64,000 bases of DNA. Source: a virus. The translations under genes were made by a program, and so were the position numbers. This document shows positions 1 to 64,000 of this stretch, piece by piece (the first letter of the stretch is position 1; every line of letters starts with the position of its first letter). The stretch is from IMG/VR virus record IMGVR_UViG_3300012036_000004, positions 1 to 64,000 of that record; one strand, written 5' to 3'. The notes below the pieces were generated by a model, which had not been told where the DNA came from, searched no databases, and saw only the letters and a list, made by a program, of their open reading frames with translations.

Positions 1-134
1 CCGCCGAAAAGCGAGCGTCCGAGCAGGAATTAGATGTTCGCGAATTCGATCGTCCCATCACCTGCTAAAACGATATGGCAAATGGGTGGGAAGTTCGACA
101 GTACGACGCAGAAAAGCTGGCTGAGCTACTCTGT

Positions 135-569
135 TCAGCCGCCGCGGGCGTCGAACGTCGTCGCTTCCGCTACGACTGCGCCGATGGTCGTCACGACCGT
201 GGCCGCGCTTTCAGTGGGCGTTTCACTCGCCGTGGTGTCGAGGACGACCCAGTTCTGTCCGGTAGGAACCGTGATGTCGGTGTGCACGGCAGAGCGGAAC
301 AAGAATCGATGCTCTTCGATGTCATCGACTTCGACTGCAATCTGCTGGAGTCCTCGCTTCTTGGCAGAGCCGATCGACGTGACGGTGTCGATGTCCTCGA
401 ACCAATCTCCGGCGCTGTCCGCATTGAGGATTCGCTTGAGCTGTGACCTGAGGCCGTTGAGATCTCCTTCGATACTGACGGGAGCTGACTCGAGAGTCGC
501 CCCGGCTCCTACGGTATCGTCGTAGAGATCAGAGTTGAGAAGCTAGGTTTCTTGTCGAATTTGGGTCAC
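135..569 (-). pseudogene. Virion structural-type gene interrupted by an in-frame TAG and apparently 3'-truncated (not in ORF track)
   Basis: AGGAG RBS, GTG at 569. Reads MTQIRQET*(TAG 543-545)LLNSDLYDDTVGAGATLESAPVSIEGDLNGLRSQLKRIL...FDARGG*(TGA 135-137). Protein-like composition continues after the TAG. Confidence 0.6.
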
Positions 570-634
570 AACATGCTCCTACAACGGGTGGGGTAGAGGT
601 GCGTCTATGATACGGAAAAACGAGCGGACTGCAA

Positions 635-1330
635 TCACGTGTAGTACACCACTTCGAGCCAATCCCCTGCCCGAACGCCCTGGTTGGCGGTGATGGTTAC
701 CGTGTCGCCTGACACAGTGTAGTCGTAACTGCCTCCTTCGCGAAGACCCACTCCGTTTAGGGCGACACGAATGCCGCCGCCTGCAGGAGTGCCGGCTACG
801 GTGTGCGTCTTGTCTCCGGAGCCTGTGATGTCAAAGACCTCGACGTTGGGCGCTGTGCCTGTTCCGCCACCACCGCCGCCGCCCACTCCTTCGGCGAGCC
901 TCAGCCACTGCGTTCCGCTGTAGAGATAGACCTGGTTTCCGTACCCGGCATCGATGGAGTCGTTTGTAGACGCGCCGTCGATGAGCCGACCATTTCGGTT
1001 GACGATGATCTCGTTGCCGACCGCCGCTGCGCCGCCTTCATCTTTGACGACAATGTACTGACCTTCGAAAGGGGAGCTCGGCAGAAAAACATTGTACGGA
1101 CCGGCAAGCGGTATTGTGTCGACCAGGACAAACGCGTCCTTGTCTGGGATTGTGTACGAGGTAGAGCTTGTGTGGAGGACCTCGACGATCTCCCAAAGAT
1201 CCATGTACTCACGGACGTGCTCCGTCCAGTGATGGAAGATGTCGTGCCAGAACGGTCGCGGCTTCTTCCACACTCGCTTGATGAGGGAAGCCGCAATTTG
1301 GTGCCCCAACTTACGCGGATCATTAGCCAT
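635..1330 (-). CDS. Putative virion/tail-fibre-associated protein
   Basis: Beta-rich T/D/G composition; LPSSP..G..IVVKDEGG..A...I.V..NG..IDG module; poly-Gly linker; C-terminal VALNGVGL..G..YDYT module. Confidence 0.6.
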   Translation of the reverse strand: MANDPRKLGHQIAASLIKRVWKKPRPFWHDIFHHWTEHVREYMDLWEIVEVLHTSSTSYTIPDKDAFVLVDTIPLAGPYNVFLPSSPFEGQYIVVKDEGGAAAVGNEIIVNRNGRLIDGASTNDSIDAGYGNQVYLYSGTQWLRLAEGVGGGGGGGTGTAPNVEVFDITGSGDKTHTVAGTPAGGGIRVALNGVGLREGGSYDYTVSGDTVTITANQGVRAGDWLEVVYYT

Positions 1331-1375
1331 GGAGGGATCGTGGTAGAAGAGGCTGTGATTCGCAACGGAGGTTAC

Positions 1376-1855
1376 ATGAATCGCCTGAAGTCTTCACCCC
1401 CAAATCTGCTGGAGTCTCTTGTATATGCCCGAGTAGCGGAACGATTACAGACACTGAAGAACCTCGAGTACAGTGAAGCCATTTCCTGGGCCGCGAACAA
1501 CGACGCCGACGACCTCAATGTTGTTGTGTTATGTCACCGCTGTGACATTGGCGAGCTCGAGGATAAGTTCGAGCTCGATCCCGCCGAGTACCACATAGAG
1601 TACCCGGCAACGCTCTCGGACGCACGGGGATGTATTCTGTGCAATGCGCCCGTGAAGTATCACATGCGCTCCCATGCGATACCGACATTTTTCAAATGGA
1701 CGACGCGGCTTCGCGACGCAGGGTCCGGAGTACCAGCGTCGTATTGGATCTCGGTGCTGGCAGTCTTGGAAGGTGCGAACGACGAGGTACTTAACTCGGT
1801 TGGATACGAGCTGTTCCTGCATGCGGTCCTTGACCTCGACCTTCTACAGCCGTAA
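1376..1855 (+). CDS. Hypothetical protein with CxxC...CxxC (possible Zn ribbon)
   Basis: GGAGG RBS before ATG 1376 inside track ORF 803-1855; LCHRC and CILC motifs. Confidence 0.65.
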   Translation: MNRLKSSPPNLLESLVYARVAERLQTLKNLEYSEAISWAANNDADDLNVVVLCHRCDIGELEDKFELDPAEYHIEYPATLSDARGCILCNAPVKYHMRSHAIPTFFKWTTRLRDAGSGVPASYWISVLAVLEGANDEVLNSVGYELFLHAVLDLDLLQP

Positions 1856-1906
1856 TTTTTTCGCGAGGGTGCGCGGTCGATGGGCCGCACTACAAATGAC
1901 CTGCCT

Positions 1907-2458
1907 ATGCGGTGCTTTTCTTGGGAGACAGGCGAACTTCGACCTGGTCTCCTCATTTCTGGAGCGACAGAGCGAGGCCTGTTCTGTGCGTTGGGCGACC
2001 CCGACACACCGGGGCCCGCTACACGTGTACCTTTCCACCAGAAAAATCCGCCTACAGTGGAAAACGGACGCGTCTACGAGGCATTTCCTTTCTGGGTTCG
2101 CCCCAAGTCAGCGAAGAGATTCCTGGTACTGGCGCAGCCTCACGAAAAACACCTCGACGACGCAAGGTGTTTGCTGAACATCTCGACTTACAACCCCGAA
2201 ACATTCGGTGGCCGAGGGTTCTGGCGAGCGACAGAAGGACGCACCAACACGCTCGTCACCGGTCTCACGTACTACAGCGACGCACATGAACGCGAGGCCA
2301 TCGCCAGCCACGGTCTGGTAATTCTGGACCCTACACAGATTCTTCGCGTTCGACCCGAGGGGTCCGACCAACATTGGGCAGTGCGCCTCGTTGATGGTAC
2401 GCTTCAGTCTGATCCGTGGGAACAATATCAGGCCGCGCTTTACCTGGAGACACGATGA
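1907..2458 (+). CDS. Hypothetical protein
   Basis: Part of track ORF 1880-2458; ATGA overlap with next gene; start uncertain. Confidence 0.6.
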   Translation: MRCFSWETGELRPGLLISGATERGLFCALGDPDTPGPATRVPFHQKNPPTVENGRVYEAFPFWVRPKSAKRFLVLAQPHEKHLDDARCLLNISTYNPETFGGRGFWRATEGRTNTLVTGLTYYSDAHEREAIASHGLVILDPTQILRVRPEGSDQHWAVRLVDGTLQSDPWEQYQAALYLETR

Positions 2459-3111
2459 ACAAGCTCGCAAATGCAATCATGGGATACGGAGGCGCATCTG
2501 GAGGCGCCGGCAAAGGGACCACGCCGACAAGCCTCGCCGCCAATGCACCCGCGGCCTCCATGCCAACCACAGCACCAGCGGCAAAAGGGCTGGGGCCTGT
2601 CTCAGGTTCTCCGCCTGTTCCGCCTGCGTCGCCACGGCCTCCTTCACCTACCGCACCGGCTGGTGAGATGATTACGCCGGCGGCCAACCTTCCCAAGCCC
2701 GTCACACCGAGCACAGCTTCGGGTCCTCCCTCAGGGACGCCGGGGTCTAAGATGACGTTCGCCTCCCTCAAAGAAGCGCAAGAGGCGGCGCGAGCTGTAC
2801 TCGCTTCGTGCGACGACGAGGACGAGGACGATATGACATCTGGAGAAGGTGAGAGACCAGACAACAGCCCCAGCGAAGCAGAGGAGTCTGGCGAGCCCCC
2901 GTCTCCCACGGTTTCCACGACGCCGCAGATGGCGCAACGAAACGTCACCGCGGCTGAGCAGCTCCGTGAGAGTCTTCTACGCTCAGAGATGCCTGCATCG
3001 ATGCGGCCGATCGAGCCTCCGAAGCCCCCGAAACCCCCAAAGCCCTTCAAGCCGCAGAAACCTGGGACAACAAAGGACTTCCGTCTGGGGTCAACTGCGG
3101 GTACGATCTGA
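2455..3111 (+). CDS. Pro/Ser-rich disordered hypothetical protein
   Basis: GGAG RBS, ATGA coupling, starts MNKLA; PPKPPK repeats. Confidence 0.6.
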   Translation: MNKLANAIMGYGGASGGAGKGTTPTSLAANAPAASMPTTAPAAKGLGPVSGSPPVPPASPRPPSPTAPAGEMITPAANLPKPVTPSTASGPPSGTPGSKMTFASLKEAQEAARAVLASCDDEDEDDMTSGEGERPDNSPSEAEESGEPPSPTVSTTPQMAQRNVTAAEQLRESLLRSEMPASMRPIEPPKPPKPPKPFKPQKPGTTKDFRLGSTAGTI

Positions 3112-3137
3112 TCGATTTCACCTACGGCGGTGCCTTT

Positions 3138-3431
3138 ATGAGTTCAGCAAGTCGAAGCGATCTGGTTCAGTACATACAAGAAGCCCTGGGATGCACACGC
3201 GCAGATGCGCGAAGCTCTCTGGAGGCAGTGCTGGATGGCATTCAATTTCATCTGGTCGACGGACAGAAGGTCGCCTTCTCGGGCTTCGGTACGTTCCAAC
3301 CGTACGAGCGAGGGCCGCTTCGTCGGTACGATATGAACACGGGCAAGACGCGCACGCTGGATGCTCGTATGCGCATCAAGTTCACGCCGAGCCCGAAGCT
3401 TCTGGACACGCTTGAGGCTGTCGATGGATGA
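3138..3431 (+). CDS. HU/IHF-like DNA-binding protein
   Basis: SDLVQYI N-terminal helix; V.FSGFGTF; arm YDMNTGK; IKFTPSPKL, all typical of the HU family. Confidence 0.9.
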   Translation: MSSASRSDLVQYIQEALGCTRADARSSLEAVLDGIQFHLVDGQKVAFSGFGTFQPYERGPLRRYDMNTGKTRTLDARMRIKFTPSPKLLDTLEAVDG

Positions 3432-3642
3432 GGTGGCCAACGCAATGGCTCGCTACACGAACGCAGGACGCGCTCTGTACATGGCGCACCTGCATGCGAC
3501 TCGCGCAGGGCAGCCCGTCAGCAAATCTGAGAAAGCAAAGCTGCAGAAGGAAGTGCAGCAGGCTTCGGAGCACCTACTGAAGGTCTGCAGCCTGGAGGCG
3601 GTGTCAGAGTCGGAACTGCTTCAGGCGTTGATCTCCGAATAG
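3424..3642 (+). CDS. Small helical hypothetical protein (72 aa)
   Basis: GAGG upstream; ATG overlaps end of HU gene; lies within track ORF 3361-3642. Confidence 0.6.
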   Translation: MDEVANAMARYTNAGRALYMAHLHATRAGQPVSKSEKAKLQKEVQQASEHLLKVCSLEAVSESELLQALISE

Positions 3643-3655
3643 TGACCCCCGTTTA

Positions 3656-3699
3656 CGGTATAAGATAATGATAGCGACACACAGCATTGGCTGAGTCGC
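3656..3699 (+). promoter_or_regulatory. Phage promoter motif copy 1 plus leader hairpin
   Basis: CGGTATAAGATAATGATA followed by GCGAC..CAGC-ATTG-GCTG..GTCGC hairpin; motif recurs at 41834 and 42214. Confidence 0.65.
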
Positions 3700-3739
3700 A
3701 ACATTCATCCGTATCACCACCCTAAACAGGGAGCACACC

Positions 3740-3835
3740 ATGTACACGCACACCCACCGAACTCCGACGAACATCATCATCATCGACGTAGCACAGCCGT
3801 GGCTCGAGATTGAGCCACCGGACGATGAAAAATGA
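3740..3835 (+). CDS. 31-aa microprotein MYTHTHRTPTNIIIIDVAQPWLEIEPPDDEK
   Basis: AGGGAG RBS directly downstream of the promoter motif; below ORF-track cutoff. Confidence 0.45.
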   Translation: MYTHTHRTPTNIIIIDVAQPWLEIEPPDDEK

Positions 3836-3887
3836 AACTGAGGAGGAGGTGTCGGGTACAGGGTTTACTGCGTAAACACCGTGGGCT

Positions 3888-4421
3888 CTACTGAGCTCGT
3901 TCGGCTCGCGCTTTGGCGGCGAGACGCTCCCGCTCCTCCTCCTGCTTTTTCGCAAGAGCCCGCTTCGCAGACGCACTCTGCGGCTTCGGGCCCATGTCCT
4001 TGAACACGGAGGCGGCGTCATGCGTCACCGTCGTGCCACCGACCGGCCGACTGAACTGGTCGAGCTCGGGATTGGGCTCGTCCGCATAGCGGGTGTACGC
4101 CGATGGCTGCCAGTCGCGCGCCATGAAGTCACGCAGCGTGATCAACTGCGTATGGCTGTCCGGATGCGGGTCAGGGAACGCAGCGTCGTACCGATAGTTC
4201 GGCTCGACGACTGCGCCCTTATTTTTTGCATCCGCAACGTCTTCGGCGTTGAGAAGAGTGCGGGTGATGCGTACATCCTTGAGCTGCACGCCGTACTGCC
4301 CGATCATCTCGGCAAACCCGGCTTGCAGAAGGTCCATGGTCCCCAGCTCAATGCCGCTGTTCTCGATGAGAGCGGTGAGGATAGGGGCGAGAGGTGCGAC
4401 GTTCTCAGTATTCGTGCTCAT
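3888..4421 (-). CDS. Hypothetical protein
   Basis: ATGA-coupled start at 4421 (MSTNTEN...). Confidence 0.7.
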   Translation of the reverse strand: MSTNTENVAPLAPILTALIENSGIELGTMDLLQAGFAEMIGQYGVQLKDVRITRTLLNAEDVADAKNKGAVVEPNYRYDAAFPDPHPDSHTQLITLRDFMARDWQPSAYTRYADEPNPELDQFSRPVGGTTVTHDAASVFKDMGPKPQSASAKRALAKKQEEERERLAAKARAERAQ

Positions 4422-4825
4422 GAGGCAACTCGTGGTGAGGCCCACTTGGGGCTGGTAGGTACCGAAGTATTCTTCATCTTCCAGAGGGAGTCCGGGTCTT
4501 TTTTAGCCCGGAACATATGAGTACTATCAACACGTCGGTGCTCGAAGAACTCATAGTCGAGCCCCCGAGATACGGCCGTTGCGATGACAGCGTCTTCCCA
4601 GCCTCGCTTCCATTTCGTCAGACGAGGCTGCAGGGCGTAGCGTGTGTTTGGGTCCGACTCCTCGAACTTCACAGCGGCGGCATCGAGCTGTCGCATGCGA
4701 AGGAAGTCTCCGATGTCGTCGAGCGATATCCACGTCGTGTCTCCGCCGAGCGCCAGGGCAGCTGCCCAGGCTTTCTCAACGTGTTCTTCGGCGATCAGAT
4801 GAACCTGTCTCTTTCGCTTGGTCAT
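4418..4825 (-). CDS. Hypothetical protein
   Basis: ATGA overlaps on both sides. Confidence 0.7.
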   Translation of the reverse strand: MTKRKRQVHLIAEEHVEKAWAAALALGGDTTWISLDDIGDFLRMRQLDAAAVKFEESDPNTRYALQPRLTKWKRGWEDAVIATAVSRGLDYEFFEHRRVDSTHMFRAKKDPDSLWKMKNTSVPTSPKWASPRVAS

Positions 4826-5160
4826 ACCGGACGTCTCCCAACGTTGAGGTCTGCGCTGGTGGGAGAGCCGGACACCGTCATGGTGAACCCGAGCCGAAGC
4901 CCGTTGGGGTTGACCACCGCGAGATTAGCCGTCGCAGGATCGAGTACGAACGTATCCCCCGAGAGAAAGAACTCCGCAGCGGCTTCGTCATAGTAGTACA
5001 CGACGACCGTCATTTGCGGTGTCGTACCGCCGGCAATGTCTGCCGACAGTGCGACGTCCGTATTCAATCGAGTGTCGATGACATTCGGGTCAGTGTCTGC
5101 GACAGGCGCGGAAGCAAGGTCTGCTTCTGCAATGGTGGTCCATGTAAGTGCTTCAGCCAT
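4822..5160 (-). CDS. Small beta-rich putative virion protein
   Basis: GAGGG RBS; T/D/V-rich composition. Confidence 0.65.
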   Translation of the reverse strand: MAEALTWTTIAEADLASAPVADTDPNVIDTRLNTDVALSADIAGGTTPQMTVVVYYYDEAAAEFFLSGDTFVLDPATANLAVVNPNGLRLGFTMTVSGSPTSADLNVGRRPV

Positions 5161-5212
5161 GTGGCCCTCTTTTTATCGTAGGAACGGTATGTTCTCTACG
5201 TCGTCCGGTCAA

Positions 5213-6952
5213 CTAGCAGTCTTCGTCTCTGAGTCCGAGCTCAGTTAGCGTACGAGTCTGGTCTTCTGTCGCATCTTCATCAGCGTCCGCGTCATCACCA
5301 GGCGGATCTGATCGCTGCAGATCGGCGAGCACATCGAACCCGCCGTCGGGTTCGCCCAGGAACAAGGATAGCAGATCGACGAACGCTTGAACCGCGCCAG
5401 GTGTTTCGGCGCCGGTAACAAAGAACAGCGCAGACAGGGCTTCGTCGCCATCGTCAAACGGGGGCCGGTTGACAGTCTGTGGGTCGAGCAGCAGGTCGCC
5501 CATCGTCTTCACCAGGAACGGTGTGCCGCCCTGTCCGGAGAACGTCGTAGTCCACACTCCGACGTCGATGTTCTCGAGCGTCGAAAGGAACCTCTCCACC
5601 AGGTTAGACAACGCGTCTTGTCGCAGCTGAAGACCTTCCAGGACGTCGCGGAGTTTGGCCGCGGCATCGGAGAGTGTGTTGGATCGGTCTGCAAACGCAG
5701 TTTGGTAGAGCTCGACTGCGGCGCGGACCTCATTCAACGTCTGCTGGACCTGAGGAAACGCAGCGAGCGGACTTGAGATCGCCAGCCAGTCCGGCGGCGT
5801 ACCCTCTGTGAAGCGAGTGAAGCTCAAGCGGTCTTCGCCGCGAAAGCGCACCTGCCCACTCAGGGTTTCCCAGGTAGGTACGATCGGTACCACCTGCTCC
5901 GCGCGACGATCTTCAACGTCAACCGTGTAAGCTGCGCTGATGTAGTAGGTCGTGCCGGGGCGTAGCTTCTGCAAGATGAGTCCGCTCACGTCCCCGACGA
6001 CGACCGCATTCTCAAACTCGCGCTTCTGCTCGTCACTGAAGTTGCTCGGCGTGACCTCGAAGGACGCGACCTCGTACTGGGTGATCTCTTCGCCTGCCTT
6101 TATCTTCTCGTGAGGCTTCACGAAGACATGCCAGGACCGAATCGTGTAGGTCAGTGATCCGAACAGGACGTCGAACAGCACGGTCTTGGGTGGGTCCCAG
6201 AACACCTTTGCGGAGACGAACTCAGGGAGAGAAGGCCGGCTCAGAACCGGCACGAATCCCTGGCTTTCTTCAGGCTCGTCGCCGCTGATAGAGTCGGTGA
6301 CGACCTCGAACCCGTTGACGACACTTCGCTTCATCGTGGCCACCGGGCGAGCCTTGATGTTCTGCGGTACGGGGAGTTGGTAGTTGTCTACCGGAAGAGA
6401 GACGGCATCGCCGAACAGCGCGGACACGGATAGCATCCCGGATATGATCTCGGCGAAGCTCTCGGCTCCGAACAGGATGACGCCTCCACCGACGTACGCA
6501 TCCGGGGAGTACTCAGGACGGGAGAAGTCTCCGCGGTCAAACAGCGACTCTACGAACTTTCGATACATGCCGTAGTTCCCGCCGTCGGCGACGAGCTCAG
6601 ACGAGACGCCACGGACCATACGTACGTACGCGATGTTCTCCAGACCCTGCAACGGAACGCGCGGCGTGGCGGGTTGCCGAGAGAACGGTGCGATAGGAGG
6701 CACAAACATCAGGTGCCCGGCAGACTGCGCGGTGAGGTCTTCGAGCGCAGCCAGCGCGACCTCGAAGGCTGCGTCGATTGCCTGCGCCTGGACGTCGATG
6801 CCCTGCTGCAGTGCGGCCACGATATCCAGCACCGTTGCTGTCGCACTGACGAAGGGCTGGATGATTTGACCACCAGCATCCAACGCGTCGATCGCCGCCA
6901 GGATAGGGTCGAGACCGTTGAAGGACAGATTCTTGGTTTGCCACTCTGACAT
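5213..6952 (-). CDS. Putative baseplate-associated protein with FN3-like centre
   Basis: Adjacent to spike gene; LRPGTTYYISAAY resembles an FN3 strand; coiled-coil ends. Confidence 0.55.
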   Translation of the reverse strand: MSEWQTKNLSFNGLDPILAAIDALDAGGQIIQPFVSATATVLDIVAALQQGIDVQAQAIDAAFEVALAALEDLTAQSAGHLMFVPPIAPFSRQPATPRVPLQGLENIAYVRMVRGVSSELVADGGNYGMYRKFVESLFDRGDFSRPEYSPDAYVGGGVILFGAESFAEIISGMLSVSALFGDAVSLPVDNYQLPVPQNIKARPVATMKRSVVNGFEVVTDSISGDEPEESQGFVPVLSRPSLPEFVSAKVFWDPPKTVLFDVLFGSLTYTIRSWHVFVKPHEKIKAGEEITQYEVASFEVTPSNFSDEQKREFENAVVVGDVSGLILQKLRPGTTYYISAAYTVDVEDRRAEQVVPIVPTWETLSGQVRFRGEDRLSFTRFTEGTPPDWLAISSPLAAFPQVQQTLNEVRAAVELYQTAFADRSNTLSDAAAKLRDVLEGLQLRQDALSNLVERFLSTLENIDVGVWTTTFSGQGGTPFLVKTMGDLLLDPQTVNRPPFDDGDEALSALFFVTGAETPGAVQAFVDLLSLFLGEPDGGFDVLADLQRSDPPGDDADADEDATEDQTRTLTELGLRDEDC

Positions 6953-6953
6953 C

Positions 6954-8435
6954 TTACCCGCCGAGCTTCACGAAGTTGGAGCGGGAAAGAGGTAGCGCCC
7001 ACTGACTCGCCAGGTAAGGCGGGATAACCGGAGGCCCGGTCTGCGACGCTATCGTAGGGACGAAGTGGGTGTGCGTATCGATGAGCGCCCCGAACAGCGC
7101 CATGAACGCTTCGAGAAGCTCGTACATCACAGCACTGAAAGGGCCGACACGCGGCGCGCCCCCGATCTTGGTCATGCCTGGCCCGGCGTTGAGCTCAACT
7201 TTGCCGAGGAGGGATTGCAACGCAATACGGCCCGTCTGGGTATTTACACGGAACCCGCTCTGGGATACCTGCGCATCGCCGGCGAGCGGAGAGCCTACGT
7301 TGAAGAAGACGTCTCCGTTCGAGATGGTGAAGAGCATGGAGGGGTCGCTGCTGGTGACGTCTCCAGTCGCAGTTACGGCAGCGTTCCGCGCAGCGGAGAG
7401 GAACAGGTCATTGAGCGCTGTCATCGCAGCGTCTCCACCTGCCTGGATTCGAGCCGAGCCTCCGGCGTCGATTCCCTTGGTCCCCTCGACGGTCTCCACA
7501 GACGAGCCTGCCACGGATTCAATCTTGTCGCCGCCGATAGACGTCTGGTCCACCGAACCGATCTCAGTACGCCGGTCCTCCTCAATGATCTCTGTCTTTC
7601 GACGGGACTCGCTTTCCACGCGACCGTCGGGGTCGACATAGTGCCGGTACAACGCGCGGCCTTTTCCGTCGGTGACACGGAAGTCGACCATCTCCCCCTC
7701 ATCGCCGAGCTCACATCGGATACGGAAGTTCTCAGCGTCGGGGCTCGCTTCGGTCTCGCTATCGGCGCCTGCACGAAGCACCATGGATGTCTTGCCTTCG
7801 TCGGTCACGAACTCGAGCGAGCCTGCGCCGGTGTACAGCTGGAAGTTCTGTCCGACCAGGCGCAGAAGGTTACGAGCCTGCGTCGCAATGATTTGCGCCA
7901 GTTCGTTCGCTTTCACCACGACCACTCCGCCGGACAGCGTTCCCATCATCTGACCGAGGTCACCTAATTCAATGTGGTCGCCGGGGACGACGTCTTTGGG
8001 GAAGTTTCCGCGTTCGTTTCCTGAGCCCACGCCGGCGTACACGTTGTCTTCACCGCCTACGCCGTCCACCGGCGAGACCTGCAGGGGCGGAAGGTCGTCT
8101 TCCTCGCCTGGTGATTGCTGTACGTCAGTCGCAATCTCAACGAGAGAGGGCATCCCCATGTTGAAGTGCACGCCGAGTCGCTCGCGTCGCTTGGGGGCTC
8201 GGATGGACTGCCCGCTCTGAGGCCACGGGACGCCTTTTAGAAAGCGCCCGCCCTCTGTATAGACGTCGCACGTGTATCGATCGGGGAACACTTCGTAGAC
8301 GTAGCACCGCTCCCAGTTTTGCATCTGAGAAAACGGAGCAAAGGCATCTCCGGTGCTCCGACCCAGCGCCTGAGACGCTGAGTCGTGGTCGGAAATGCCC
8401 GTGCCGTCGAGTGGATATGGGGTGTAATTCGCCAT
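6954..8435 (-). CDS. Baseplate central spike (gpV/gp138/gp5-like)
   Basis: N-terminal OB-like region; gp5-type beta-helix repeats (RTEIGSVDQTSIGGDKIESVAG); C-terminal HxH tip (DTHTH) followed by TGPP. Confidence 0.7.
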   Translation of the reverse strand: MANYTPYPLDGTGISDHDSASQALGRSTGDAFAPFSQMQNWERCYVYEVFPDRYTCDVYTEGGRFLKGVPWPQSGQSIRAPKRRERLGVHFNMGMPSLVEIATDVQQSPGEEDDLPPLQVSPVDGVGGEDNVYAGVGSGNERGNFPKDVVPGDHIELGDLGQMMGTLSGGVVVVKANELAQIIATQARNLLRLVGQNFQLYTGAGSLEFVTDEGKTSMVLRAGADSETEASPDAENFRIRCELGDEGEMVDFRVTDGKGRALYRHYVDPDGRVESESRRKTEIIEEDRRTEIGSVDQTSIGGDKIESVAGSSVETVEGTKGIDAGGSARIQAGGDAAMTALNDLFLSAARNAAVTATGDVTSSDPSMLFTISNGDVFFNVGSPLAGDAQVSQSGFRVNTQTGRIALQSLLGKVELNAGPGMTKIGGAPRVGPFSAVMYELLEAFMALFGALIDTHTHFVPTIASQTGPPVIPPYLASQWALPLSRSNFVKLGG

Positions 8436-8498
8436 GTTGCGGCCTCCAAAGTGCGTACCTCGAAAGTAGCCGCCAGCGGACGAATAGCCAAGCTTCCT

Positions 8499-9242
8499 TT
8501 AGAAGTCGGCGAGGCCGTCCGGTACCGGTGCTCCGAAGCCCATGTCGTCTGTGATGACCGAGCTGGTCGACGTGACCTCCGGCGAGGAGACACCTGCGAA
8601 CTCGGATGGCGCGATCGGTCGGAGACGGTCGGCCATTCCCGACGTATTCTCCATGATTGCGTTCTGTCCGGCCGCGAAGTTCGTCGACCACGAGTTGAGC
8701 ATGCAGAGCTCGAGGTAGAAGCCCATCACCGTGTCGTGCATCACGCTTCGGAAAAGCACTGCCAGGCCGAAGGGGATGTAGAAAAGCTCGGAGTCCAGGT
8801 TGAGGAACGCCTGCTCTTCGTTCTGAACGGCAACGGGCGGGTCGCCGAAGTTCGTGATGTTGAGCTTGTTTTGAACTGCCTGCGTGTACAGCACGCGGAA
8901 CAGGTTTCGACCGTTGACCATCAGGCGACCGATGCTGAAGGTCACCTGACCTTTCCCTGCGAGGAAAAAGTTTCGACCGGAGCCGATCGCGAGCATCGGC
9001 TGGACCGGGCGCTGGTGCCCAATCTGCATCTGCTGCATCATTCCGACCGGCGTCATTACGTCTGCGAAGTCACCTCCGCCTCCGTCACCAGACTTCGGCT
9101 TTCGAGCCGGGCCTGCGAGGACGAGCGTGTTGTTGGGGTGCGCCGCCGTGAAGGACGCGTTGTCCATCAAACGCTCGACGTAATTCTGCTGAAAAGACCA
9201 CTCGTCGATACGAGTCGTTGCGTTAATTGGACCACCGGGCAT
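8499..9242 (-). CDS. Tail tube protein (putative)
   Basis: Downstream of sheath; size and VGMMQQMQIG..RPVQPMLAIGS pattern fit myovirus tube proteins. Confidence 0.6.
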   Translation of the reverse strand: MPGGPINATTRIDEWSFQQNYVERLMDNASFTAAHPNNTLVLAGPARKPKSGDGGGGDFADVMTPVGMMQQMQIGHQRPVQPMLAIGSGRNFFLAGKGQVTFSIGRLMVNGRNLFRVLYTQAVQNKLNITNFGDPPVAVQNEEQAFLNLDSELFYIPFGLAVLFRSVMHDTVMGFYLELCMLNSWSTNFAAGQNAIMENTSGMADRLRPIAPSEFAGVSSPEVTSTSSVITDDMGFGAPVPDGLADF

Positions 9243-9291
9243 GACGCTCTCTCAGTAACTGGTTTGCGCTAAAGTACCACTCTGCGCTTTG

Positions 9292-9693
9292 TTATCGCAA
9301 GGCTTTGAGCACGGCCTCTGCGCGAGACTGCGTGTCCAAATCCGTTCCAAGTGTGCGGTTAATCGTACCTTTGACCTTGTTCCCCATCGTATCAGCATCG
9401 CCTGCCAGGTGCAGGCCGGTAAGACCTGCGCCGAGAAGAGCCACTCCTGGCAATCCCAACCCGCGCTGCTGCTGCTCTTGCGACACGGAGTCCCCCATCA
9501 TGTAAGGGAGCTGTGCCATCGACATCTGCGCCAACTCATTGTAGGCGCGCTTGACGATGTTTCGCGCGGAGTCCGGAATGTCAGACGCCACTTTCGCGAC
9601 GAAGAGATCATTACGGTCGTCGTAGCCTGTCGCACTTGCGACGGCGCTACGCTGCGCGGGGGAAAGCGATGCTGTCTTGAGCCAGGGGTACAT
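9292..9693 (-). CDS. Putative head-internal protein, paralogue C
   Basis: LKTA and AKVA motifs; Gly-rich hydrophobic stretch; C-terminus resembles 9701 and 10255 ORFs. Confidence 0.6.
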   Translation of the reverse strand: MYPWLKTASLSPAQRSAVASATGYDDRNDLFVAKVASDIPDSARNIVKRAYNELAQMSMAQLPYMMGDSVSQEQQQRGLGLPGVALLGAGLTGLHLAGDADTMGNKVKGTINRTLGTDLDTQSRAEAVLKALR

Positions 9694-9700
9694 GAGTTCC

Positions 9701-10258
9701 TCAGAGTCCGAGTTGGCTTTTCAGACCTTGCAGGGGGCCGCCCATTCCGAGCGTCGCTTTCGCGTCTCGGATGCCGCCGCCCAGAATCGACGTCTGCTTC
9801 AACCCAAGACCTCCGCGAAGTTTATTCGCCGTGCTGTCCTCGGGGGTCATCCCGGCCGCGGCGGTGCCTGCTCCCGCGAGGCCGAGCCCCGCAGCGCCTG
9901 CCATCACCTTGTTCTGGTCGTCGATGACCTGCCAAGCTCGATCCGCGTTTCTCTGGACGCCGGGTAGCTGCGGCCCGTGCGCCAGGTCATCGAGGTACTG
10001 GGTCGCTTTGCCGCGCCCCGCTCTGCCTCGGCCGACGTTCTCCACGAAGCGTCCGATGCGCTTTCCAGCAGCGCCAATCGCGTCGCCGACGGCTTTTGCT
10101 TTGCTCGCGACCTTCTCGTACTCGAGAATGGCCTCAGCAATCTTGAGTGCGCCGGGGTCATTGTTTCGGACAGCAGACCGAACGAAGTCAGCCGGGTCGA
10201 TGTTGTGCTCCGCCATTTTCACGAGAGCACCGTATGCGAATGCGTGTTTCTGATTCAT
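9701..10258 (-). CDS. Putative head-internal protein, paralogue B
   Basis: First ~51 aa nearly identical to the 10255 ORF, ending EYEKVA. Confidence 0.7.
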   Translation of the reverse strand: MNQKHAFAYGALVKMAEHNIDPADFVRSAVRNNDPGALKIAEAILEYEKVASKAKAVGDAIGAAGKRIGRFVENVGRGRAGRGKATQYLDDLAHGPQLPGVQRNADRAWQVIDDQNKVMAGAAGLGLAGAGTAAAGMTPEDSTANKLRGGLGLKQTSILGGGIRDAKATLGMGGPLQGLKSQLGL

Positions 10259-10848
10259 TGGCCTACCAGTTCCTTGAGTTGTTCCAGGGTTGCATCGCCT
10301 TGGGTTCGCTGGTCCATGCCAACGGCACCGCGAAGCGTGTTGGCGAGAGAGTCTTCCGGCGTCGCCATGTAGTCAGCGCCCGCGGCCGCACCACCTGCGG
10401 CAGCCAGACCACCTGCGCCTAGCGCCATATTCTGGTCCCGCATGAGGCGCTTACTGGCAAGCAGCCCTTCGAGCTGGCCCTCGCTGAGGTTCTCGAGCTC
10501 ACCGAACGCGTCGATGGTGTCTTGCGCGATGCCGCGACCTTGTCGTCCGCCGGCAAGATTGCCTGCGAAATCACCGGCACGTCCTGCTGCACCGGCCATG
10601 CCGCTTCCGATGCCTGCGACAGCGTCACCGGGTGCGCGGGTGACCCGCTTCGCTGCAGCCGATGCCAGATCGCCAGCGGCTTCCATACGTCCACCAGCGA
10701 CCTTCTCGTACTCGAGAATAGCTTCGGCGATTTTCAGGGCGCCCGAGTCGTTGTTCCGAACTGCGGACCGAACGAAATCAGCAGGATCGACCTGGTGATC
10801 GGCCATCTTGACGAGGGCGCCATATGCGTATGCGTGAAGCGGATTCAT
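10255..10848 (-). CDS. Putative head-internal protein, paralogue A
   Basis: AGGAG RBS; shared N-terminal leader; ATGA coupling. Confidence 0.7.
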   Translation of the reverse strand: MNPLHAYAYGALVKMADHQVDPADFVRSAVRNNDSGALKIAEAILEYEKVAGGRMEAAGDLASAAAKRVTRAPGDAVAGIGSGMAGAAGRAGDFAGNLAGGRQGRGIAQDTIDAFGELENLSEGQLEGLLASKRLMRDQNMALGAGGLAAAGGAAAGADYMATPEDSLANTLRGAVGMDQRTQGDATLEQLKELVGQ

Positions 10849-10883
10849 GTGTTCTCCTACGGCGCCGAGGCGCGAAGTGTGTA

Positions 10884-13538
10884 TCAGGCTCGAATGTGAA
10901 GACCAATGCGGTTGAGCGGGTACGGGAACTCAGCGTCGAGGAAAATCTCGACGCGGTCCTTCGATCCGTCGAGCACCTCGATGCGATCGATGGTGGCGGA
11001 CAGGATGGGCGTACCGATGCGCGGGAACTTGCGCGTCAAGAGCTGCTCGGTGCCGCCGTTGATAGCTTCTCGAAGGACGTCGAGCACCTCGTCAATGACG
11101 TTGTACTTGCCCAGGAAGTCGTCGGCGATGTCCTTGTAGAATCGCGACACGAAGTCGAAGTTCTTGACGAAGGAGAACTCACCGGACTCGAGCGACGTGA
11201 CATCGGTCGTGAGCTGGTGCAGGCAATACGGAATCGAGGCCTGCGTGTCTTGCACGAAGAGGTAGTACCCCGAGTTCGACAGCTCCTCGAGCTGGTCTTC
11301 GGAGAAGTACCGCGACGAGTTGTGGACCTCCGAGATTCCGGCGATGCCGATGTTCGTGAAGCCCTGGTGCGGAGGCAGTCCGGCGGACATACCGCCGACT
11401 GCGCAAGAGAGGTAGTACCCGGGCTGCCGACTCTGAACACCTGTCTGGTTGTTCTGCACCCCGGCAATCGTACACCGGTCAGGGAAAACAATCGTCAGAC
11501 GCTTGTTGTCAAAGCTCGATGGAATCGCCACGAGCTCTGCAACCTGGTCGAACTTGCTCAGGTTCCGGATCACTCGGTAACCGAGATCACCAATTTGAGC
11601 GACGGTGGTATCGACAATCGGAATGTCTGTTCCAGGCACGAGCAAAACACGGTTCTCGGAAAGAACAGTGTTCACGACTGCGGTGTACACTGAGTCGAAG
11701 TCTGCGTTGCCGGGCGCTGTGTCTGCGGGCGGCAAGGGCACCTCGAGGATATCCCCTGAGATGACGCCGTCCGACAGGAACGTTGCGCTAACGTCGAGTA
11801 CCTGGCGGAACGCCTGTCGAGACACGACCGTCGCGGGCGCGTTGACGGGCACCGCCGGAATCGTATTGTCAGTCGTCGACACGACGGGGTTGAGGATGGT
11901 CGCGTTACGTATGGTGGTGTCTGACCACGTACCGGCGTTCGCGGCAACAGTCCAGGACGTGCCGACAGAGACTGCCGTGATAAGGAAATCTTTGTTTCCT
12001 GCGCCGACGGGCGAGTCATCTCCGCCGTCGAGGCGAATGACTTTACCGACATCGGTGGCGACGGCCTCTACGCTGAGAATCTCGTCGGAGCCAGATGGCG
12101 TGACAGGCAGATTGATGCCGCGATCGACTTCGCCGGTGCCGCGCAAGATGTAGTACTGCTCAGCGCCTGCGCCTGCAGAGACTGCGAGGTCCGCATCAAC
12201 GCGGATACCGTCTCCGACAGGGAGGACTTCTTCGATTTCGTAGCCGCCTTCCCGACCTGAGCCGTCGTCGACCAGGTAGAACGTGTCGCCACTTCGCACG
12301 CCCGCGTCCGAGAAGGACTCAGGGTGGTCTGAGACCACGATATCGACGTCGTCGCCGGAGACCTCTTCCGTGGTGCCGACTGTCGAGGCTTCGGAGAGCA
12401 CGCGGGTGGTCGGAAGCGTATCAGCGGAGCCGATGACACAGCGGAAGTTTGATTTCTCGGGCGTCGCCAGACCGACTACGTTGGCCAGGTACGCCGAAAG
12501 GACGGCGGTGTCTGACGTCAACGGCACGATCGCAAAGAGATCTTTTCGCGCCTCGAGCTCTGGAAGTACGTCGGTGTATCCGGTGAGACGATCGACAGCG
12601 CCGTTGATGCTGTCGGACTGAATTCCGATGTATCGAATCGGCGTGTTGGTGTTTTGGAGCGCGACGAACAGACCGACGGCGAGCGGGTTTCGCTCGTCGA
12701 TGGCGCCGACGGCGGCTTCGATGTCGTCTGTGCTGTCGATCTCGTTGATCAACGCGAGGTCCTGCCGAAGGGAGCAATACGCGATGAGAATCTCAGCGTA
12801 GTTGACCTGGAGTGCCTGGTCGATACCGTCTTCGGACACGTCGTAAAGGTACGTCAGACCGCCCTTGATGGTGATCTCGTTCTCGTCCACTTCGACGAAA
12901 GCGTCACTCATCTCCGCGGAGTCGAGTACTCGCTCGACTCGGAAGCTTCGCTCGTCGAACTGCCCGCCTGTGTAGTCGTCGCCGTTGATGTCCACACCGG
13001 AAGTGGTGTAGTTCGTCGTCATGCGAAGCTGATCTGTGGACAACGAAGACCCGTCATACCCGCCGACCTCTTGGATGATGAACGCGACGGTCTCGTTGTT
13101 CGTAGTGACGAACCGATCGCCGGGACGCACGCCCAACTCCTCGAAGTTGTCGCCACTTGTGGAAGTGAAAAGGTTCTCGTCGGGAGCAGTGGGAGTGAAA
13201 TCGCCGGTACCCTCCACGATCTGAAGGTGGACGTTTTCCATCCACACCGACAGAGAGTTTTCTACCAGCTCTGCGCCCACGGCGTTGTCCGGCGGGTCTG
13301 ACACAATGATCGCGTCGGAGCCGGGAACAGGAATACCTGCCGCGCCTCCGCCGGCCACGTCGTTCTCCGCAGTCAGCGAACCGTAGTTACCGGCGCCGAT
13401 GTTGTCGGAGTCTTCCGGGTAGTCCCTGCAATGATATGCGGGACCTACAATGATCGTGTTGAGACTGGGAACCGCCGCCGGAATACTGACCGACTCGAAT
13501 TCCTGGAACACAAGGACAAGGGGGCGCAAAGCTGCCAT
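10884..13538 (-). CDS. Contractile tail sheath protein
   Basis: N-terminal RPLVLVFQEF; C-terminal HQLTT..E.S.VKN.DFV...F.GKYN...PYPLNRI typical of sheaths; large central insertion domains; start at MAALRP. Confidence 0.85.
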   Translation of the reverse strand: MAALRPLVLVFQEFESVSIPAAVPSLNTIIVGPAYHCRDYPEDSDNIGAGNYGSLTAENDVAGGGAAGIPVPGSDAIIVSDPPDNAVGAELVENSLSVWMENVHLQIVEGTGDFTPTAPDENLFTSTSGDNFEELGVRPGDRFVTTNNETVAFIIQEVGGYDGSSLSTDQLRMTTNYTTSGVDINGDDYTGGQFDERSFRVERVLDSAEMSDAFVEVDENEITIKGGLTYLYDVSEDGIDQALQVNYAEILIAYCSLRQDLALINEIDSTDDIEAAVGAIDERNPLAVGLFVALQNTNTPIRYIGIQSDSINGAVDRLTGYTDVLPELEARKDLFAIVPLTSDTAVLSAYLANVVGLATPEKSNFRCVIGSADTLPTTRVLSEASTVGTTEEVSGDDVDIVVSDHPESFSDAGVRSGDTFYLVDDGSGREGGYEIEEVLPVGDGIRVDADLAVSAGAGAEQYYILRGTGEVDRGINLPVTPSGSDEILSVEAVATDVGKVIRLDGGDDSPVGAGNKDFLITAVSVGTSWTVAANAGTWSDTTIRNATILNPVVSTTDNTIPAVPVNAPATVVSRQAFRQVLDVSATFLSDGVISGDILEVPLPPADTAPGNADFDSVYTAVVNTVLSENRVLLVPGTDIPIVDTTVAQIGDLGYRVIRNLSKFDQVAELVAIPSSFDNKRLTIVFPDRCTIAGVQNNQTGVQSRQPGYYLSCAVGGMSAGLPPHQGFTNIGIAGISEVHNSSRYFSEDQLEELSNSGYYLFVQDTQASIPYCLHQLTTDVTSLESGEFSFVKNFDFVSRFYKDIADDFLGKYNVIDEVLDVLREAINGGTEQLLTRKFPRIGTPILSATIDRIEVLDGSKDRVEIFLDAEFPYPLNRIGLHIRA

Positions 13539-13608
13539 GAGGCTCTCCCAGGTGGGCGTTAAAACGTGCCGCATAACGGCGCATGTCTTTTACGTGCGCA
13601 ATCATGCG

Positions 13609-14295
13609 TTAGTTTTCTTGGTTCTTCAAGGCAAAGGTTTGGACGTAATTAGCGGCATCGACCACTGACTTTGTGAAGAAATCTACTCGATCTAGTATGG
13701 GTGCTGAAGGGATAACTTTCCAGCGCTGTTCGAAGTACACCCTGAATTCTACGACACACATGAACTTGTCACTGTCGCGAATGTACGGCTGTACGGGACT
13801 TAGGACTGTTTGGCTGACGTTTCGAAGAGTCATCGCTTGCATGATGGATTTTCTCGACATCGTGATCGATGCCTGCACGATGTCGCCGATAATCGATGCT
13901 TCAGCTTTCGTCTGTCCGATGCATTGCATCCGAACATCCATTTCTCCGAATCCGATTTTCTGCTCCCAACCCCGCGTGAGTTTGTCCGGACTGACGGGCG
14001 CGTCATCTCCGACGACAGGTCGCGGATGCACCACGGAACCCCGGCCGACAATGATCGCGGGGGACGCGCCTTCGTAGTCCTTCTCCAACGCAAACTCGGC
14101 GTCAATGAAGACCGTCGCCGCTGCATCCGGGTCGTCGCCATCGCCCCAAACTTTGTTCGGGTCTTCTCTCCACTGCCAGGGAAGGGTGCCCTGTGAGAAT
14201 CGGATTTGCAGGAATCGCGTGAACATCGCCAGCTTGTTGAGCGGCGAATGGAGGAAGATGAGCTTCGATTCGGGTACGTCGAGAAGGTCACTCAT
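13609..14295 (-). CDS. Tail completion/terminator-like protein
   Basis: Position between neck and sheath; PAIIVGRG motif. Confidence 0.55.
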   Translation of the reverse strand: MSDLLDVPESKLIFLHSPLNKLAMFTRFLQIRFSQGTLPWQWREDPNKVWGDGDDPDAAATVFIDAEFALEKDYEGASPAIIVGRGSVVHPRPVVGDDAPVSPDKLTRGWEQKIGFGEMDVRMQCIGQTKAEASIIGDIVQASITMSRKSIMQAMTLRNVSQTVLSPVQPYIRDSDKFMCVVEFRVYFEQRWKVIPSAPILDRVDFFTKSVVDAANYVQTFALKNQEN

Positions 14296-15214
14296 ACAAA
14301 GGACTCTGCAGGTCAGCGGGTACCTCCACTCTATACTCTACCGAGGTCCGCGCAAGCTCGATGACCTGGCAGTGCTGAGTGACGCGTCGTCGACGCAGCT
14401 TTCGGTCGCTTGTTCCGTCGACAAGCCAACGCCGGTTGTTGTCGAGCTCTACAAGCACATCGTTTTCTTCAAGCCGCGGATAGTCGACGAACTCGGCACG
14501 TGCTCGCGTCATCTTGGTGTTTCCTTCCTGCTCAATCTGGGATTGCGTATCTCCCTCCGTGATGCGCATCAATGTTCCCACTGCCGGGAAGTAGCCGTTC
14601 TCCCAACCAGTGCCGTAACAAGACATACAGTTGGAGACGAGCGATTTTTTTAGAACTGGGTCGTAGCAAGCCAGGCAGCGAACGCCGAAGTGCCGTCGCT
14701 TGAGCACCGCGATGCGAACTCCGGTGAACATCTCGAGCGCTACATGCGCGTAACGCTGCACCGCTCGGTGCGCGAGCTGGAGGCGCCGCTGAATACGTGG
14801 GTTGTCATGGAAGACAGTCTCGGGAGTCGGTCGAGTTTCATCGCTATCTACTGTCAGTCCGTGGGCGGCTTCGTTAAGCACCTGCCCGATGGTCGACCCC
14901 TCGTTGTCGACAGCGTTGCTGATGTAGACATCGTTGGCAGCCGTTGTCGCGACGACGCGGTACCAGATCTCGCGCTCGATGGAGAGCTGATTGATGCCGC
15001 CCTCATTGTTCTCGAAGAGCGTGTCCTCGTACATCACAGAAGATACGCCAGACGCAATCGTCTCCCACGCGCCGCCGCCCTGCTTCGGGGAGCCCGACCT
15101 CTGGACGTCGAACGTCAAGCCGGCGAGCTCTGCGGAGGTGGCGCCTTCGACGCTCCACTGGATGAGAACATGCCGAGGATAGTGCGGCAGCACATGGTCA
15201 ACGATGACTTCCAT
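14288..15214 (-). CDS. Neck/head-closure protein with Zn finger
   Basis: RCLACYD...CMSCYGTGW; C-terminal P.L..NDVLVE..N.RWLV beta-barrel pattern; N-terminal FN3-like domain. Confidence 0.65.
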   Translation of the reverse strand: MEVIVDHVLPHYPRHVLIQWSVEGATSAELAGLTFDVQRSGSPKQGGGAWETIASGVSSVMYEDTLFENNEGGINQLSIEREIWYRVVATTAANDVYISNAVDNEGSTIGQVLNEAAHGLTVDSDETRPTPETVFHDNPRIQRRLQLAHRAVQRYAHVALEMFTGVRIAVLKRRHFGVRCLACYDPVLKKSLVSNCMSCYGTGWENGYFPAVGTLMRITEGDTQSQIEQEGNTKMTRARAEFVDYPRLEENDVLVELDNNRRWLVDGTSDRKLRRRRVTQHCQVIELARTSVEYRVEVPADLQSPLYE

Positions 15215-16206
15215 CAGGGTGACGGCCCCGGGTTCCCTTGGGCGTCGGCGCTGGGCATGTCTGTTACTTCGAACGAATCATGCTCAGCCCAGGCTCGAGA
15301 CGTGGGTTCGTCTCCCTGGCCAGAATCCCGAGAGTCGTTGTCGACGTCGGGCCACTGCGGAAGGCCTCGAGCTTCTTCATCTTCGACCCACTCGCGGTTG
15401 GGCGGAAGCACGGAACCGATCTTGTTGTGCTCGGACCACTGAAACACGGTGCCGTTGTGTGCCTCTTCGCCGCTGGGGGCGTAATGCTCTACCGCGTCGA
15501 ATCTTTCACTGACGGCGCGTTCTTGCTGGCTGTCGGTGAGCTCCGCGCGCGAGCCGCCCGCGTCGGGATACTCATCTTCCCCCTCCACGACGTTCTCTGA
15601 TTGCACGGCAGACTTGATGCGGTCTGCGTATAGCTTGGCCAGGCGCGACAAATCAGCGTAGCTCTGCACCGCAGTCGACGCGTATTTCTGCTCCTGAGGC
15701 CGGCGCTGAAGCGTTGGGTTTTCCCCGGATACAGAAGGCGTGTCGCTCCCCGGTGCGAAGGTCTCATGAGACTTCCAGGCGATATCCAGGCCTGTTTGAA
15801 TGTCCCGATCTCGGATGTCGGAATAGTCTCGCCCCTCCGGATTCCCGTCTTTGACTTCGTAACGTTCGAAGTCACCGTCGTCGGCTTCCATGGAAATCAT
15901 GCGCGACACCTTGGAGAGAAATGATATGGCTCGCTTTGCGTTGTACATACCACTCCTTGCTTCACCGATGTTGGGTGCAGGCTCTCGTTCTCCGCGAGCG
16001 ACCTGCTCTCGGTAGGTCTTCCGGTCCGGCAAGATAAAGACGCGCTCCGCGGCGGTTTCTTCGAATCCAGGAATCAACTGCGTACCATACAGCCGGTCAC
16101 CCCGATCTCGGAGCGCCGATTCAGACACACCGCGCCAGGCAGTGGAGGCCACCTGGTCGGGTATTGAGCCGGTAGCCGCAAGTTTACGCAGTAAACTCGA
16201 CATCAA
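15214..16206 (-). CDS. Hypothetical protein (likely virion)
   Basis: Coupled within operon; RKLA and QKYA motifs; acidic C-terminus. Confidence 0.65.
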   Translation of the reverse strand: MMSSLLRKLAATGSIPDQVASTAWRGVSESALRDRGDRLYGTQLIPGFEETAAERVFILPDRKTYREQVARGEREPAPNIGEARSGMYNAKRAISFLSKVSRMISMEADDGDFERYEVKDGNPEGRDYSDIRDRDIQTGLDIAWKSHETFAPGSDTPSVSGENPTLQRRPQEQKYASTAVQSYADLSRLAKLYADRIKSAVQSENVVEGEDEYPDAGGSRAELTDSQQERAVSERFDAVEHYAPSGEEAHNGTVFQWSEHNKIGSVLPPNREWVEDEEARGLPQWPDVDNDSRDSGQGDEPTSRAWAEHDSFEVTDMPSADAQGNPGPSP

Positions 16207-16526
16207 TCATCGTCCTCGTCTTCGTCCTCGCCGCCGTAGAAGGTGTCCTGACCGTAGTCGTCGTCCTCTTCGTCTTCGACATCGTCCTCGTCTTTCTCTT
16301 TCTCGGGACCACTGGCGTTGCACATCTCAGTATAGGCCTCGGCCAGGTCCTGGGTGTCCTTCTCGAGCGCCGTCTTGAACAGCTCTTTTCGAGCGTCGAG
16401 CGTCGCGTCGTCGAGCCAGGCTGCGACCTTGTAGCCGTCCTGGGACTGAGGGACGTAGAAGTCGCTGCTGGTCAGCAGACTCCCCTGCATGTCGACAGGC
16501 GGTTGCATGGTGTACAGGCGTTTCAT
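16203..16526 (-). CDS. Acidic hypothetical protein
   Basis: ATGA coupling; YKVA and FKTA motifs. Confidence 0.7.
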   Translation of the reverse strand: MKRLYTMQPPVDMQGSLLTSSDFYVPQSQDGYKVAAWLDDATLDARKELFKTALEKDTQDLAEAYTEMCNASGPEKEKDEDDVEDEEDDDYGQDTFYGGEDEDEDDD

Positions 16527-16987
16527 GGATTCTCCGGGGTCGGGGTCGGTGTGCGAAGGCCCCCTGCCTCAAGGGCTGCGTCGATGCCACGCGACACTGT
16601 GTCTTTGGCGAGGTTTCGTGGCGACAGCTTGCGTGCATGCCCCAGCGCCTCAGAACCGCCTTGCAGAGCTTCACGCAATCGCTGCGCACGCTCGTCTTGC
16701 GCCATCTCCTCAGGTGGTGCAGGCGGCGAAGCTTCCTCGGGCATCTGACTGGACTCCAACGCCGTCAGCATCGCGATGTCCTCAGAAGTCAACTCTGTAG
16801 GCATGTCAACCCGCGGCGAGGCGGGAGGCGGCATCGAGAGCAGCGCCTCTACGGGAAGCGTTGACTCGCCCGGGACTTGGAGTACGTCCTCTTCGGGCGG
16901 CGCTTGCGCAGACGGCTCTTTTTCGGGGCGGTCCTGCTCAGACGGCTCGCTGTTCTTCTTCGAATTGTCTTTGGATTCTTCAGCCAC
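16523..16987 (-). CDS. Pro/Glu-rich hypothetical protein
   Basis: GGAGG RBS before GTG 16987. Confidence 0.6.
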   Translation of the reverse strand: MAEESKDNSKKNSEPSEQDRPEKEPSAQAPPEEDVLQVPGESTLPVEALLSMPPPASPRVDMPTELTSEDIAMLTALESSQMPEEASPPAPPEEMAQDERAQRLREALQGGSEALGHARKLSPRNLAKDTVSRGIDAALEAGGLRTPTPTPENP

Positions 16988-17510
16988 CGACCAACCTCCC
17001 GCCTGCACCGACTGTGTTCGCGAACATCGCAAGCACCCGAAGGTCTTGCCCGGACGCCGCGTTTGTGATGACTCGAATTCGCTGTCCGGGTAGAAGCTCG
17101 CGGTTCACCGCGACGTAGGCGGGTCCGTTACCAAGGTCCGTAGAGCTTGCCACGGGCATGTCCCACTGCGGAGCATGGACGTCCTCTTCCGAAGGTGTTC
17201 CGAGTTCGGGGTCCCCGCTGGTGACGTAGACGTCCCAGGTCAGCGAACCATCTCCTTGAATCTGTACACCAACGCAGTACGGATGGATCTTCGAGTTCAC
17301 GAAGGGGCCTGGGTCAAACAAACCCATCTGTCCGTCCGCCGGCTGCGTGTACACAACGACTTTCCGGACGTCGTCAAACGCGAAAGGCGGGTCGGGATCG
17401 TCTGGCACCACAGGGGCCTGTCCGAGCATGGCCTGGCCATCGGCCACGCTGTGCTGAATGCCGAGTGCGCAGTCCTGAATCTTTACCGATGTACCTGAAA
17501 TGAGTGCCAT
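16980..17510 (-). CDS. Hypothetical virion protein
   Basis: Operon position; beta-rich. Confidence 0.65.
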   Translation of the reverse strand: MALISGTSVKIQDCALGIQHSVADGQAMLGQAPVVPDDPDPPFAFDDVRKVVVYTQPADGQMGLFDPGPFVNSKIHPYCVGVQIQGDGSLTWDVYVTSGDPELGTPSEEDVHAPQWDMPVASSTDLGNGPAYVAVNRELLPGQRIRVITNAASGQDLRVLAMFANTVGAGGRLVGG

Positions 17511-17517
17511 TTATATC

Positions 17518-17997
17518 TCACGAGTGAAAGCGGGAAACGTTTGCGTAGCCGCTGCTCACCGACCCGAACCCGGAGGCGATGTTGTCGGCGTATTTACGTT
17601 CCTGCGTCTCACGTTTGAATTCGCTACGCAGGTCCTGCATCTGGTTGTAGTAGAGCTGGTACTTATCGTCGAGCCCAACCACGCCGAGCCCGTCTGTCTG
17701 AACCGAGATCTGATTCCGAACCTGGAGGAACGACTCGGCTTGCATCAGCCACCTGCACGTCCCCAAGAATAGCAGGTGCTCCGGTATCAAGCGCCATGTA
17801 GTGGAGGTGACGGGCGGCGTCGAATTCCACTGACTCACGGTGAGGTCGATGGCTCGAGATATTTCTTCGTCCTCGAACTGGACCTTCTTCAGCAGGTGGT
17901 TGTTGACGCCGTAGTCGCGCATCATCATCCGAACACACTCGATGAACTCCTGCAGCTCCTCTTCGGTGATGTCGGCTGCTGCCCCTGTGATGGCCAT
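17518..17997 (-). CDS. Head-tail adaptor/neck protein (putative)
   Basis: AGGAG RBS; VRMMMRD..N.L...F.DEEI helical adaptor pattern; lies downstream of capsid genes. Confidence 0.6.
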   Translation of the reverse strand: MAITGAAADITEEELQEFIECVRMMMRDYGVNNHLLKKVQFEDEEISRAIDLTVSQWNSTPPVTSTTWRLIPEHLLFLGTCRWLMQAESFLQVRNQISVQTDGLGVVGLDDKYQLYYNQMQDLRSEFKRETQERKYADNIASGFGSVSSGYANVSRFHS

Positions 17998-18005
17998 GAC
18001 GTCTC

Positions 18006-18605
18006 CTACGGCACGATGACTTCAATGCTGGTGGGCCCGATGGCGCCCTCTTTATGGAAGACAATGACGTACGTGTCTCCGGGGTTGACCGGTATGGGGT
18101 CCAGCCAGAGTCCGGATGCATCGGTAGTTGTCAGACCGATCGGGTTCCCTACTACATTAGCGTCGTAGTCGGCCTTTGTGAAGATGCGGACCGTCGCGCC
18201 TTCGACCGGGTCACCGTTCTCAGCGATGAGTTTGTAGTTGTCGACGCCGGTGTACTGGTCGTGAAGGTGGATCTGGTCTTCGAGAAGCGACACCAGAGGC
18301 ATGTCGTTTACGAGGTAAACCTGCGCCACCTGTTCTGTGAAAAGCTCATCGGTCTGCCCGTCACGAGGCAAGATGGTGTACGCGCCGTCGTCTTCACCGA
18401 CCAACACCAGACTCAGTGCCCATACACCCGGTTGGTTGCTATCTTCGACGAGCTCGATTTGTCCGTCCACCAGAGCACCGAACGTTTTGAACGTAGCGTC
18501 GTCGGTGTCGTAGTACAGCCCGTCTACGTCGCGTCGAAAATAGACGTAGTAGTTGTTCGTGACGTCGACGTCGGACCCGGGGGCGTATAGCTCGTACTCG
18601 ACCAC
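18006..18605 (-). CDS. Virion protein with prealbumin-like (carboxypeptidase regulatory-like) fold
   Basis: GDPVEGATVRIF...TTTDASGLW...PGDTY motif. Confidence 0.6.
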   Translation of the reverse strand: MVEYELYAPGSDVDVTNNYYVYFRRDVDGLYYDTDDATFKTFGALVDGQIELVEDSNQPGVWALSLVLVGEDDGAYTILPRDGQTDELFTEQVAQVYLVNDMPLVSLLEDQIHLHDQYTGVDNYKLIAENGDPVEGATVRIFTKADYDANVVGNPIGLTTTDASGLWLDPIPVNPGDTYVIVFHKEGAIGPTSIEVIVP

Positions 18606-18614
18606 TGTGACTCC

Positions 18615-18650
18615 AAAAAGAAACGCGACCCCAGAGTATAGGATCGCGTT
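18615..18650 (-). terminator. Intrinsic terminator
   Basis: AACGCGATCC..GGGTCGCGTT followed by TCTTTTT on minus strand. Confidence 0.55.
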
Positions 18651-18673
18651 AGGGAGGACCAGAGAAAGCGGGC

Positions 18674-19258
18674 TTAGCTGCTGAGGTGCTCTTCGTACAG
18701 CGAGGTCCGCTTTTCCTGGTTGCTGAAGTCGCCTTCGATGCCCAGGTCGGTGAGATAATCTCGCTGTTCATCAGCACGAAGCTCCTGGAAGTCATCGGAC
18801 GAGAGGAGGGCCGATTCTTCTGATTCTTCCTCGGACTCTTCTTCCTCGGACTCTTCTTCCTCGGACTCTTCTTCCTCGGCCTCTTCTTCCTCGGACTCTT
18901 CTTCCTCGGACTCTTCTTCCGGCTCGGACTCTTCCGGCTCGGACTCTTCTTCCTCGGACTCTTCTTCCGGCTCGGACTCTTCCGGCTCGGCCTCCTCTAC
19001 GGCCTCGACCGGCGTCTCTTCAACGCGGGTCTCGCGCAGCGGCTTTTTGATGGCGCCCTTCGAGAGGAACAGGCGGTATTGCTCCGCAGTCAGCACACGA
19101 ACTTTGCCTGTGCGCTTGAGGGCCTCGACTTCGCGATGCGTCTGCGCGTCGCGAGGCAGGGGCTTGACGTAGCCACGACGGCCAGCCGGGTTCAACTGAA
19201 GCGAGCCATCAAATAGGCTGATGCGGGCTCCAGTGAGGTTGACGATGTAGTGCTTCAT
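18674..19258 (-). CDS. Protein with acidic repeat linker and C-terminal HeH/Rho-N-like helical domain
   Basis: Follows the capsid gene; EEEES/EPEES repeats; short C-terminal helix-extension-helix. Confidence 0.65.
   Translation of the reverse strand: MKHYIVNLTGARISLFDGSLQLNPAGRRGYVKPLPRDAQTHREVEALKRTGKVRVLTAEQYRLFLSKGAIKKPLRETRVEETPVEAVEEAEPEESEPEEESEEEESEPEESEPEEESEEEESEEEEAEEEESEEEESEEEESEEESEESALLSSDDFQELRADEQRDYLTDLGIEGDFSNQEKRTSLYEEHLSS
18830..18990. repeat. 15-nt coding tandem repeat (TCGGACTCTTCTTCC variants)
   Basis: About 10 degenerate units encoding EEEES/EPEES. Confidence 0.9.
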
Positions 19259-19275
19259 AGCGCTCCTCGAAGGTC

Positions 19276-19302
19276 AAAAATAAGCGGGGCCGAAGCCCCG
19301 CT
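19276..19302 (-). terminator. Intrinsic terminator after major capsid gene
   Basis: AGCGGGGC-TTCG-GCCCCGCT then TATTTTT. Confidence 0.85.
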
Positions 19303-19323
19303 GTGCGTGCCTTCCGGCCTCGA

Positions 19324-20226
19324 TCAGAGCTCGAGACGGGTGACGGAGCGCGTGTTACCGATGCCGATTCCCGGAGCAGCGTAGCTCCAGAACTCGATCA
19401 TGTCGGCGCGCTGCTCGATGAAGAGCGTCGCGTCCTGGAGAAGATAGAAGTTCCCCAGGTAGTTTTGCGGTCCGAAGATGTACGCGTGATTGCTCGGGAT
19501 GATGTCGTTCTTGATGGTCGTGATGACCGGGAATCCCCAGAGGTGATTCTCCGACTCCACGCCTTCGTCGTAGTGACGCGAGGCGACCACGTCACCGATC
19601 GACGTCGCTGGCAACTTCAGCGCATCGTAGTAGAGCTCTTTGGTCATCAGAATCTTGCCGATCGGAATCTTACGCGACACCAGGTTCTTGAACGCGTCGG
19701 CGAAGTTGGCAGCTGTGAGGCCGCCTGCCGGCGAGAGCACCTGACCGGGGTTGGCGGTCAGAATGGCATCGAGCGTGTCGACGAATCGAAGGTCTTCCTG
19801 ATCGGCCATGTCCTTGACGGAGTTGTCCGAGAGGATCTTGCGGATGTCGTTCTCGTACGTCATCAGCTCGAACTTCGACTTCTTGAATCGCTGCGATTCC
19901 GTCTTGCCGAAGTACACGGAGTACTTGCGACCGCGGAACCAGGTGCGGCGACCGGTGCCTTTGAACGGCACGAACGTCGCGACCGAGTCAGGCTCGAGCT
20001 CGACGATCTTGCGAGGCATGTCCGTGTTCACCGAACGGTCGAGCTGGTCGTCGCCGATCAGCTGAGGCTCGATGATTTCACGGGTGAACGAAGCCTGTCG
20101 CAACTTGCTGCGGATGAAGGCAGTACCTTCGGTCTCTGCAGCGGTCTTGTCGCGCTCGACTTTCTTGACGAATCGGGTGTTGATGAGTGACGCGCTCGTG
20201 CGCGAAGTCTCTGTATTGTAAGACAT
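19324..20226 (-). CDS. Major capsid protein (HK97 fold)
   Basis: 300 aa; FIRSKLRQASFTREII; E-loop region; KDMADQED..F spine helix; C-terminal G.GIGN; strong terminator downstream. Confidence 0.8.
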   Translation of the reverse strand: MSYNTETSRTSASLINTRFVKKVERDKTAAETEGTAFIRSKLRQASFTREIIEPQLIGDDQLDRSVNTDMPRKIVELEPDSVATFVPFKGTGRRTWFRGRKYSVYFGKTESQRFKKSKFELMTYENDIRKILSDNSVKDMADQEDLRFVDTLDAILTANPGQVLSPAGGLTAANFADAFKNLVSRKIPIGKILMTKELYYDALKLPATSIGDVVASRHYDEGVESENHLWGFPVITTIKNDIIPSNHAYIFGPQNYLGNFYLLQDATLFIEQRADMIEFWSYAAPGIGIGNTRSVTRLEL

Positions 20227-20279
20227 GTCCTGTCCTTGGTCGTTTTGGTTTCAGCAGTTCCTACCGCGTCGCGGTGGGC

Positions 20280-20798
20280 TCAGCTCGTGGTGACGGTGAG
20301 CAGCTCGCGAGCCGAATCGTACGACAAGACTTCGGCGTACTGCCGACGACCTGCCCCGAAGTCCGCGGTACGGTCCAGAAGACCCGCGTCCACGGAGATG
20401 GCGTCGCCTGGGGCGTATGCTCGGCCTGCGACGAATCGCTGGGTCTCGAACATGATGTGACCGCGAATCGCGGTGACTTTCCAGGGGACGTACGTGAAGT
20501 CAGCGCCGACGTAGCCCTGCTTCAGGCCGTCGTACTGGTCGTCTTCGACGCCGGAGCAGACAACCCAGAAGAGCTCTTTGGCGGCCAGAAGGCCGGCGAG
20601 AGCTGCGACCGAGCCTGCGGCAGCGTAGTCTTCGCTGGTGGCGCGGTTCCAGGTTCCGTCGGACTCCATCTTGACGATGTCGCCTTCGATCAGCGGCGAA
20701 CCTGCGCCGATGGCCGAATTCTGTTCCGCTGTCTCATCGATGGCGTTCTCGTTGGGCCATCCGCGGACCACGTCGAACAGTGAGTTCAGGATACTCAT
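20280..20798 (-). CDS. Capsid decoration/cement protein (putative)
   Basis: Immediately upstream of MCP; FET..F....Y.PGD.I motif; GGAGG RBS. Confidence 0.6.
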   Translation of the reverse strand: MSILNSLFDVVRGWPNENAIDETAEQNSAIGAGSPLIEGDIVKMESDGTWNRATSEDYAAAGSVAALAGLLAAKELFWVVCSGVEDDQYDGLKQGYVGADFTYVPWKVTAIRGHIMFETQRFVAGRAYAPGDAISVDAGLLDRTADFGAGRRQYAEVLSYDSARELLTVTTS

Positions 20799-20848
20799 AT
20801 CTATCTCCTCCGCCCGAATCCGAGCTTAGTGTTGGGGTGTGTCAGCCT

Positions 20849-21208
20849 TTACTCGAGCAGGAAGGACCCAAATCGATCCCACGCGTCATCACCTGAGCCG
20901 GCTTCTTTCGTTCGCGACTTTCGCGACTGACCCAAATTGTCAGCCGTTTCCGGCGCAGCCAATTTCTGCAGAACCTGACGAACTTCGTCGTCGCCGTGCG
21001 CTGCAATCTTTCGGAAGACACCCATGTCGGGCTCTTCCCCTGTCATTTCTGTGAACTGCGCTGCGAGTTTCTGCGCCTCGACAGACACGCGCTCTTCATG
21101 AATCGCGTTCTGACCTTCAGCGAGCTTGCGGTTCTCGGCTTCGAGAGCGTCGAGGTAGTCCGCAGTCTTCTCGAGGAATTCAGCAATTGCTTCGTTCGAT
21201 ACGCTCAT
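20849..21208 (-). CDS. Scaffold-like coiled-coil protein
   Basis: Multiple KxA motifs; C-terminal DAWDRFGSFLLE. Confidence 0.6.
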   Translation of the reverse strand: MSVSNEAIAEFLEKTADYLDALEAENRKLAEGQNAIHEERVSVEAQKLAAQFTEMTGEEPDMGVFRKIAAHGDDEVRQVLQKLAAPETADNLGQSRKSRTKEAGSGDDAWDRFGSFLLE

Positions 21209-21211
21209 AGC

Positions 21212-21352
21212 TCACCCGTGGATCTTACGCTTGAGTCGCTCGAGCCCGCTGAGGGCCTCGAGAACCTGCGCCGTTTTCAGAGTCTTTTTCATCGACACTT
21301 GCGGCTGCTTCCGGATGCTCGCCGCCTTCTTTCGTAGTTCGTCCGAGATCAC
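21212..21352 (-). CDS. 46-aa basic protein (not in ORF track)
   Basis: GTGA overlap with the upstream stop; MISDELRKKAASIR...LKTAQVLEALSGLERLKRKIHG fills the operon gap. Confidence 0.6.
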   Translation of the reverse strand: MISDELRKKAASIRKQPQVSMKKTLKTAQVLEALSGLERLKRKIHG

Positions 21353-21576
21353 TGGTTCACCGTCGTCATCAGGTTCCGAAGATCTCTTACAGTAACGTCT
21401 TCTTCGTCAGCTGCAAGGATGACTTCGGCGGCCTCTTTGAGGCGCAGACCCATTGGCGCAGGGGTAGAGGCGGCGACAGACTCATCACTGCCATTGATCT
21501 CTGCCTGCTTCGTCTGCTCGCGTTCGAGTCGAGACTGTTCCAGGGCGTGCTTAATTCCTTCTGCGATGTTCGACAT
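21349..21576 (-). CDS. Small head-assembly hypothetical protein
   Basis: TGATG coupling; TKQA and LKEA motifs. Confidence 0.65.
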   Translation of the reverse strand: MSNIAEGIKHALEQSRLEREQTKQAEINGSDESVAASTPAPMGLRLKEAAEVILAADEEDVTVRDLRNLMTTVNQ

Positions 21577-22475
21577 CAGTATCCTCGCTGACGCATCATC
21601 ATGCGCTGCTGTCCCGACAGCCCACCCTGTTGAGGGGCATGAGGTCGCGGCGCACTCGGAGGTCGTCCTGCACCGGGGCTTTGACCGCCGCCGGACAGAT
21701 TACCTACGCCTTGAAGAGTGCTCCCGATGTTTTTCATCAGGCCCGGCGCCGCTATACCTGCAGCAGCGCCCGCACCAAAGGCGAGGTTTCTATTTCGAAT
21801 TCCTTTTTCGCGCTCTTGACCGGCGCCATAAGCGTGACCGGCGAGACCGGCTGCGCCTATACCGCCACCGGCGAGCAGCGTGTTTCGAAGCGCGTTTCCG
21901 CCGCCCTTAGCAGCGGCTTGACCGCCCTCCGCGGCTGCCTGACCTGCAGCTTGTGCCGCAGGAGCAGCAGCTTGGCCGCCCTGGGCAGCCGCACCAGCGG
22001 CGCCAGCAGCTTCATCTGCAGCGCCCGCAGCTTCATCTGCAGCGCCCGCAGCGTTTCGAGTCTTGAGCCATTGGCTGTACTCGTCGACGTTTTCGTAGCC
22101 CAGGTCTTTCATGAGCTGCTGACGAGCAGGGTGGTTGCGGAGGTATTGTTCTTTTTCTGCGATGCTCCCCGCGAGCTCATCCTGTCGTTTGGCCCAGGCT
22201 GCGGCGCCTTCGTCGAGATCCCCACGCAACCCCTTGGTCCGTACGATGGCATCCATCAAGTCATCGGGTTTTCGATAACTGTTCCGGACCACGCCCTCCA
22301 TCGCCTCGTCGCCCAGGCCTGCTACCTGAGGCGCAACGAAGTCCTGAACCTTGTTCATGACTTTTGCGAAACGATTCGCCTGCTTCTCCTGACCGAACTG
22401 GCGGTCATGAGCTGCCGACACATCATGGTAAGCGAGCTTGTATAGCTCAGCGTATTCGGTCAGGAGGGTGGTCAT
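21576..22475 (-). CDS. Ala/Gly-rich putative internal/ejection protein
   Basis: YKLA and EKQA leader; two Gly-rich hydrophobic segments. Confidence 0.6.
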   Translation of the reverse strand: MTTLLTEYAELYKLAYHDVSAAHDRQFGQEKQANRFAKVMNKVQDFVAPQVAGLGDEAMEGVVRNSYRKPDDLMDAIVRTKGLRGDLDEGAAAWAKRQDELAGSIAEKEQYLRNHPARQQLMKDLGYENVDEYSQWLKTRNAAGAADEAAGAADEAAGAAGAAAQGGQAAAPAAQAAGQAAAEGGQAAAKGGGNALRNTLLAGGGIGAAGLAGHAYGAGQEREKGIRNRNLAFGAGAAAGIAAPGLMKNIGSTLQGVGNLSGGGQSPGAGRPPSAPRPHAPQQGGLSGQQRMMMRQRGY

Positions 22476-22485
22476 AGATCGTCTC

Positions 22486-23172
22486 TTAGGTCAGGGCTTC
22501 GGCAATCTTGTGCATGTCTTCGTAGCCACGCACGAAGCAGTCTTCAGCTGCGGCAGCCGTCTTCTCAGCCGCGGCCAGGATTCCCTGGATGCGCTGATCT
22601 TCGGCGACCTTCTGCTGATTCTGCTGATACTGTCGCTGCGCCTGCTGATTCTGCTGATTCTGCTGATACTGCCCGTTCTGGCGCTGGGCCGCGGCGGTTT
22701 TCTCAGCACTCACGAGACGCTGGATGGCGTTCTCAGCCTCGGAGTACCCGAGGTCAGCGGCGAGCTTGGTCGTCTGCTCTTCGAGCTGCTGTTCCGCGGC
22801 GGTCTTGGCGCCCCCGGGAATGGCCTGAATCGATGCCTGCTTCTGCGTCGGAGCATTCTCGGCGTACTGATTCGCACGCTGCAAGAATCCGTCGAACGCG
22901 GCGGCGCCCATGAGTTGCGCGGTTTTCACCTGCGCAGTCTCGTCGGCATCCGCCAGGTCGCTGGCGATCTTGGTCAGCTCCTGAACAGCGCTGACGTCAG
23001 CTCCGTTATTCGAAGCAGTTTTGGTCTGTGGCGCCGTGACGGCCTGCAGACTCTGCTGCAAGGCGTGCTTGGCCTGACCGAGATCCGGTGCGGAGTTAGC
23101 ATCCGCAGCGGTTTTGGTGGCAGGCTCTGCGGAGCGTCGCAGGTCGGAGAGAATGTCTTGAACACTGTTCAT
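22486..23172 (-). CDS. Prohead core/scaffold protein (putative)
   Basis: About 11 KxA motifs; Ala/Gln coiled-coil; follows the protease gene. Confidence 0.6.
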   Translation of the reverse strand: MNSVQDILSDLRRSAEPATKTAADANSAPDLGQAKHALQQSLQAVTAPQTKTASNNGADVSAVQELTKIASDLADADETAQVKTAQLMGAAAFDGFLQRANQYAENAPTQKQASIQAIPGGAKTAAEQQLEEQTTKLAADLGYSEAENAIQRLVSAEKTAAAQRQNGQYQQNQQNQQAQRQYQQNQQKVAEDQRIQGILAAAEKTAAAAEDCFVRGYEDMHKIAEALT

Positions 23173-23243
23173 GTGTCTTCCGTAGGTTTACGCGCGTCGT
23201 AGCGCCATACTAAATGACCGGGTTTTCAAAACCAAGGTGTATT

Positions 23244-25190
23244 TTATCGCACGAGTGCCAGGCCGATCTCTCGGAACAGCGTGCTCATGTCGACGGGGTC
23301 CAACTCCGTTGGATTATTCTCTGCGGCATGTTTCAACACAGGGGCCGCCTTGTCAAATGTGTGTTGCAGTGCACTGAGAAGTGTTGTCGACCCCAGCATC
23401 GCGCCGTAAGGGTTTTCTCGACTCCACTGTATCGCACGGTGCGCTTCCGGCGGCGCTACTTGCGCAGCTCGGTCGCTAAGAAGTGCGGCAGTTAGGAGTG
23501 CGCCACCCGCCAGAGGAGTACCGACACGCCGAAGCGTGCTCGAGCGTTTCTCAACAAACTCGACGTTGGACGGTACGTCTACTCCTTCTCTTGTTTTGAC
23601 GGTGGGCATCTTCTGGGTGTCGTGCATCCACTTCATCGCACCGAGTCCGCCGAGCGCCATAGGTGCTGCAGCCGCCGGGATACGCGACGTCACTACTTTG
23701 TACGCGCCGCCTAATCCTGCGCCGAGTCCCGCCAGCTCAAGCATCTCTTTCCAGGTGTTGCTGACGTCGGCACGCTCTGCAGCGCGTCGTGTCGTCTGGT
23801 AGGTCTTTCCCGAGTTCGGATCGTCCCAGGTCAATGGCTGCCAGGTCGGGGTGTAGTAAGCAGCGTCTGCATCTACAGCACCCGTAGCGCCCGCCAGGTT
23901 TCCAAGGCTCTCTGGGACGTACTTTCGCGCGACGTATTCTTTCCACAGCGCGCGCTTTTCTTGGAGAGGTTCAACACTGTCCATCACGTCGTCACGGGCG
24001 TACTCAGCCCCTATTTTCAGTAGCCCCATGTCCTCAAACTGCGTGAGGATTTGCGGCGACCGGCTCATCAATGCGGCCACTTTGCCCTGCGACTTCGCAA
24101 TCTGCTCTTCGAGGAAAGGGTCGCTCTCTTTGCCTGCTTGCGCGCAGATGAACCGGAATAGCTCAACGGCAGTGGGCAGCATACCCATCTGCATGAACGA
24201 GTTCGCAAACTCCGGTAGCGATCGATGCTTGATTGTCTTGGTCATCGACATCGAAAGCGTCGGCGTATCCTGCATCGCAGGCCGCAACGCGTCCGCAAGC
24301 CGCCGTGTAGCGTGGTGCTCTTCAGGAGACATCGAAGGCGTGTCTCGCGGGTCCACGACGTCGCCGCATATGATCTTGTCGATGTCCGAGATCTTCAGTA
24401 GCGCTGAGCGCTTCTCAGATAGGTCTCGGACTTTAGTACCGAGCGCAGCGCTCGACTGCAGCACGTAAGGCTGCTCATGCGCGACCTTCTTCATCGTGAA
24501 GCCGATCGGGTCTGCCGGGCGGAACACGAATGAAATGTCGAACAGCAACGGGCTGGGGTTCCAGACAAAACATCGCTGTCCGTCAGGAAGCAGCGCATTC
24601 ATCCCGTAGCACGGGTCCATCCCATTGACGTGATGACAGTAGTCCGCTGTCGTCGGAGCCTGGTGGCCGCAAATCGAGCACACGTCGTACTTGATGCGGC
24701 AGCCCATCGAAACGCCAGGGTATTCTTCAGCGTCGATTCGTCCGACGATGTCTGCTGCTCGGGCGTTGTCGACCGACAAGAAGAGCTCCACTCGGTGCAT
24801 CTTCCAGTTGTAGAACGAGCGCAGCACGTCACCGTAGTTGTTCTCAGGGTCTTTGTTGATGTGGTGCTTGTAGACCGTCGCGTGCTCTTCGAAGGTCTTG
24901 TGGTGGTCAGGAAGCGTCTCTCCCGGAGCGATTGCCCAACCTCCGTTGACCTGAATAGGCTGCTCGGACCATGCGTCCCCGTTTCGGTTGGGGCCGTAGT
25001 ACTCGCCAGCTGACATCGCCAGAACCATGATGATGGTACGTCCGTCCACAGGGGCTAGCGTTCCAGCATAGTCCAGTGCAGTCTCCGAAGCGTACTTGTA
25101 CTGATGCCGATCTCCGGGATGGTAGATCTGGCACCGAGCTTCCCCTGTACGCTCGAAGTGACTGTCGAACTGGTAGATCTTGTCGAGCAT
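23244..25190 (-). CDS. Prohead maturation protease (assemblin/HK97 gp4-like) with C-terminal extension
   Basis: NRNGD; HH.NKDP (candidate catalytic His); GVSMG (candidate catalytic Ser); CSICG..C.H Zn insert; FDISFV..PAD. Confidence 0.75.
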   Translation of the reverse strand: MLDKIYQFDSHFERTGEARCQIYHPGDRHQYKYASETALDYAGTLAPVDGRTIIMVLAMSAGEYYGPNRNGDAWSEQPIQVNGGWAIAPGETLPDHHKTFEEHATVYKHHINKDPENNYGDVLRSFYNWKMHRVELFLSVDNARAADIVGRIDAEEYPGVSMGCRIKYDVCSICGHQAPTTADYCHHVNGMDPCYGMNALLPDGQRCFVWNPSPLLFDISFVFRPADPIGFTMKKVAHEQPYVLQSSAALGTKVRDLSEKRSALLKISDIDKIICGDVVDPRDTPSMSPEEHHATRRLADALRPAMQDTPTLSMSMTKTIKHRSLPEFANSFMQMGMLPTAVELFRFICAQAGKESDPFLEEQIAKSQGKVAALMSRSPQILTQFEDMGLLKIGAEYARDDVMDSVEPLQEKRALWKEYVARKYVPESLGNLAGATGAVDADAAYYTPTWQPLTWDDPNSGKTYQTTRRAAERADVSNTWKEMLELAGLGAGLGGAYKVVTSRIPAAAAPMALGGLGAMKWMHDTQKMPTVKTREGVDVPSNVEFVEKRSSTLRRVGTPLAGGALLTAALLSDRAAQVAPPEAHRAIQWSRENPYGAMLGSTTLLSALQHTFDKAAPVLKHAAENNPTELDPVDMSTLFREIGLALVR

Positions 25191-26260
25191 TACTTCGTCT
25201 TCCCGGCCACTTCCTGCGGCGTGTAGGTCCGCTTGGGCTGCGAAACCGGCTTCCCGGCGTCCATCTTCTTACGCTTCGCAGGAGAAGCTTTCGCACGGTC
25301 TGCGGCGTCCAGGTTCTTCTTGATTGCCATGATAGGCGAGTCTTCCGACATCTTCACCGTGGTCGCCAGCAGCTCCGTGAGAAACTCACCGTTGAGCTCC
25401 CGAAGCGACGCCGTCTTGGCTGTCTGCTCCACCGACGCGAGACACCCGTCGAGGTACACACATGTCGCCATGTGAGCGACCTTTTCTTCGGGGAGATGCA
25501 GCATAGCATACACATCGACTGCGATCTTCTCGTGGCTGGCCTTGCTGCGGTGGAACTCGATCATGTCTTTGTGACGCTGCGCATCCTGGTCTTTCATCTG
25601 ACCCATCGCATCGTAGTTTTGCGTGCGAGTTCGGTCCTGGGCAGCCTGGTCCATCAGCTTCTTGGCGCCGTAGCCCGCGAGTCCGAGACCTGTCACGCCC
25701 GCAGCAGTCTGTAGTGCTCGGTTGCGTGAGTCCTCGGTGAACTTGTCCGAGAGCGCGCTTCCCACGGCGTACACAGGCAACGCGGCTCCGCCGGCGAGCG
25801 CGGCTCCTCCCATCATTTTCTTGGCGCCTTCACGGAGCGCAGGGTTGCTGATGATGCCAGAAAGGGCAGTACCGACACCGGCCTGCTTGACCGTGTCCAT
25901 GATCTCGACGTTCAGCGTGCGTCGTGTCCGTGCTGCGGCCTGCTTCTCTCCGCCGGAGAGATACGGCTCGAGCGTACGAATCTTGTACGACCGGGACACC
26001 TTCTCGGTGAACGTCTCTCGCGGCGAGATCGAAGCTTCCTTGGCCACCATAGCCAGAGCCTCGAGCCCACTCTGGATAGACTTCGCCTCGGCTTGTTTGT
26101 GCATCTTCGAAGAGATGGACGCTCCGATAGCGTGCGGCAACGCGAAACTCGAGTCCGCTCCGAGCACCTCAGGCAGCGGCGAGTTCTGCAGAAAGGCTCG
26201 CTTCTCAGTGCCCAGGGCACCTCCGATCGCGCGCCAAAGTAGTTGGTCGATGTTCGACAT
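25190..26260 (-). CDS. Putative internal head protein
   Basis: Many EKxA motifs; Gly-rich hydrophobic helices. Confidence 0.6.
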   Translation of the reverse strand: MSNIDQLLWRAIGGALGTEKRAFLQNSPLPEVLGADSSFALPHAIGASISSKMHKQAEAKSIQSGLEALAMVAKEASISPRETFTEKVSRSYKIRTLEPYLSGGEKQAAARTRRTLNVEIMDTVKQAGVGTALSGIISNPALREGAKKMMGGAALAGGAALPVYAVGSALSDKFTEDSRNRALQTAAGVTGLGLAGYGAKKLMDQAAQDRTRTQNYDAMGQMKDQDAQRHKDMIEFHRSKASHEKIAVDVYAMLHLPEEKVAHMATCVYLDGCLASVEQTAKTASLRELNGEFLTELLATTVKMSEDSPIMAIKKNLDAADRAKASPAKRKKMDAGKPVSQPKRTYTPQEVAGKTK

Positions 26261-26268
26261 CAGGTCTC

Positions 26269-27483
26269 CTAGATCGGTGCTTTGGTCTTCTGCGGGAGCA
26301 GGGCTTGCGGCGCGATGCTTTCGTTGACGCGAGCCATTTGCCCCAGCGTAGCGTAGTCGGGTCCGTTGGCAGCCAGCATAGACTCTCGCAGGAAGTTCTT
26401 CACGGCGAATTCGTCCGTCGCGAGATCTGGCGAGAATCGGGTCATCGAATTGAACGATCGGCGCAGCATATCTTTGTCTTCCGGCGTCGCCTGACTGAGC
26501 AACGGATCGGACTGCATCGCATTCTGGAACTGGACGTCCTGGTCGAACGAGCGGTTGTGATGCACCGCTGCGGTTGCGCCCACGTTGACGCCTTCTCGAA
26601 TCGCTTCGTCGAGCAGGTTCGCCATGTTCTTGCCCGACTGCGACAAGAACGAGGCCGCCGCGGTGTCCGTCGCCTGGATTCGGTCTTCGATGGGGATATA
26701 CTTCTTGGCGAGTTGGTACTCGAGCCCGGACCCCACAGCAGCGTCGCCCTGTAGGATGTCAGCGCCAGCACCCAGTGCCGCCGCTCCGCCTGCCAGCGCC
26801 ATTGCTTTTCCAGGGGAGAACTGCCGCGGCCCGGCTTCCATGGCGATGCTGCCTGCTGCGTCTGTGACGTTCCTCAGCACACCTTTGTCGACGAAGGTCC
26901 GAGGCACTTTGGCTCCCGGAGAGGAGACAAGGTCACCGACCAGGTCGCCGAGCACGTCAATGCCGTGGCCGAAAGCGCGGGGGAGCGACTTAACGGCTGT
27001 CTTCTCAGCTGCACGTTTCTGTACGAAGGATGTGAATGGGTCAGTCATCAGGTTTTCTCCGGTTGCCTGCGCCTGGGCAAGCGGCGCGACAGTGCTTGAA
27101 TTGAGATAAGCTTCGTCAGCGGCGAATGGGATAGAAAGCACCGCACCGCCGACGAGCGCTCGAGGAAGTGTCATCCGGCTACTTACCGCGTCGGCGACTC
27201 CCCCGTACACAGGGGAAAGCGCGCTCTGCGAACCGGGCTGCAGTGCTACGTCTAGCGCCTTCCCTGTACCACGCGCTCCAGCCGCAGCGACTTGCGGAAC
27301 CGTCTCCGCTGCAGCGCCGCCCATCCCTGTGGCAAGCTGGGCGAACCACGACGGAATGGCAGAGCTCGAGCTGAGCAATCCCGGGCGTCGCGCAGGGCCT
27401 TCAGCGAGCTCCTTGGAGACGTCCATCAGACGTCGCGCAACGCGGCTCTCGCTGGAAGCCAGTTTTTCGTAGAGATCATTCAC
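26269..27483 (-). CDS. Putative internal head protein
   Basis: GTGA-coupled start (MNDLYEKLA); QKRA and EKTA motifs. Confidence 0.6.
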   Translation of the reverse strand: MNDLYEKLASSESRVARRLMDVSKELAEGPARRPGLLSSSSAIPSWFAQLATGMGGAAAETVPQVAAAGARGTGKALDVALQPGSQSALSPVYGGVADAVSSRMTLPRALVGGAVLSIPFAADEAYLNSSTVAPLAQAQATGENLMTDPFTSFVQKRAAEKTAVKSLPRAFGHGIDVLGDLVGDLVSSPGAKVPRTFVDKGVLRNVTDAAGSIAMEAGPRQFSPGKAMALAGGAAALGAGADILQGDAAVGSGLEYQLAKKYIPIEDRIQATDTAAASFLSQSGKNMANLLDEAIREGVNVGATAAVHHNRSFDQDVQFQNAMQSDPLLSQATPEDKDMLRRSFNSMTRFSPDLATDEFAVKNFLRESMLAANGPDYATLGQMARVNESIAPQALLPQKTKAPI

Positions 27484-28301
27484 CGAAGAAGTGGCTCCGC
27501 TTGACGTTCCATCCAGGCACATCCCTGCGCCAACTCGAGTGCGTCGTTATATGCAGCGACTACTTCGCGGAACATCCCGTGCTCTTTTCGTTCGACGACG
27601 TAGCGCGTTGCGCTGGCAGTCTTCTCGGAAGACTCGGGGAGACGCGGATTGTGCTCACGGACTTTCGCCAGGATCGTGGCAGCAACCTGCGAATCAGCGA
27701 GAGCGTGGGCGTCCTTCTCGAACTCTTCGAAAGGCATCGAAGAGACATAGTTGAATGTCTGAGCGAGAGCAGCAACCTTGTCGGTGTACTCCATGTGCGC
27801 AGCGAGCGCGGCCATCTTCAATTCTTCCGCCACCTTGTTGGTGAGCTGGATGGCGTGGTGCATCTTGTCACCGGCATACGGGTCTTCCGGCTCGGGCTCC
27901 GCTGCAGCGGGGAAAGCTTCGGCGGCGAGCTTCTCTGCGACCTGATGACTCAGCGTATCCCAACGCTCGTCCGGTAGCTCGAGACGCAGTGAGGCGACCT
28001 TCCCGAAGAAGTCAGGCTCGTCGTCATGATCGTCAGGGTCAGGAGACGCGAAGAGACGGCTCGCAACTTTCTCAGGCTCCACCACATCGAACTCGACGTA
28101 CTTGTGGTCGGCCATCTTCTCGAAGAGAACCAGGTGTGCGTTGAGGTTCGTTGCCTCCAAGAGACGTCGCGCTTCGTAGGCGTTCATGCAGCGGTCGTCC
28201 GCGACTTTGACTACGCCGTCTTCCAACGGAACGGCTTGCTGGACGAAAGTGTCCACGATGGATTTGGCAAACCGCTGGTAGTCTTTGTCGTTGTAGCTCA
28301 T
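27480..28301 (-). CDS. Putative head protein
   Basis: Nine KxA motifs. Confidence 0.6.
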   Translation of the reverse strand: MSYNDKDYQRFAKSIVDTFVQQAVPLEDGVVKVADDRCMNAYEARRLLEATNLNAHLVLFEKMADHKYVEFDVVEPEKVASRLFASPDPDDHDDEPDFFGKVASLRLELPDERWDTLSHQVAEKLAAEAFPAAAEPEPEDPYAGDKMHHAIQLTNKVAEELKMAALAAHMEYTDKVAALAQTFNYVSSMPFEEFEKDAHALADSQVAATILAKVREHNPRLPESSEKTASATRYVVERKEHGMFREVVAAYNDALELAQGCAWMERQAEPLLR

Positions 28302-28305
28302 GTAC

Positions 28306-29025
28306 CTACTCGCCGTCTTCTGTGATCGTCATAATGTCGTCAGGGTTAATCTCTTCCTGCGTCTGCTTTCGCCGGATCATGATGAGCTCGAATTTCAGGG
28401 ACTCTCTTGCCCCTGCTTCAGCGTCTTCAATCTCTGGCAGCGTTCGAATTCCACTCATCATAGTACCAGACCATTGACGCGCTTCCTTCGCCTCCACAGA
28501 ATCCAAGGGTACACTACCTGCTTCTTTCGACAGAATATACGCCTGGTTGATGGTTTCTTTCAAGGCATCAGCGGAAGGTACTTGATAGTGCTCGCGACCG
28601 AACTTCGCGGATATCCAGTGTCGGCCTCGTTCTAAGGCGTCTGTCTTGAGTGACGCTCCGAACCCGTCATCATGTGCTGTGGGGTATTCTCTGACGTACG
28701 CTTCCAGGTCGAGTCGGTCTCGGAAGGCCGTCAAATCGAAGAACATCCCCGTGTACACGTCGGTCACTTCGACCGGAATCGAGAGCACAGCGTTGATATG
28801 TTCGGCGTCGGCCCCGGTGACTAGAAACGCTTCGAGCACCTCTCGTTTGTAGGGATGTAGATAAATGGAGTAGGCATACTGAACCTCTTCCGGGGCAGAT
28901 GTCTGCCCCAGCAAGAGTGTACCGACCGCATTCCGAAGTGAGTCATCGGTTGGAGCTGCGCCGGTTTCATCGACCTCCTCCGCCAACCTGACGAAGAGGT
29001 GGTCCGGTTTCACAGATCCAAACAT
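28306..29025 (-). CDS. Hypothetical protein
   Basis: Long ORF within operon. Confidence 0.7.
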   Translation of the reverse strand: MFGSVKPDHLFVRLAEEVDETGAAPTDDSLRNAVGTLLLGQTSAPEEVQYAYSIYLHPYKREVLEAFLVTGADAEHINAVLSIPVEVTDVYTGMFFDLTAFRDRLDLEAYVREYPTAHDDGFGASLKTDALERGRHWISAKFGREHYQVPSADALKETINQAYILSKEAGSVPLDSVEAKEARQWSGTMMSGIRTLPEIEDAEAGARESLKFELIMIRRKQTQEEINPDDIMTITEDGE

Positions 29026-29037
29026 GTGAGGCCCGGG

Positions 29038-31611
29038 CTAGCTGGGTGCGTCTACGTTTTCGTCGCTTGCGACGATGGCGTTGATGCGAAGAATGGTATC
29101 TCCCATTCCCTCGAATAGCGACTGCAGCTTATCACGGATCTCGTTGTAGGTCCCGTCTCCGATTCTCTCACGAAGGATAGGCGCCTTCATTCGAACCTCG
29201 GTCAGCATGCGACCCAGGGCGTCAAGCGACTCTCGGACAGCAGGCAAAAAGCCCGACACCGTCGAGTCGAAATTGTTTGACTCAGCCAGCGACGCAATCG
29301 CCGCGGCATCAAACATGTCGGGGTCTTCGAGCTCCATGGCGGCTTCCATCATGCCAGGCTCTTCCACGGGCATACCGTCGGGTCCCACCGGCGGTGCGCC
29401 GCCTGGTCCCATTCCGGGCCCCATTCCGGGCCCCATTCCGGGTTCCATACCCTCAGGAGGCATCTCGCCTGGGTACATGCCGCCGCGTTCGGCCATCATC
29501 TGTGACCCGGCCGGGTCCATCGACGCCATGTCAGGTGCAGCGCCGCCCATCATCGCCGGGTTCATGGGCTCGATCGGGGGTGCCATGACTTCCGGCGCAG
29601 GAAGGCCCGTCTGCATCGAGAGTTCGTTGGCGCGGCCCACTACTGCCTGGATCGCTGCCATCTGAGTTTGAATGCTCTGCGCTTGTTGCGCCATCTGCGA
29701 CATGATGAGCTGGTTCTGCTCGGCGAGCTGGTCAGCCACTTCCTGTGCCGCCATCTCGACGACATTCGGGGGCGGAGGCATGGGAGGCATTCCGCCCATC
29801 ATCGCCGGGTCCATCATCGCCGGGTCCATCATCGCCGGGTCCATCATCGCCGGGTCCATCGGAGCTCCACCGGGAGGTGCTCCGCCAGGAGGCGGGCCTG
29901 CAGGCTGCGCAGTCTTGGTACGCTGAAGCACGTAGAACTGAGCAAGACCTTTGTCTCGCGCAGTTTTCACCGCTTCTTCAGCGTCGGGGACTGCGACGTT
30001 GTATTCGAAGACCAGGTGCTTGACCGTGGCCAGCTTGTCTCGTTCTGCTCCGTCTGTGTACAGGAAGCCTGCGCCTGCATCTTGGAGACGGATGATATCG
30101 GCGCCGGCTTCAGCCAGCTTATGGAAGTGGCTGTTCACTACGTCGCCAGCATCGCGAATGATCTCGTCTCCCGAGATCGTTTCTTTCACAGGGAGAAACG
30201 CCCACTGGTCGGGCACCAGAATCAGTGTAGCACTGTCGATACGGTCGCCCCGATCTTTCTTGTCGGCGAACGCGTAGGGGACGTAGTTCGTGTGCGGACT
30301 CCCGCTGGACGTCCTCTCTCCAATGAGGAGACGAGGTACCACGCCTGGTGCACCTTCAATCTGCTGCACCGTGACCTGGTTGCCGCTGTAGACCTGTCCG
30401 GCGGCGTAGTGCGAGCCGTCGGTTGACCAGGTCCGCTCCACTGCCATCGGCTCGAGCGCAATCAAGTTGCCCGGGTCGGGGTTGTAGAAGATACCCTTCT
30501 GATTGTTCTTGGGCTTCTCAGAGGTCGGCTTCGTCACGAGCTTCCACAGCTTCTCCGGAACCTCTTGAGGCCCAACGGGTTCCGCCACGAAGTCGTCCTT
30601 GAGCACGAAGAGCTCTCCGTCTTCCGTAAGCCCAGCGCGACACACATAGGAGCGCTTGCTCCGGTCGTCGTACTCGGTCTTGCCGGTCAGTCCTTTCCCG
30701 TAGCGAAGCGTGTTCTCGGTGAGCACTTTCCCGAAGATGAGCGCAATCTGTGTACGCCCATCGGTTCGGTAGATGCGGTAGTAACCGGTATCCGACGGGA
30801 TGGTGAGCTGCAGAGGCGTCTCCGTCTCGTACATCACCGCCATGTCGAGCTCGGGACGCTCGTCCCAGGCGGCGTAGCCCTGCTCAGCAATGGTTCGGAA
30901 CACATTGGACGAGTCTTCCTTTGCCTTCTCTTTGATCTCTTCGGCCGGAGTCTCCATCGTCATGAAGCTGACCGTCGGGGCCGCTTCTTTGACCTGGGGC
31001 AGGGCGCGAAGTGTTACGGCGTCGCGCAAAGCGTTTACCCCGTAAACATCGAAAGCGAACTTTGCGATGTGAGGGTTGTTCTCCAGGGTTCGAACGAAAG
31101 CCACCTTGACCGGGTTCGAGGCCTCCCACAGATAGGCGGGGAGGTTGGTGTGCTGATTGACGCTGGCGTAGCTGTACCGGCCTGTGGTCGGCGGGACGAC
31201 GATGTTTCGGATGTCGACGTCCGAAGACAGGGTCTCCGGGGCCTTCATGCTTTCGCCCATCTGCTGCTCGCCGACGTGCTCCACTTCAGTGAGCCACTGC
31301 TCGTTGAGTGGGAGCATCTGGTCGAGGCTCTTCACGTACATCGTGTCGAACGGCAGCATCTCGTTGTCGGCGAAGATGGCCGGGACGTGCACCTCTTCTC
31401 CGCCGCGCTCCACGATGAATGCGCCAACCGCGTGATTCGTCGAAGGGTCCGCCTCCTGAACTTTGAAAGACACGACCGAATCTACAATCTCGGGCGCCTT
31501 GGACACGAGCTGGGCGAAAGCGAGCTCTTGAAATGACTGCTCGAAGATCTCCTGCGGGTCGCCCCCGCCGGATTCTTGCATCATCATTTGTGTTCGGGGA
31601 GATACGGACAT
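29038..31611 (-). CDS. Large putative head protein with Pro/Met/Gly-rich region
   Basis: Start MSVSPRT; KxA motifs; DPAMM and GMGP repeats. Confidence 0.65.
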   Translation of the reverse strand: MSVSPRTQMMMQESGGGDPQEIFEQSFQELAFAQLVSKAPEIVDSVVSFKVQEADPSTNHAVGAFIVERGGEEVHVPAIFADNEMLPFDTMYVKSLDQMLPLNEQWLTEVEHVGEQQMGESMKAPETLSSDVDIRNIVVPPTTGRYSYASVNQHTNLPAYLWEASNPVKVAFVRTLENNPHIAKFAFDVYGVNALRDAVTLRALPQVKEAAPTVSFMTMETPAEEIKEKAKEDSSNVFRTIAEQGYAAWDERPELDMAVMYETETPLQLTIPSDTGYYRIYRTDGRTQIALIFGKVLTENTLRYGKGLTGKTEYDDRSKRSYVCRAGLTEDGELFVLKDDFVAEPVGPQEVPEKLWKLVTKPTSEKPKNNQKGIFYNPDPGNLIALEPMAVERTWSTDGSHYAAGQVYSGNQVTVQQIEGAPGVVPRLLIGERTSSGSPHTNYVPYAFADKKDRGDRIDSATLILVPDQWAFLPVKETISGDEIIRDAGDVVNSHFHKLAEAGADIIRLQDAGAGFLYTDGAERDKLATVKHLVFEYNVAVPDAEEAVKTARDKGLAQFYVLQRTKTAQPAGPPPGGAPPGGAPMDPAMMDPAMMDPAMMDPAMMGGMPPMPPPPNVVEMAAQEVADQLAEQNQLIMSQMAQQAQSIQTQMAAIQAVVGRANELSMQTGLPAPEVMAPPIEPMNPAMMGGAAPDMASMDPAGSQMMAERGGMYPGEMPPEGMEPGMGPGMGPGMGPGGAPPVGPDGMPVEEPGMMEAAMELEDPDMFDAAAIASLAESNNFDSTVSGFLPAVRESLDALGRMLTEVRMKAPILRERIGDGTYNEIRDKLQSLFEGMGDTILRINAIVASDENVDAPS
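29797..29860. repeat. 15-nt tandem repeat (CCATCATCGCCGGGT) encoding DPAMM; a 12-nt GMGP repeat lies at about 29404-29445
   Basis: Directly visible. Confidence 0.85.
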
Positions 31612-31618
31612 GGTTATC

Positions 31619-32134
31619 TCACTGCAGGATGCTGGAAAGTACGGCGTTGAGTACCGGAATTGATTGCAGCGCTGCTTCAGTCCCGACGTCACGGCCGACA
31701 TGCTTCAAAGCTTGTCGCGTGTCCGGAGAGTGCTTCAGGGTGTAGGCGCCTGCTCTCGCCTTGTCTCCCATGAGGGGCGCTCCCGAGGCCAACTGCACGA
31801 CGTCGAGTACGTTGATGATATCCTGCCGCTCTTCAGGGTCTTCGATATATGCGGAAGCGCCCAAAAGCATCGGCACCCTCGCAAGAAGCGTGATGTCGTT
31901 GATGCCCTTAGCGATCCGCAAAAGTTCTGCGTGTCGACCTTTCGCGTCGGGTGCGGGGGTAACGGGCGCGGCAACCTGTGCGCGCTGAGCTACAGGAGCT
32001 GGGCTCGCATGCAAAACCTCGGCTCGTTCGCGAGGCATCGCTGCCTGTAACAAGCCGAGATCAGGAGACGCCGAGACCGGAATCCCGCGTGCGGCAGCAA
32101 TCTGCGCCGCGCGGTTGGCATGTTGCCCGATCAT
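31619..32134 (-). CDS. Hypothetical protein
   Basis: GAGGG RBS; fills operon gap. Confidence 0.6.
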   Translation of the reverse strand: MIGQHANRAAQIAAARGIPVSASPDLGLLQAAMPRERAEVLHASPAPVAQRAQVAAPVTPAPDAKGRHAELLRIAKGINDITLLARVPMLLGASAYIEDPEERQDIINVLDVVQLASGAPLMGDKARAGAYTLKHSPDTRQALKHVGRDVGTEAALQSIPVLNAVLSSILQ

Positions 32135-32144
32135 GGCGCCCTCG

Positions 32145-33260
32145 TTATCGCGTCAGTTGATTGAGGCTACCGAGAAGCGAACCCACGGTGCTCTGCGGCG
32201 AGTACTGCTGCGCGACCTTCTGCAGGTACTGCTGCTGTGCGATCGGCTCGAGGCCCATGCACTGCTTGACGGCGGCGACCTTCTCTTCCATCGGCATCGC
32301 GTCCGGAAGCTGCGGGCCGACCAGTGTGGCGACCGCGTTGAAGTGTTGATTCCACTGCGCGTTCTTGGTGGCATCCACCACCGAGTTCGACGCGTCGCCG
32401 CTGTGCGCGGGCTGGTCAGGGTGAGGCGTTTCCATGCCGGTCACCGCGTTCGACGGGGTGCCGTCGAAGTTGGCTCCACCTTGTCCGACCGCTGCGTAGT
32501 CTTCGGGGCGCTGGGCGATGTCGAGCTTGCCTTCGCCGCTGGGCGAAGCGTGCTGCGTGTTCGGAGCGCTCGAAGCGCCGGTGATGGTCGACGACTCCGA
32601 ATCAGCCGGAGCCGAATCCTTCGGTTGGTCGCCCATGGCGAGCTTACGAAGCGCGGCCTGAACCGAGGCCTCTTTGGAGTTCGCCGAACTGTTCTGCGAC
32701 GCTCGGGTAACCGAGTTCGAATCGACGCCACCCGGTGCCTTCGGTGCCAGGGGGTGCTTCATCTCAGCGCCCTGAACTGCGTTGGCCGGAACCAATCCGT
32801 CGATGTTCGTGCCGCCCAGACCTTTGAGGTACGGGTCATTGGTGCCTTCACCACGGTGCTCGTCGAGGACTTTGTTCGCGTCCATCGAGTTCGCCGTGGT
32901 GTTGGGAGGCGAGGACTTTCCGTCAATCACGGACGAGCCCTGGTGCATCGCCTGTTTGACCAGGTGCGTGATCACGTCCCCGTACGCAACCTGCGGGTCG
33001 TGGTCGATGGTCGCGCCTTGTCCGGCCGAAGCGACCTTGCCCTGCTGGGAAAGTGCTTCGTTGAACGCAACGAGATGTTTCGCCACTTTGAACGTCTCCT
33101 CGTAGGGGACTGCATTCGCTGCAGGCTCGATATCGAGTGAGTTCGCCGCGATTGCGCATGCCTGCTTGAGCAGACCTTCGGTCGGGATTTGAGTGGTGCC
33201 CGTTCGCTGGAGGTAATTTCCAACTCCGCGGGCAAATGCAAGTTTCGTTACGCTGGACAT
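32145..33260 (-). CDS. Putative internal head protein with internal duplication
   Basis: AGGAG RBS; about 10 KxA motifs; two related ~100-aa modules. Confidence 0.65.
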   Translation of the reverse strand: MSSVTKLAFARGVGNYLQRTGTTQIPTEGLLKQACAIAANSLDIEPAANAVPYEETFKVAKHLVAFNEALSQQGKVASAGQGATIDHDPQVAYGDVITHLVKQAMHQGSSVIDGKSSPPNTTANSMDANKVLDEHRGEGTNDPYLKGLGGTNIDGLVPANAVQGAEMKHPLAPKAPGGVDSNSVTRASQNSSANSKEASVQAALRKLAMGDQPKDSAPADSESSTITGASSAPNTQHASPSGEGKLDIAQRPEDYAAVGQGGANFDGTPSNAVTGMETPHPDQPAHSGDASNSVVDATKNAQWNQHFNAVATLVGPQLPDAMPMEEKVAAVKQCMGLEPIAQQQYLQKVAQQYSPQSTVGSLLGSLNQLTR

Positions 33261-33328
33261 GAAAGCTCTCCTGGGAACGCGATGATGCGTGAAGTATATG
33301 GACTCGTCTTGAGATAAACAACCACGTT

Positions 33329-36300
33329 TTACCGCTTCCAGAACGGTGACGCAACAGCGCTACCGTTCTGGGAAGATTGCTGCGTCTTCATTCGATGCAG
33401 CTCTCGTGCGGGGTAGTGGCCGGACCGCACAGAGAAGTCTTGTTTCATTTGCGTTGGCAGACCGGGTCGCTGCTGTTGCTGTGCGCGAGCCTGCTCTGCG
33501 GCGAACTGCTGCTGCTGCCACATCTGACGCAATTGAGGAGAGTGCTGCTCCCACTCCGCTCTTGCCGTACCCAATGCGTCTTCTGCAAGGTTAAGTCGGG
33601 CGAGGTACGGATGGCTCTGCATCGAACCCCATACGGCGTCGGCACTCCGATCTCCGTACTGCGCAGCCTGACCCCACGCGTTGGGGTTCGTGCGCATCTG
33701 CTGCGGCGAGGGTCGGGCCGCCATTCGCTGTCCACCGGGAGGCTGACCTTGTGTTGGAGGCTGACCTTGTGTTGGAGGCTGACCTTGTGTTGGAGGCTGA
33801 TAGTTCGGGTCGATTTTCCGTCCGATGGCTTTTCCGGCTGCGGTGAACGGTGCCGCAAATGCGCCGCCGGAAAGCATCCCGAAGGGCGACCCGATGGCCC
33901 ACCCCAGCGAGTCGCCCAACGTGCCGCCGATATTCTCCAGCTTGGACTGCCCTTCGACGTCAGGGGCGTTGGCGGCTTCATGCACCATGGCCGCCGGCAT
34001 CCCGTACGCCATGCCCTTGTTCAATACGTCCATCGAGACGGGCAGGACCATACCACCGTATCCCGCATCCACGTTGGGGTTTCGCGCATTTCGCCAGGCA
34101 CGCATCACGTCCGGGTCGATCGCCATCTCTCCGTGAAGCAACCCGCCCCGCCCGAAGATGCCGCCCATCTGGGCACGCTGCTTCATTATCTTGAGGGGGT
34201 TCTGCCCGATCGACACGTCGCTGGCGCCGCGGGCAATGCGTCGCCCCAACCCTGGTCGCGCCGCCGCGTACTGCTGCGCCACGTCGGGGGTGAACATCTT
34301 TGCAGCCGCCGGATTGACGTTCTCCAAATCCACCTTGGCTCGAGCGAAGTCGGAGAGCGCTTTTCCGTGTGTCTCTTCGAACGCTTTCAAGCGTTCTCCG
34401 AATGCTTGGGCCGATTCATCCGCGCCTCGTCGCGGTACATTCTCCACTGCCTCGCGAGTGAATTGAGACAAGTTCAGGTGTGGATTGCGGCTCGCCTGCT
34501 GCGCCTCCTGGAGCGCGCCGCCGATGTTCTTGAAGGCCTTCTCATTGGAGTCGAGCGTTCGAACGAATCGCGCACCCTCGTCAGTGAGTTGGTTATTCTG
34601 AATCAGGTTCGCCCGAGACATGAAATCGTCGGGGAGTCGTTTCATACGGCGCGCAGCGTCGAGTGCCGCTGTGTCAATTCCGCCAGCCGTCCAGGGCGCA
34701 TCCGAGATCATGCGTAGGGCCTCGTCACCTTTGGAGGCGACCTGCTCCGCGAACTCATCACCCGACCCGACCAAAATGCGTTTCAAAAGACCAGCTTTGC
34801 TCGCGATCTTTTCCACGGCACCGCCGTCCGCAGCGTATTTCCCTTGTAGCCCCGTGCCGAACGGAGCGCCGATCGCGTAGGCAGGAACAGGACTGGTCGA
34901 CGCAATGTCGGTGGTCGAACCAAACCCTGCGCCTTCTACCAAGGTGCGCTTGAGGTAGCGGTGCGACAGACGAGACATCCAGTCGTCGTTGAGCAGCGGC
35001 GCCTGGATCATGGACTTCATGATAGGCGTCGTCACAGTAGGGAGGTTGGATACACTCACCGAGGCAATGCCGTTGTTCTTGAGCTCAGCTTGTACAGACG
35101 GCGTGATGCGTGTGCCTGTCGAGAAGTGCAGCGTCTGCTCTGCCAGGTAGTGACCCTTCGCTTTGCTCACCGGCACGCTCTTGCCGGCCTTTGACATGCG
35201 CTTCTGGACTTCGGTGTACGGAACGATGTCGCCACGCAGGAACTTGTCGGTCGGGTCTTCCTCGACCCGCACGTGCTTCATGGCGTTTCGAGCCAGTAAC
35301 TCCGTATGGCGACGGTCAATGTCCACGCCTTGGCGGCGGTACAGGTCTGTCAGTTGGTTCGACAGGTACACGCGGCCCGCGCCGATTCCCTTGTGTTTTA
35401 CGACGGCGTTCGGAAGTGCGACGCCGTCAGACAGTGCGTCACCCGCTTCGACGATGTCACCCTGTTTGACGATCGGCTGCAATCGCGGCGGAGTGTAGTA
35501 ATTCTTGCCGGCAACACGGATGTGCCACCCGCCCTGCGGCGCTTTCTTCACCGACTCGACGCGGCCGTCGTGTTCTGTGATAGCCGCCTTGTCTTGGAAC
35601 GATTTCGGGACTTCGGTGAGCGTACGAAACCCCGTGAGACCCGTGAGCTCGGTTGCGCCCTGGCCCTTTCCTTTGGCGAGTCGAACGCCGTGCTTGGCGT
35701 TTAGCGCGAACTGCGTCAACGGTTCGGTCATCGCCTGTGCGCTTCGTGCGCCGACATTCGTTCCGACCTGATGCGGTTTGCCCCACTCGTTGAGTCCCAC
35801 ACACTTCTGGCACACTCCATCATGGGCTTCGCATGCCGTGGGGCTTCGAACCAAAACCTTCGGTTTGTTGGCCTTTTTCAGCTTGTTGACGACGTCAGAT
35901 GTAACGAGGGTGTTCCGGGATACGGGACCCTCATCTCGCGCGAGGTAGCGGTCTTGCACCTGGTCTGTCACGGGAAGAAGAATCCCGCCTCTCGTGCCGC
36001 AGTCAGCTTGCGTCACCACCAGGTCGTCCATGTTGTTCATGACGACTTTGGCGACCATACCCGGCTCGACAACAGCGCCCGAGGAAGCGATCGCGTTTCG
36101 ACGTGATTCTACGCCGGTCACCCACGCGTCTGCCGGGTTGACTCCCTGCGAGTACGACTTGGTCACGAGCCACGGTGTCGCCTGGCCCTTGTTCATCGCG
36201 AGGACGGGTGACGCAACAATCTTCATGAGCTGCGCAATGGAGCCTCTGCCGCCTGACTTGGCCATGATGGTCATGTCGGAAGGATGATTCTCCGTGGCGG

Positions 36301-36640
36301 TGACCATCTTGTCCTGCGTCTCGAGCAGGATCTTTCGCTTCTCTTCGTCTGACTTGGCGGCTTTGATGCGACGAAGCGCGTCTTTCATGACAGGGTCGCG
36401 CTGTTTGTAGTCAGGCGCAATGTCATCCAGTCCCACCGAGATCCCTTCCAGGGTCGCAACTTCGTCGCCCAGTGACTTGAGTTTCATCACCGTCTTGACG
36501 TAAGTGTCCGGGTCCGACTTCGCGAGCTCCGTCATCTGCTTCTTGAGGATGCCTTTGGTCACCGGACCGTCCATCCTCATGTCGCCGGGAAGCGTCTCAT
36601 TGAGAAGGAAGTGCCCCAGAGTTTGATTGTCATCAGGCAC
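33329..36640 (-). CDS. RNA polymerase beta' C-terminal subunit fused to a ~490-aa Gly/Ala/Gln-rich domain
   Basis: SGGRGS; bridge-helix region; DCGT; RSPTAC...VCQKC Zn site; trigger loop AQAMTEPLTQ..L..KH; GGAGG RBS before GTG 36640. Confidence 0.9.
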   Translation of the reverse strand: MPDDNQTLGHFLLNETLPGDMRMDGPVTKGILKKQMTELAKSDPDTYVKTVMKLKSLGDEVATLEGISVGLDDIAPDYKQRDPVMKDALRRIKAAKSDEEKRKILLETQDKMVTATENHPSDMTIMAKSGGRGSIAQLMKIVASPVLAMNKGQATPWLVTKSYSQGVNPADAWVTGVESRRNAIASSGAVVEPGMVAKVVMNNMDDLVVTQADCGTRGGILLPVTDQVQDRYLARDEGPVSRNTLVTSDVVNKLKKANKPKVLVRSPTACEAHDGVCQKCVGLNEWGKPHQVGTNVGARSAQAMTEPLTQFALNAKHGVRLAKGKGQGATELTGLTGFRTLTEVPKSFQDKAAITEHDGRVESVKKAPQGGWHIRVAGKNYYTPPRLQPIVKQGDIVEAGDALSDGVALPNAVVKHKGIGAGRVYLSNQLTDLYRRQGVDIDRRHTELLARNAMKHVRVEEDPTDKFLRGDIVPYTEVQKRMSKAGKSVPVSKAKGHYLAEQTLHFSTGTRITPSVQAELKNNGIASVSVSNLPTVTTPIMKSMIQAPLLNDDWMSRLSHRYLKRTLVEGAGFGSTTDIASTSPVPAYAIGAPFGTGLQGKYAADGGAVEKIASKAGLLKRILVGSGDEFAEQVASKGDEALRMISDAPWTAGGIDTAALDAARRMKRLPDDFMSRANLIQNNQLTDEGARFVRTLDSNEKAFKNIGGALQEAQQASRNPHLNLSQFTREAVENVPRRGADESAQAFGERLKAFEETHGKALSDFARAKVDLENVNPAAAKMFTPDVAQQYAAARPGLGRRIARGASDVSIGQNPLKIMKQRAQMGGIFGRGGLLHGEMAIDPDVMRAWRNARNPNVDAGYGGMVLPVSMDVLNKGMAYGMPAAMVHEAANAPDVEGQSKLENIGGTLGDSLGWAIGSPFGMLSGGAFAAPFTAAGKAIGRKIDPNYQPPTQGQPPTQGQPPTQGQPPGGQRMAARPSPQQMRTNPNAWGQAAQYGDRSADAVWGSMQSHPYLARLNLAEDALGTARAEWEQHSPQLRQMWQQQQFAAEQARAQQQQRPGLPTQMKQDFSVRSGHYPARELHRMKTQQSSQNGSAVASPFWKR
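33738..33800. repeat. 18-nt tandem repeat x3 (QPPTQG)
   Basis: GGAGGCTGACCTTGTGTT repeated. Confidence 0.9.
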
Positions 36641-37292
36641 CGTACCCTCCAACGCCAGGGTTTCTCAGTTTCTTCGTTACGTTCACTCCGTCCGACAAAG
36701 ACCACGCGGTTCCGCCGGCCGCCAGTGCTTTGCCGGGCGTGCCCCGCGCCACTTCGGATGCCCGGTGACCAACGTTCGACATCATGCGTCGACCCGGAGA
36801 CATGCCTTCAGTCTTCGCCGCGTGTGTTGCAGCTCGCTCTGCTTTGGCTGTTTGAGACTTCACCGCGCTTGCCTGACGTCGGTTGGAGAAGAAGTTTCGA
36901 CTCTTCTTTCCGAAGTTGCTACTCCCTTTTCCGCCAGCTTTCCCAACCCCTTTGATGGCTTTCCCAACCCCTTTGATGACTTTCCCAACCCCTTTGGCGA
37001 AAAATTTCCCGCCCTGAATCAGCGGACTCAGTAACGCGATTTTCTCCATGTCCTCCGGAGTTGGGTGAAGCAGTGCTTGACGGAGCATTGCGGTCTTGAT
37101 GGAGGGGGCACCCATATCGATGCCCAGACGAGACGCGGCGTCCTGTCCGAACAGGGACGTGGGTTCACCCCACGTGAGCGGTTCGAGCCCATACAGGTTA
37201 TCGCCTTTGAGCTCCCGAATACCTTTGGGCTCGGAAGGCTCTTCCGTGATTCCCTCGAGCAGTTCTTTGACTCCGGTGATCTTCTTTTCCAT
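36633..37292 (-). CDS. Protein between the RNAP genes: acidic N-terminus, cationic amphipathic C-terminus
   Basis: TAATG coupling; IKTA and EKIA motifs; 21-nt repeat encoding KGVGK(V/A)I. Confidence 0.7.
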   Translation of the reverse strand: MEKKITGVKELLEGITEEPSEPKGIRELKGDNLYGLEPLTWGEPTSLFGQDAASRLGIDMGAPSIKTAMLRQALLHPTPEDMEKIALLSPLIQGGKFFAKGVGKVIKGVGKAIKGVGKAGGKGSSNFGKKSRNFFSNRRQASAVKSQTAKAERAATHAAKTEGMSPGRRMMSNVGHRASEVARGTPGKALAAGGTAWSLSDGVNVTKKLRNPGVGGYGA

Positions 37293-40200
37293 TAGGTCCT
37301 CTGAATCTTAACGGGGGTGCTCATCTTGATTTCGCCGCGTTTGTACGCTGCCATCGCATCGGCTTTCGAGTCAAAGACGCGCGTCTCGCCTTGCGGACCC
37401 TCTCGAGTTGCCATGTACGTCCCGATCAGCGCTTCGTGTGCCGGGAAGACCATGAGGTCATCCTTGGATACATCGCCGAGAAGAAGGTTGGACAGCGTCA
37501 TGCTCTTCGACTCAGATACGGCGGCGTCTGCCACAGGGACATGCAGCTGCACGGTGTCGCCATCATAGTCGGCGTTCATGCCTTGTTCTGCAAATGGATT
37601 CAGTCGAACGGTCTTGCCCGGGATGAGTTTCGGATACGCAGAAATGAGCCCAAATCGGTGCAGCGTGGGGGCTCGGTTCATGACGACAGGCCGTTTCTTG
37701 ACTTCGGTACCCAGGATGCGTCGAGCCGCCGGGTCTCGGTTCTTCACTTTCTTGCGGGCGTCTGCTGCGCGGTGCCCTGACTGGACCAGTCCTTTGACGA
37801 GGAAAGGTTCGTACATCTTCCAGGCCATCTCCTCAGGCATACCGACCTCGTCCATGTTCAGGTTGAGATCCGGAGCAATGGTTGCGCGGCCCGACAGGTC
37901 CTGACGTCGCTTCATCATGCGCGACTGGAAGTACCCATGCTTCGGCGAGCCGGTGCCTGTGATTTGCTGAAGATGCCCCTTCGTTCCTCGCCCCTGGTTC
38001 TGCGGAGACACGGGGTCATTGAAGCCGAACAAAGCACCGACCGAGTCGTGCAGGTGTTTGCGTCGCTTCTTCCGATCGTCATCGGTGTCGAGCTCCTCGG
38101 GCGTCTCGGTAATGGACTCGTTTGCCAGCATCACGTCTCGGTACAGGTAGTTTGCATCCGAGATGAGCATGGTCCCGTCGCTCGTGGGCATGATGGGGCG
38201 AATCGTCGGAGGCACGACCGGTACCTTCGACAGCACATAGGCGTCGCCCGCGGTCAGGTCTTCTTTGAGCAGAGCGTCGATGTACTTGATGCGCTTGACG
38301 GCATCGTCGAGCGTCGCGCCTCGAGCCGTTTTAATCTCCTGCTTCAGCTTCCGGCGTTCGCTCTTCAGGTCGATCTCGTTGAGCTTCTTTTTGACCTCAG
38401 ACGCCCCCTTGTCATCTCGGAATGCGCGGAATTCATTCTTCGTCATCCCCAGCATCCGACGGGCCGGGTCTTCGAACACCGGATTCACCACCGGCTCCGC
38501 CAGGTTAATCTTGGAGTACTTCGTGCCGGTCAGTCCGCCTGTCAGCGCGGGGTCAAACAGCCCTCCCTCCTCAGGCTGGAGCTGTGTAACGCCCTGGCGT
38601 TTCCGCGGCGTCACGAGCAGTGCGTTCTTCACTTCGGTCTTTGCCATCGAGTCGATGTCGCGGTCGGTGAGCGGGGCCAGGCTGTGTCGTGAACCCTTCT
38701 TGTTCACTTTGATGCCTGCTCCGTGCAGCATGTGATTGAACTTCTCGTAAGCGAAGTTCTCGCTCGGCATCGGAGCTGGAAGACCCAGTTGAATGCGGCG
38801 CCAGTACTCGTCGTTACGCTGTCCTTTAACGACCGCAGCCTCCTGCAGCACGTTTCGAGCGTTGTGCGCAAGGAGTGCGTTGAACTCCATCTTGCCCAGG
38901 GACTTCGCCCCCTCGTCACCGCCTTTGGTGGGCTGCATGTTGGAGTCGTACCCGGGGCCAATACCGCGAGCAGCGAAGTTGGTGTCGGTCGACTTGAACA
39001 GTTTGTAGGTGTACTGCCTCCCCACGTGGATGCCTGGGATTTTCTTTCCCGACATCGGGTCGTACACGGTTTCCTTGTCCTTGAGTCCGTTGTCCTTGAG
39101 TAGCTTCTTCGCCCACTTCACGTTGTCGTGGTCGGCGAACTGATCGATGATGACTGGCTTGCCTGTCTTTTCAGCGACCTTGCCGACCGCCGTCTCGAGA
39201 ATCTGACTGGGGTTGATTCGAGTGATCACGCCTGCAGACGTCATCAACACGTCGATCGGCTTGCCGGCCTCGTCTTTCACCATCTGGTCGTCCGGGACGA
39301 TCTTAGACACCACGCCTTTGTTCCCGTAACGCCCGGCCATTTTGTCCCCTACACCCATTGGCGCGTCCATCTTCACCGTGACGGTGATTTGTTTGTTGGT
39401 GACTGCGACGTCAATCACGGTGCCGGGATGGTCGTGATCCCACGTAATGGCCGCGTCCCGGTAAGGCTTCACCAGTGACTTGTGCAAGTTCCCCAGCATC
39501 TGCTGCTGGGCAGATGCCTGATCTTTTCGGATCGCAGAGATGAGGAGCTCACCGTGGTCCACCTGCTGGCCCTTCTTGATGATTCCCTTGGAGTCGAGCC
39601 GTTCGTACTCCGGACGCGAGTAGCGCGAGCCGAAGTAGGCCCGGTGCTTGTCCTTGTCTGTGGAGACCCCCTGGTCCAGCGACAGCGTCTCTTTGTACAT
39701 GTGCCTCGAAGTCAGCTTCTTGGACGCAGACTCCGAGATCACGACAGCGTCGTTGGAGTTGTAACCGTAGTAGGGCATGTATCCCACCGACAGATTCTTC
39801 CCCAGAGCAAGCGTTCCGTTGCGAGTGAAGTTGGTCTCCGCCAGGGCCTGCCCCTGTTGGACTCGCTGGCCTTTCTTCACGTTGACGTCGTCGTGCATGT
39901 ACGTCTTGGACATCAAGGGGAAGTCCGTAGCGTAAGGCACCTTGACGAGATCGTCTGTCTTGGCCGCGGCGGTCTTCATCCATGCAGAAAGGGATTTTTC
40001 CTGAGGCCCTTCAGCGCTTCGCTTGGAGCGATCAGGTCGGATGTAGATGTAGTCTTTGTCGATCTTCTCCACAGTGCCAGCGGTCGGCGACATGGGAACG
40101 ATGAGCTCACCCATCTGTTTCTCGACAGTCTTCTCCGGGTCCCACGACCGAATTTGTACATAAGGCTCGTCTCGATCAATGAGCGGCAACGCCTGGGTGT

Positions 40201-41746
40201 GCATCTTGGACCCCATGATGTTTCGGTTGCCCTGCGCGCTGTTCAAAAACGGCACGAGATTCGTCGTCGGGCTGTACATCCGGGAGGGGTCGGGGACTTC
40301 ATAGTCCACCTCCGAAGAGTTTACTGAGTAAACCTGTCCGTTCTTCAGTGCGTCGATCTTCTTGCGCCCGCCCAGCTTCTGGTTCGGGAACGCGACGGTT
40401 TTCTCCATCAGCTTCGACGCCTTCACGTACTCGAGTTTCCCGTTCTTGGTGTTGCGCATCTGGGCGTACATGTTTCCTTCGTCGTCACGCCGAGCGAACA
40501 TCGAAGTTCGCACATCGATGCCTGCTTTCCCTGATTCGGGCGTTCGCACCGGGTCAAGGATACCCAGATGGGAGTGATGCACGTCTCGAGCTTCGTCTGG
40601 TACGGCCAAAGTCGACGAAATACCCCCCTCACCTAGCGAGGTGACTTTAACGGCATGATCAACGATCTCCATCGGATTTATCTGCATCGGCGTCGCAGTG
40701 AGTGCGGACGTCGTCACAAAAGAGTGGAGGGATTTCGTGAAAGGAGACGACGGCATGATGTCCGAGACCTTCGGATTGTCCCCGGCCTTCCGAAGACGCA
40801 TCTTGACCTTTCGAGAGATGTCTGGCGCTGCGTCTTTCTCAACTCGTTCCTTCAAAAACGACTCAACCGTGTGGATGGTCTTGAACGCAGTCGAGTCTCG
40901 ATCGTCCTGCTCCTCTTTGTCGTTGTAGACGTTCAGAATCTTCTGACTGGCTCGCAGAAGCGTCTTGGGTTCGACCTTAGAGAACTTCTGACCCAGCGTG
41001 ATGTTGGTGACCTCCGGATCGAGCTGCGTACGGTCGTACGAGTCCCGGATCGCCTCCAACATCTCCTGGTGATTCGGGTTGTCCTCCTGCAGAAAGCTTG
41101 GAATGAGCTTTTTGTAGAGCTTTCGGACGTACCGAGCTTCCTTGCCGGCGGCGTACTTCTTGTTGAGTTGAAGTACGTCCTTGCCCCAATACTTGGTGAT
41201 CTCTGTATCCCGCACCCCCAGGGCTGACAGGGCCCCGTAGAGCGGAATCTTGCTTGAGCCGTACTCCATGAAGATGAGACCGCGGTCTGGGTCGAGCGAC
41301 AACCGGAAGTTACGTCCCTTGGCGAGGTTGAATGCGGACTCGAGCTCTCCGTTGCCGCGCTGCCGTGTGTAGACCCCGGGCTTGATTCGAACCTGGTTGG
41401 AGACGGTGTAGTCATTGCCCTTCATGATGAAGGTGTGCCGCTCTGTGAAGTACGGGATCTGCGCCAGAGTTCGCTTGCTCGTATCCAGTATCTTACCCGT
41501 CTTCTTGTCACGAACAACGACCGTACCCTTCATCGGCTCGACCAAGGTCTTGCCCTCCAGGATGGCTTTCTTCTGCTCGGAGGGAGAGAACACTTTGTTC
41601 GTCGGTTCGACGTCCTGAATCTCCACAATGTGCTTATCTGTCTCGACCCGAAAGTCCTGAATCCCCTTCCTGACGTGGTCTCGAATCATCTCACGCCGTT
41701 CTTCAGCGCGCCCCATCAGGGGATAGAGTGTTGGGTTTTTCGCCAC
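37292..41746 (-). CDS. RNA polymerase beta - beta' N-terminal fusion (catalytic subunit)
   Basis: Beta motifs: RTPESG, MGSKMHTQA, GYNSNDA, GDKMAGRYGNKGV, RINPSQ, GKMEFNAL. Beta' motifs: PVVPP.IRP, D.SGRATI, NRAPTLHR, NADYDGD. Confidence 0.95.
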   Translation of the reverse strand: MAKNPTLYPLMGRAEERREMIRDHVRKGIQDFRVETDKHIVEIQDVEPTNKVFSPSEQKKAILEGKTLVEPMKGTVVVRDKKTGKILDTSKRTLAQIPYFTERHTFIMKGNDYTVSNQVRIKPGVYTRQRGNGELESAFNLAKGRNFRLSLDPDRGLIFMEYGSSKIPLYGALSALGVRDTEITKYWGKDVLQLNKKYAAGKEARYVRKLYKKLIPSFLQEDNPNHQEMLEAIRDSYDRTQLDPEVTNITLGQKFSKVEPKTLLRASQKILNVYNDKEEQDDRDSTAFKTIHTVESFLKERVEKDAAPDISRKVKMRLRKAGDNPKVSDIMPSSPFTKSLHSFVTTSALTATPMQINPMEIVDHAVKVTSLGEGGISSTLAVPDEARDVHHSHLGILDPVRTPESGKAGIDVRTSMFARRDDEGNMYAQMRNTKNGKLEYVKASKLMEKTVAFPNQKLGGRKKIDALKNGQVYSVNSSEVDYEVPDPSRMYSPTTNLVPFLNSAQGNRNIMGSKMHTQALPLIDRDEPYVQIRSWDPEKTVEKQMGELIVPMSPTAGTVEKIDKDYIYIRPDRSKRSAEGPQEKSLSAWMKTAAAKTDDLVKVPYATDFPLMSKTYMHDDVNVKKGQRVQQGQALAETNFTRNGTLALGKNLSVGYMPYYGYNSNDAVVISESASKKLTSRHMYKETLSLDQGVSTDKDKHRAYFGSRYSRPEYERLDSKGIIKKGQQVDHGELLISAIRKDQASAQQQMLGNLHKSLVKPYRDAAITWDHDHPGTVIDVAVTNKQITVTVKMDAPMGVGDKMAGRYGNKGVVSKIVPDDQMVKDEAGKPIDVLMTSAGVITRINPSQILETAVGKVAEKTGKPVIIDQFADHDNVKWAKKLLKDNGLKDKETVYDPMSGKKIPGIHVGRQYTYKLFKSTDTNFAARGIGPGYDSNMQPTKGGDEGAKSLGKMEFNALLAHNARNVLQEAAVVKGQRNDEYWRRIQLGLPAPMPSENFAYEKFNHMLHGAGIKVNKKGSRHSLAPLTDRDIDSMAKTEVKNALLVTPRKRQGVTQLQPEEGGLFDPALTGGLTGTKYSKINLAEPVVNPVFEDPARRMLGMTKNEFRAFRDDKGASEVKKKLNEIDLKSERRKLKQEIKTARGATLDDAVKRIKYIDALLKEDLTAGDAYVLSKVPVVPPTIRPIMPTSDGTMLISDANYLYRDVMLANESITETPEELDTDDDRKKRRKHLHDSVGALFGFNDPVSPQNQGRGTKGHLQQITGTGSPKHGYFQSRMMKRRQDLSGRATIAPDLNLNMDEVGMPEEMAWKMYEPFLVKGLVQSGHRAADARKKVKNRDPAARRILGTEVKKRPVVMNRAPTLHRFGLISAYPKLIPGKTVRLNPFAEQGMNADYDGDTVQLHVPVADAAVSESKSMTLSNLLLGDVSKDDLMVFPAHEALIGTYMATREGPQGETRVFDSKADAMAAYKRGEIKMSTPVKIQRT

Positions 41747-41833
41747 GTGGCCTCCTGGGAAGTTCCGCCATTATACGCAGTACTACCGCGCATTCCAGCG
41801 CCGGAAAACGATCAAAAATCCACCCCCTCGATG

Positions 41834-41910
41834 CGGTATAAGATATTGATACAGAAAACACGCTCTCGACGACACTGCAATCCTGCAGCGAACTCTCCCA
41901 TAAGAGCGTA
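41834..41910 (+). promoter_or_regulatory. Phage promoter motif copy 2 plus structured leader
   Basis: CGGTATAAGATATTGATA; outer stem ACGCTCT/AGAGCGT; inner CTGCA-ATCC-TGCAG. Confidence 0.7.
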
Positions 41911-41927
41911 CGGAACAGGGAAAACAC

Positions 41928-42104
41928 ATGGAACATCTCGACCAGCCGCAGACGAAGCCGAAATCGACCTTCAACAAGGTCGTGGATGGTGTTCTCAAAG
42001 GCGCGAAGATTGGCGCCGGAGTCTGGCTGGCGACCAGCATTGTGAAGCGAGACTGGATGGGGGCATTCAATGCCGTCACCGCGCTCGTCGTGCTCAGGGA
42101 CTAG
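41928..42104 (+). CDS. 58-aa protein (not in ORF track)
   Basis: AGGGA RBS; MEHLDQPQTKPKSTFNKVVDGVLKGAKIGAGVWLATSIVKRDWMGAFNAVTALVVLRD; terminator follows. Confidence 0.65.
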   Translation: MEHLDQPQTKPKSTFNKVVDGVLKGAKIGAGVWLATSIVKRDWMGAFNAVTALVVLRD

Positions 42105-42129
42105 GGTCTCTAAGCACGTCATTTCACCC

Positions 42130-42159
42130 AAAAACCCCCTATATCGGGGGTTATTTTTT
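42130..42159 (+). terminator. Intrinsic (possibly bidirectional) terminator
   Basis: AAAAACCCCC-TATATC-GGGGGTT then ATTTTTT. Confidence 0.75.
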
Positions 42160-42213
42160 GCCCTAAAAAGGGCCCAAAAACCCCCTAAAATCACAAATAT
42201 AGGGGTCTTTTTT

Positions 42214-42289
42214 GGTATAAGATATTGACACGAAAAACACGCTCTGACAACTACATCAATTCTGATGGAACGTCTCCCATGAGTGTGTA
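42214..42289 (+). promoter_or_regulatory. Phage promoter motif copy 3 plus structured leader
   Basis: GGTATAAGATATTGACA; outer stem ACACGCTC/GAGTGTGT; inner CATCA-ATTC-TGATG. Confidence 0.7.
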
Positions 42290-42307
42290 TCAGACAAAGG
42301 TAAAACT

Positions 42308-43348
42308 ATGTCAGTCGCAATCAACGTACTCTCATCGCTCTTCAGCAGTTCCACGCTCGCCTCGGCGGCGTGGAGTGGATTAAGTACACCGGTTCAGGCG
42401 GCCATCGCCTTGGCCGGAATCGGCAGCGCTGGGTGCACCGCCCACTCCGTGGGCAAAAGAACCATCCTTTCGGTAGCGAACTACCGAAAGAACGGTGCAA
42501 AGGTGTTCCTCCCGTGTGGAAACACCGGGAGGGTCAGCAAAGTCGGCTTCGATTTCATCGAGGCCATCCGAGACCATGACGACACCATCGTCACGGTCCG
42601 CGGAGACGACCTCGAGAATCTCCGAGACGCCGAATTCAAGCGTGATCCCGAGGCCGGAGCAAAGGCCCGGGAGCGCGTACAGGCACTCAGGTCGAAGACG
42701 ATCGGAGAACGCCGAAACGAGCGTCTGGGTCAAGACGATCGTCAGCTGTCGGACGTCAAGTACGACAACATCCAGCTCACCGGCGAGCTGGGGGCTGCGA
42801 AGCAGGTGATGAAAGACCAGCGCGCCAAGTTCGAGGCGCGTTTCGAGAATTTCCGCGAGGAAATCTTCGGGCAGATGGACGCTGTGACTCCTGAGGACGA
42901 CGAAGAGGTCGTTCTCGACCTCGGAGACGAGGAATCGGACGCTAAGCCCTCAAACGAGGGCGACGCCTCCTCACCCGAGGAAGGTGCTGACGAGTCCCCC
43001 ACCCAGGAGGACGAAGTCAACGAGAGCACTCCGGCTCTCAAGTCCGACGCCATCAAGGCGAAGGTCAAAGCGGCTGCCGCCGTCGCTGAATCTGCTGACG
43101 AGGCCGTAGAGGCCGCGGAAGCGGAGTTGGATGAAGCACTCGAGGAAGCGGTCGCGACTGCGGCCGCGTCGGATGAGTCGGACGAGTCGGAAGACTCGGA
43201 CGAGTCCAGCGAGTCCACGGAGGACTCGGAGAACAAGGCCAATGCGGCCGCGTCGGATGAGTCGAAAGGCTCAGAAGACAGCGACCCCGCTTCGGCGGAG
43301 GTCGCACCGTCGGGAAAGCAACAGGCGAAGGGGGAGGCGACGGCGTAG
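42308..43348 (+). CDS. Putative early protein: hydrophobic N-terminus, coiled coil, acidic tail
   Basis: AAAGG RBS after promoter motif; D/E/S-rich C-terminal half. Confidence 0.75.
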   Translation: MSVAINVLSSLFSSSTLASAAWSGLSTPVQAAIALAGIGSAGCTAHSVGKRTILSVANYRKNGAKVFLPCGNTGRVSKVGFDFIEAIRDHDDTIVTVRGDDLENLRDAEFKRDPEAGAKARERVQALRSKTIGERRNERLGQDDRQLSDVKYDNIQLTGELGAAKQVMKDQRAKFEARFENFREEIFGQMDAVTPEDDEEVVLDLGDEESDAKPSNEGDASSPEEGADESPTQEDEVNESTPALKSDAIKAKVKAAAAVAESADEAVEAAEAELDEALEEAVATAAASDESDESEDSDESSESTEDSENKANAAASDESKGSEDSDPASAEVAPSGKQQAKGEATA

Positions 43349-43812
43349 CGTCGAAACCCTCTCCAAAGCCGACCCCGGCCAAGGCGAGACCCTCGCGAAA
43401 GCGGGGGAATCGCTGGGAGATCCCCAGAGATGTCCGAAAGGGCATCGCACTCGCAAACGCGTATGCGGATGCGAAAGGGGACGCCGCCGCAGCGGTGGCT
43501 GGGCGTGAGTACATGATGTACTACGCCCAGCGCCTGGTCAAAACGAAGCGTAACCTCGCGGTTGCGCAGCGTTTCGACGCCCACAACCCAGGTTGGACGT
43601 GGCCTGCCAATTATGGCAAGGCTACGGGGCGTACCAAGCTCCTGGAATTCCTCTACGGGGAACTGGCGGACGTCATGCAAGACGTTCAGAAGTTTCTCGA
43701 CGAGTATGCGAATCGAGTCGCGCCACTTCCTGCACGGCGCTACCGACGCTACTCGGATAACGAGTCGCGCGTCACCCTCGGTGAAGGCGCAAAGAAGTCG
43801 TCCTTAAAATAA
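43312..43812 (+). CDS. -1 frame extension of the 42308 gene (includes track ORF 43495-43812)
   Basis: Frame open from 43261 to 43812; slippery G GGA AAG at 43312-43318; no clear RBS of its own. Confidence 0.6.
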   Translation, partial: GKATGEGGGDGVASKPSPKPTPAKARPSRKRGNRWEIPRDVRKGIALANAYADAKGDAAAAVAGREYMMYYAQRLVKTKRNLAVAQRFDAHNPGWTWPANYGKATGRTKLLEFLYGELADVMQDVQKFLDEYANRVAPLPARRYRRYSDNESRVTLGEGAKKSSLK

Positions 43813-43813
43813 G

Positions 43814-43875
43814 CCCTGTCCCTGCGTGGGACAGGGGCAGGCACGACGCCCCCGACTCTGGGGGCGTCTTTTTTT
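43814..43875 (+). terminator. Double hairpin/terminator between convergent genes
   Basis: CCCTGTCCC/GGGACAGGG, then GACGCCCCC/GGGGGCGTC followed by T7. Confidence 0.8.
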
Positions 43876-43877
43876 GA

Positions 43878-44294
43878 TCACTCAGGTTTGGTGACGTGCG
43901 CCACCTCGTCGGTGCCGTCCATGTCCTCGTCGGGCATCTCGCCGTCGCGGTAGAACTCAGGTCCGGCCTTCTTCTTTTTAGGTGTCACATCCAGCCAGGA
44001 CACGGTGACCACCGTGAGCCCGTCCTTGTCATGCGACCACCGTTCTTCTCGGATCATCTTCGTGCCTCGACACGCCTCTGTCATGAGCGTCTCGAGCTCT
44101 TTGACTTGACTGTCTTTGGTGAGGTCGAACATTTTGTAACGCGCCGAGACGTGGTTGTTCTGGGTGAACGACGAGGCTGATCCCGCAGGGCCTCCCTGTC
44201 CGGGGTAGGTCGTACCTCCACCCTGGCGTCGTCGCGAGGGTCCGCGCCCTTGCATAACATCGTGCGATACTTTGCTGACGAAATCGTCTCCCAT
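43878..44294 (-). CDS. Hypothetical protein downstream of portal
   Basis: Abuts the portal stop; SKVS near N-terminus. Confidence 0.7.
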   Translation of the reverse strand: MGDDFVSKVSHDVMQGRGPSRRRQGGGTTYPGQGGPAGSASSFTQNNHVSARYKMFDLTKDSQVKELETLMTEACRGTKMIREERWSHDKDGLTVVTVSWLDVTPKKKKAGPEFYRDGEMPDEDMDGTDEVAHVTKPE

Positions 44295-46016
44295 TTAGCT
44301 CACCATCTCCTGCGCTGCGTTTCGTTCCTGCAGCTGAATCTCTTCGAGTCGTTGAATGACGACGGAGTACATGACGTAGTCTTCGGCCTGTAGCGAAGAG
44401 AGCACCGAACGGCGCTGTCCTTCGTCGATCTGGCTGAGCTCCATCGCCATCTGATCGGCCTCGGCGATGACGGCCTGCTGATCGTACTCGAGACCTGTCG
44501 ATCCTGCAGAAGCCTCGGCCTGCGCCTGGTCTGCGAGCGTCGACTGCAGCTCTTCCATCTTTCGGCTGAGCTTCGCCTGTCGTCGCGTCTGCTCGAGCAT
44601 CTCCTGTTCTTTTTGCTCGATCTCGTCGTCGTAATCGAGGTCGAGAATCTCCGATACGGTGCGTCGCGACACCAGGTCGTACTGCGCGTCCGCCTGCATG
44701 ATGAGAGACTTCTGCTGAATATCGTCGATGAACTTGAAGTTCGTGATATCCGCCGAAACTTTCGCCCATCCGAGGTAGTCTGCAATCGAGTCGCAGATCC
44801 ACTGTAGCAGGTCTCTGAGGTCAGCTGAGTGCGACAACAGCTGATTCTCCAGCATCCGTAATGTGACCGAACTTCCGGTAAAAGAGAGTCCCCCATATAG
44901 GAACTCCCGAGGCACGCCCAGACCGGCGATGATGTTGTTCTCGACTTCCTGCACCTCTCCGAGCGTCAAGAGCGTGCGGCCCTGTCCGCCCATCTGCGTG
45001 ACGCCCAGCGCAACCGGGGCGAACATGATATGGAGCGGGTCTTTTCGCCACTGCTTGATGTTCTGCTTGGTCTCGTCAATCCACTGCGCAAAGGCCAGTG
45101 TTTTGACGGGGTCGTTACTGCTCCCCGTCTGGGCGGGGTGAAGTACACGGAACGGCGTGAGGTGATCGAGTGCAATCGCTTCGTTCGACCTCCGCATGAC
45201 CTCCGCGTAGTAGAACTGCTTCATCACCGAGATCACTGATGGATAGCCCAGTGCTCCTCCAAGCCCCGCCGGTACGTCGCCTTTGAGGTGAAAGATTTTC
45301 GTGGGGTCGAAATGGAAAACCTGGTCGTCGTCCGCGGCTTCCAGGAACGCTTTCGGCGTCCCGTCGATCATGTGCCGATCTCCGTCCTTGATGGCGCTTC
45401 TCAGTTCCGCCGGGAGATCATAGTAATACTCAGTGTTGCCTGTGATGGGGTTGTGTTCGACGTCGATGTGTTTGGGGTCCCAGCAGATGACGTTCATGCG
45501 CTTGGGGTCATACACCTTGACGTCGCGCACCTCGCTCAGACGCGTCGTCGACGACGCCTTGCACTGCATGCAGTTGTACTTGAACGTTCGCTTCTTGTAG
45601 TCGAACTTGTAGTCTTTGATGCGCCGAATGTCCCACATCATCCCGCAGCCTTTGCACGGGACGATGCGTTTGAACGGGAAGTACAGAGAGTAAAAAGCGT
45701 TCCCGTACAGGGTGCGGTTCTTGGACGCACCCTTCAGCACCACCTTCGCCCGAAGAGTCTCGAGCACAATCTCGGAGTACTTCGTTCGGAGCGACTCGGA
45801 CTCCGTCTTGAACGTGATGTCCGTGATGACGTAGTCAGCGAGTTTTTGAAGAGCGATGAAAATGTGGGGGGAGTTGTAGTAAATATACTCCGTCCACCGG
45901 TACATATCCTTCAACTTCCGAGGGACGAAGCCCGTCAGAAAATTGAACATCGGGTTCGGATGCGCATTCGACTGCCCGAGAATGTCGAAAGGCTCTCTGC
46001 TGATATCACCACTCAT
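44295..46016 (-). CDS. Portal protein
   Basis: 573 aa; TLYGNAF; CxxC...CxxC insert; IFHLK; IIAGLGVPREFLYGG typical of portals. Confidence 0.8.
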   Translation of the reverse strand: MSGDISREPFDILGQSNAHPNPMFNFLTGFVPRKLKDMYRWTEYIYYNSPHIFIALQKLADYVITDITFKTESESLRTKYSEIVLETLRAKVVLKGASKNRTLYGNAFYSLYFPFKRIVPCKGCGMMWDIRRIKDYKFDYKKRTFKYNCMQCKASSTTRLSEVRDVKVYDPKRMNVICWDPKHIDVEHNPITGNTEYYYDLPAELRSAIKDGDRHMIDGTPKAFLEAADDDQVFHFDPTKIFHLKGDVPAGLGGALGYPSVISVMKQFYYAEVMRRSNEAIALDHLTPFRVLHPAQTGSSNDPVKTLAFAQWIDETKQNIKQWRKDPLHIMFAPVALGVTQMGGQGRTLLTLGEVQEVENNIIAGLGVPREFLYGGLSFTGSSVTLRMLENQLLSHSADLRDLLQWICDSIADYLGWAKVSADITNFKFIDDIQQKSLIMQADAQYDLVSRRTVSEILDLDYDDEIEQKEQEMLEQTRRQAKLSRKMEELQSTLADQAQAEASAGSTGLEYDQQAVIAEADQMAMELSQIDEGQRRSVLSSLQAEDYVMYSVVIQRLEEIQLQERNAAQEMVS

Positions 46017-46044
46017 CCGAACTCCACATCCTCAAAAGGCACCT

Positions 46045-48210
46045 ATGCAACCTATACGACTGCAACTGATTCGTCACCATAATACACCGGTGTTCGCCAC
46101 AAAAGACGATCACTCAGATTTGAATCGAGTGTATGGCTACACTCGAGTTCGCAAGATGGGCCTCGCCCTCTTCCCCGCATTTCTCCCATTCTCCGAGCAC
46201 GTGGTCAACGACCTCAACATCGTGTACGGCGAGGAGAACCTGGACTGGGCACTGGCTGCAAAGAACCACCTTGCCGAGTTAGAGAACGAAAAGCGTCGAC
46301 AGAACTCTGAGAGCTTACCGGCTGGCTTCGAGTTCGTCACGGAGCCGTTCGGCCACCAGCGAGAAGGTGTGATACGCGCCATATACGAGCCGCGCACCGC
46401 GTTGTATTTCGACTGCGGTCTCGGCAAGACCAAAACGGCTATCGATCTCATCCGTGCGTTGAAGTGCAAGATCTCCGACATGCGTGCCCTGGTTATCTGT
46501 CCGCCGCACCTTGCGCCGAACTGGGAAGAAGAGTTCGCTACGCATGATGATGGCGAACTTCGCGTCCGAACGCTACTCGACCACAACTCCAAAACGCTTG
46601 GGTCAAAGAAGCGGCGCCATGCCTATCATGGGACGCGTAAGCACGAGCCGAGTTGGCACCCAGACGAGCCGTGGGGTGAGCTCTTTCCCGATGTCGTATA
46701 CGAACCCAGCCCTGACCGCGCCTTCCGTGTCGCTGGTGGCGATAACGAACTCGACTACCTGAAAGCGACGCAACGCGACGACTCCGACGAGCGCGGACGA
46801 GCTCGAGCTCGAATGCGTCGTCACGCCAAGAAGAGGGGCATCGACTTGCCTGCTCCTGCAAAACGAGTCAATCCGGCTCCCGAGCCTGTCAAGAACTTCG
46901 ATGTGTTGGTGTTGCCATACTCAGTGCTCAAGAAGGATCTCAATCACATCCTGGACGCCTATCCCTACAACGTCCTGATCTGTGATGAATCGCACATGCT
47001 CCGCTCCCACAAATCGAACCGGTCGAAGGCTGTCCTGAAGTTGGGCGCCAAAGCGAGTCATCGCTACTTGTTGTCCGGGACCCCGGCACTCGGAACGCCG
47101 ATGCATCTCTACGTGCAGCTTCGTTTGCTCGGCGGATTCCTGACCGGCACCTGGTGGGAGTTCTACAAGCGCTACAATGTAGCCATCCGACGCCAGCACC
47201 GAGGCGTTGAGCATGACGAGGTCGTGGCCTACAAGAACCTCAACGTGCTCAATGAGATTGTCACCGAAGTGGCGCTTCGTAAGAAAGCCGATGACTGCCT
47301 CGACCTTCCGCCGGTCCGCACGTTGACCTATCCAATCTATCCCAGCGACGAGACCAAGGAGATGTACAACGAACTCGTCCGAACACACTCTGCAGCGATT
47401 GGTGGTCGACAGATCCGTGTGGCGCACGCTGCAGATCGATTGACGAAGCTACTCCAGGTGTTGTCCGGGTTCATCATCGACTCGCAGAAGGACTACGAGC
47501 TCTGCGATGGCGGCGACGACCGTCCGCCCTGCCCTCATCTGATGGACTGCGTTCGCAACAAAATCAACCCCTACACGCCCAAGTGTGCAATCGTGCAGGA
47601 GGACCCGCCCAAGCTTACCGAGTTGTTGGACGCGCAGGACAGGTGCGACCAGAGCATGGAGCTCTTTGAGTCCATCCTGTCCTCGGACGACAACAAGGTC
47701 ATCGTGTGGGCCACCTTCCAGGCGGAGCTCAACATGTTGGACGCAGCTTTCACGAAGGAGGGTTGGGACTTTGTCCGCGTCGACGGGAACACCAAAGACA
47801 AGCAGGCGGCCAAGAAGCGCTTCAACACGGACCCGAACTGTCGCATCTACCTGAGCCAGATCCGCACAGGTGTCGGCATCACGCTGAACGCGGCCAACTA
47901 CACCGTGTTCTATAACGCCACTTTCGACCTGGGTGATTACATTCAGGCGCAGAAGCGAAACGACCGGATCGGACAGGAGCGTCCAGTGACGGTTTACCAG
48001 CTGGTTGTTCCTGGTAGTGTGAACGAGTATATTTTCCGTTCCTTGGAGCGAAAAGAAGATATTTCTGCTGCCCTCACCGACCACGTTCAGTGTATACTGT
48101 GCGACCGCAATAAGGAGTGCGACGCTGCCGGAATCCAGCCGTTCGACAAAGACTGCATCTACTCGTCGAAGGAAGGCCGACTGCGAATGCGCCCTGCGCT
48201 GCTTAAATAG
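46045..48210 (+). CDS. SNF2/DEAD-like (SF2) helicase
   Basis: DCGLGKT; DESH; LSGTP; GVGITL; QAQKRNDRIGQ. Confidence 0.9.
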   Translation: MQPIRLQLIRHHNTPVFATKDDHSDLNRVYGYTRVRKMGLALFPAFLPFSEHVVNDLNIVYGEENLDWALAAKNHLAELENEKRRQNSESLPAGFEFVTEPFGHQREGVIRAIYEPRTALYFDCGLGKTKTAIDLIRALKCKISDMRALVICPPHLAPNWEEEFATHDDGELRVRTLLDHNSKTLGSKKRRHAYHGTRKHEPSWHPDEPWGELFPDVVYEPSPDRAFRVAGGDNELDYLKATQRDDSDERGRARARMRRHAKKRGIDLPAPAKRVNPAPEPVKNFDVLVLPYSVLKKDLNHILDAYPYNVLICDESHMLRSHKSNRSKAVLKLGAKASHRYLLSGTPALGTPMHLYVQLRLLGGFLTGTWWEFYKRYNVAIRRQHRGVEHDEVVAYKNLNVLNEIVTEVALRKKADDCLDLPPVRTLTYPIYPSDETKEMYNELVRTHSAAIGGRQIRVAHAADRLTKLLQVLSGFIIDSQKDYELCDGGDDRPPCPHLMDCVRNKINPYTPKCAIVQEDPPKLTELLDAQDRCDQSMELFESILSSDDNKVIVWATFQAELNMLDAAFTKEGWDFVRVDGNTKDKQAAKKRFNTDPNCRIYLSQIRTGVGITLNAANYTVFYNATFDLGDYIQAQKRNDRIGQERPVTVYQLVVPGSVNEYIFRSLERKEDISAALTDHVQCILCDRNKECDAAGIQPFDKDCIYSSKEGRLRMRPALLK

Positions 48211-48218
48211 GAGATCCG

Positions 48219-48965
48219 ATGCCCCCTACGCTACACGCAACCCTATCGTTCGATGACACTGCTGTTGAGGAGCTCGTGCAAGCGCACGTCGAGTCTCAGG
48301 GGTACTTCGTCGAGGACATTCACCCCGATGAGAGCTCTCTGGGGTATCAGGTGTCCGTACGGCCTATGACGCAGGAAGAGCTTCTGCTGCACGATCTGCC
48401 GACTGAGTCCGTCGAAGACCGTCTCCAGATTAAGATCGATTCTCTGGTAGAAGAGACCCAGCGCGCATTCGGTAGCTTCGCTTCTCACATCGAGAAGCAG
48501 GCCCGCGACACAGAGATTGCGCTGGAGTCACGACTCGACGACCTGCGTGCGTTGAGTAGCAGCGCTCAGCAGACCATGCTCGAGATTCAGAGCCTGGCTG
48601 AGAAGCAACGAGCCACCCCGGTCTTCGTAGAAACACCTACCGAGACTGTCGTGACACGTTCCGAAGCCGTTACGGAGACACGCCTCCCTGCCCCGAAACC
48701 TGAACCTACGATTGACGCCGAGCCTCTCGGTGGCCCTGTCAGTGTCATGAGCACTGGCGCGCCATCTGGTTCTTACGAGACGCTCAGCTTTGCCGACGCC
48801 GTTGCGGCGCTCCAAGAAGATGCGTCTGCATCGAACCCGAACGACCACACACGGCAACGCCGATTCACCCAGCTCCACGAGGAGCTGGCCCAAGAAGCCG
48901 CGGTGGCTCGAGACCCGATTCCGGGCGAGTCCAGCGCATTTCCCTCTGACCTTGTGACCCAATAA
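48219..48965 (+). CDS. Coiled-coil hypothetical protein
   Basis: AGGAG RBS. Confidence 0.7.
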   Translation: MPPTLHATLSFDDTAVEELVQAHVESQGYFVEDIHPDESSLGYQVSVRPMTQEELLLHDLPTESVEDRLQIKIDSLVEETQRAFGSFASHIEKQARDTEIALESRLDDLRALSSSAQQTMLEIQSLAEKQRATPVFVETPTETVVTRSEAVTETRLPAPKPEPTIDAEPLGGPVSVMSTGAPSGSYETLSFADAVAALQEDASASNPNDHTRQRRFTQLHEELAQEAAVARDPIPGESSAFPSDLVTQ

Positions 48966-48970
48966 GGCCT

Positions 48971-49906
48971 ATGACAGACGACATCACAGACGAAGAAGAC
49001 GAAGACACATCCCGATCACGTGGACGCAGCCGCAACCACGATTTCGGGGAGTACGACAAAGTGTACGACCTGCCCAGTGGATACCTCTCGGTGTCCCAGG
49101 TGGGGCTGTACCAGAAGTGCGGAGAGCGGTACCGGCGTCGATACGTCGAAAACCAACGAACGCCGCCTTCCTCGAACCTGGGCCACGGTCGGTTGATCCA
49201 CAAGGCCGTCGAGACCCTGTTGCAGTACAAGATCGACAACGAGCAACGCGTGCCTCCCGCAGACCTGGGGAACGACGCAATCAGTGATCACTTCCAAGAG
49301 ATGTCACAGGACATCGAGATCTGGGACCCGAAGGTCCCCGACATCGAGACCTTCGAAGAGACGGCTCGTGAGTTGGTGGGGCTCTACGAAGAGTCGCGCC
49401 TGCCCGAAGTACTGCCGCGCGCCGTTGAGCTCAAGCTCAAGCGCGTTCTCCGTGGGCGCATCCCGTTTGTCGGGTACACTGACCTCATCGAGATGTCCCT
49501 GATGGATGTCGACTTCCAGCCTATGAAGTCACTCGATGATTTGAAGTCGACAGACAGCGTTCGCGACCTCAAAGCGACCGGTCGAAAGTACGGCGCGCAG
49601 CGCGTCAAGAATTCCCTGCAGCTTTCGATGTACGCCGAGATCACCGGGCTCGAGAACGTTGGGTACGACCTGCTCGTTCAGAAGAAAAAGTCCGAGTTCG
49701 CCAAGCAGGACGCCTTCCGCTCCAAGCGGGAGAAAGAACACGCCGTAGATGTGGTAGAAGATGTCGCCAAGTCCATCTCCGCTGGCGTGTTCATGCGTGC
49801 CGATCCGGAGAGCTGGATGTGCACCGAGAAATGGTGCCCGTACTTTAGCGAGTGCCGAGGCGCCCAGAAGAGCATTCACACTGTCCCTGATGGAGAGAGC
49901 GTTTGA
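48971..49906 (+). CDS. PD-(D/E)XK RecB/Cas4-like exonuclease
   Basis: LSVSQ...C; G..IH; GYTDL; DLKAT; QL..Y; C-terminal C..WC.Y..C. Confidence 0.85.
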   Translation: MTDDITDEEDEDTSRSRGRSRNHDFGEYDKVYDLPSGYLSVSQVGLYQKCGERYRRRYVENQRTPPSSNLGHGRLIHKAVETLLQYKIDNEQRVPPADLGNDAISDHFQEMSQDIEIWDPKVPDIETFEETARELVGLYEESRLPEVLPRAVELKLKRVLRGRIPFVGYTDLIEMSLMDVDFQPMKSLDDLKSTDSVRDLKATGRKYGAQRVKNSLQLSMYAEITGLENVGYDLLVQKKKSEFAKQDAFRSKREKEHAVDVVEDVAKSISAGVFMRADPESWMCTEKWCPYFSECRGAQKSIHTVPDGESV

Positions 49907-50118
49907 TGGAGAAATTCGGAGTAGAAACCCATCGCCCAGGAGAAAAGAATGCCGGAGATAGTCGAACCTGCCCCTGGTGCGGACGTTCTGTCAGCGTTGA
50001 CGGAGCTGTTCGACGATGCCCTGTACATGGAAGTGAGCCTTTCGAAGTACAGGGAGAAGCTGCGCCCGCTGACCGTTCCGACGTCAAGCTGGCTGGGGAT
50101 GATAGCCCCGACGAATAA
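49903..50118 (+). CDS. Small Zn-ribbon protein
   Basis: CPWC...CPVH; GGAG RBS. Confidence 0.6.
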   Translation: MMEKFGVETHRPGEKNAGDSRTCPWCGRSVSVDGAVRRCPVHGSEPFEVQGEAAPADRSDVKLAGDDSPDE

Positions 50119-50608
50119 CTCGGATTACCCGAGCCCCGCGCGCGGCTTTGTGCCGCTCGCCCGGGTTCGGAGCTGGGAGCCTGCGGAAGGGGAGAAAACA
50201 GGACGACTGCATAACCTGCTCTTTCTGCAGAACAGCAAGATACTGTACCGAGCAGCACACACCAGCCATGCCGCTGGAAACGGCGACGAACCCTACCTCA
50301 TATTCGTCACCCCAAGAGCCCTCCCTGAGGGTTGCCCGATTCAAACCGACACGAGCGACGCTTGTGACAACTGCGCCTTGTGGGCTCATTGCGCCACAGG
50401 GCGTCTTCCCTTCGCGGACCTACGCTACGTCAAGATCAGCGGCTTTCACTGCATGAAAGTATGCAAGGTCGACGACGAGTGGTTCGATGCAGGGCAATCT
50501 GCGAAGCGCCTGAGTTACCGAACCCTAGACGCCACTCCTCAGCAGGGGGTGCCTCTCACGGGAGTCGACCTCCGCGCACTACCTCAATTTGAACCATATT
50601 GTTATTGA
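50099..50608 (+). CDS. Cys-rich hypothetical protein
   Basis: Within track ORF 49949-50608; CDNC...HC motif; start uncertain. Confidence 0.55.
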   Translation: MIAPTNNSDYPSPARGFVPLARVRSWEPAEGEKTGRLHNLLFLQNSKILYRAAHTSHAAGNGDEPYLIFVTPRALPEGCPIQTDTSDACDNCALWAHCATGRLPFADLRYVKISGFHCMKVCKVDDEWFDAGQSAKRLSYRTLDATPQQGVPLTGVDLRALPQFEPYCY

Positions 50609-50623
50609 ACGGAGAGATCACGA

Positions 50624-50779
50624 ATGACACCGCGGCTTCGCTTCGCCTTACTCGTCTACTGGTATACTCTTCAGTACGTGAAAGAGGTTGAGCAAGCCCC
50701 CACCCAGGACCGGGGCTCAAACATCGTGAGCCTGGATGAATACAGACGGAAAAAACATGCCACATTTACCCATATCTAA
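50624..50779 (+). CDS. 51-aa protein containing NIVSLDEYRRKK (not in ORF track)
   Basis: GGAGAG RBS; fills the gap before ParB. Confidence 0.55.
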   Translation: MTPRLRFALLVYWYTLQYVKEVEQAPTQDRGSNIVSLDEYRRKKHATFTHI

Positions 50780-51959
50780 GATCTTGGCGGAGGACAATAT
50801 CCGCCTCAACATCGACCCGGACTCTATCGAGGAGCTGGCCGAGTCGGTTCTCGCCGTGCACACGTTGAGCAACGGTGAGAAGACTTTGCTGCAGCCAATC
50901 ACGTTGCAGAAGCTCGACAAACCAACGGAGGAGGGTCACACCCACCAGCTGCGTTACGGCTTCCGTCGTTACGCCGCCATGAAGTTTCTTCTGGAGAAGC
51001 ACCCGGAGAAATGTTTCTGGGCCGCCAACGTGCCCTACCACCTCGACGACGCTGTCTACAACGAGGAGGACAATGCGACGACGCATTTCCGTCTCGTCGA
51101 GAACATTCAGCGCGAAGACATGTCGCTGCTCGAGGAGGCGATGGCGATGAAGCGAATCCAGAAAGAGCAAGGGATGAAGCAGTCCGAGCTCGCCAAGATG
51201 CTCGGTAAGAGCAAGGGCTGGGTGTCGCAACGTCTCGCGCTGCTCCGCATGGACGAGTCCGTACAGCTCGGCGTCCAGGAAGGAAAGCTGGGGCAGGCTC
51301 ACGTCCGTGAGCTCGCACGCATCAAGAAGAAAAAGGACCAGGCCGACGTCGCGACCAAGCTTCTCCAAGACGAGTCGCCGTCCGTCGCAAAGGTCAAACG
51401 CGCCGTGAAGAAAGCACTCGGCGAGACCGAACCGAAAGAGAAGACGAAAGAGAAGACGAAAGAGAAGCCTGCCGAGAAGAATGACGACTCCGAAGAGGAC
51501 TGGGAAATGTCCGAAGAGGAGCGCTCTAAGCAGGATATCGATCAGCTCAAGACAGGTAAGAAAAGCAAGCCCGTCGAAGAAGAAAACGACGAGACGCCTG
51601 TCGAAGAGGCAGAGGAGTCCGAGGAGTCGGAAGAATCGGAGGGAGAAGAGGAGGTGTCCTCAACCACCGCTCCTGCGCCTTCCGAGCCGTCTCGAGGAGA
51701 CGTGCTGCAGACGATGTCTCACGAGGAGAAACTGAAGTTTCTCGAGGAAGACACAGAGCGTCGACTCGCAATGGAGTTCGACGGACGTAAGGGCGATCTC
51801 GAAGCTGAAATCTTGCGGTGCTCGCAAGCAGCAGTCGACGCCGTGAAGAAGGGCGACGCAGAGAAGGCCGCATACTACGCCGGAGCAGAGCAAGCGCTCA
51901 AATTCGCCCTGGGCTCGATCAAATCGATCCGCTACGTAAAGCGAAAAGTAGCAAGTTAG
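50757..51959 (+). CDS. ParB/Spo0J-like protein
   Basis: IEELAES; LLQPI; GFRRY; ENIQREDMS.LEEA; HTH QSELAKMLGKSKGWVSQRL. Confidence 0.9.
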   Translation: MPHLPISKILAEDNIRLNIDPDSIEELAESVLAVHTLSNGEKTLLQPITLQKLDKPTEEGHTHQLRYGFRRYAAMKFLLEKHPEKCFWAANVPYHLDDAVYNEEDNATTHFRLVENIQREDMSLLEEAMAMKRIQKEQGMKQSELAKMLGKSKGWVSQRLALLRMDESVQLGVQEGKLGQAHVRELARIKKKKDQADVATKLLQDESPSVAKVKRAVKKALGETEPKEKTKEKTKEKPAEKNDDSEEDWEMSEEERSKQDIDQLKTGKKSKPVEEENDETPVEEAEESEESEESEGEEEVSSTTAPAPSEPSRGDVLQTMSHEEKLKFLEEDTERRLAMEFDGRKGDLEAEILRCSQAAVDAVKKGDAEKAAYYAGAEQALKFALGSIKSIRYVKRKVAS

Positions 51960-52102
51960 TGTTGACGAGTGGGGAGGTCTATCGCTACAACGATAGACCT
52001 CCTGCCTGGCAGCAGAGGAAAACAAACTAGACAGTCCACCCGGAGCGTATTCCTCACTCCGAATGTATACGTGTGTCTGTCGAACACCCTTGGAGAAAGA
52101 TA

Positions 52103-52972
52103 ATGACAACTGAACTCGTTCTCACCGAAACCGTCCCCGCACTCGCGAATTACGAACTGACTGCGGAGATGGAGCAGCAACTCGAGGACCTCGTTTTCCT
52201 GATGACGACGCCTCCCATGGGTCTGGAGAACACGGACTGGGAATGGCGTCCCGACATCGTAAAAATCAAGGCCCCTACAACTACAGACGACGCCTGTCCC
52301 GGTAACGCCGAGATCGGCGACATCTGGGCTGCAGGCGAGATCCTGTGGTCACGCAAAGAAGATGGGAAAGACGAGCCGTTTCGGTTCATCCCGATCTATC
52401 ACTGGAAGCAGCACTCGAAGTTCGTCTACGGAAAGCGCCAGCCGGACTGCTCGAGCCCCGATGGTGTGACCGCTTATGACGGTACGCCGTGCGTGGAGTG
52501 TCCACACCTGCCGTGGAAGGGTAGCGCGAAAGTGCGTCCTGGAAGCGACAAGACCGCATGCGATGAGACGTTCTCGTTTCTCGTGATGGCCGAAGACATG
52601 AGCAACTTCTACGTGCTCAACTTCCGCGGCACCTCCGCCAAAGCAGGCAAGAACATCTTGCGCAACACACGCCGCGCGCTGTGGGGCAAGGTGTACGGCC
52701 TGACGTCCGTCGAGCAATCAACCGACACGAACACCTGGCAGAAGTATGACGTGGCCCCGATCTCGGGCTCTCGTCCTGCTCCCGAGGTTCAAGCGTTCGC
52801 ACGCTTCGTCCACGAGCAGAAAGACCAGGCCGCAAAAGCTCAGAGCGCCGAGCTCAAGGCCGCGCGTGAGGCCATCGAGAAGACGCTCAATGCCGACCTC
52901 GAAGAAGGCGGCGCCATCGATGACCTCGAAGCCGAGCTCAACGCAGACGATGGGTTCAGCGAGTCGATGTAG
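52103..52972 (+). CDS. Putative ssDNA-binding/annealing protein
   Basis: Replication-block position; CSSPDG...C..C...C; acidic C-terminal tail; own terminator. Confidence 0.5.
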   Translation: MTTELVLTETVPALANYELTAEMEQQLEDLVFLMTTPPMGLENTDWEWRPDIVKIKAPTTTDDACPGNAEIGDIWAAGEILWSRKEDGKDEPFRFIPIYHWKQHSKFVYGKRQPDCSSPDGVTAYDGTPCVECPHLPWKGSAKVRPGSDKTACDETFSFLVMAEDMSNFYVLNFRGTSAKAGKNILRNTRRALWGKVYGLTSVEQSTDTNTWQKYDVAPISGSRPAPEVQAFARFVHEQKDQAAKAQSAELKAAREAIEKTLNADLEEGGAIDDLEAELNADDGFSESM

Positions 52973-52993
52973 TCTCGATTCGCCCTCTCAATC

Positions 52994-53027
52994 GGGAGGG
53001 GTCGCTATGCGGCCTCTCCCTTTTTTT
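52994..53027 (+). terminator. Intrinsic terminator
   Basis: GGGAGGGGTCGC-TAT-GCGGCCTCTCCC then T7. Confidence 0.85.
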
Positions 53028-53050
53028 GCCTCTTTCCCATCGGACGTATC

Positions 53051-53818
53051 ATGAGCAACGCACCGTGGAGTATCTCCAAAGCCAACATGGCACATGAGTG
53101 CACGTATCGATTCCACATGCGCTACACCAAGCGCGCAAAAGGCCGGCGTATCGAGAACTCCGCGGGCCGGATCGGAACTGCCGTGCACGACATCCTGGAC
53201 CGCATGCTCCAGGGCACCGAATTCAAACGCGCCTTCGTCAATGCCTCCATCCAGAAACTGACTCGGAAAGAGATCCTGGAACTGAAGACGCACGAAGAGG
53301 GCATCAAACGATTCATCGAGCGGTTCGCAGACTGGCGCGACAAAATGGGGAAGCCAGAAGTCTACCCCGAAGTTCAGATGGCCATCACCGAAGAACTCGG
53401 CGAGACCGGCTACTGGGACAAAGACGCCTACTTCCGAGGTGTGCTCGACATCAGTACCGTGGTCACCCGCGGCGACCAGAAGTACGCCGTCATCATCGAC
53501 CACAAGACCGGCATGCCGTCTGATATCGAGAAGTACAAGCCGCAGCTCGACTCCTACGTCGCGATGGCGTCGGTAGTCTACCCCGACATCGTCGGCGCGC
53601 AGGCGGCCATTCACTGGGTCCGCGCGCAAGAGGCGGCGGATGAAGAAGTCATCGCCTGGGGCCCTATGTACAAACGCCCTGTCATTGAAAAACTCATACT
53701 TCCTCAGTTTTTGGAGCACCTTCAGTCCGCTGAAGCGCGCGCTCAAGAACGTCCCACACCCACGGAGGGGTGGTATTGCGAGTTCTGTGAATATCAGGAT
53801 TCGTGCCCAATAAAATAA
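53051..53818 (+). CDS. Second PD-(D/E)XK Cas4-like exonuclease
   Basis: WSISK...C; GTAVH; GVLD; IDHKTG; QL.SY; CEFC.....C. Confidence 0.85.
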   Translation: MSNAPWSISKANMAHECTYRFHMRYTKRAKGRRIENSAGRIGTAVHDILDRMLQGTEFKRAFVNASIQKLTRKEILELKTHEEGIKRFIERFADWRDKMGKPEVYPEVQMAITEELGETGYWDKDAYFRGVLDISTVVTRGDQKYAVIIDHKTGMPSDIEKYKPQLDSYVAMASVVYPDIVGAQAAIHWVRAQEAADEEVIAWGPMYKRPVIEKLILPQFLEHLQSAEARAQERPTPTEGWYCEFCEYQDSCPIK

Positions 53819-53843
53819 CCCAAGCCAAGACGGTGAGGTACCC

Positions 53844-56800
53844 GTGTCAAAATCATATAAAGTCCTGTCCCGGCAGGAGAAGTCGAAAATGCTTGCTGAC
53901 GTCGGCATCGAAGACGTCCTAGCTCTCTGCCAAGAAGCTCGCCCCTCGCATCAATGCGAACGGCACGGCAACCGAATCCGTTCGCGCTGCATGTTTCCAG
54001 GGCACTCGGACGCCAACCCTTCGATGGACATTGTGTTCACTGAGGGCCGTGTTTTCGCCAAGTGTTTCAGTTGCGGTCAGTATGAGTCTGACGGCTTTCG
54101 CATCGTTGAGCACATCACCGGCATCCACGCCGTTTCGCGACTGTACGCCGAGATATTCGGACAGCGCTTCGGTCTCAAAGTCGACGCCGAGTTGGACGAC
54201 GCGCTCGTCCAGGAAGACCTGTTTAGTCACTTCAAGAACTCGGTGCTGCGTGCCGGCGAACACCTTCTCGTCAACGCCTCATCCACCAAAAGTAAAGAGT
54301 ACACCTACGCCCAAAGCGCGATCACCTATCTGGCCCAGCGAGGCTTCCCAGCAACCACGTTCCTGACATTGGGTATTGGCATCTTCCCGACGCTCGAGCA
54401 CTTCGCTCAGCACGCAGACCAAGACGCACAGATCACCATTGGTGAGTATTTCGGCCCTCGTGTCTTCGAGCAGAAGCCCAAGGCCGTCGGGCGCTACGGT
54501 GGTTGGTTGATGTTTCCCTACTACACCTCACCCACGACGATCGGTCGCCTCAAACTGCGTGACCCCAAGAACAAGGACAATGAAGTCTGGCTGGGTATCC
54601 ACAAGGAAGAGACGCGCGGCTTCTTCGGACTCAACCAGTTCACCACTCTCGTAGGTAAAGACCTCAAGGAAGCCAAAACGGCGTATGTCGTCGAAGGGGA
54701 GTTCGACCAACTGGCGATGTTGCAGGCGCAGTTAAACCTGAACCCCAACCAGCAGCACATTGTGCTCGGCGGCTCAGGCTCGGCTCCGACCAGCTTGGAC
54801 ATCCTGGCTGATTCCCGTATCAGCCGAGTCACGCTCGTGGGAGACAACGATGCGGGCGGCGACCAATTCGTTCGACGCATCCTGGAAGTGTCCGAGCAGG
54901 AACGTATCCACGACTTCGGGGTCTACGACTGGTCGACCCTGCAGACGTATGGCGATCCTGACGACGTCGTTCAAGGTGGGGATTACCCGGACCTCATCCA
55001 CGGCCTCACCACACGCAGTGACGTCAAAGAGCTCCATATGTGGGCGATGGATACCGCCCTCAAAGAGATCGCGACGCTGAGCTCTCCGAGCTCTGTCGAG
55101 AAGATTGACGTGCTCGACAAGGGCTGCGCGTTCATCAAGAACGACGTCGAGCGCGGGTTGTACGTTTCCGAAGTGTCGGCCACGACAGGTCTCGACGGCG
55201 GCGTGCTCTCAAAGCACATGATCTCTATCGACACCGAGCGAGGTTTCCTGGTCGCGCTCGAGCGTAAGCTGGGTGAGCACGCCTCGCCTGTTGCGATGAA
55301 GAACTCAGAAACGGCGCTGATGTTCTGTCGAAACTCGAACGAGATATTCGAGGTCAACCTCAAGAAGCCGCGCGACATCGAGCTTGCTCTGCAAATGCAG
55401 GTCTTCGGATGCACGACCTACGACTTCGTCGAAGAGAACATCGGCATCCCTGACCGCGTTCGCTACACCCAGGGAAAGGTCCCGACTGAGCGTCCCATCA
55501 ATCACCAGGCCAAAGACCTGTCCGGTCACGTCGACCTCGCCGTGCAGAACTTCGTGGCAGGCTCCAAGCCCTTGTCCAAGTACCGAGTGCGGCGACAGGG
55601 CGTTCACTGGAGCGATGTGACCGAAGACCCGGTACGAGCCGAGGGTCTCCCCTCCAGCGCTCCTGCCCGCTGCGTTTACGTCGTAAACGGCCACCTTCGT
55701 CTCATGGGTACGCCCGGCTCAAACGGCCTGATGTACTACGAGGAGCTGTCTGAGCCTGTTCATGGCCTCAATCTGTTGTGGGGAGACGACGAACCTTGGA
55801 GCGCAATGCTCACAAGCGCTGACTCCGCCAATAAAAAGCCCAAGCACACGCGCAAGGAAGTCTACGAACTTCTCCTGGACGTAGTAGACGGGTGGGCTTT
55901 TGAGCGGCACGACCTGGTCCGTCATTTCTGGGCGGCCTACATCATGATGCTGACGCATTGCGACATCTTCGAGAACCTGCCGTACGTGCTGCTGAACGCG
56001 CCTTCGCAGTCAGGTAAATCAACGATGCTCAAAGGTGTTCTTCGCGGAGAGGACCCGGGAGAGATTGGCCTCATCGAACACAGCCGAGGCTACGATGACT
56101 ACACCGCCGCTGCCGTCATGCAGCACGCTGAGGGCTCGCCCATTCTGATGGGTCTCGAAGAGTTCGAGGCGGCAGACGACGCCAGCCGCAATGATTCCAA
56201 GGCCCGAGCAGTCCGCGCCATCCTAGCCTCTGTGCGAAACGCCAGCGGCCGAAAAGGGATGCAACGCTCTCGCGGCGGTCGCTACGGGACCCCATCCGAT
56301 ACGCACCTCCGTTTCCCGATCTCCGGGGCCGCCATTCAGCCTCTGCAAGAAGAGGCCGACCGAAACCGGTGGTTCACCTTCGAGCTGACGCAGCAGCCAG
56401 GCAAGCTTCCGCCCGAAGCCTACATCCGTCAGAAGCTGGGCTGGGACGGCGTCTCCGACCTTCGCGAATCGATCCTGTTGAACTCACTACAACACGCGCA
56501 CCGAGACTACCTTTCGGAGCAAGATATTCTGCAGAACGTGTGGGACAAGGACGTCCTGACGACCCGCTCGACTCGAGGCGCAAAGTCTGTGGCGCCCATC
56601 TTGACCATCATGAAAGACGTGGAGGTCGACTACCTGAGCTGGGGGCAAACCTTTCTGGACTGGCGTAGCGATTTGCTGCGTGCATCGAACACGTCCGCCG
56701 AGCGGACAATGTTCCTGGCCGTCTTCGAAACCAACGCCATCACGATTCCGAACGAGTTCCAGCGTCGAAGCCTCATCAACATTCTCGCCAACCCCGATCT

Positions 56801-57131
56801 GCGAAACCATCTAAGCTACGCAGACTGCGGAGCGTACTACCTGCCGGGGGCGACTTTCGTCGTGCTGTACCCCAAGAAGATTGCCGAGATTCTCAAGTAC
56901 AACGCCAACTACCGCCACTCCACGAACGCCAACCAGATCTTCAATCACCTCAAAAGAAACCCCGAGGTGAAATACGATCCGCCGTTCTTCAACGGGAGCA
57001 AAAAGACGATGCAGCACCTGCGTCAGTTTATGCCGAGTGTCCGCGCTGAGGATCTTCTCGCGGTGTCATTCCAGGCATTGGACTTCGACAAAGCGCCGCT
57101 CCTGCCCCCTGACCCGGACACCGTACTATGA
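53844..57131 (+). CDS. DNA primase (CHC2 Zn finger + TOPRIM) fused to a P-loop helicase-like domain
   Basis: C..PGH.D.NPS...CFSC; VVEGEFD; GDNDAGG; APSQSGKST. Confidence 0.85.
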   Translation: MSKSYKVLSRQEKSKMLADVGIEDVLALCQEARPSHQCERHGNRIRSRCMFPGHSDANPSMDIVFTEGRVFAKCFSCGQYESDGFRIVEHITGIHAVSRLYAEIFGQRFGLKVDAELDDALVQEDLFSHFKNSVLRAGEHLLVNASSTKSKEYTYAQSAITYLAQRGFPATTFLTLGIGIFPTLEHFAQHADQDAQITIGEYFGPRVFEQKPKAVGRYGGWLMFPYYTSPTTIGRLKLRDPKNKDNEVWLGIHKEETRGFFGLNQFTTLVGKDLKEAKTAYVVEGEFDQLAMLQAQLNLNPNQQHIVLGGSGSAPTSLDILADSRISRVTLVGDNDAGGDQFVRRILEVSEQERIHDFGVYDWSTLQTYGDPDDVVQGGDYPDLIHGLTTRSDVKELHMWAMDTALKEIATLSSPSSVEKIDVLDKGCAFIKNDVERGLYVSEVSATTGLDGGVLSKHMISIDTERGFLVALERKLGEHASPVAMKNSETALMFCRNSNEIFEVNLKKPRDIELALQMQVFGCTTYDFVEENIGIPDRVRYTQGKVPTERPINHQAKDLSGHVDLAVQNFVAGSKPLSKYRVRRQGVHWSDVTEDPVRAEGLPSSAPARCVYVVNGHLRLMGTPGSNGLMYYEELSEPVHGLNLLWGDDEPWSAMLTSADSANKKPKHTRKEVYELLLDVVDGWAFERHDLVRHFWAAYIMMLTHCDIFENLPYVLLNAPSQSGKSTMLKGVLRGEDPGEIGLIEHSRGYDDYTAAAVMQHAEGSPILMGLEEFEAADDASRNDSKARAVRAILASVRNASGRKGMQRSRGGRYGTPSDTHLRFPISGAAIQPLQEEADRNRWFTFELTQQPGKLPPEAYIRQKLGWDGVSDLRESILLNSLQHAHRDYLSEQDILQNVWDKDVLTTRSTRGAKSVAPILTIMKDVEVDYLSWGQTFLDWRSDLLRASNTSAERTMFLAVFETNAITIPNEFQRRSLINILANPDLRNHLSYADCGAYYLPGATFVVLYPKKIAEILKYNANYRHSTNANQIFNHLKRNPEVKYDPPFFNGSKKTMQHLRQFMPSVRAEDLLAVSFQALDFDKAPLLPPDPDTVL

Positions 57132-57484
57132 CCACCCTCAAAGAGAGCATGGACACCGAGAAGCTGAACAATCAGCTCCTCAACCTGACCAACGACCTCA
57201 ACGGAGTCCTTGGTCTTCGAGCCCTATCTTCCACCGCCGCCGAGATATGGGTCACTGGTGGCAGCACCAAAAACGAGGTGCTCGCCCGCGCCGAAGAGCA
57301 TGAAGAGCTGGCTGACGTAGACTTCACCTTCCGAGAAGAAGTCGACGAAGCCTACTCGCCCGGCGGCGCCACTGACCGACCTCGAACCTGGGAACCTAAA
57401 AATGACGACCGAGACAACGACACCGACCCCTTCGAAGAACTACTCGAGCGCGATCCAAGCAGCCCCCGCACGGTGGACGAGTAA
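57128..57484 (+). CDS. Hypothetical protein
   Basis: ATGA coupling with primase; overlaps the polymerase start. Confidence 0.55.
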   Translation: MTTLKESMDTEKLNNQLLNLTNDLNGVLGLRALSSTAAEIWVTGGSTKNEVLARAEEHEELADVDFTFREEVDEAYSPGGATDRPRTWEPKNDDRDNDTDPFEELLERDPSSPRTVDE

Positions 57485-60400
57485 CCAAAAGGGGACCTTC
57501 TGTAGTACCTGCCCCAACAAAGACGCTTCGTGCCTGCTGATGGGCCGCTGGTTGAGTCAGGCGAGCATGACCATCATCCTGGCATCGCCGGGGCAAGAAT
57601 CCATCGACCGTGTGCAGCCGCTGGGGAGCCGAGACGAAGCAATCATCGCGCAGCTCATGCAGAACCTGACCGAGAAGCACGGTACAGCCATCGCCTACAA
57701 CATCGTGTATTTGACAGGAGCAGAATCCCGAAAAGCCCCCGGCAAAGAGGTGATCGCTGCTTGCTCGCAGTACATGAACCAGAAGCTGCTCGACGCGCGT
57801 CGACAATTCGAACACGGCCCGCATGCAGGTCGAAACCACGTCCTGGTTCCGCTGGGAAAAGCCTGCACGCAGGCACTTCTTCCTGACGTACGAACCCTCA
57901 AAGAGGTTCGCGGAAAAACTGTCGCCACCGAATTCGGTGGGTACGAGTGGTTGGTCTGTCCGACGTTCAGCAGAGCGCAGCTCTACGTCAAGCCGGGCTA
58001 CGCTCGAGTGATGAGTCACGACATCTCCAAAGCCTACACGCTGTCCCTCAAAGAGGGGCGCGAGGATAAGGTCGACGTCCACTCACTGACGACCGACTAC
58101 ATCATTCCGCAGAACATCGAAGAGGTGCGCGACGTTTGCACTGACCTGCTCGAGCGTATCGAATCTGGCGACATCACTGCGATGAGCGTCGACATCGAGA
58201 CGAACACCAAGAACCCGTATCGCACTGACGGTCACACCTCGGTCGTCTCGCTGGCCTGGGACAAGGGGCAGGCTACCGCCATCCTCCTTGACCACCCTCG
58301 CTCCTACTACGACGCCGAAGAAGCGTGGGAAGCTGTGATTCCCATCCTGGAAAGCGACGTCAAGAAAATCTTCCACAACGGAAAGTTCGATCTCCAGTTC
58401 CTGCGAAACCGCAAAGGACTCAAGGTCCCCAACCTGTGGTGGGATACCATTCTTGCCGAGCACTTCCTCGACGAGGACAAGAGCGGTGTCTACGGCCTCA
58501 AAGAGGTCATCGGGCTCTACGCTCCCCGTTACATGGGCTACGAGAAAGAACTTCGAGCGAACTTCGTCAAGAAGGCGCTGGCCGAAGCTAAGGGTCTCGG
58601 AGAAGACGAAGACCGCGAACCCGACCACGAAGAATCATGGGAGATCATGCCCTTCTTCGCTGACCTCGAATACAAGCCAGTTGCCGAAGACGACAGCATC
58701 GACTGGGAAAGTCTTGGAGAGGACGTCCGTATTGAACTCTTCGAGAACGAAGTGATTTACCTCAACGCGCACCGCGACGGCGAGAAGAAGTCGAAGACTC
58801 GCGCACGAGGTCGCATCCGACGGCGCTGCAAGAAGTACGACCTCGACCCGCCTGACACCGTCAACGACCGCTCCTTCGACGTCGGCGACAATGGCTACGA
58901 CGACATCCCGGTCGACATGCTCCTGTGGTACGCCGCAGTCGACGCTGACGTAACGAGACAGGTATGCGCCGGGCAACGCATGATTGCCGCCCGACGCCAG
59001 CGAGACCTGGGCATGACCACGCCGAATGTCACGCTCCAACGAGACCTGGAGAACGTGATGGCCGACCTGTACGTGCCTGGAACGGATTCACTGTCCACCA
59101 TGTCGTATCGAGGCACCAAGCTCGACTACGATCTGCTCGACCAATACGAAGAAGAGATCGGCCAACTTCGAGACGACACACTTCGCATCATCCGAGAGAT
59201 GGTGTGCCAGCCCGAGTTCAATCCGAACTCCAGCGCCGAGATGGCAGACCTGGTGGTCAACGTCTTGAGCATCGACCCCGATGCGTTCACCTACACTGCC
59301 ACGGGAGCCATCAGCGTCACGGACGCCTGGTTGGCTACACAGCAGGAAGAGTGCGCCGACGAGTTCACGCAGGAAGTCATCTACTACATACGCCTTTACA
59401 AGAAGGCAGCGAAGACGATCTCGTCATTCCTCGCGAAGTTCCGTCGGTTGACTCAGTACGACGGACGTATCCACACCTCGTTCAATCTGAACGGAACCGC
59501 GACTGGTCGGCTGTCTTCTTCGTCGCCCAACCTGCAGAACGTTCCACTGTGGATGTGTCGATTCCCGCCGCACCCCAAGTTCACGAAGGTCTCGAGCCCG
59601 GGGTGGAACATCAAGGCATTGTTCATCCCGAGCGAGCCCGGAAAAGTGTACTTCCAGCTCGATATCTCGGCAGCCGAGATTCGCGTGCTCTGCGCCTACG
59701 CAGGCGACGAGCGTCTGATTTCGGCGCTCAAAGCTGGTCAGGATATTCACTCCTTCGTGGCCTCGCACGTGTTCGACCATACCTACGAAGAGTTCGTGGC
59801 TGGAAAGGACACCGACCCCGACCTCAAGCTGAAGCGAACCGCTACCAAACGCGTGGTGTTCGGCCTGATTTACGGCGCCGGTCCCTACAAGATTGCCGAG
59901 CAGATCTACGGCGGTCTGGCTACCGACGAAGCCGAGCGTGAAACGCAGATTGCCTTCGCGCAGTCTGTCATGGACATGGTCTTCGAGCGCTTCCCGAAGA
60001 TTCAGGAGTACATCTCCAAGACCATCGCGGAGGTCCAACTGTTCGACCAGGTCCGAACGTACTTCGGGCGACGTCGTCGCTTCGACCTTCGAAACGCCTC
60101 CTGGAAGGAAGCTCGGAAGAGCGAGCGCCAGGCGGTCAACTTCAAAATCCAATCGTCGGCTTCTGACATCGTCCTCTCGCAGCTCTGTGCGGTCGAGCAA
60201 GCCATCAAAGAGATTAGCGGAGAAGTGCTCCTCACGGTGCATGACTCCATCGCCGGGGAAATCGATGTCGACAAGGTGCCACTGATGCGTGCCTTCTTCG
60301 ACCACTATGTCGTGGACGAAGTGAAGCGAAAGTTCCCCTGGCTGCCCGTTCCGTTCGCCTACGACCTCGAAGTTGGACCTTCGTATGGTGAGCTCGTCGA

Positions 60401-60509
60401 CTTCGGCCTGCTCGAATCCGATCCGGACGACATCCCGGACTACGTCCTCAAGAAAGCCCGTCCTCGCATGGAGCGGGCAGGGCTCACCTTCTTCTCGGAG
60501 ACCGCCTGA
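57402..60509 (+). CDS. Family A DNA polymerase with N-terminal UDG-like domain and 3'-5' exonuclease
   Basis: CSTCP N-terminus; DIET, HNGKFD, YAAVD; TATGRLSS..PNLQN; DISAAEIR; K.VVFGLIYG; VHDS. Confidence 0.95.
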   Translation: MTTETTTPTPSKNYSSAIQAAPARWTSNQKGTFCSTCPNKDASCLLMGRWLSQASMTIILASPGQESIDRVQPLGSRDEAIIAQLMQNLTEKHGTAIAYNIVYLTGAESRKAPGKEVIAACSQYMNQKLLDARRQFEHGPHAGRNHVLVPLGKACTQALLPDVRTLKEVRGKTVATEFGGYEWLVCPTFSRAQLYVKPGYARVMSHDISKAYTLSLKEGREDKVDVHSLTTDYIIPQNIEEVRDVCTDLLERIESGDITAMSVDIETNTKNPYRTDGHTSVVSLAWDKGQATAILLDHPRSYYDAEEAWEAVIPILESDVKKIFHNGKFDLQFLRNRKGLKVPNLWWDTILAEHFLDEDKSGVYGLKEVIGLYAPRYMGYEKELRANFVKKALAEAKGLGEDEDREPDHEESWEIMPFFADLEYKPVAEDDSIDWESLGEDVRIELFENEVIYLNAHRDGEKKSKTRARGRIRRRCKKYDLDPPDTVNDRSFDVGDNGYDDIPVDMLLWYAAVDADVTRQVCAGQRMIAARRQRDLGMTTPNVTLQRDLENVMADLYVPGTDSLSTMSYRGTKLDYDLLDQYEEEIGQLRDDTLRIIREMVCQPEFNPNSSAEMADLVVNVLSIDPDAFTYTATGAISVTDAWLATQQEECADEFTQEVIYYIRLYKKAAKTISSFLAKFRRLTQYDGRIHTSFNLNGTATGRLSSSSPNLQNVPLWMCRFPPHPKFTKVSSPGWNIKALFIPSEPGKVYFQLDISAAEIRVLCAYAGDERLISALKAGQDIHSFVASHVFDHTYEEFVAGKDTDPDLKLKRTATKRVVFGLIYGAGPYKIAEQIYGGLATDEAERETQIAFAQSVMDMVFERFPKIQEYISKTIAEVQLFDQVRTYFGRRRRFDLRNASWKEARKSERQAVNFKIQSSASDIVLSQLCAVEQAIKEISGEVLLTVHDSIAGEIDVDKVPLMRAFFDHYVVDEVKRKFPWLPVPFAYDLEVGPSYGELVDFGLLESDPDDIPDYVLKKARPRMERAGLTFFSETA

Positions 60510-60805
60510 TGCCTATTTACGCCCTCGCCATGGAGACACCCGGTCGCTACATAGTCGGCCAGAGCAGTGCCGCCCCTGACGCTATCCTGTCGACGAACAC
60601 CGTCGCTCTTCAGGACGCCGCTCACCTCACGGTGCTCAAAGAACAGAGCATCCTGACGCCGATCGACGTGCTCGATAACTTCCACGCGAAGGTGTCGAGC
60701 TACATTGGCTTCGGGGTGCTCAACGAAGACTTCAGTTCCATCTACGAGTCGTGGCTCGAGATGCACAAAAATCCGCCGGATTTTGAGGTACAAGAGGGTG
60801 AATGA
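60509..60805 (+). CDS. Hypothetical protein
   Basis: TGATG coupling to the polymerase gene. Confidence 0.65.
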   Translation: MPIYALAMETPGRYIVGQSSAAPDAILSTNTVALQDAAHLTVLKEQSILTPIDVLDNFHAKVSSYIGFGVLNEDFSSIYESWLEMHKNPPDFEVQEGE

Positions 60806-60828
60806 ACTAGTACAGACACTTAGCTGTG

Positions 60829-61262
60829 GGCGATGTTTCGTCGCCATATCATAGCAGTACTTTAGTACTGGCCGCCGGCTTGAAGCCGAGCACCAGGCCG
60901 CCTCGAGCTCACTACTTCGGCGGAAATGGTAGTTCATTCATACGCACGCGCTAGACACTGAGGTGATCAAGGACGATCCCTCGAGGCGATGTTTCGTCGC
61001 CACATTTTGTTTCACTATCTCTTCACCTGGTTTAGCAACCAGGTGTAGAATTAGTAGCGCACTTGAGTTGGCACCGATCTCGGTGGGCGATGTTTCGTCG
61101 CCATATGAAGTAGGACCGGGAGCAAACGCGAGCGAGGTCTTCCTGGCCACGCGGTTTTCGTCGCATACGCTCCTCAACCCAGCTAGGCCTGGAAGACCAG
61201 GCTCAGCACAGCAACTCACCTCTGATTGGCTCCCGTTTGTGGAGGGCGATGTTTCGTCGCCA
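60829..61262. repeat. Four copies of GGCGATGTTTCGTCGCCA in a structured intergenic region
   Basis: Identical 18-mers at 60829, 60985, 61086 and 61245. Confidence 0.9.
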
Positions 61263-61329
61263 TATCTCCCAGACACTTTCGTGTCTGAGCTTTTCTCGAG
61301 CTCCTCCGGGAGCTGCGTGATCATGGCAA

Positions 61330-62925
61330 TCAGAGAGACATTGGGTAGAACGCTACCTGACCGGTGGCAATCTGCATCGCAAGGCGCCCGAATACCTGGG
61401 CGTGAAGAGCATCGTCAGGGGTGGCCGGGAAGCAGTTCCAAACCCGGCGCCCCTGACCCTGTTTCGTAACTTCCTCATACTCAGCGAGGATATCCTGAAT
61501 CGCGAGCTTCATCTGCTTCTGCTTCGCAAAGACGACGCGGCCTCGCTTGTAGTCCATCATCATCGAATCGATGGCTGCCGTCCGGTCCGCCATATACCGA
61601 TCTGTGTTGTTCCATCGGAGCATCTTCGAGATCGAGCCGTACTGAATCTGAACGACCTTGTTTGCCCCAAGCGCGTCGACCAGCATTGCGTTGGAGACTG
61701 CGCCAACTCCGGCGTCACCAGCGACCAGAGAGACCTTGTAGTCTCGACAGATCTCGATGATTTCCTTCACATCATTAACCGGGTTCGAGGTCGGGAAGAT
61801 GTGGTAGTACAGCGTCTTCATCTGGCCGTTCGGCAGCAAACCCCAGACGTGAATCGCTGTTCGAGACGTGAACGTCGAGGAGCCGCCTCCCGACCAGTCG
61901 ACCCCTGCGACAATCTTCGAGACATGCTTGAAGATTTTGGGGTCTGGCTTGCGCTCAATCGTGTAGTTCCGGCAGAGCGCTTCGAGCTCTTCGAGCGACA
62001 CCATGCGCGTGCCGATCGCGTCGCTCATCCCCAGTACCTCGTTCCTGAACTGCGAGTCTGGGTAGGTGTTGTACTTGTGAAGGATACGGTCCCACCGGGC
62101 CTGCACCTCATTGTTCTGTGGCATGATGAGCTGCGGGATGTGGAACCCGCGGACGTAGGCGCCCGGATTCATGCTGTACCACTGCCCGTCTCGAGGCCGC
62201 AGCTTCTTGCCGCAGTTGACGCAGATAACGCCCGACTTACCGATCGAGCGGACCGTGGTCACGTAGTTCCATTTGTTGCACCCCGTGCACTTCATCATCC
62301 ACACGTCTTGCGTGGATTGCTGCCAAAGGAACTCCATGGTGTTTTCCATCGACTTCGGTGTCCCGAAGTACCAGGTCCACCCGTGCTCCGACTCTGCCAT
62401 GCACTCGTTGACGACCGGCACCACCGACTTGTAAATGATGTCCTGGACCTCGTCCCATACGACCTGGTCCGCCGAGACGCCACGTGCGCGGTCCGGGTCG
62501 TCCTGGGCGTACGAAAGCACGACCTCCGACCCGTTCGAGAAGTGTTTCATCAGCACGTTCATCGGCATCGATGTGCTGGTGTAATTCTTGGAGATCAACG
62601 GAGAATAGGTGATCGCCTTCTGGAGACGGGAGTGCGAAAACCGAGTCGTCTGCTGCTGTGTAGGCGACACAAACAGCGTTCGAAAGTAGTCCTGCGAAAC
62701 CGAGTTCGTCAGGATCATGTTGCAGCCAGTAGTCGACTTAGCGACCTGGCGGCCGCATTTCATCACCAGCTCTTGGTGGTACCCATCGTAGATGTCTCGG
62801 TAAAACGGGTAGTTCTCAAACGAGAACTTCTTCCCGTCCAGTACCACCATAGCTTCCGTGAGTTGAGACCGGGTAAACTGCCCGACACTCTCTTCCTCGC
62901 GTCTAATCGACTGGAACACACTCAT
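61330..62925 (-). CDS. Terminase large subunit (lambda GpA-like)
   Basis: Walker A GRQVAKST; Walker B WDEVQD; GTPK; CxxC...CxxC; nuclease GVDW...DD.LHA; start uncertain. Confidence 0.9.
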   Translation of the reverse strand: MSVFQSIRREEESVGQFTRSQLTEAMVVLDGKKFSFENYPFYRDIYDGYHQELVMKCGRQVAKSTTGCNMILTNSVSQDYFRTLFVSPTQQQTTRFSHSRLQKAITYSPLISKNYTSTSMPMNVLMKHFSNGSEVVLSYAQDDPDRARGVSADQVVWDEVQDIIYKSVVPVVNECMAESEHGWTWYFGTPKSMENTMEFLWQQSTQDVWMMKCTGCNKWNYVTTVRSIGKSGVICVNCGKKLRPRDGQWYSMNPGAYVRGFHIPQLIMPQNNEVQARWDRILHKYNTYPDSQFRNEVLGMSDAIGTRMVSLEELEALCRNYTIERKPDPKIFKHVSKIVAGVDWSGGGSSTFTSRTAIHVWGLLPNGQMKTLYYHIFPTSNPVNDVKEIIEICRDYKVSLVAGDAGVGAVSNAMLVDALGANKVVQIQYGSISKMLRWNNTDRYMADRTAAIDSMMMDYKRGRVVFAKQKQMKLAIQDILAEYEEVTKQGQGRRVWNCFPATPDDALHAQVFGRLAMQIATGQVAFYPMSL

Positions 62926-63121
62926 GAAACTACTCAAGTTTGCAATTCTAGCGTGGGCAGCGATCGCGCTTCTCGGCGCGTGCATTGCCCACCCGGGTCT
63001 CGTGTTCCTGCTTATCATCGCAGGCACGCTTTACGGCCTGTTCACTCTCACGTTTGGGTCTCTCGATTACTGGCGTCGTTACCACGACCACGTATACGGA
63101 GACTCGAGCGATCACCAATAA
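62924..63121 (+). CDS. Small two-TM membrane protein
   Basis: Two hydrophobic segments followed by a polar tail. Confidence 0.55.
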   Translation: MKLLKFAILAWAAIALLGACIAHPGLVFLLIIAGTLYGLFTLTFGSLDYWRRYHDHVYGDSSDHQ

Positions 63122-63148
63122 CCACACATTCGTGCAGTAGGGAAAACC

Positions 63149-64000
63149 ATGACACAAGCATCACCATCCAGCAACAAGACGCTCGACTACGCAGAGGAGA
63201 TCGGCCTGGTTCCGGTGAGCCTCAAGACGGCCGCCTGGGTCATCCAGCTCTGTGCATACGACAGGCACGTGCCGCTTCTCATCGGCGAAACATCGACCGG
63301 CAAGACGGCCATTCTACGTCAGCTCGCTGAGTACAACGAGCTCGACTTCCTCTTCTACGGTCTGGCGCACAAGGAGGCGTCTGATCTCACCGGTCCGATG
63401 ATGCCTTCTTCGGACGGCGTCACCTTCCAGCACCTGCCGCCGGCGAACATCCCCATCAAGGGACACGCCGGCGAGGACCGGTTCGTCATGATGGACCTGG
63501 CAGAGGTGAACCGTGCCGACAGCACCGTGCACAATGCTGCCTTCCAGGTATGGACCGACCGACAGCTCGGCACGCACGAGCTCGGAGAGAATGTCATCGT
63601 CGTCTCCGATATGAACCCCCCGGACGGTGACTACGCCGTCACGTCGAGCTTCAGCAGTGACCCGGCCATGCGTCGGCGTACCTGCCAGATCGTCGTCAAC
63701 TTCTCGGTCAACGATCTGTTGGCATGGGCGAAGGACCCTGCGTCTGCGACGCAATTCAACATGCCGAAGCTCAGCGAAGACGGCGTTCTCGAGCCGGTAG
63801 GTTTACACCGTAAACGCCCGTGGCATCCGAGCGTTGTTGAGTTCCTGCAAGCCAACGTCGACATCGCGCTGGACAGACAGGCGCGCGACGCGGGCAAGAT
63901 ATTCGCCTGCCCGTCGACTTGGCACGCCTGCTCCGATACGCTCTACACGTTGGAGCGTCTCGAGATCGACACATCCAGCGCCAGTATGCAGCTTGCTCTT
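63149..64000 (+). CDS. MoxR/NorQ-like AAA+ ATPase (3'-partial, not in ORF track)
   Basis: AGGGA RBS; LIGETSTGKT; E..DL.GP; EVNRA; NP...DY; DPAMRRR; runs off the window. Confidence 0.8.
   Translation, partial: MTQASPSSNKTLDYAEEIGLVPVSLKTAAWVIQLCAYDRHVPLLIGETSTGKTAILRQLAEYNELDFLFYGLAHKEASDLTGPMMPSSDGVTFQHLPPANIPIKGHAGEDRFVMMDLAEVNRADSTVHNAAFQVWTDRQLGTHELGENVIVVSDMNPPDGDYAVTSSFSSDPAMRRRTCQIVVNFSVNDLLAWAKDPASATQFNMPKLSEDGVLEPVGLHRKRPWHPSVVEFLQANVDIALDRQARDAGKIFACPSTWHACSDTLYTLERLEIDTSSASMQLAL

Follow-up and report, generated by a model that had tools for sequence, protein, structure and literature searches.

A shared helical module in the SNF2 helicase and DNA polymerase of an uncultured phage clade and its possible role as a docking arm

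Results

Helicase and polymerase lie in a common replication block

The DNA analysed here (the window, 64 kb long) is the start of a 101,735-bp virus record with 58.8% GC. Between 46 and 61 kb it holds a replication block that shows synteny with three related IMG/VR records, G001 (102 kb), G002 (156 kb, 95% complete) and G003 (24 kb). The first half of the block contains, in order, an SNF2 helicase, a 248-aa unknown protein, a PD-(D/E)XK nuclease, a 219-aa unknown protein and a ParB-like protein. The second half continues with a 299-aa protein bearing a cysteine cluster, a second PD-(D/E)XK nuclease, a 1095-aa Toprim primase with a P-loop (NAPSQSGKST) within its C-terminal half, a polymerase of UDG/exo/PolA type and a 98-aa protein. 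On the flanks of the block are a terminase and an RNA polymerase of the fused beta-beta' type; the phage encodes a multisubunit RNA polymerase of its own. Cultured phages show at most 28% identity to this phage, and a search of reference prokaryote genomes gave neither a close relative nor a host lead.

The helicase gene (46045..48210, plus strand) encodes 721 aa and gave Pfam matches to SNF2-rel_dom (PF00176, 7e-28) and Helicase_C (PF00271, 5e-10); together with the GLGKT and DESH motifs these place the protein among the SNF2 ATPases. A Foldseek search with the full helicase model returned generic SNF2 enzymes only, with Mot1, ISW1 (ISWI) and CSB at the top (E ≤ 6e-26). Its ATG lies at 46045 and the frame is open from a TTG at 45943, from which the residues of our copy (P0002) are numbered; the database copy, P0005, starts at M35.

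The polymerase gene (57402..60509, plus strand; P0003) encodes 1035 aa and matches DNA_pol_A (PF00476, 7e-70) and DNA_pol_A_exo1 (PF01612, 2e-14). It consists of a UDG-like N-terminal domain, a 3'-5' exonuclease and a family A polymerase, and its AlphaFold2 (AF2) model has a mean pLDDT of 82.5. We class P0003 with the UDG-fused family A DNA polymerases, which combine a family 4 UDG-like N-domain with a DEDD exonuclease and a PolA domain. It contains PF01612, PF00476 and the conserved N-terminal Cys motif; PF03167 was undetected in P0003 itself at E ≤ 0.01, but close homologs, P0107 and P0108 among them, have it as a precomputed annotation. Pfam intein families are absent from the helicase, the polymerase and the module described below, and some relatives have PF14890 inteins elsewhere in the polymerase. 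A polymerase C-terminal tail shared across the clade was also considered and dropped, the extension being variable.

The two enzymes carry homologous inserts

Lobe 1 of the helicase contains a clade-specific insert (aa 212-311; 46576..46875, plus strand), delimited by homolog spacing and by alignment with Mot1, between motif Ia and the strand preceding motif Ic/II. An insert of around 95 aa between motifs Ia and II is found in 16 helicase homologs (43-100% identity) and is lacking in the next-nearest helicases (≤40% identity). The spacing from Walker A to motif II reflects this, with 206-217 aa in the 16 homologs against 114-167 aa in the nearest outgroups, and at the insertion site Mot1 has 19 residues where the window helicase has 111.

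Within this insert lies the segment that is shared with the polymerase (aa 235-303; 46645..46851, plus strand), which is matched by an HMM built from polymerase sequences only; it scores 148.7 bits with the A3 profile. The polymerase copy (aa 406-484; 58617..58853, plus strand) comes after Exo II (HNGKFD) and ends about 25 residues before YAAVDAD of the Exo III helix; 11 polymerase homologs have a segment that matches it in the same interval. The Klenow alignment of the polymerase begins directly after the module.

The likeness had been pointed out in a first-pass annotation as a gapless 36-aa alignment with 15 identities, and a recount gave the same figures. Its polymerase coordinates (58746-58853) are exact, as is the helicase end at 46851, whereas the helicase start at 46670 is 2 nt out of frame; the 36-aa helicase core itself comprises aa 268-303 (nt 46744-46851). 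The motif W-x3/4-F-x-D-x2-Y-x-P said to precede both cores is indeed there, as W244..F248-P-D250..Y253-E-P255 in the helicase and W413..F419-A-D421..Y424-K-P426 in the polymerase. The helicase copy also lies where it had been placed, between motif Ia (CPPHL) and the Walker B, that is, before DESH (motif II).

Taken as a single pair, the helicase and polymerase sequences are not significantly similar (BLASTP E=1.6). We therefore set beside this figure the results from profiles. An HMM built from the 16 helicase inserts only was searched against 1451 six-frame ORFs of the phage's own genome and found the polymerase at 35 bits (E=1.2e-9), the next best ORF being at E=0.85; the polymerase-only HMM found the helicase in the same genome at E=2.4e-6. 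Among the collected homologs, the HMM of each family matched every carrier of the other (11 clade polymerases, 16 insert-bearing helicases) and no non-carriers. Lack of significance against shuffled controls, which the annotation had named as a refutation, was not seen at the profile level: none of 2000 shuffles of the polymerase segment's residues scored above 11.2 bits, and the segment itself reached 40.1. Furthermore, the invariant columns of the two families coincide (Y253/Y424, E269/E450, Y272/Y453, R288/R469 and K297/K478 in helicase and polymerase, respectively). The profile and shuffle tests and the common invariant residues bear out the claim of one module in two unrelated enzymes, and the two copies are genuine homologs.

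The module is predicted to be a helical hairpin with a charge dipole

The module measures 69-79 aa across the two copies and has four elements. It opens with an aromatic/proline cap, EP-D..W..F-F-P-D-h-x-Y-x-P, with a core of W..F.PDhxYxP, which is followed by a variable and mostly acidic linker. The third element is an acidic helix A, E-L-F-x-L-E-x-x-Y-L-x-A (ELxxLExxYLxA), and after a short acidic turn comes the basic helix B, K-x-S-A-R-G-K-h-R-R-R-A/C-K-K-x-G-h-x-L-P (RxxhRRRxKK).

AF2 predicts the same layout in both full-length enzymes, with a short helix and a beta bridge ahead of helix A, which a turn joins to helix B. The predicted helices span residues 244-247, 259-264, 266-277 and 281-298 in the helicase (pLDDT 75-92) and 416-419, 435-438, 440-458 and 462-478 in the polymerase (pLDDT 83-93). 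In the helicase gene, helix A (aa 266-277, the NELDYLKATQRD region) corresponds to 46738..46773 and helix B (aa 281-298) to 46783..46836; in the polymerase gene helices A (aa 440-458) and B (aa 462-478) together occupy 58719..58835, all on the plus strand. Column counts show E269 and Y272 to be invariant in helix A of the helicase and R288 and K297 in helix B, and in the polymerase E450, Y453 and R469 are invariant and K478 nearly so. R288 is present in all 29 of 29 sequences, with no exchange for K, and position 297 holds K in 24 of them and R in none.

Charge is distributed very unevenly along the module, with around −3 in the cap, around −4 to −5 in the linker and helix A, and +5 to +7.5 in helix B (mean net charge +4.9 for helix B of the helicase copy). 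Hence the net charge is about zero or slightly negative, and the module forms a charge dipole. At several sites of helix B the charge is kept as charge and not by position. Based on the models, the module is predicted to be an independently folding mini-domain of around 70 residues, made up of the cap and an antiparallel pair of acidic and basic helices.

The module is limited to two enzymes of one clade

A profile of eight module segments was searched against 1.84 billion representative proteins at E ≤ 0.001. It found 18 proteins, all of which are either around 700 aa long, with the match at 180-290, or around 1000 aa long, with the match at 390-500. Sequence motifs identify two of the 12 new proteins as helicases and five as polymerases, and the other five fit by length and match position alone. 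Related loci of viral and metagenomic origin, totalling about 1.2 Mb, showed the module in helicase and polymerase genes only, and each of four related virus records, including the 95%-complete 156-kb relative, gave exactly two module matches. No standalone form was found in the searched proteins and loci, and no further copies were found in the phage's own genome. The module had been called portable, a description that finds no support, because each related genome has exactly two copies and the large search led to no more than these two kinds of enzyme in a single small clade of phages.

We also asked whether the module belongs to a domain that has already been described. Isolated modules gave sub-threshold noise only against Pfam at E ≤ 10, PDB sequence profiles at E ≤ 10 gave nothing for the module, and the ESM Atlas gave no usable match for it. 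The HRDC profile PF00570 at E ≤ 10 had no match in G000, G001 or G002, and did match in control genomes. A match to a described domain, which the annotation had named as a possible refutation, was thus not seen in Pfam, in PDB sequences or with HRDC. As far as these searches reach, the module appears to be undescribed and limited to two enzymes of one small uncultured phage clade.

The copies appear to be old and to have descended separately

The nucleotide identity between the two cores is 57%, and similarity at third codon positions does not exceed that at the other two. The best blastn alignment between the copies covers 55 nt at 69% identity and is marginal (E=0.03). Flanking inverted repeats were not found at either copy, and the antisense ORFs that overlap the modules lack conservation among the relatives. 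A comparison of within-genome with between-genome module similarity over six genome pairs, which has little power, gave no excess (p ~0.3). The last result gives no hint that the copies have evolved along with a common partner as it diverged. The nucleotide, repeat, antisense and within-genome results together indicate an old duplication followed by independent vertical descent, and speak against both a mobile DNA element and recent gene conversion.

Most related UDG-PolAs have some charged helical insert at the polymerase site, whereas outgroup helicases have none at theirs. Since this is so, the most likely direction of copying would be from the polymerase insert to the helicase, in the ancestor of the clade. 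Hairpin-like inserts are present in the outgroup polymerases L088, P0115, P0116 and P0122; inspection suggests a likeness to the module, for example in the basic helix of L088 (..KARGSTLRRWKKLAKAFHLPTPEP), which the HMM does not score as significant.

The mean identity of the module between orthologs is 36% in the helicase and 40% in the polymerase. Elsewhere in these proteins the catalytic cores show 50-57%, the accessory N-terminal domains 35-37% and the linkers 20-23%. These sequence comparisons point to an old copy that has probably been kept by selection.

Two neighbouring genes encode candidate partners

The 98-aa protein (60509..60805, plus strand) has a start that overlaps the polymerase stop, and it is conserved in G001 and G002. 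Its tail, NPPxFEV(E/Q)(E/D), is invariant in 10 of 10 database clusters and is restricted to the clade; distant homologs that follow outgroup polymerases without the module have no such tail. The ESM Atlas gave for this protein only weak T5orf172-like leads with few shared features, and PDB sequence profiles at E ≤ 10 gave nothing. Complex prediction of helicase lobe 1 with the module (aa 125-400) against the 98-aa protein returned 0.00 in two runs, which we read as no answer and give no weight in either direction.

The 299-aa Cys-cluster protein (52073..52972, plus strand) ends in an aromatic/acidic tail like that of SSB (..DGFSESM), and the SSB profile PF00436 had no match in the genome. In an alignment of around 30 homologs taken from related loci, every sequence has the ending (P/D)(D/G)F-acidic-(L/M). 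Several other replication proteins in this block also have aromatic/acidic C-terminal tails.

Discussion

Lineage-specific inserts in replication enzymes, such as the thioredoxin-binding domain of T7 polymerase, often hold the replisome together. The module is best described as an accessory insert of this lineage-specific kind, like those of other phage replication enzymes, here in two hosts of one clade. The thioredoxin-binding domain and basic patches of T7 gp5 are docking sites for thioredoxin and, through their acidic C-terminal tails, for gp4 and gp2.5. Both cases have a lineage-specific insert in a phage family A polymerase and replication proteins with aromatic/acidic tails, the docking being our reading in the present case. 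They differ in that the T7 insert sits in the thumb, is loop-rich and has no helicase counterpart, whereas the module is a helical hairpin of the exonuclease domain; lying between Exo II and Exo III, it is not an insertion at the thumb tip as in T7. The T7 partners are given in a row of Table 1 of a published paper (PMC10201439).

The module also recalls HRDC in being a small helical domain of around 70-80 residues that is common to a helicase and a 3'-5' exonuclease. HRDC is a C-terminal domain of RecQ, an SF2 helicase, and of RNase D, a DEDD 3'-5' exonuclease, and is thought to mediate nucleic-acid or protein contacts. In Pfam, the RNase D catalytic domain and the PolA proofreading domain share the family PF01612. 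HRDC is, however, a C-terminal appendage, whereas the phage module is inserted inside catalytic domains and has no sequence match to PF00570. The AF2 models show one short helix and three or four further helices in the module.

A role in docking or in DNA binding, as the first-pass annotation had it, is plausible. Our preferred interpretation, to which we give a probability of around 40%, is that the module would be a docking arm through which the two enzymes bind a common partner or each other. The module would have been copied long ago inside the phage genome, from the proofreading domain of the polymerase to a surface loop in ATPase lobe 1 of the helicase, and the same invariant residues would have been retained in both enzymes since. 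Protruding from its host, this protein-docking arm would link helicase and polymerase within a single replication assembly: a partner bound by both arms could provide the link, or else the two charge-dipole hairpins could bind one another. Direct contact between the hairpins is conceivable because an acidic helix beside a basic helix is self-complementary. The best candidate for a partner would be the acid-tailed 98-aa protein, followed by the SSB-like 299-aa protein. We favour docking over simple DNA binding because the basic helix is paired with an acidic helix and linker, R288 is never K and position 297 never R, and the cap is conserved in two unrelated host folds; a dipole of near-zero net charge also fits protein contact better than plain DNA binding.

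Several observations weigh against docking. Module pairs from the same genome are no more alike than pairs from different genomes (six genomes, p ~0.3), and the invariant E, Y, R and K could serve simply to hold the hairpin together. The co-occurrence of the 98-aa tail with the module amounts to a single evolutionary event, and the tail of the 299-aa protein is also found in outgroups that lack the module. Moreover, helicase and polymerase alike work on DNA, and the two sites of insertion may be close to it. This last point leads to the next most probable explanation, though one we consider unlikely, in which the basic helix of each copy contacts DNA. The polymerase copy would reach the primer or duplex near the exonuclease site and the helicase copy a second DNA segment beside lobe 1, so that the enzymes would bind a common DNA structure, for instance a fork, more tightly or act on it more processively. 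The conserved charge of helix B (+5 to +7.5) suits such a role, and precedents at both sites make it possible. The helicase insertion site is presumably equivalent to the loop that holds K855 of yeast Snf2. K855, R880 and K885 form a basic patch on lobe 1 that touches a second DNA gyre, and full activity requires this secondary contact (PMC6237416); the patch is made up of a handful of side chains belonging to the native fold and involves no inserted domain. The polymerase copy appears to sit in the helix E-F region, where phiVC8 DpoZ (PDB 7PBK) has mobile helices E1 and E2 flanked by canonical E and F helices of its PolA proofreading domain (PMC8599892). These were modelled contacting the leaving nucleotide, and R161A/M165A impairs exonuclease activity (PMC8599892). 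E1 and E2 are likewise a lineage-specific helix pair, but they have around 10 residues each and neither the cap motif nor a helicase counterpart; a conserved aromatic residue located after the module (F491 region) could be what really corresponds to the canonical contact at the exonuclease site, in which case the module would be an additional insert. Against a DNA contact stands the neutral to acidic character of the whole module, where a strongly acidic helix and linker beside the basic helix would be unusual for a DNA-binding element. That R288 is never K and position 297 never R also implies a specific geometry and not generic phosphate contacts, and the aromatic/proline cap has no obvious DNA-binding role.

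The same invariant residues can be read in terms of structure, as E269, Y272, R288 and K297 would suit the holding of an acidic/basic helix pair. On such an account a stable, charge-zippered hairpin underwent a single copying event and then became something on which the fold of either host relies, perhaps by covering the exonuclease site in one and bracing lobe 1 in the other; the copies would now have enzyme-specific roles with no common ligand. The lack of excess similarity within genomes, the restriction to two carriers in one clade and the predicted order of both copies within their hosts are all in keeping with this. We nevertheless regard it as quite unlikely, given that the whole 70-aa pattern, cap included, is still recognisable in two unrelated contexts while orthologs have diverged to about 43-48% identity; with the pattern kept in both contexts, a shared constraint is the easier explanation. 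A tag that targets proteins to a compartment or particle such as a phage nucleus or the capsid, a version of which the annotation had offered, would be in line with a phage that encodes its own multisubunit RNA polymerase. It is very improbable, with exactly two carriers per genome even in the 95%-complete 156-kb relative, no module in the RNA polymerase, primase, nucleases or ParB, and a module that is internal and folded and not a terminal peptide. The least credible explanation is an in-frame mobile DNA repeat or a chance likeness of two low-complexity basic stretches, for which the pairwise BLASTP value of 1.6 might be cited. Chance is opposed by the significant profile and shuffle tests, and a repeat by the marginal DNA similarity, the lack of inverted repeats and extra copies and the unconserved antisense frames. 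Rickettsia palindromic elements, which are multi-copy in-frame DNA repeats with nucleotide identity and palindromic ends in unrelated genes, likewise place the same peptide segment inside unrelated proteins of one genome, but the module has two copies, 57% nucleotide identity, no inverted repeats and conservation at the protein level.

If the module is a docking arm, it might further be a coupling device that builds an SNF2 double-strand translocase into the replisome beside the polymerase, directly or via the 98-aa protein. We hold this extension to be doubtful, and to our knowledge a replisome with an integral SNF2 motor is known from no studied system.

The reach of these observations is limited to around 18 representative protein clusters of one uncultured phage clade. 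Within it, the module offers a clean case of the transplantation of an internal domain between two catalytic domains. SNF2 helicases are common in phages and functionally obscure. Here the same putative handle is found on two different motors of one phage, and at around 70 residues it is a small target. Work on the module could show how phage SNF2 helicases connect to DNA synthesis.

RNA polymerase and genes flanking the replication block

On the minus strand, Pfam domains of Rpb2 (beta) and of Rpb1 (beta') occur together in a single 1484-aa ORF (37292-41746), and we therefore assign this ORF as a fused RNA polymerase of the multisubunit type. Its C-terminal ~890 residues (590-1482) show 70% identity to the part of the counterpart in G001, a related 102 kb IMG/VR virus record, that is contained in the related locus L007. 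The replication block (46-61 kb) is flanked on the opposite strand by two genes that rank among the best conserved in this region, one on either side of it, namely a 573-aa protein (44295-46016, minus strand; 60% identity to relatives) for which no family match was found, and the terminase large subunit (GpA_ATPase; 61330-63027, minus strand; 66-71% identity to relatives). A 121-aa ORF in the late gene region (16206-16568, minus strand) ends at its C-terminus in an extremely acidic run, ..EDEEDDDYGQDTFYGGEDEDEDDD.

Genes of the replication block

The SNF2-family helicase (46045-48210, plus strand) contains two four-cysteine clusters that are invariant in the helicase family and are probably zinc-binding elements. 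In the numbering of P0002, the ORF as read from the upstream TTG at 45943, the first (residues 521-548; C521, C530, C536 and C548) lies between the ATPase lobes in a low-confidence region, and the second spans residues 717-738 (C717, C720, C726 and C738).

W25, C34, C37 and C44 at the N-terminus of the DNA polymerase (plus strand) are conserved in relatives. This conservation argues for a start at 57402, and hence a 118-aa ORF (57128-57484, plus strand) whose last 83 nt run into the beginning of the polymerase coding sequence may not be a gene. At the other end, the last ~40 residues (60380-60509) extend beyond the canonical end ..EVGPSYGEL. Extensions of 35-45 residues are present in the polymerases of the clade, those of the nearest relatives finishing in ..AGL(T/S)(F/Y)F followed by acidic residues; the majority of outgroup polymerases terminate soon past the canonical end.

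The ATG of a 98-aa protein (60509-60805, plus strand) overlaps the polymerase stop codon. Searches of Pfam, PHROG and PDB gave no match to this protein, whose small family (10 clusters) has an invariant C-terminal tail, NPPxFEV(E/Q)(E/D), which is absent in distant homologs located 3' of outgroup polymerases (L088 9597-9920 and L094 12816-13124, both related loci).

A 1095-aa primase (53844-57131, plus strand) has a zinc-finger/Toprim N-half, with Toprim the only domain detected by Pfam, and a C-half bearing a P-loop (NAPSQSGKST) and a Walker-B-like LMGLEEFE; it is probably a fusion of a primase with an SF3-type replicative helicase. Finally, a 299-aa protein (52073-52972, plus strand) kept in ~30 related phage loci, outgroups among them, combines a conserved cysteine cluster with an SSB-like aromatic/acidic C-terminus (..DGFSESM here, ..PDFSDL/M in relatives). 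Its sole Pfam match is weak (Pam3_Gp34, E=0.003), and it may be a single-strand-binding or annealing protein of the phage.
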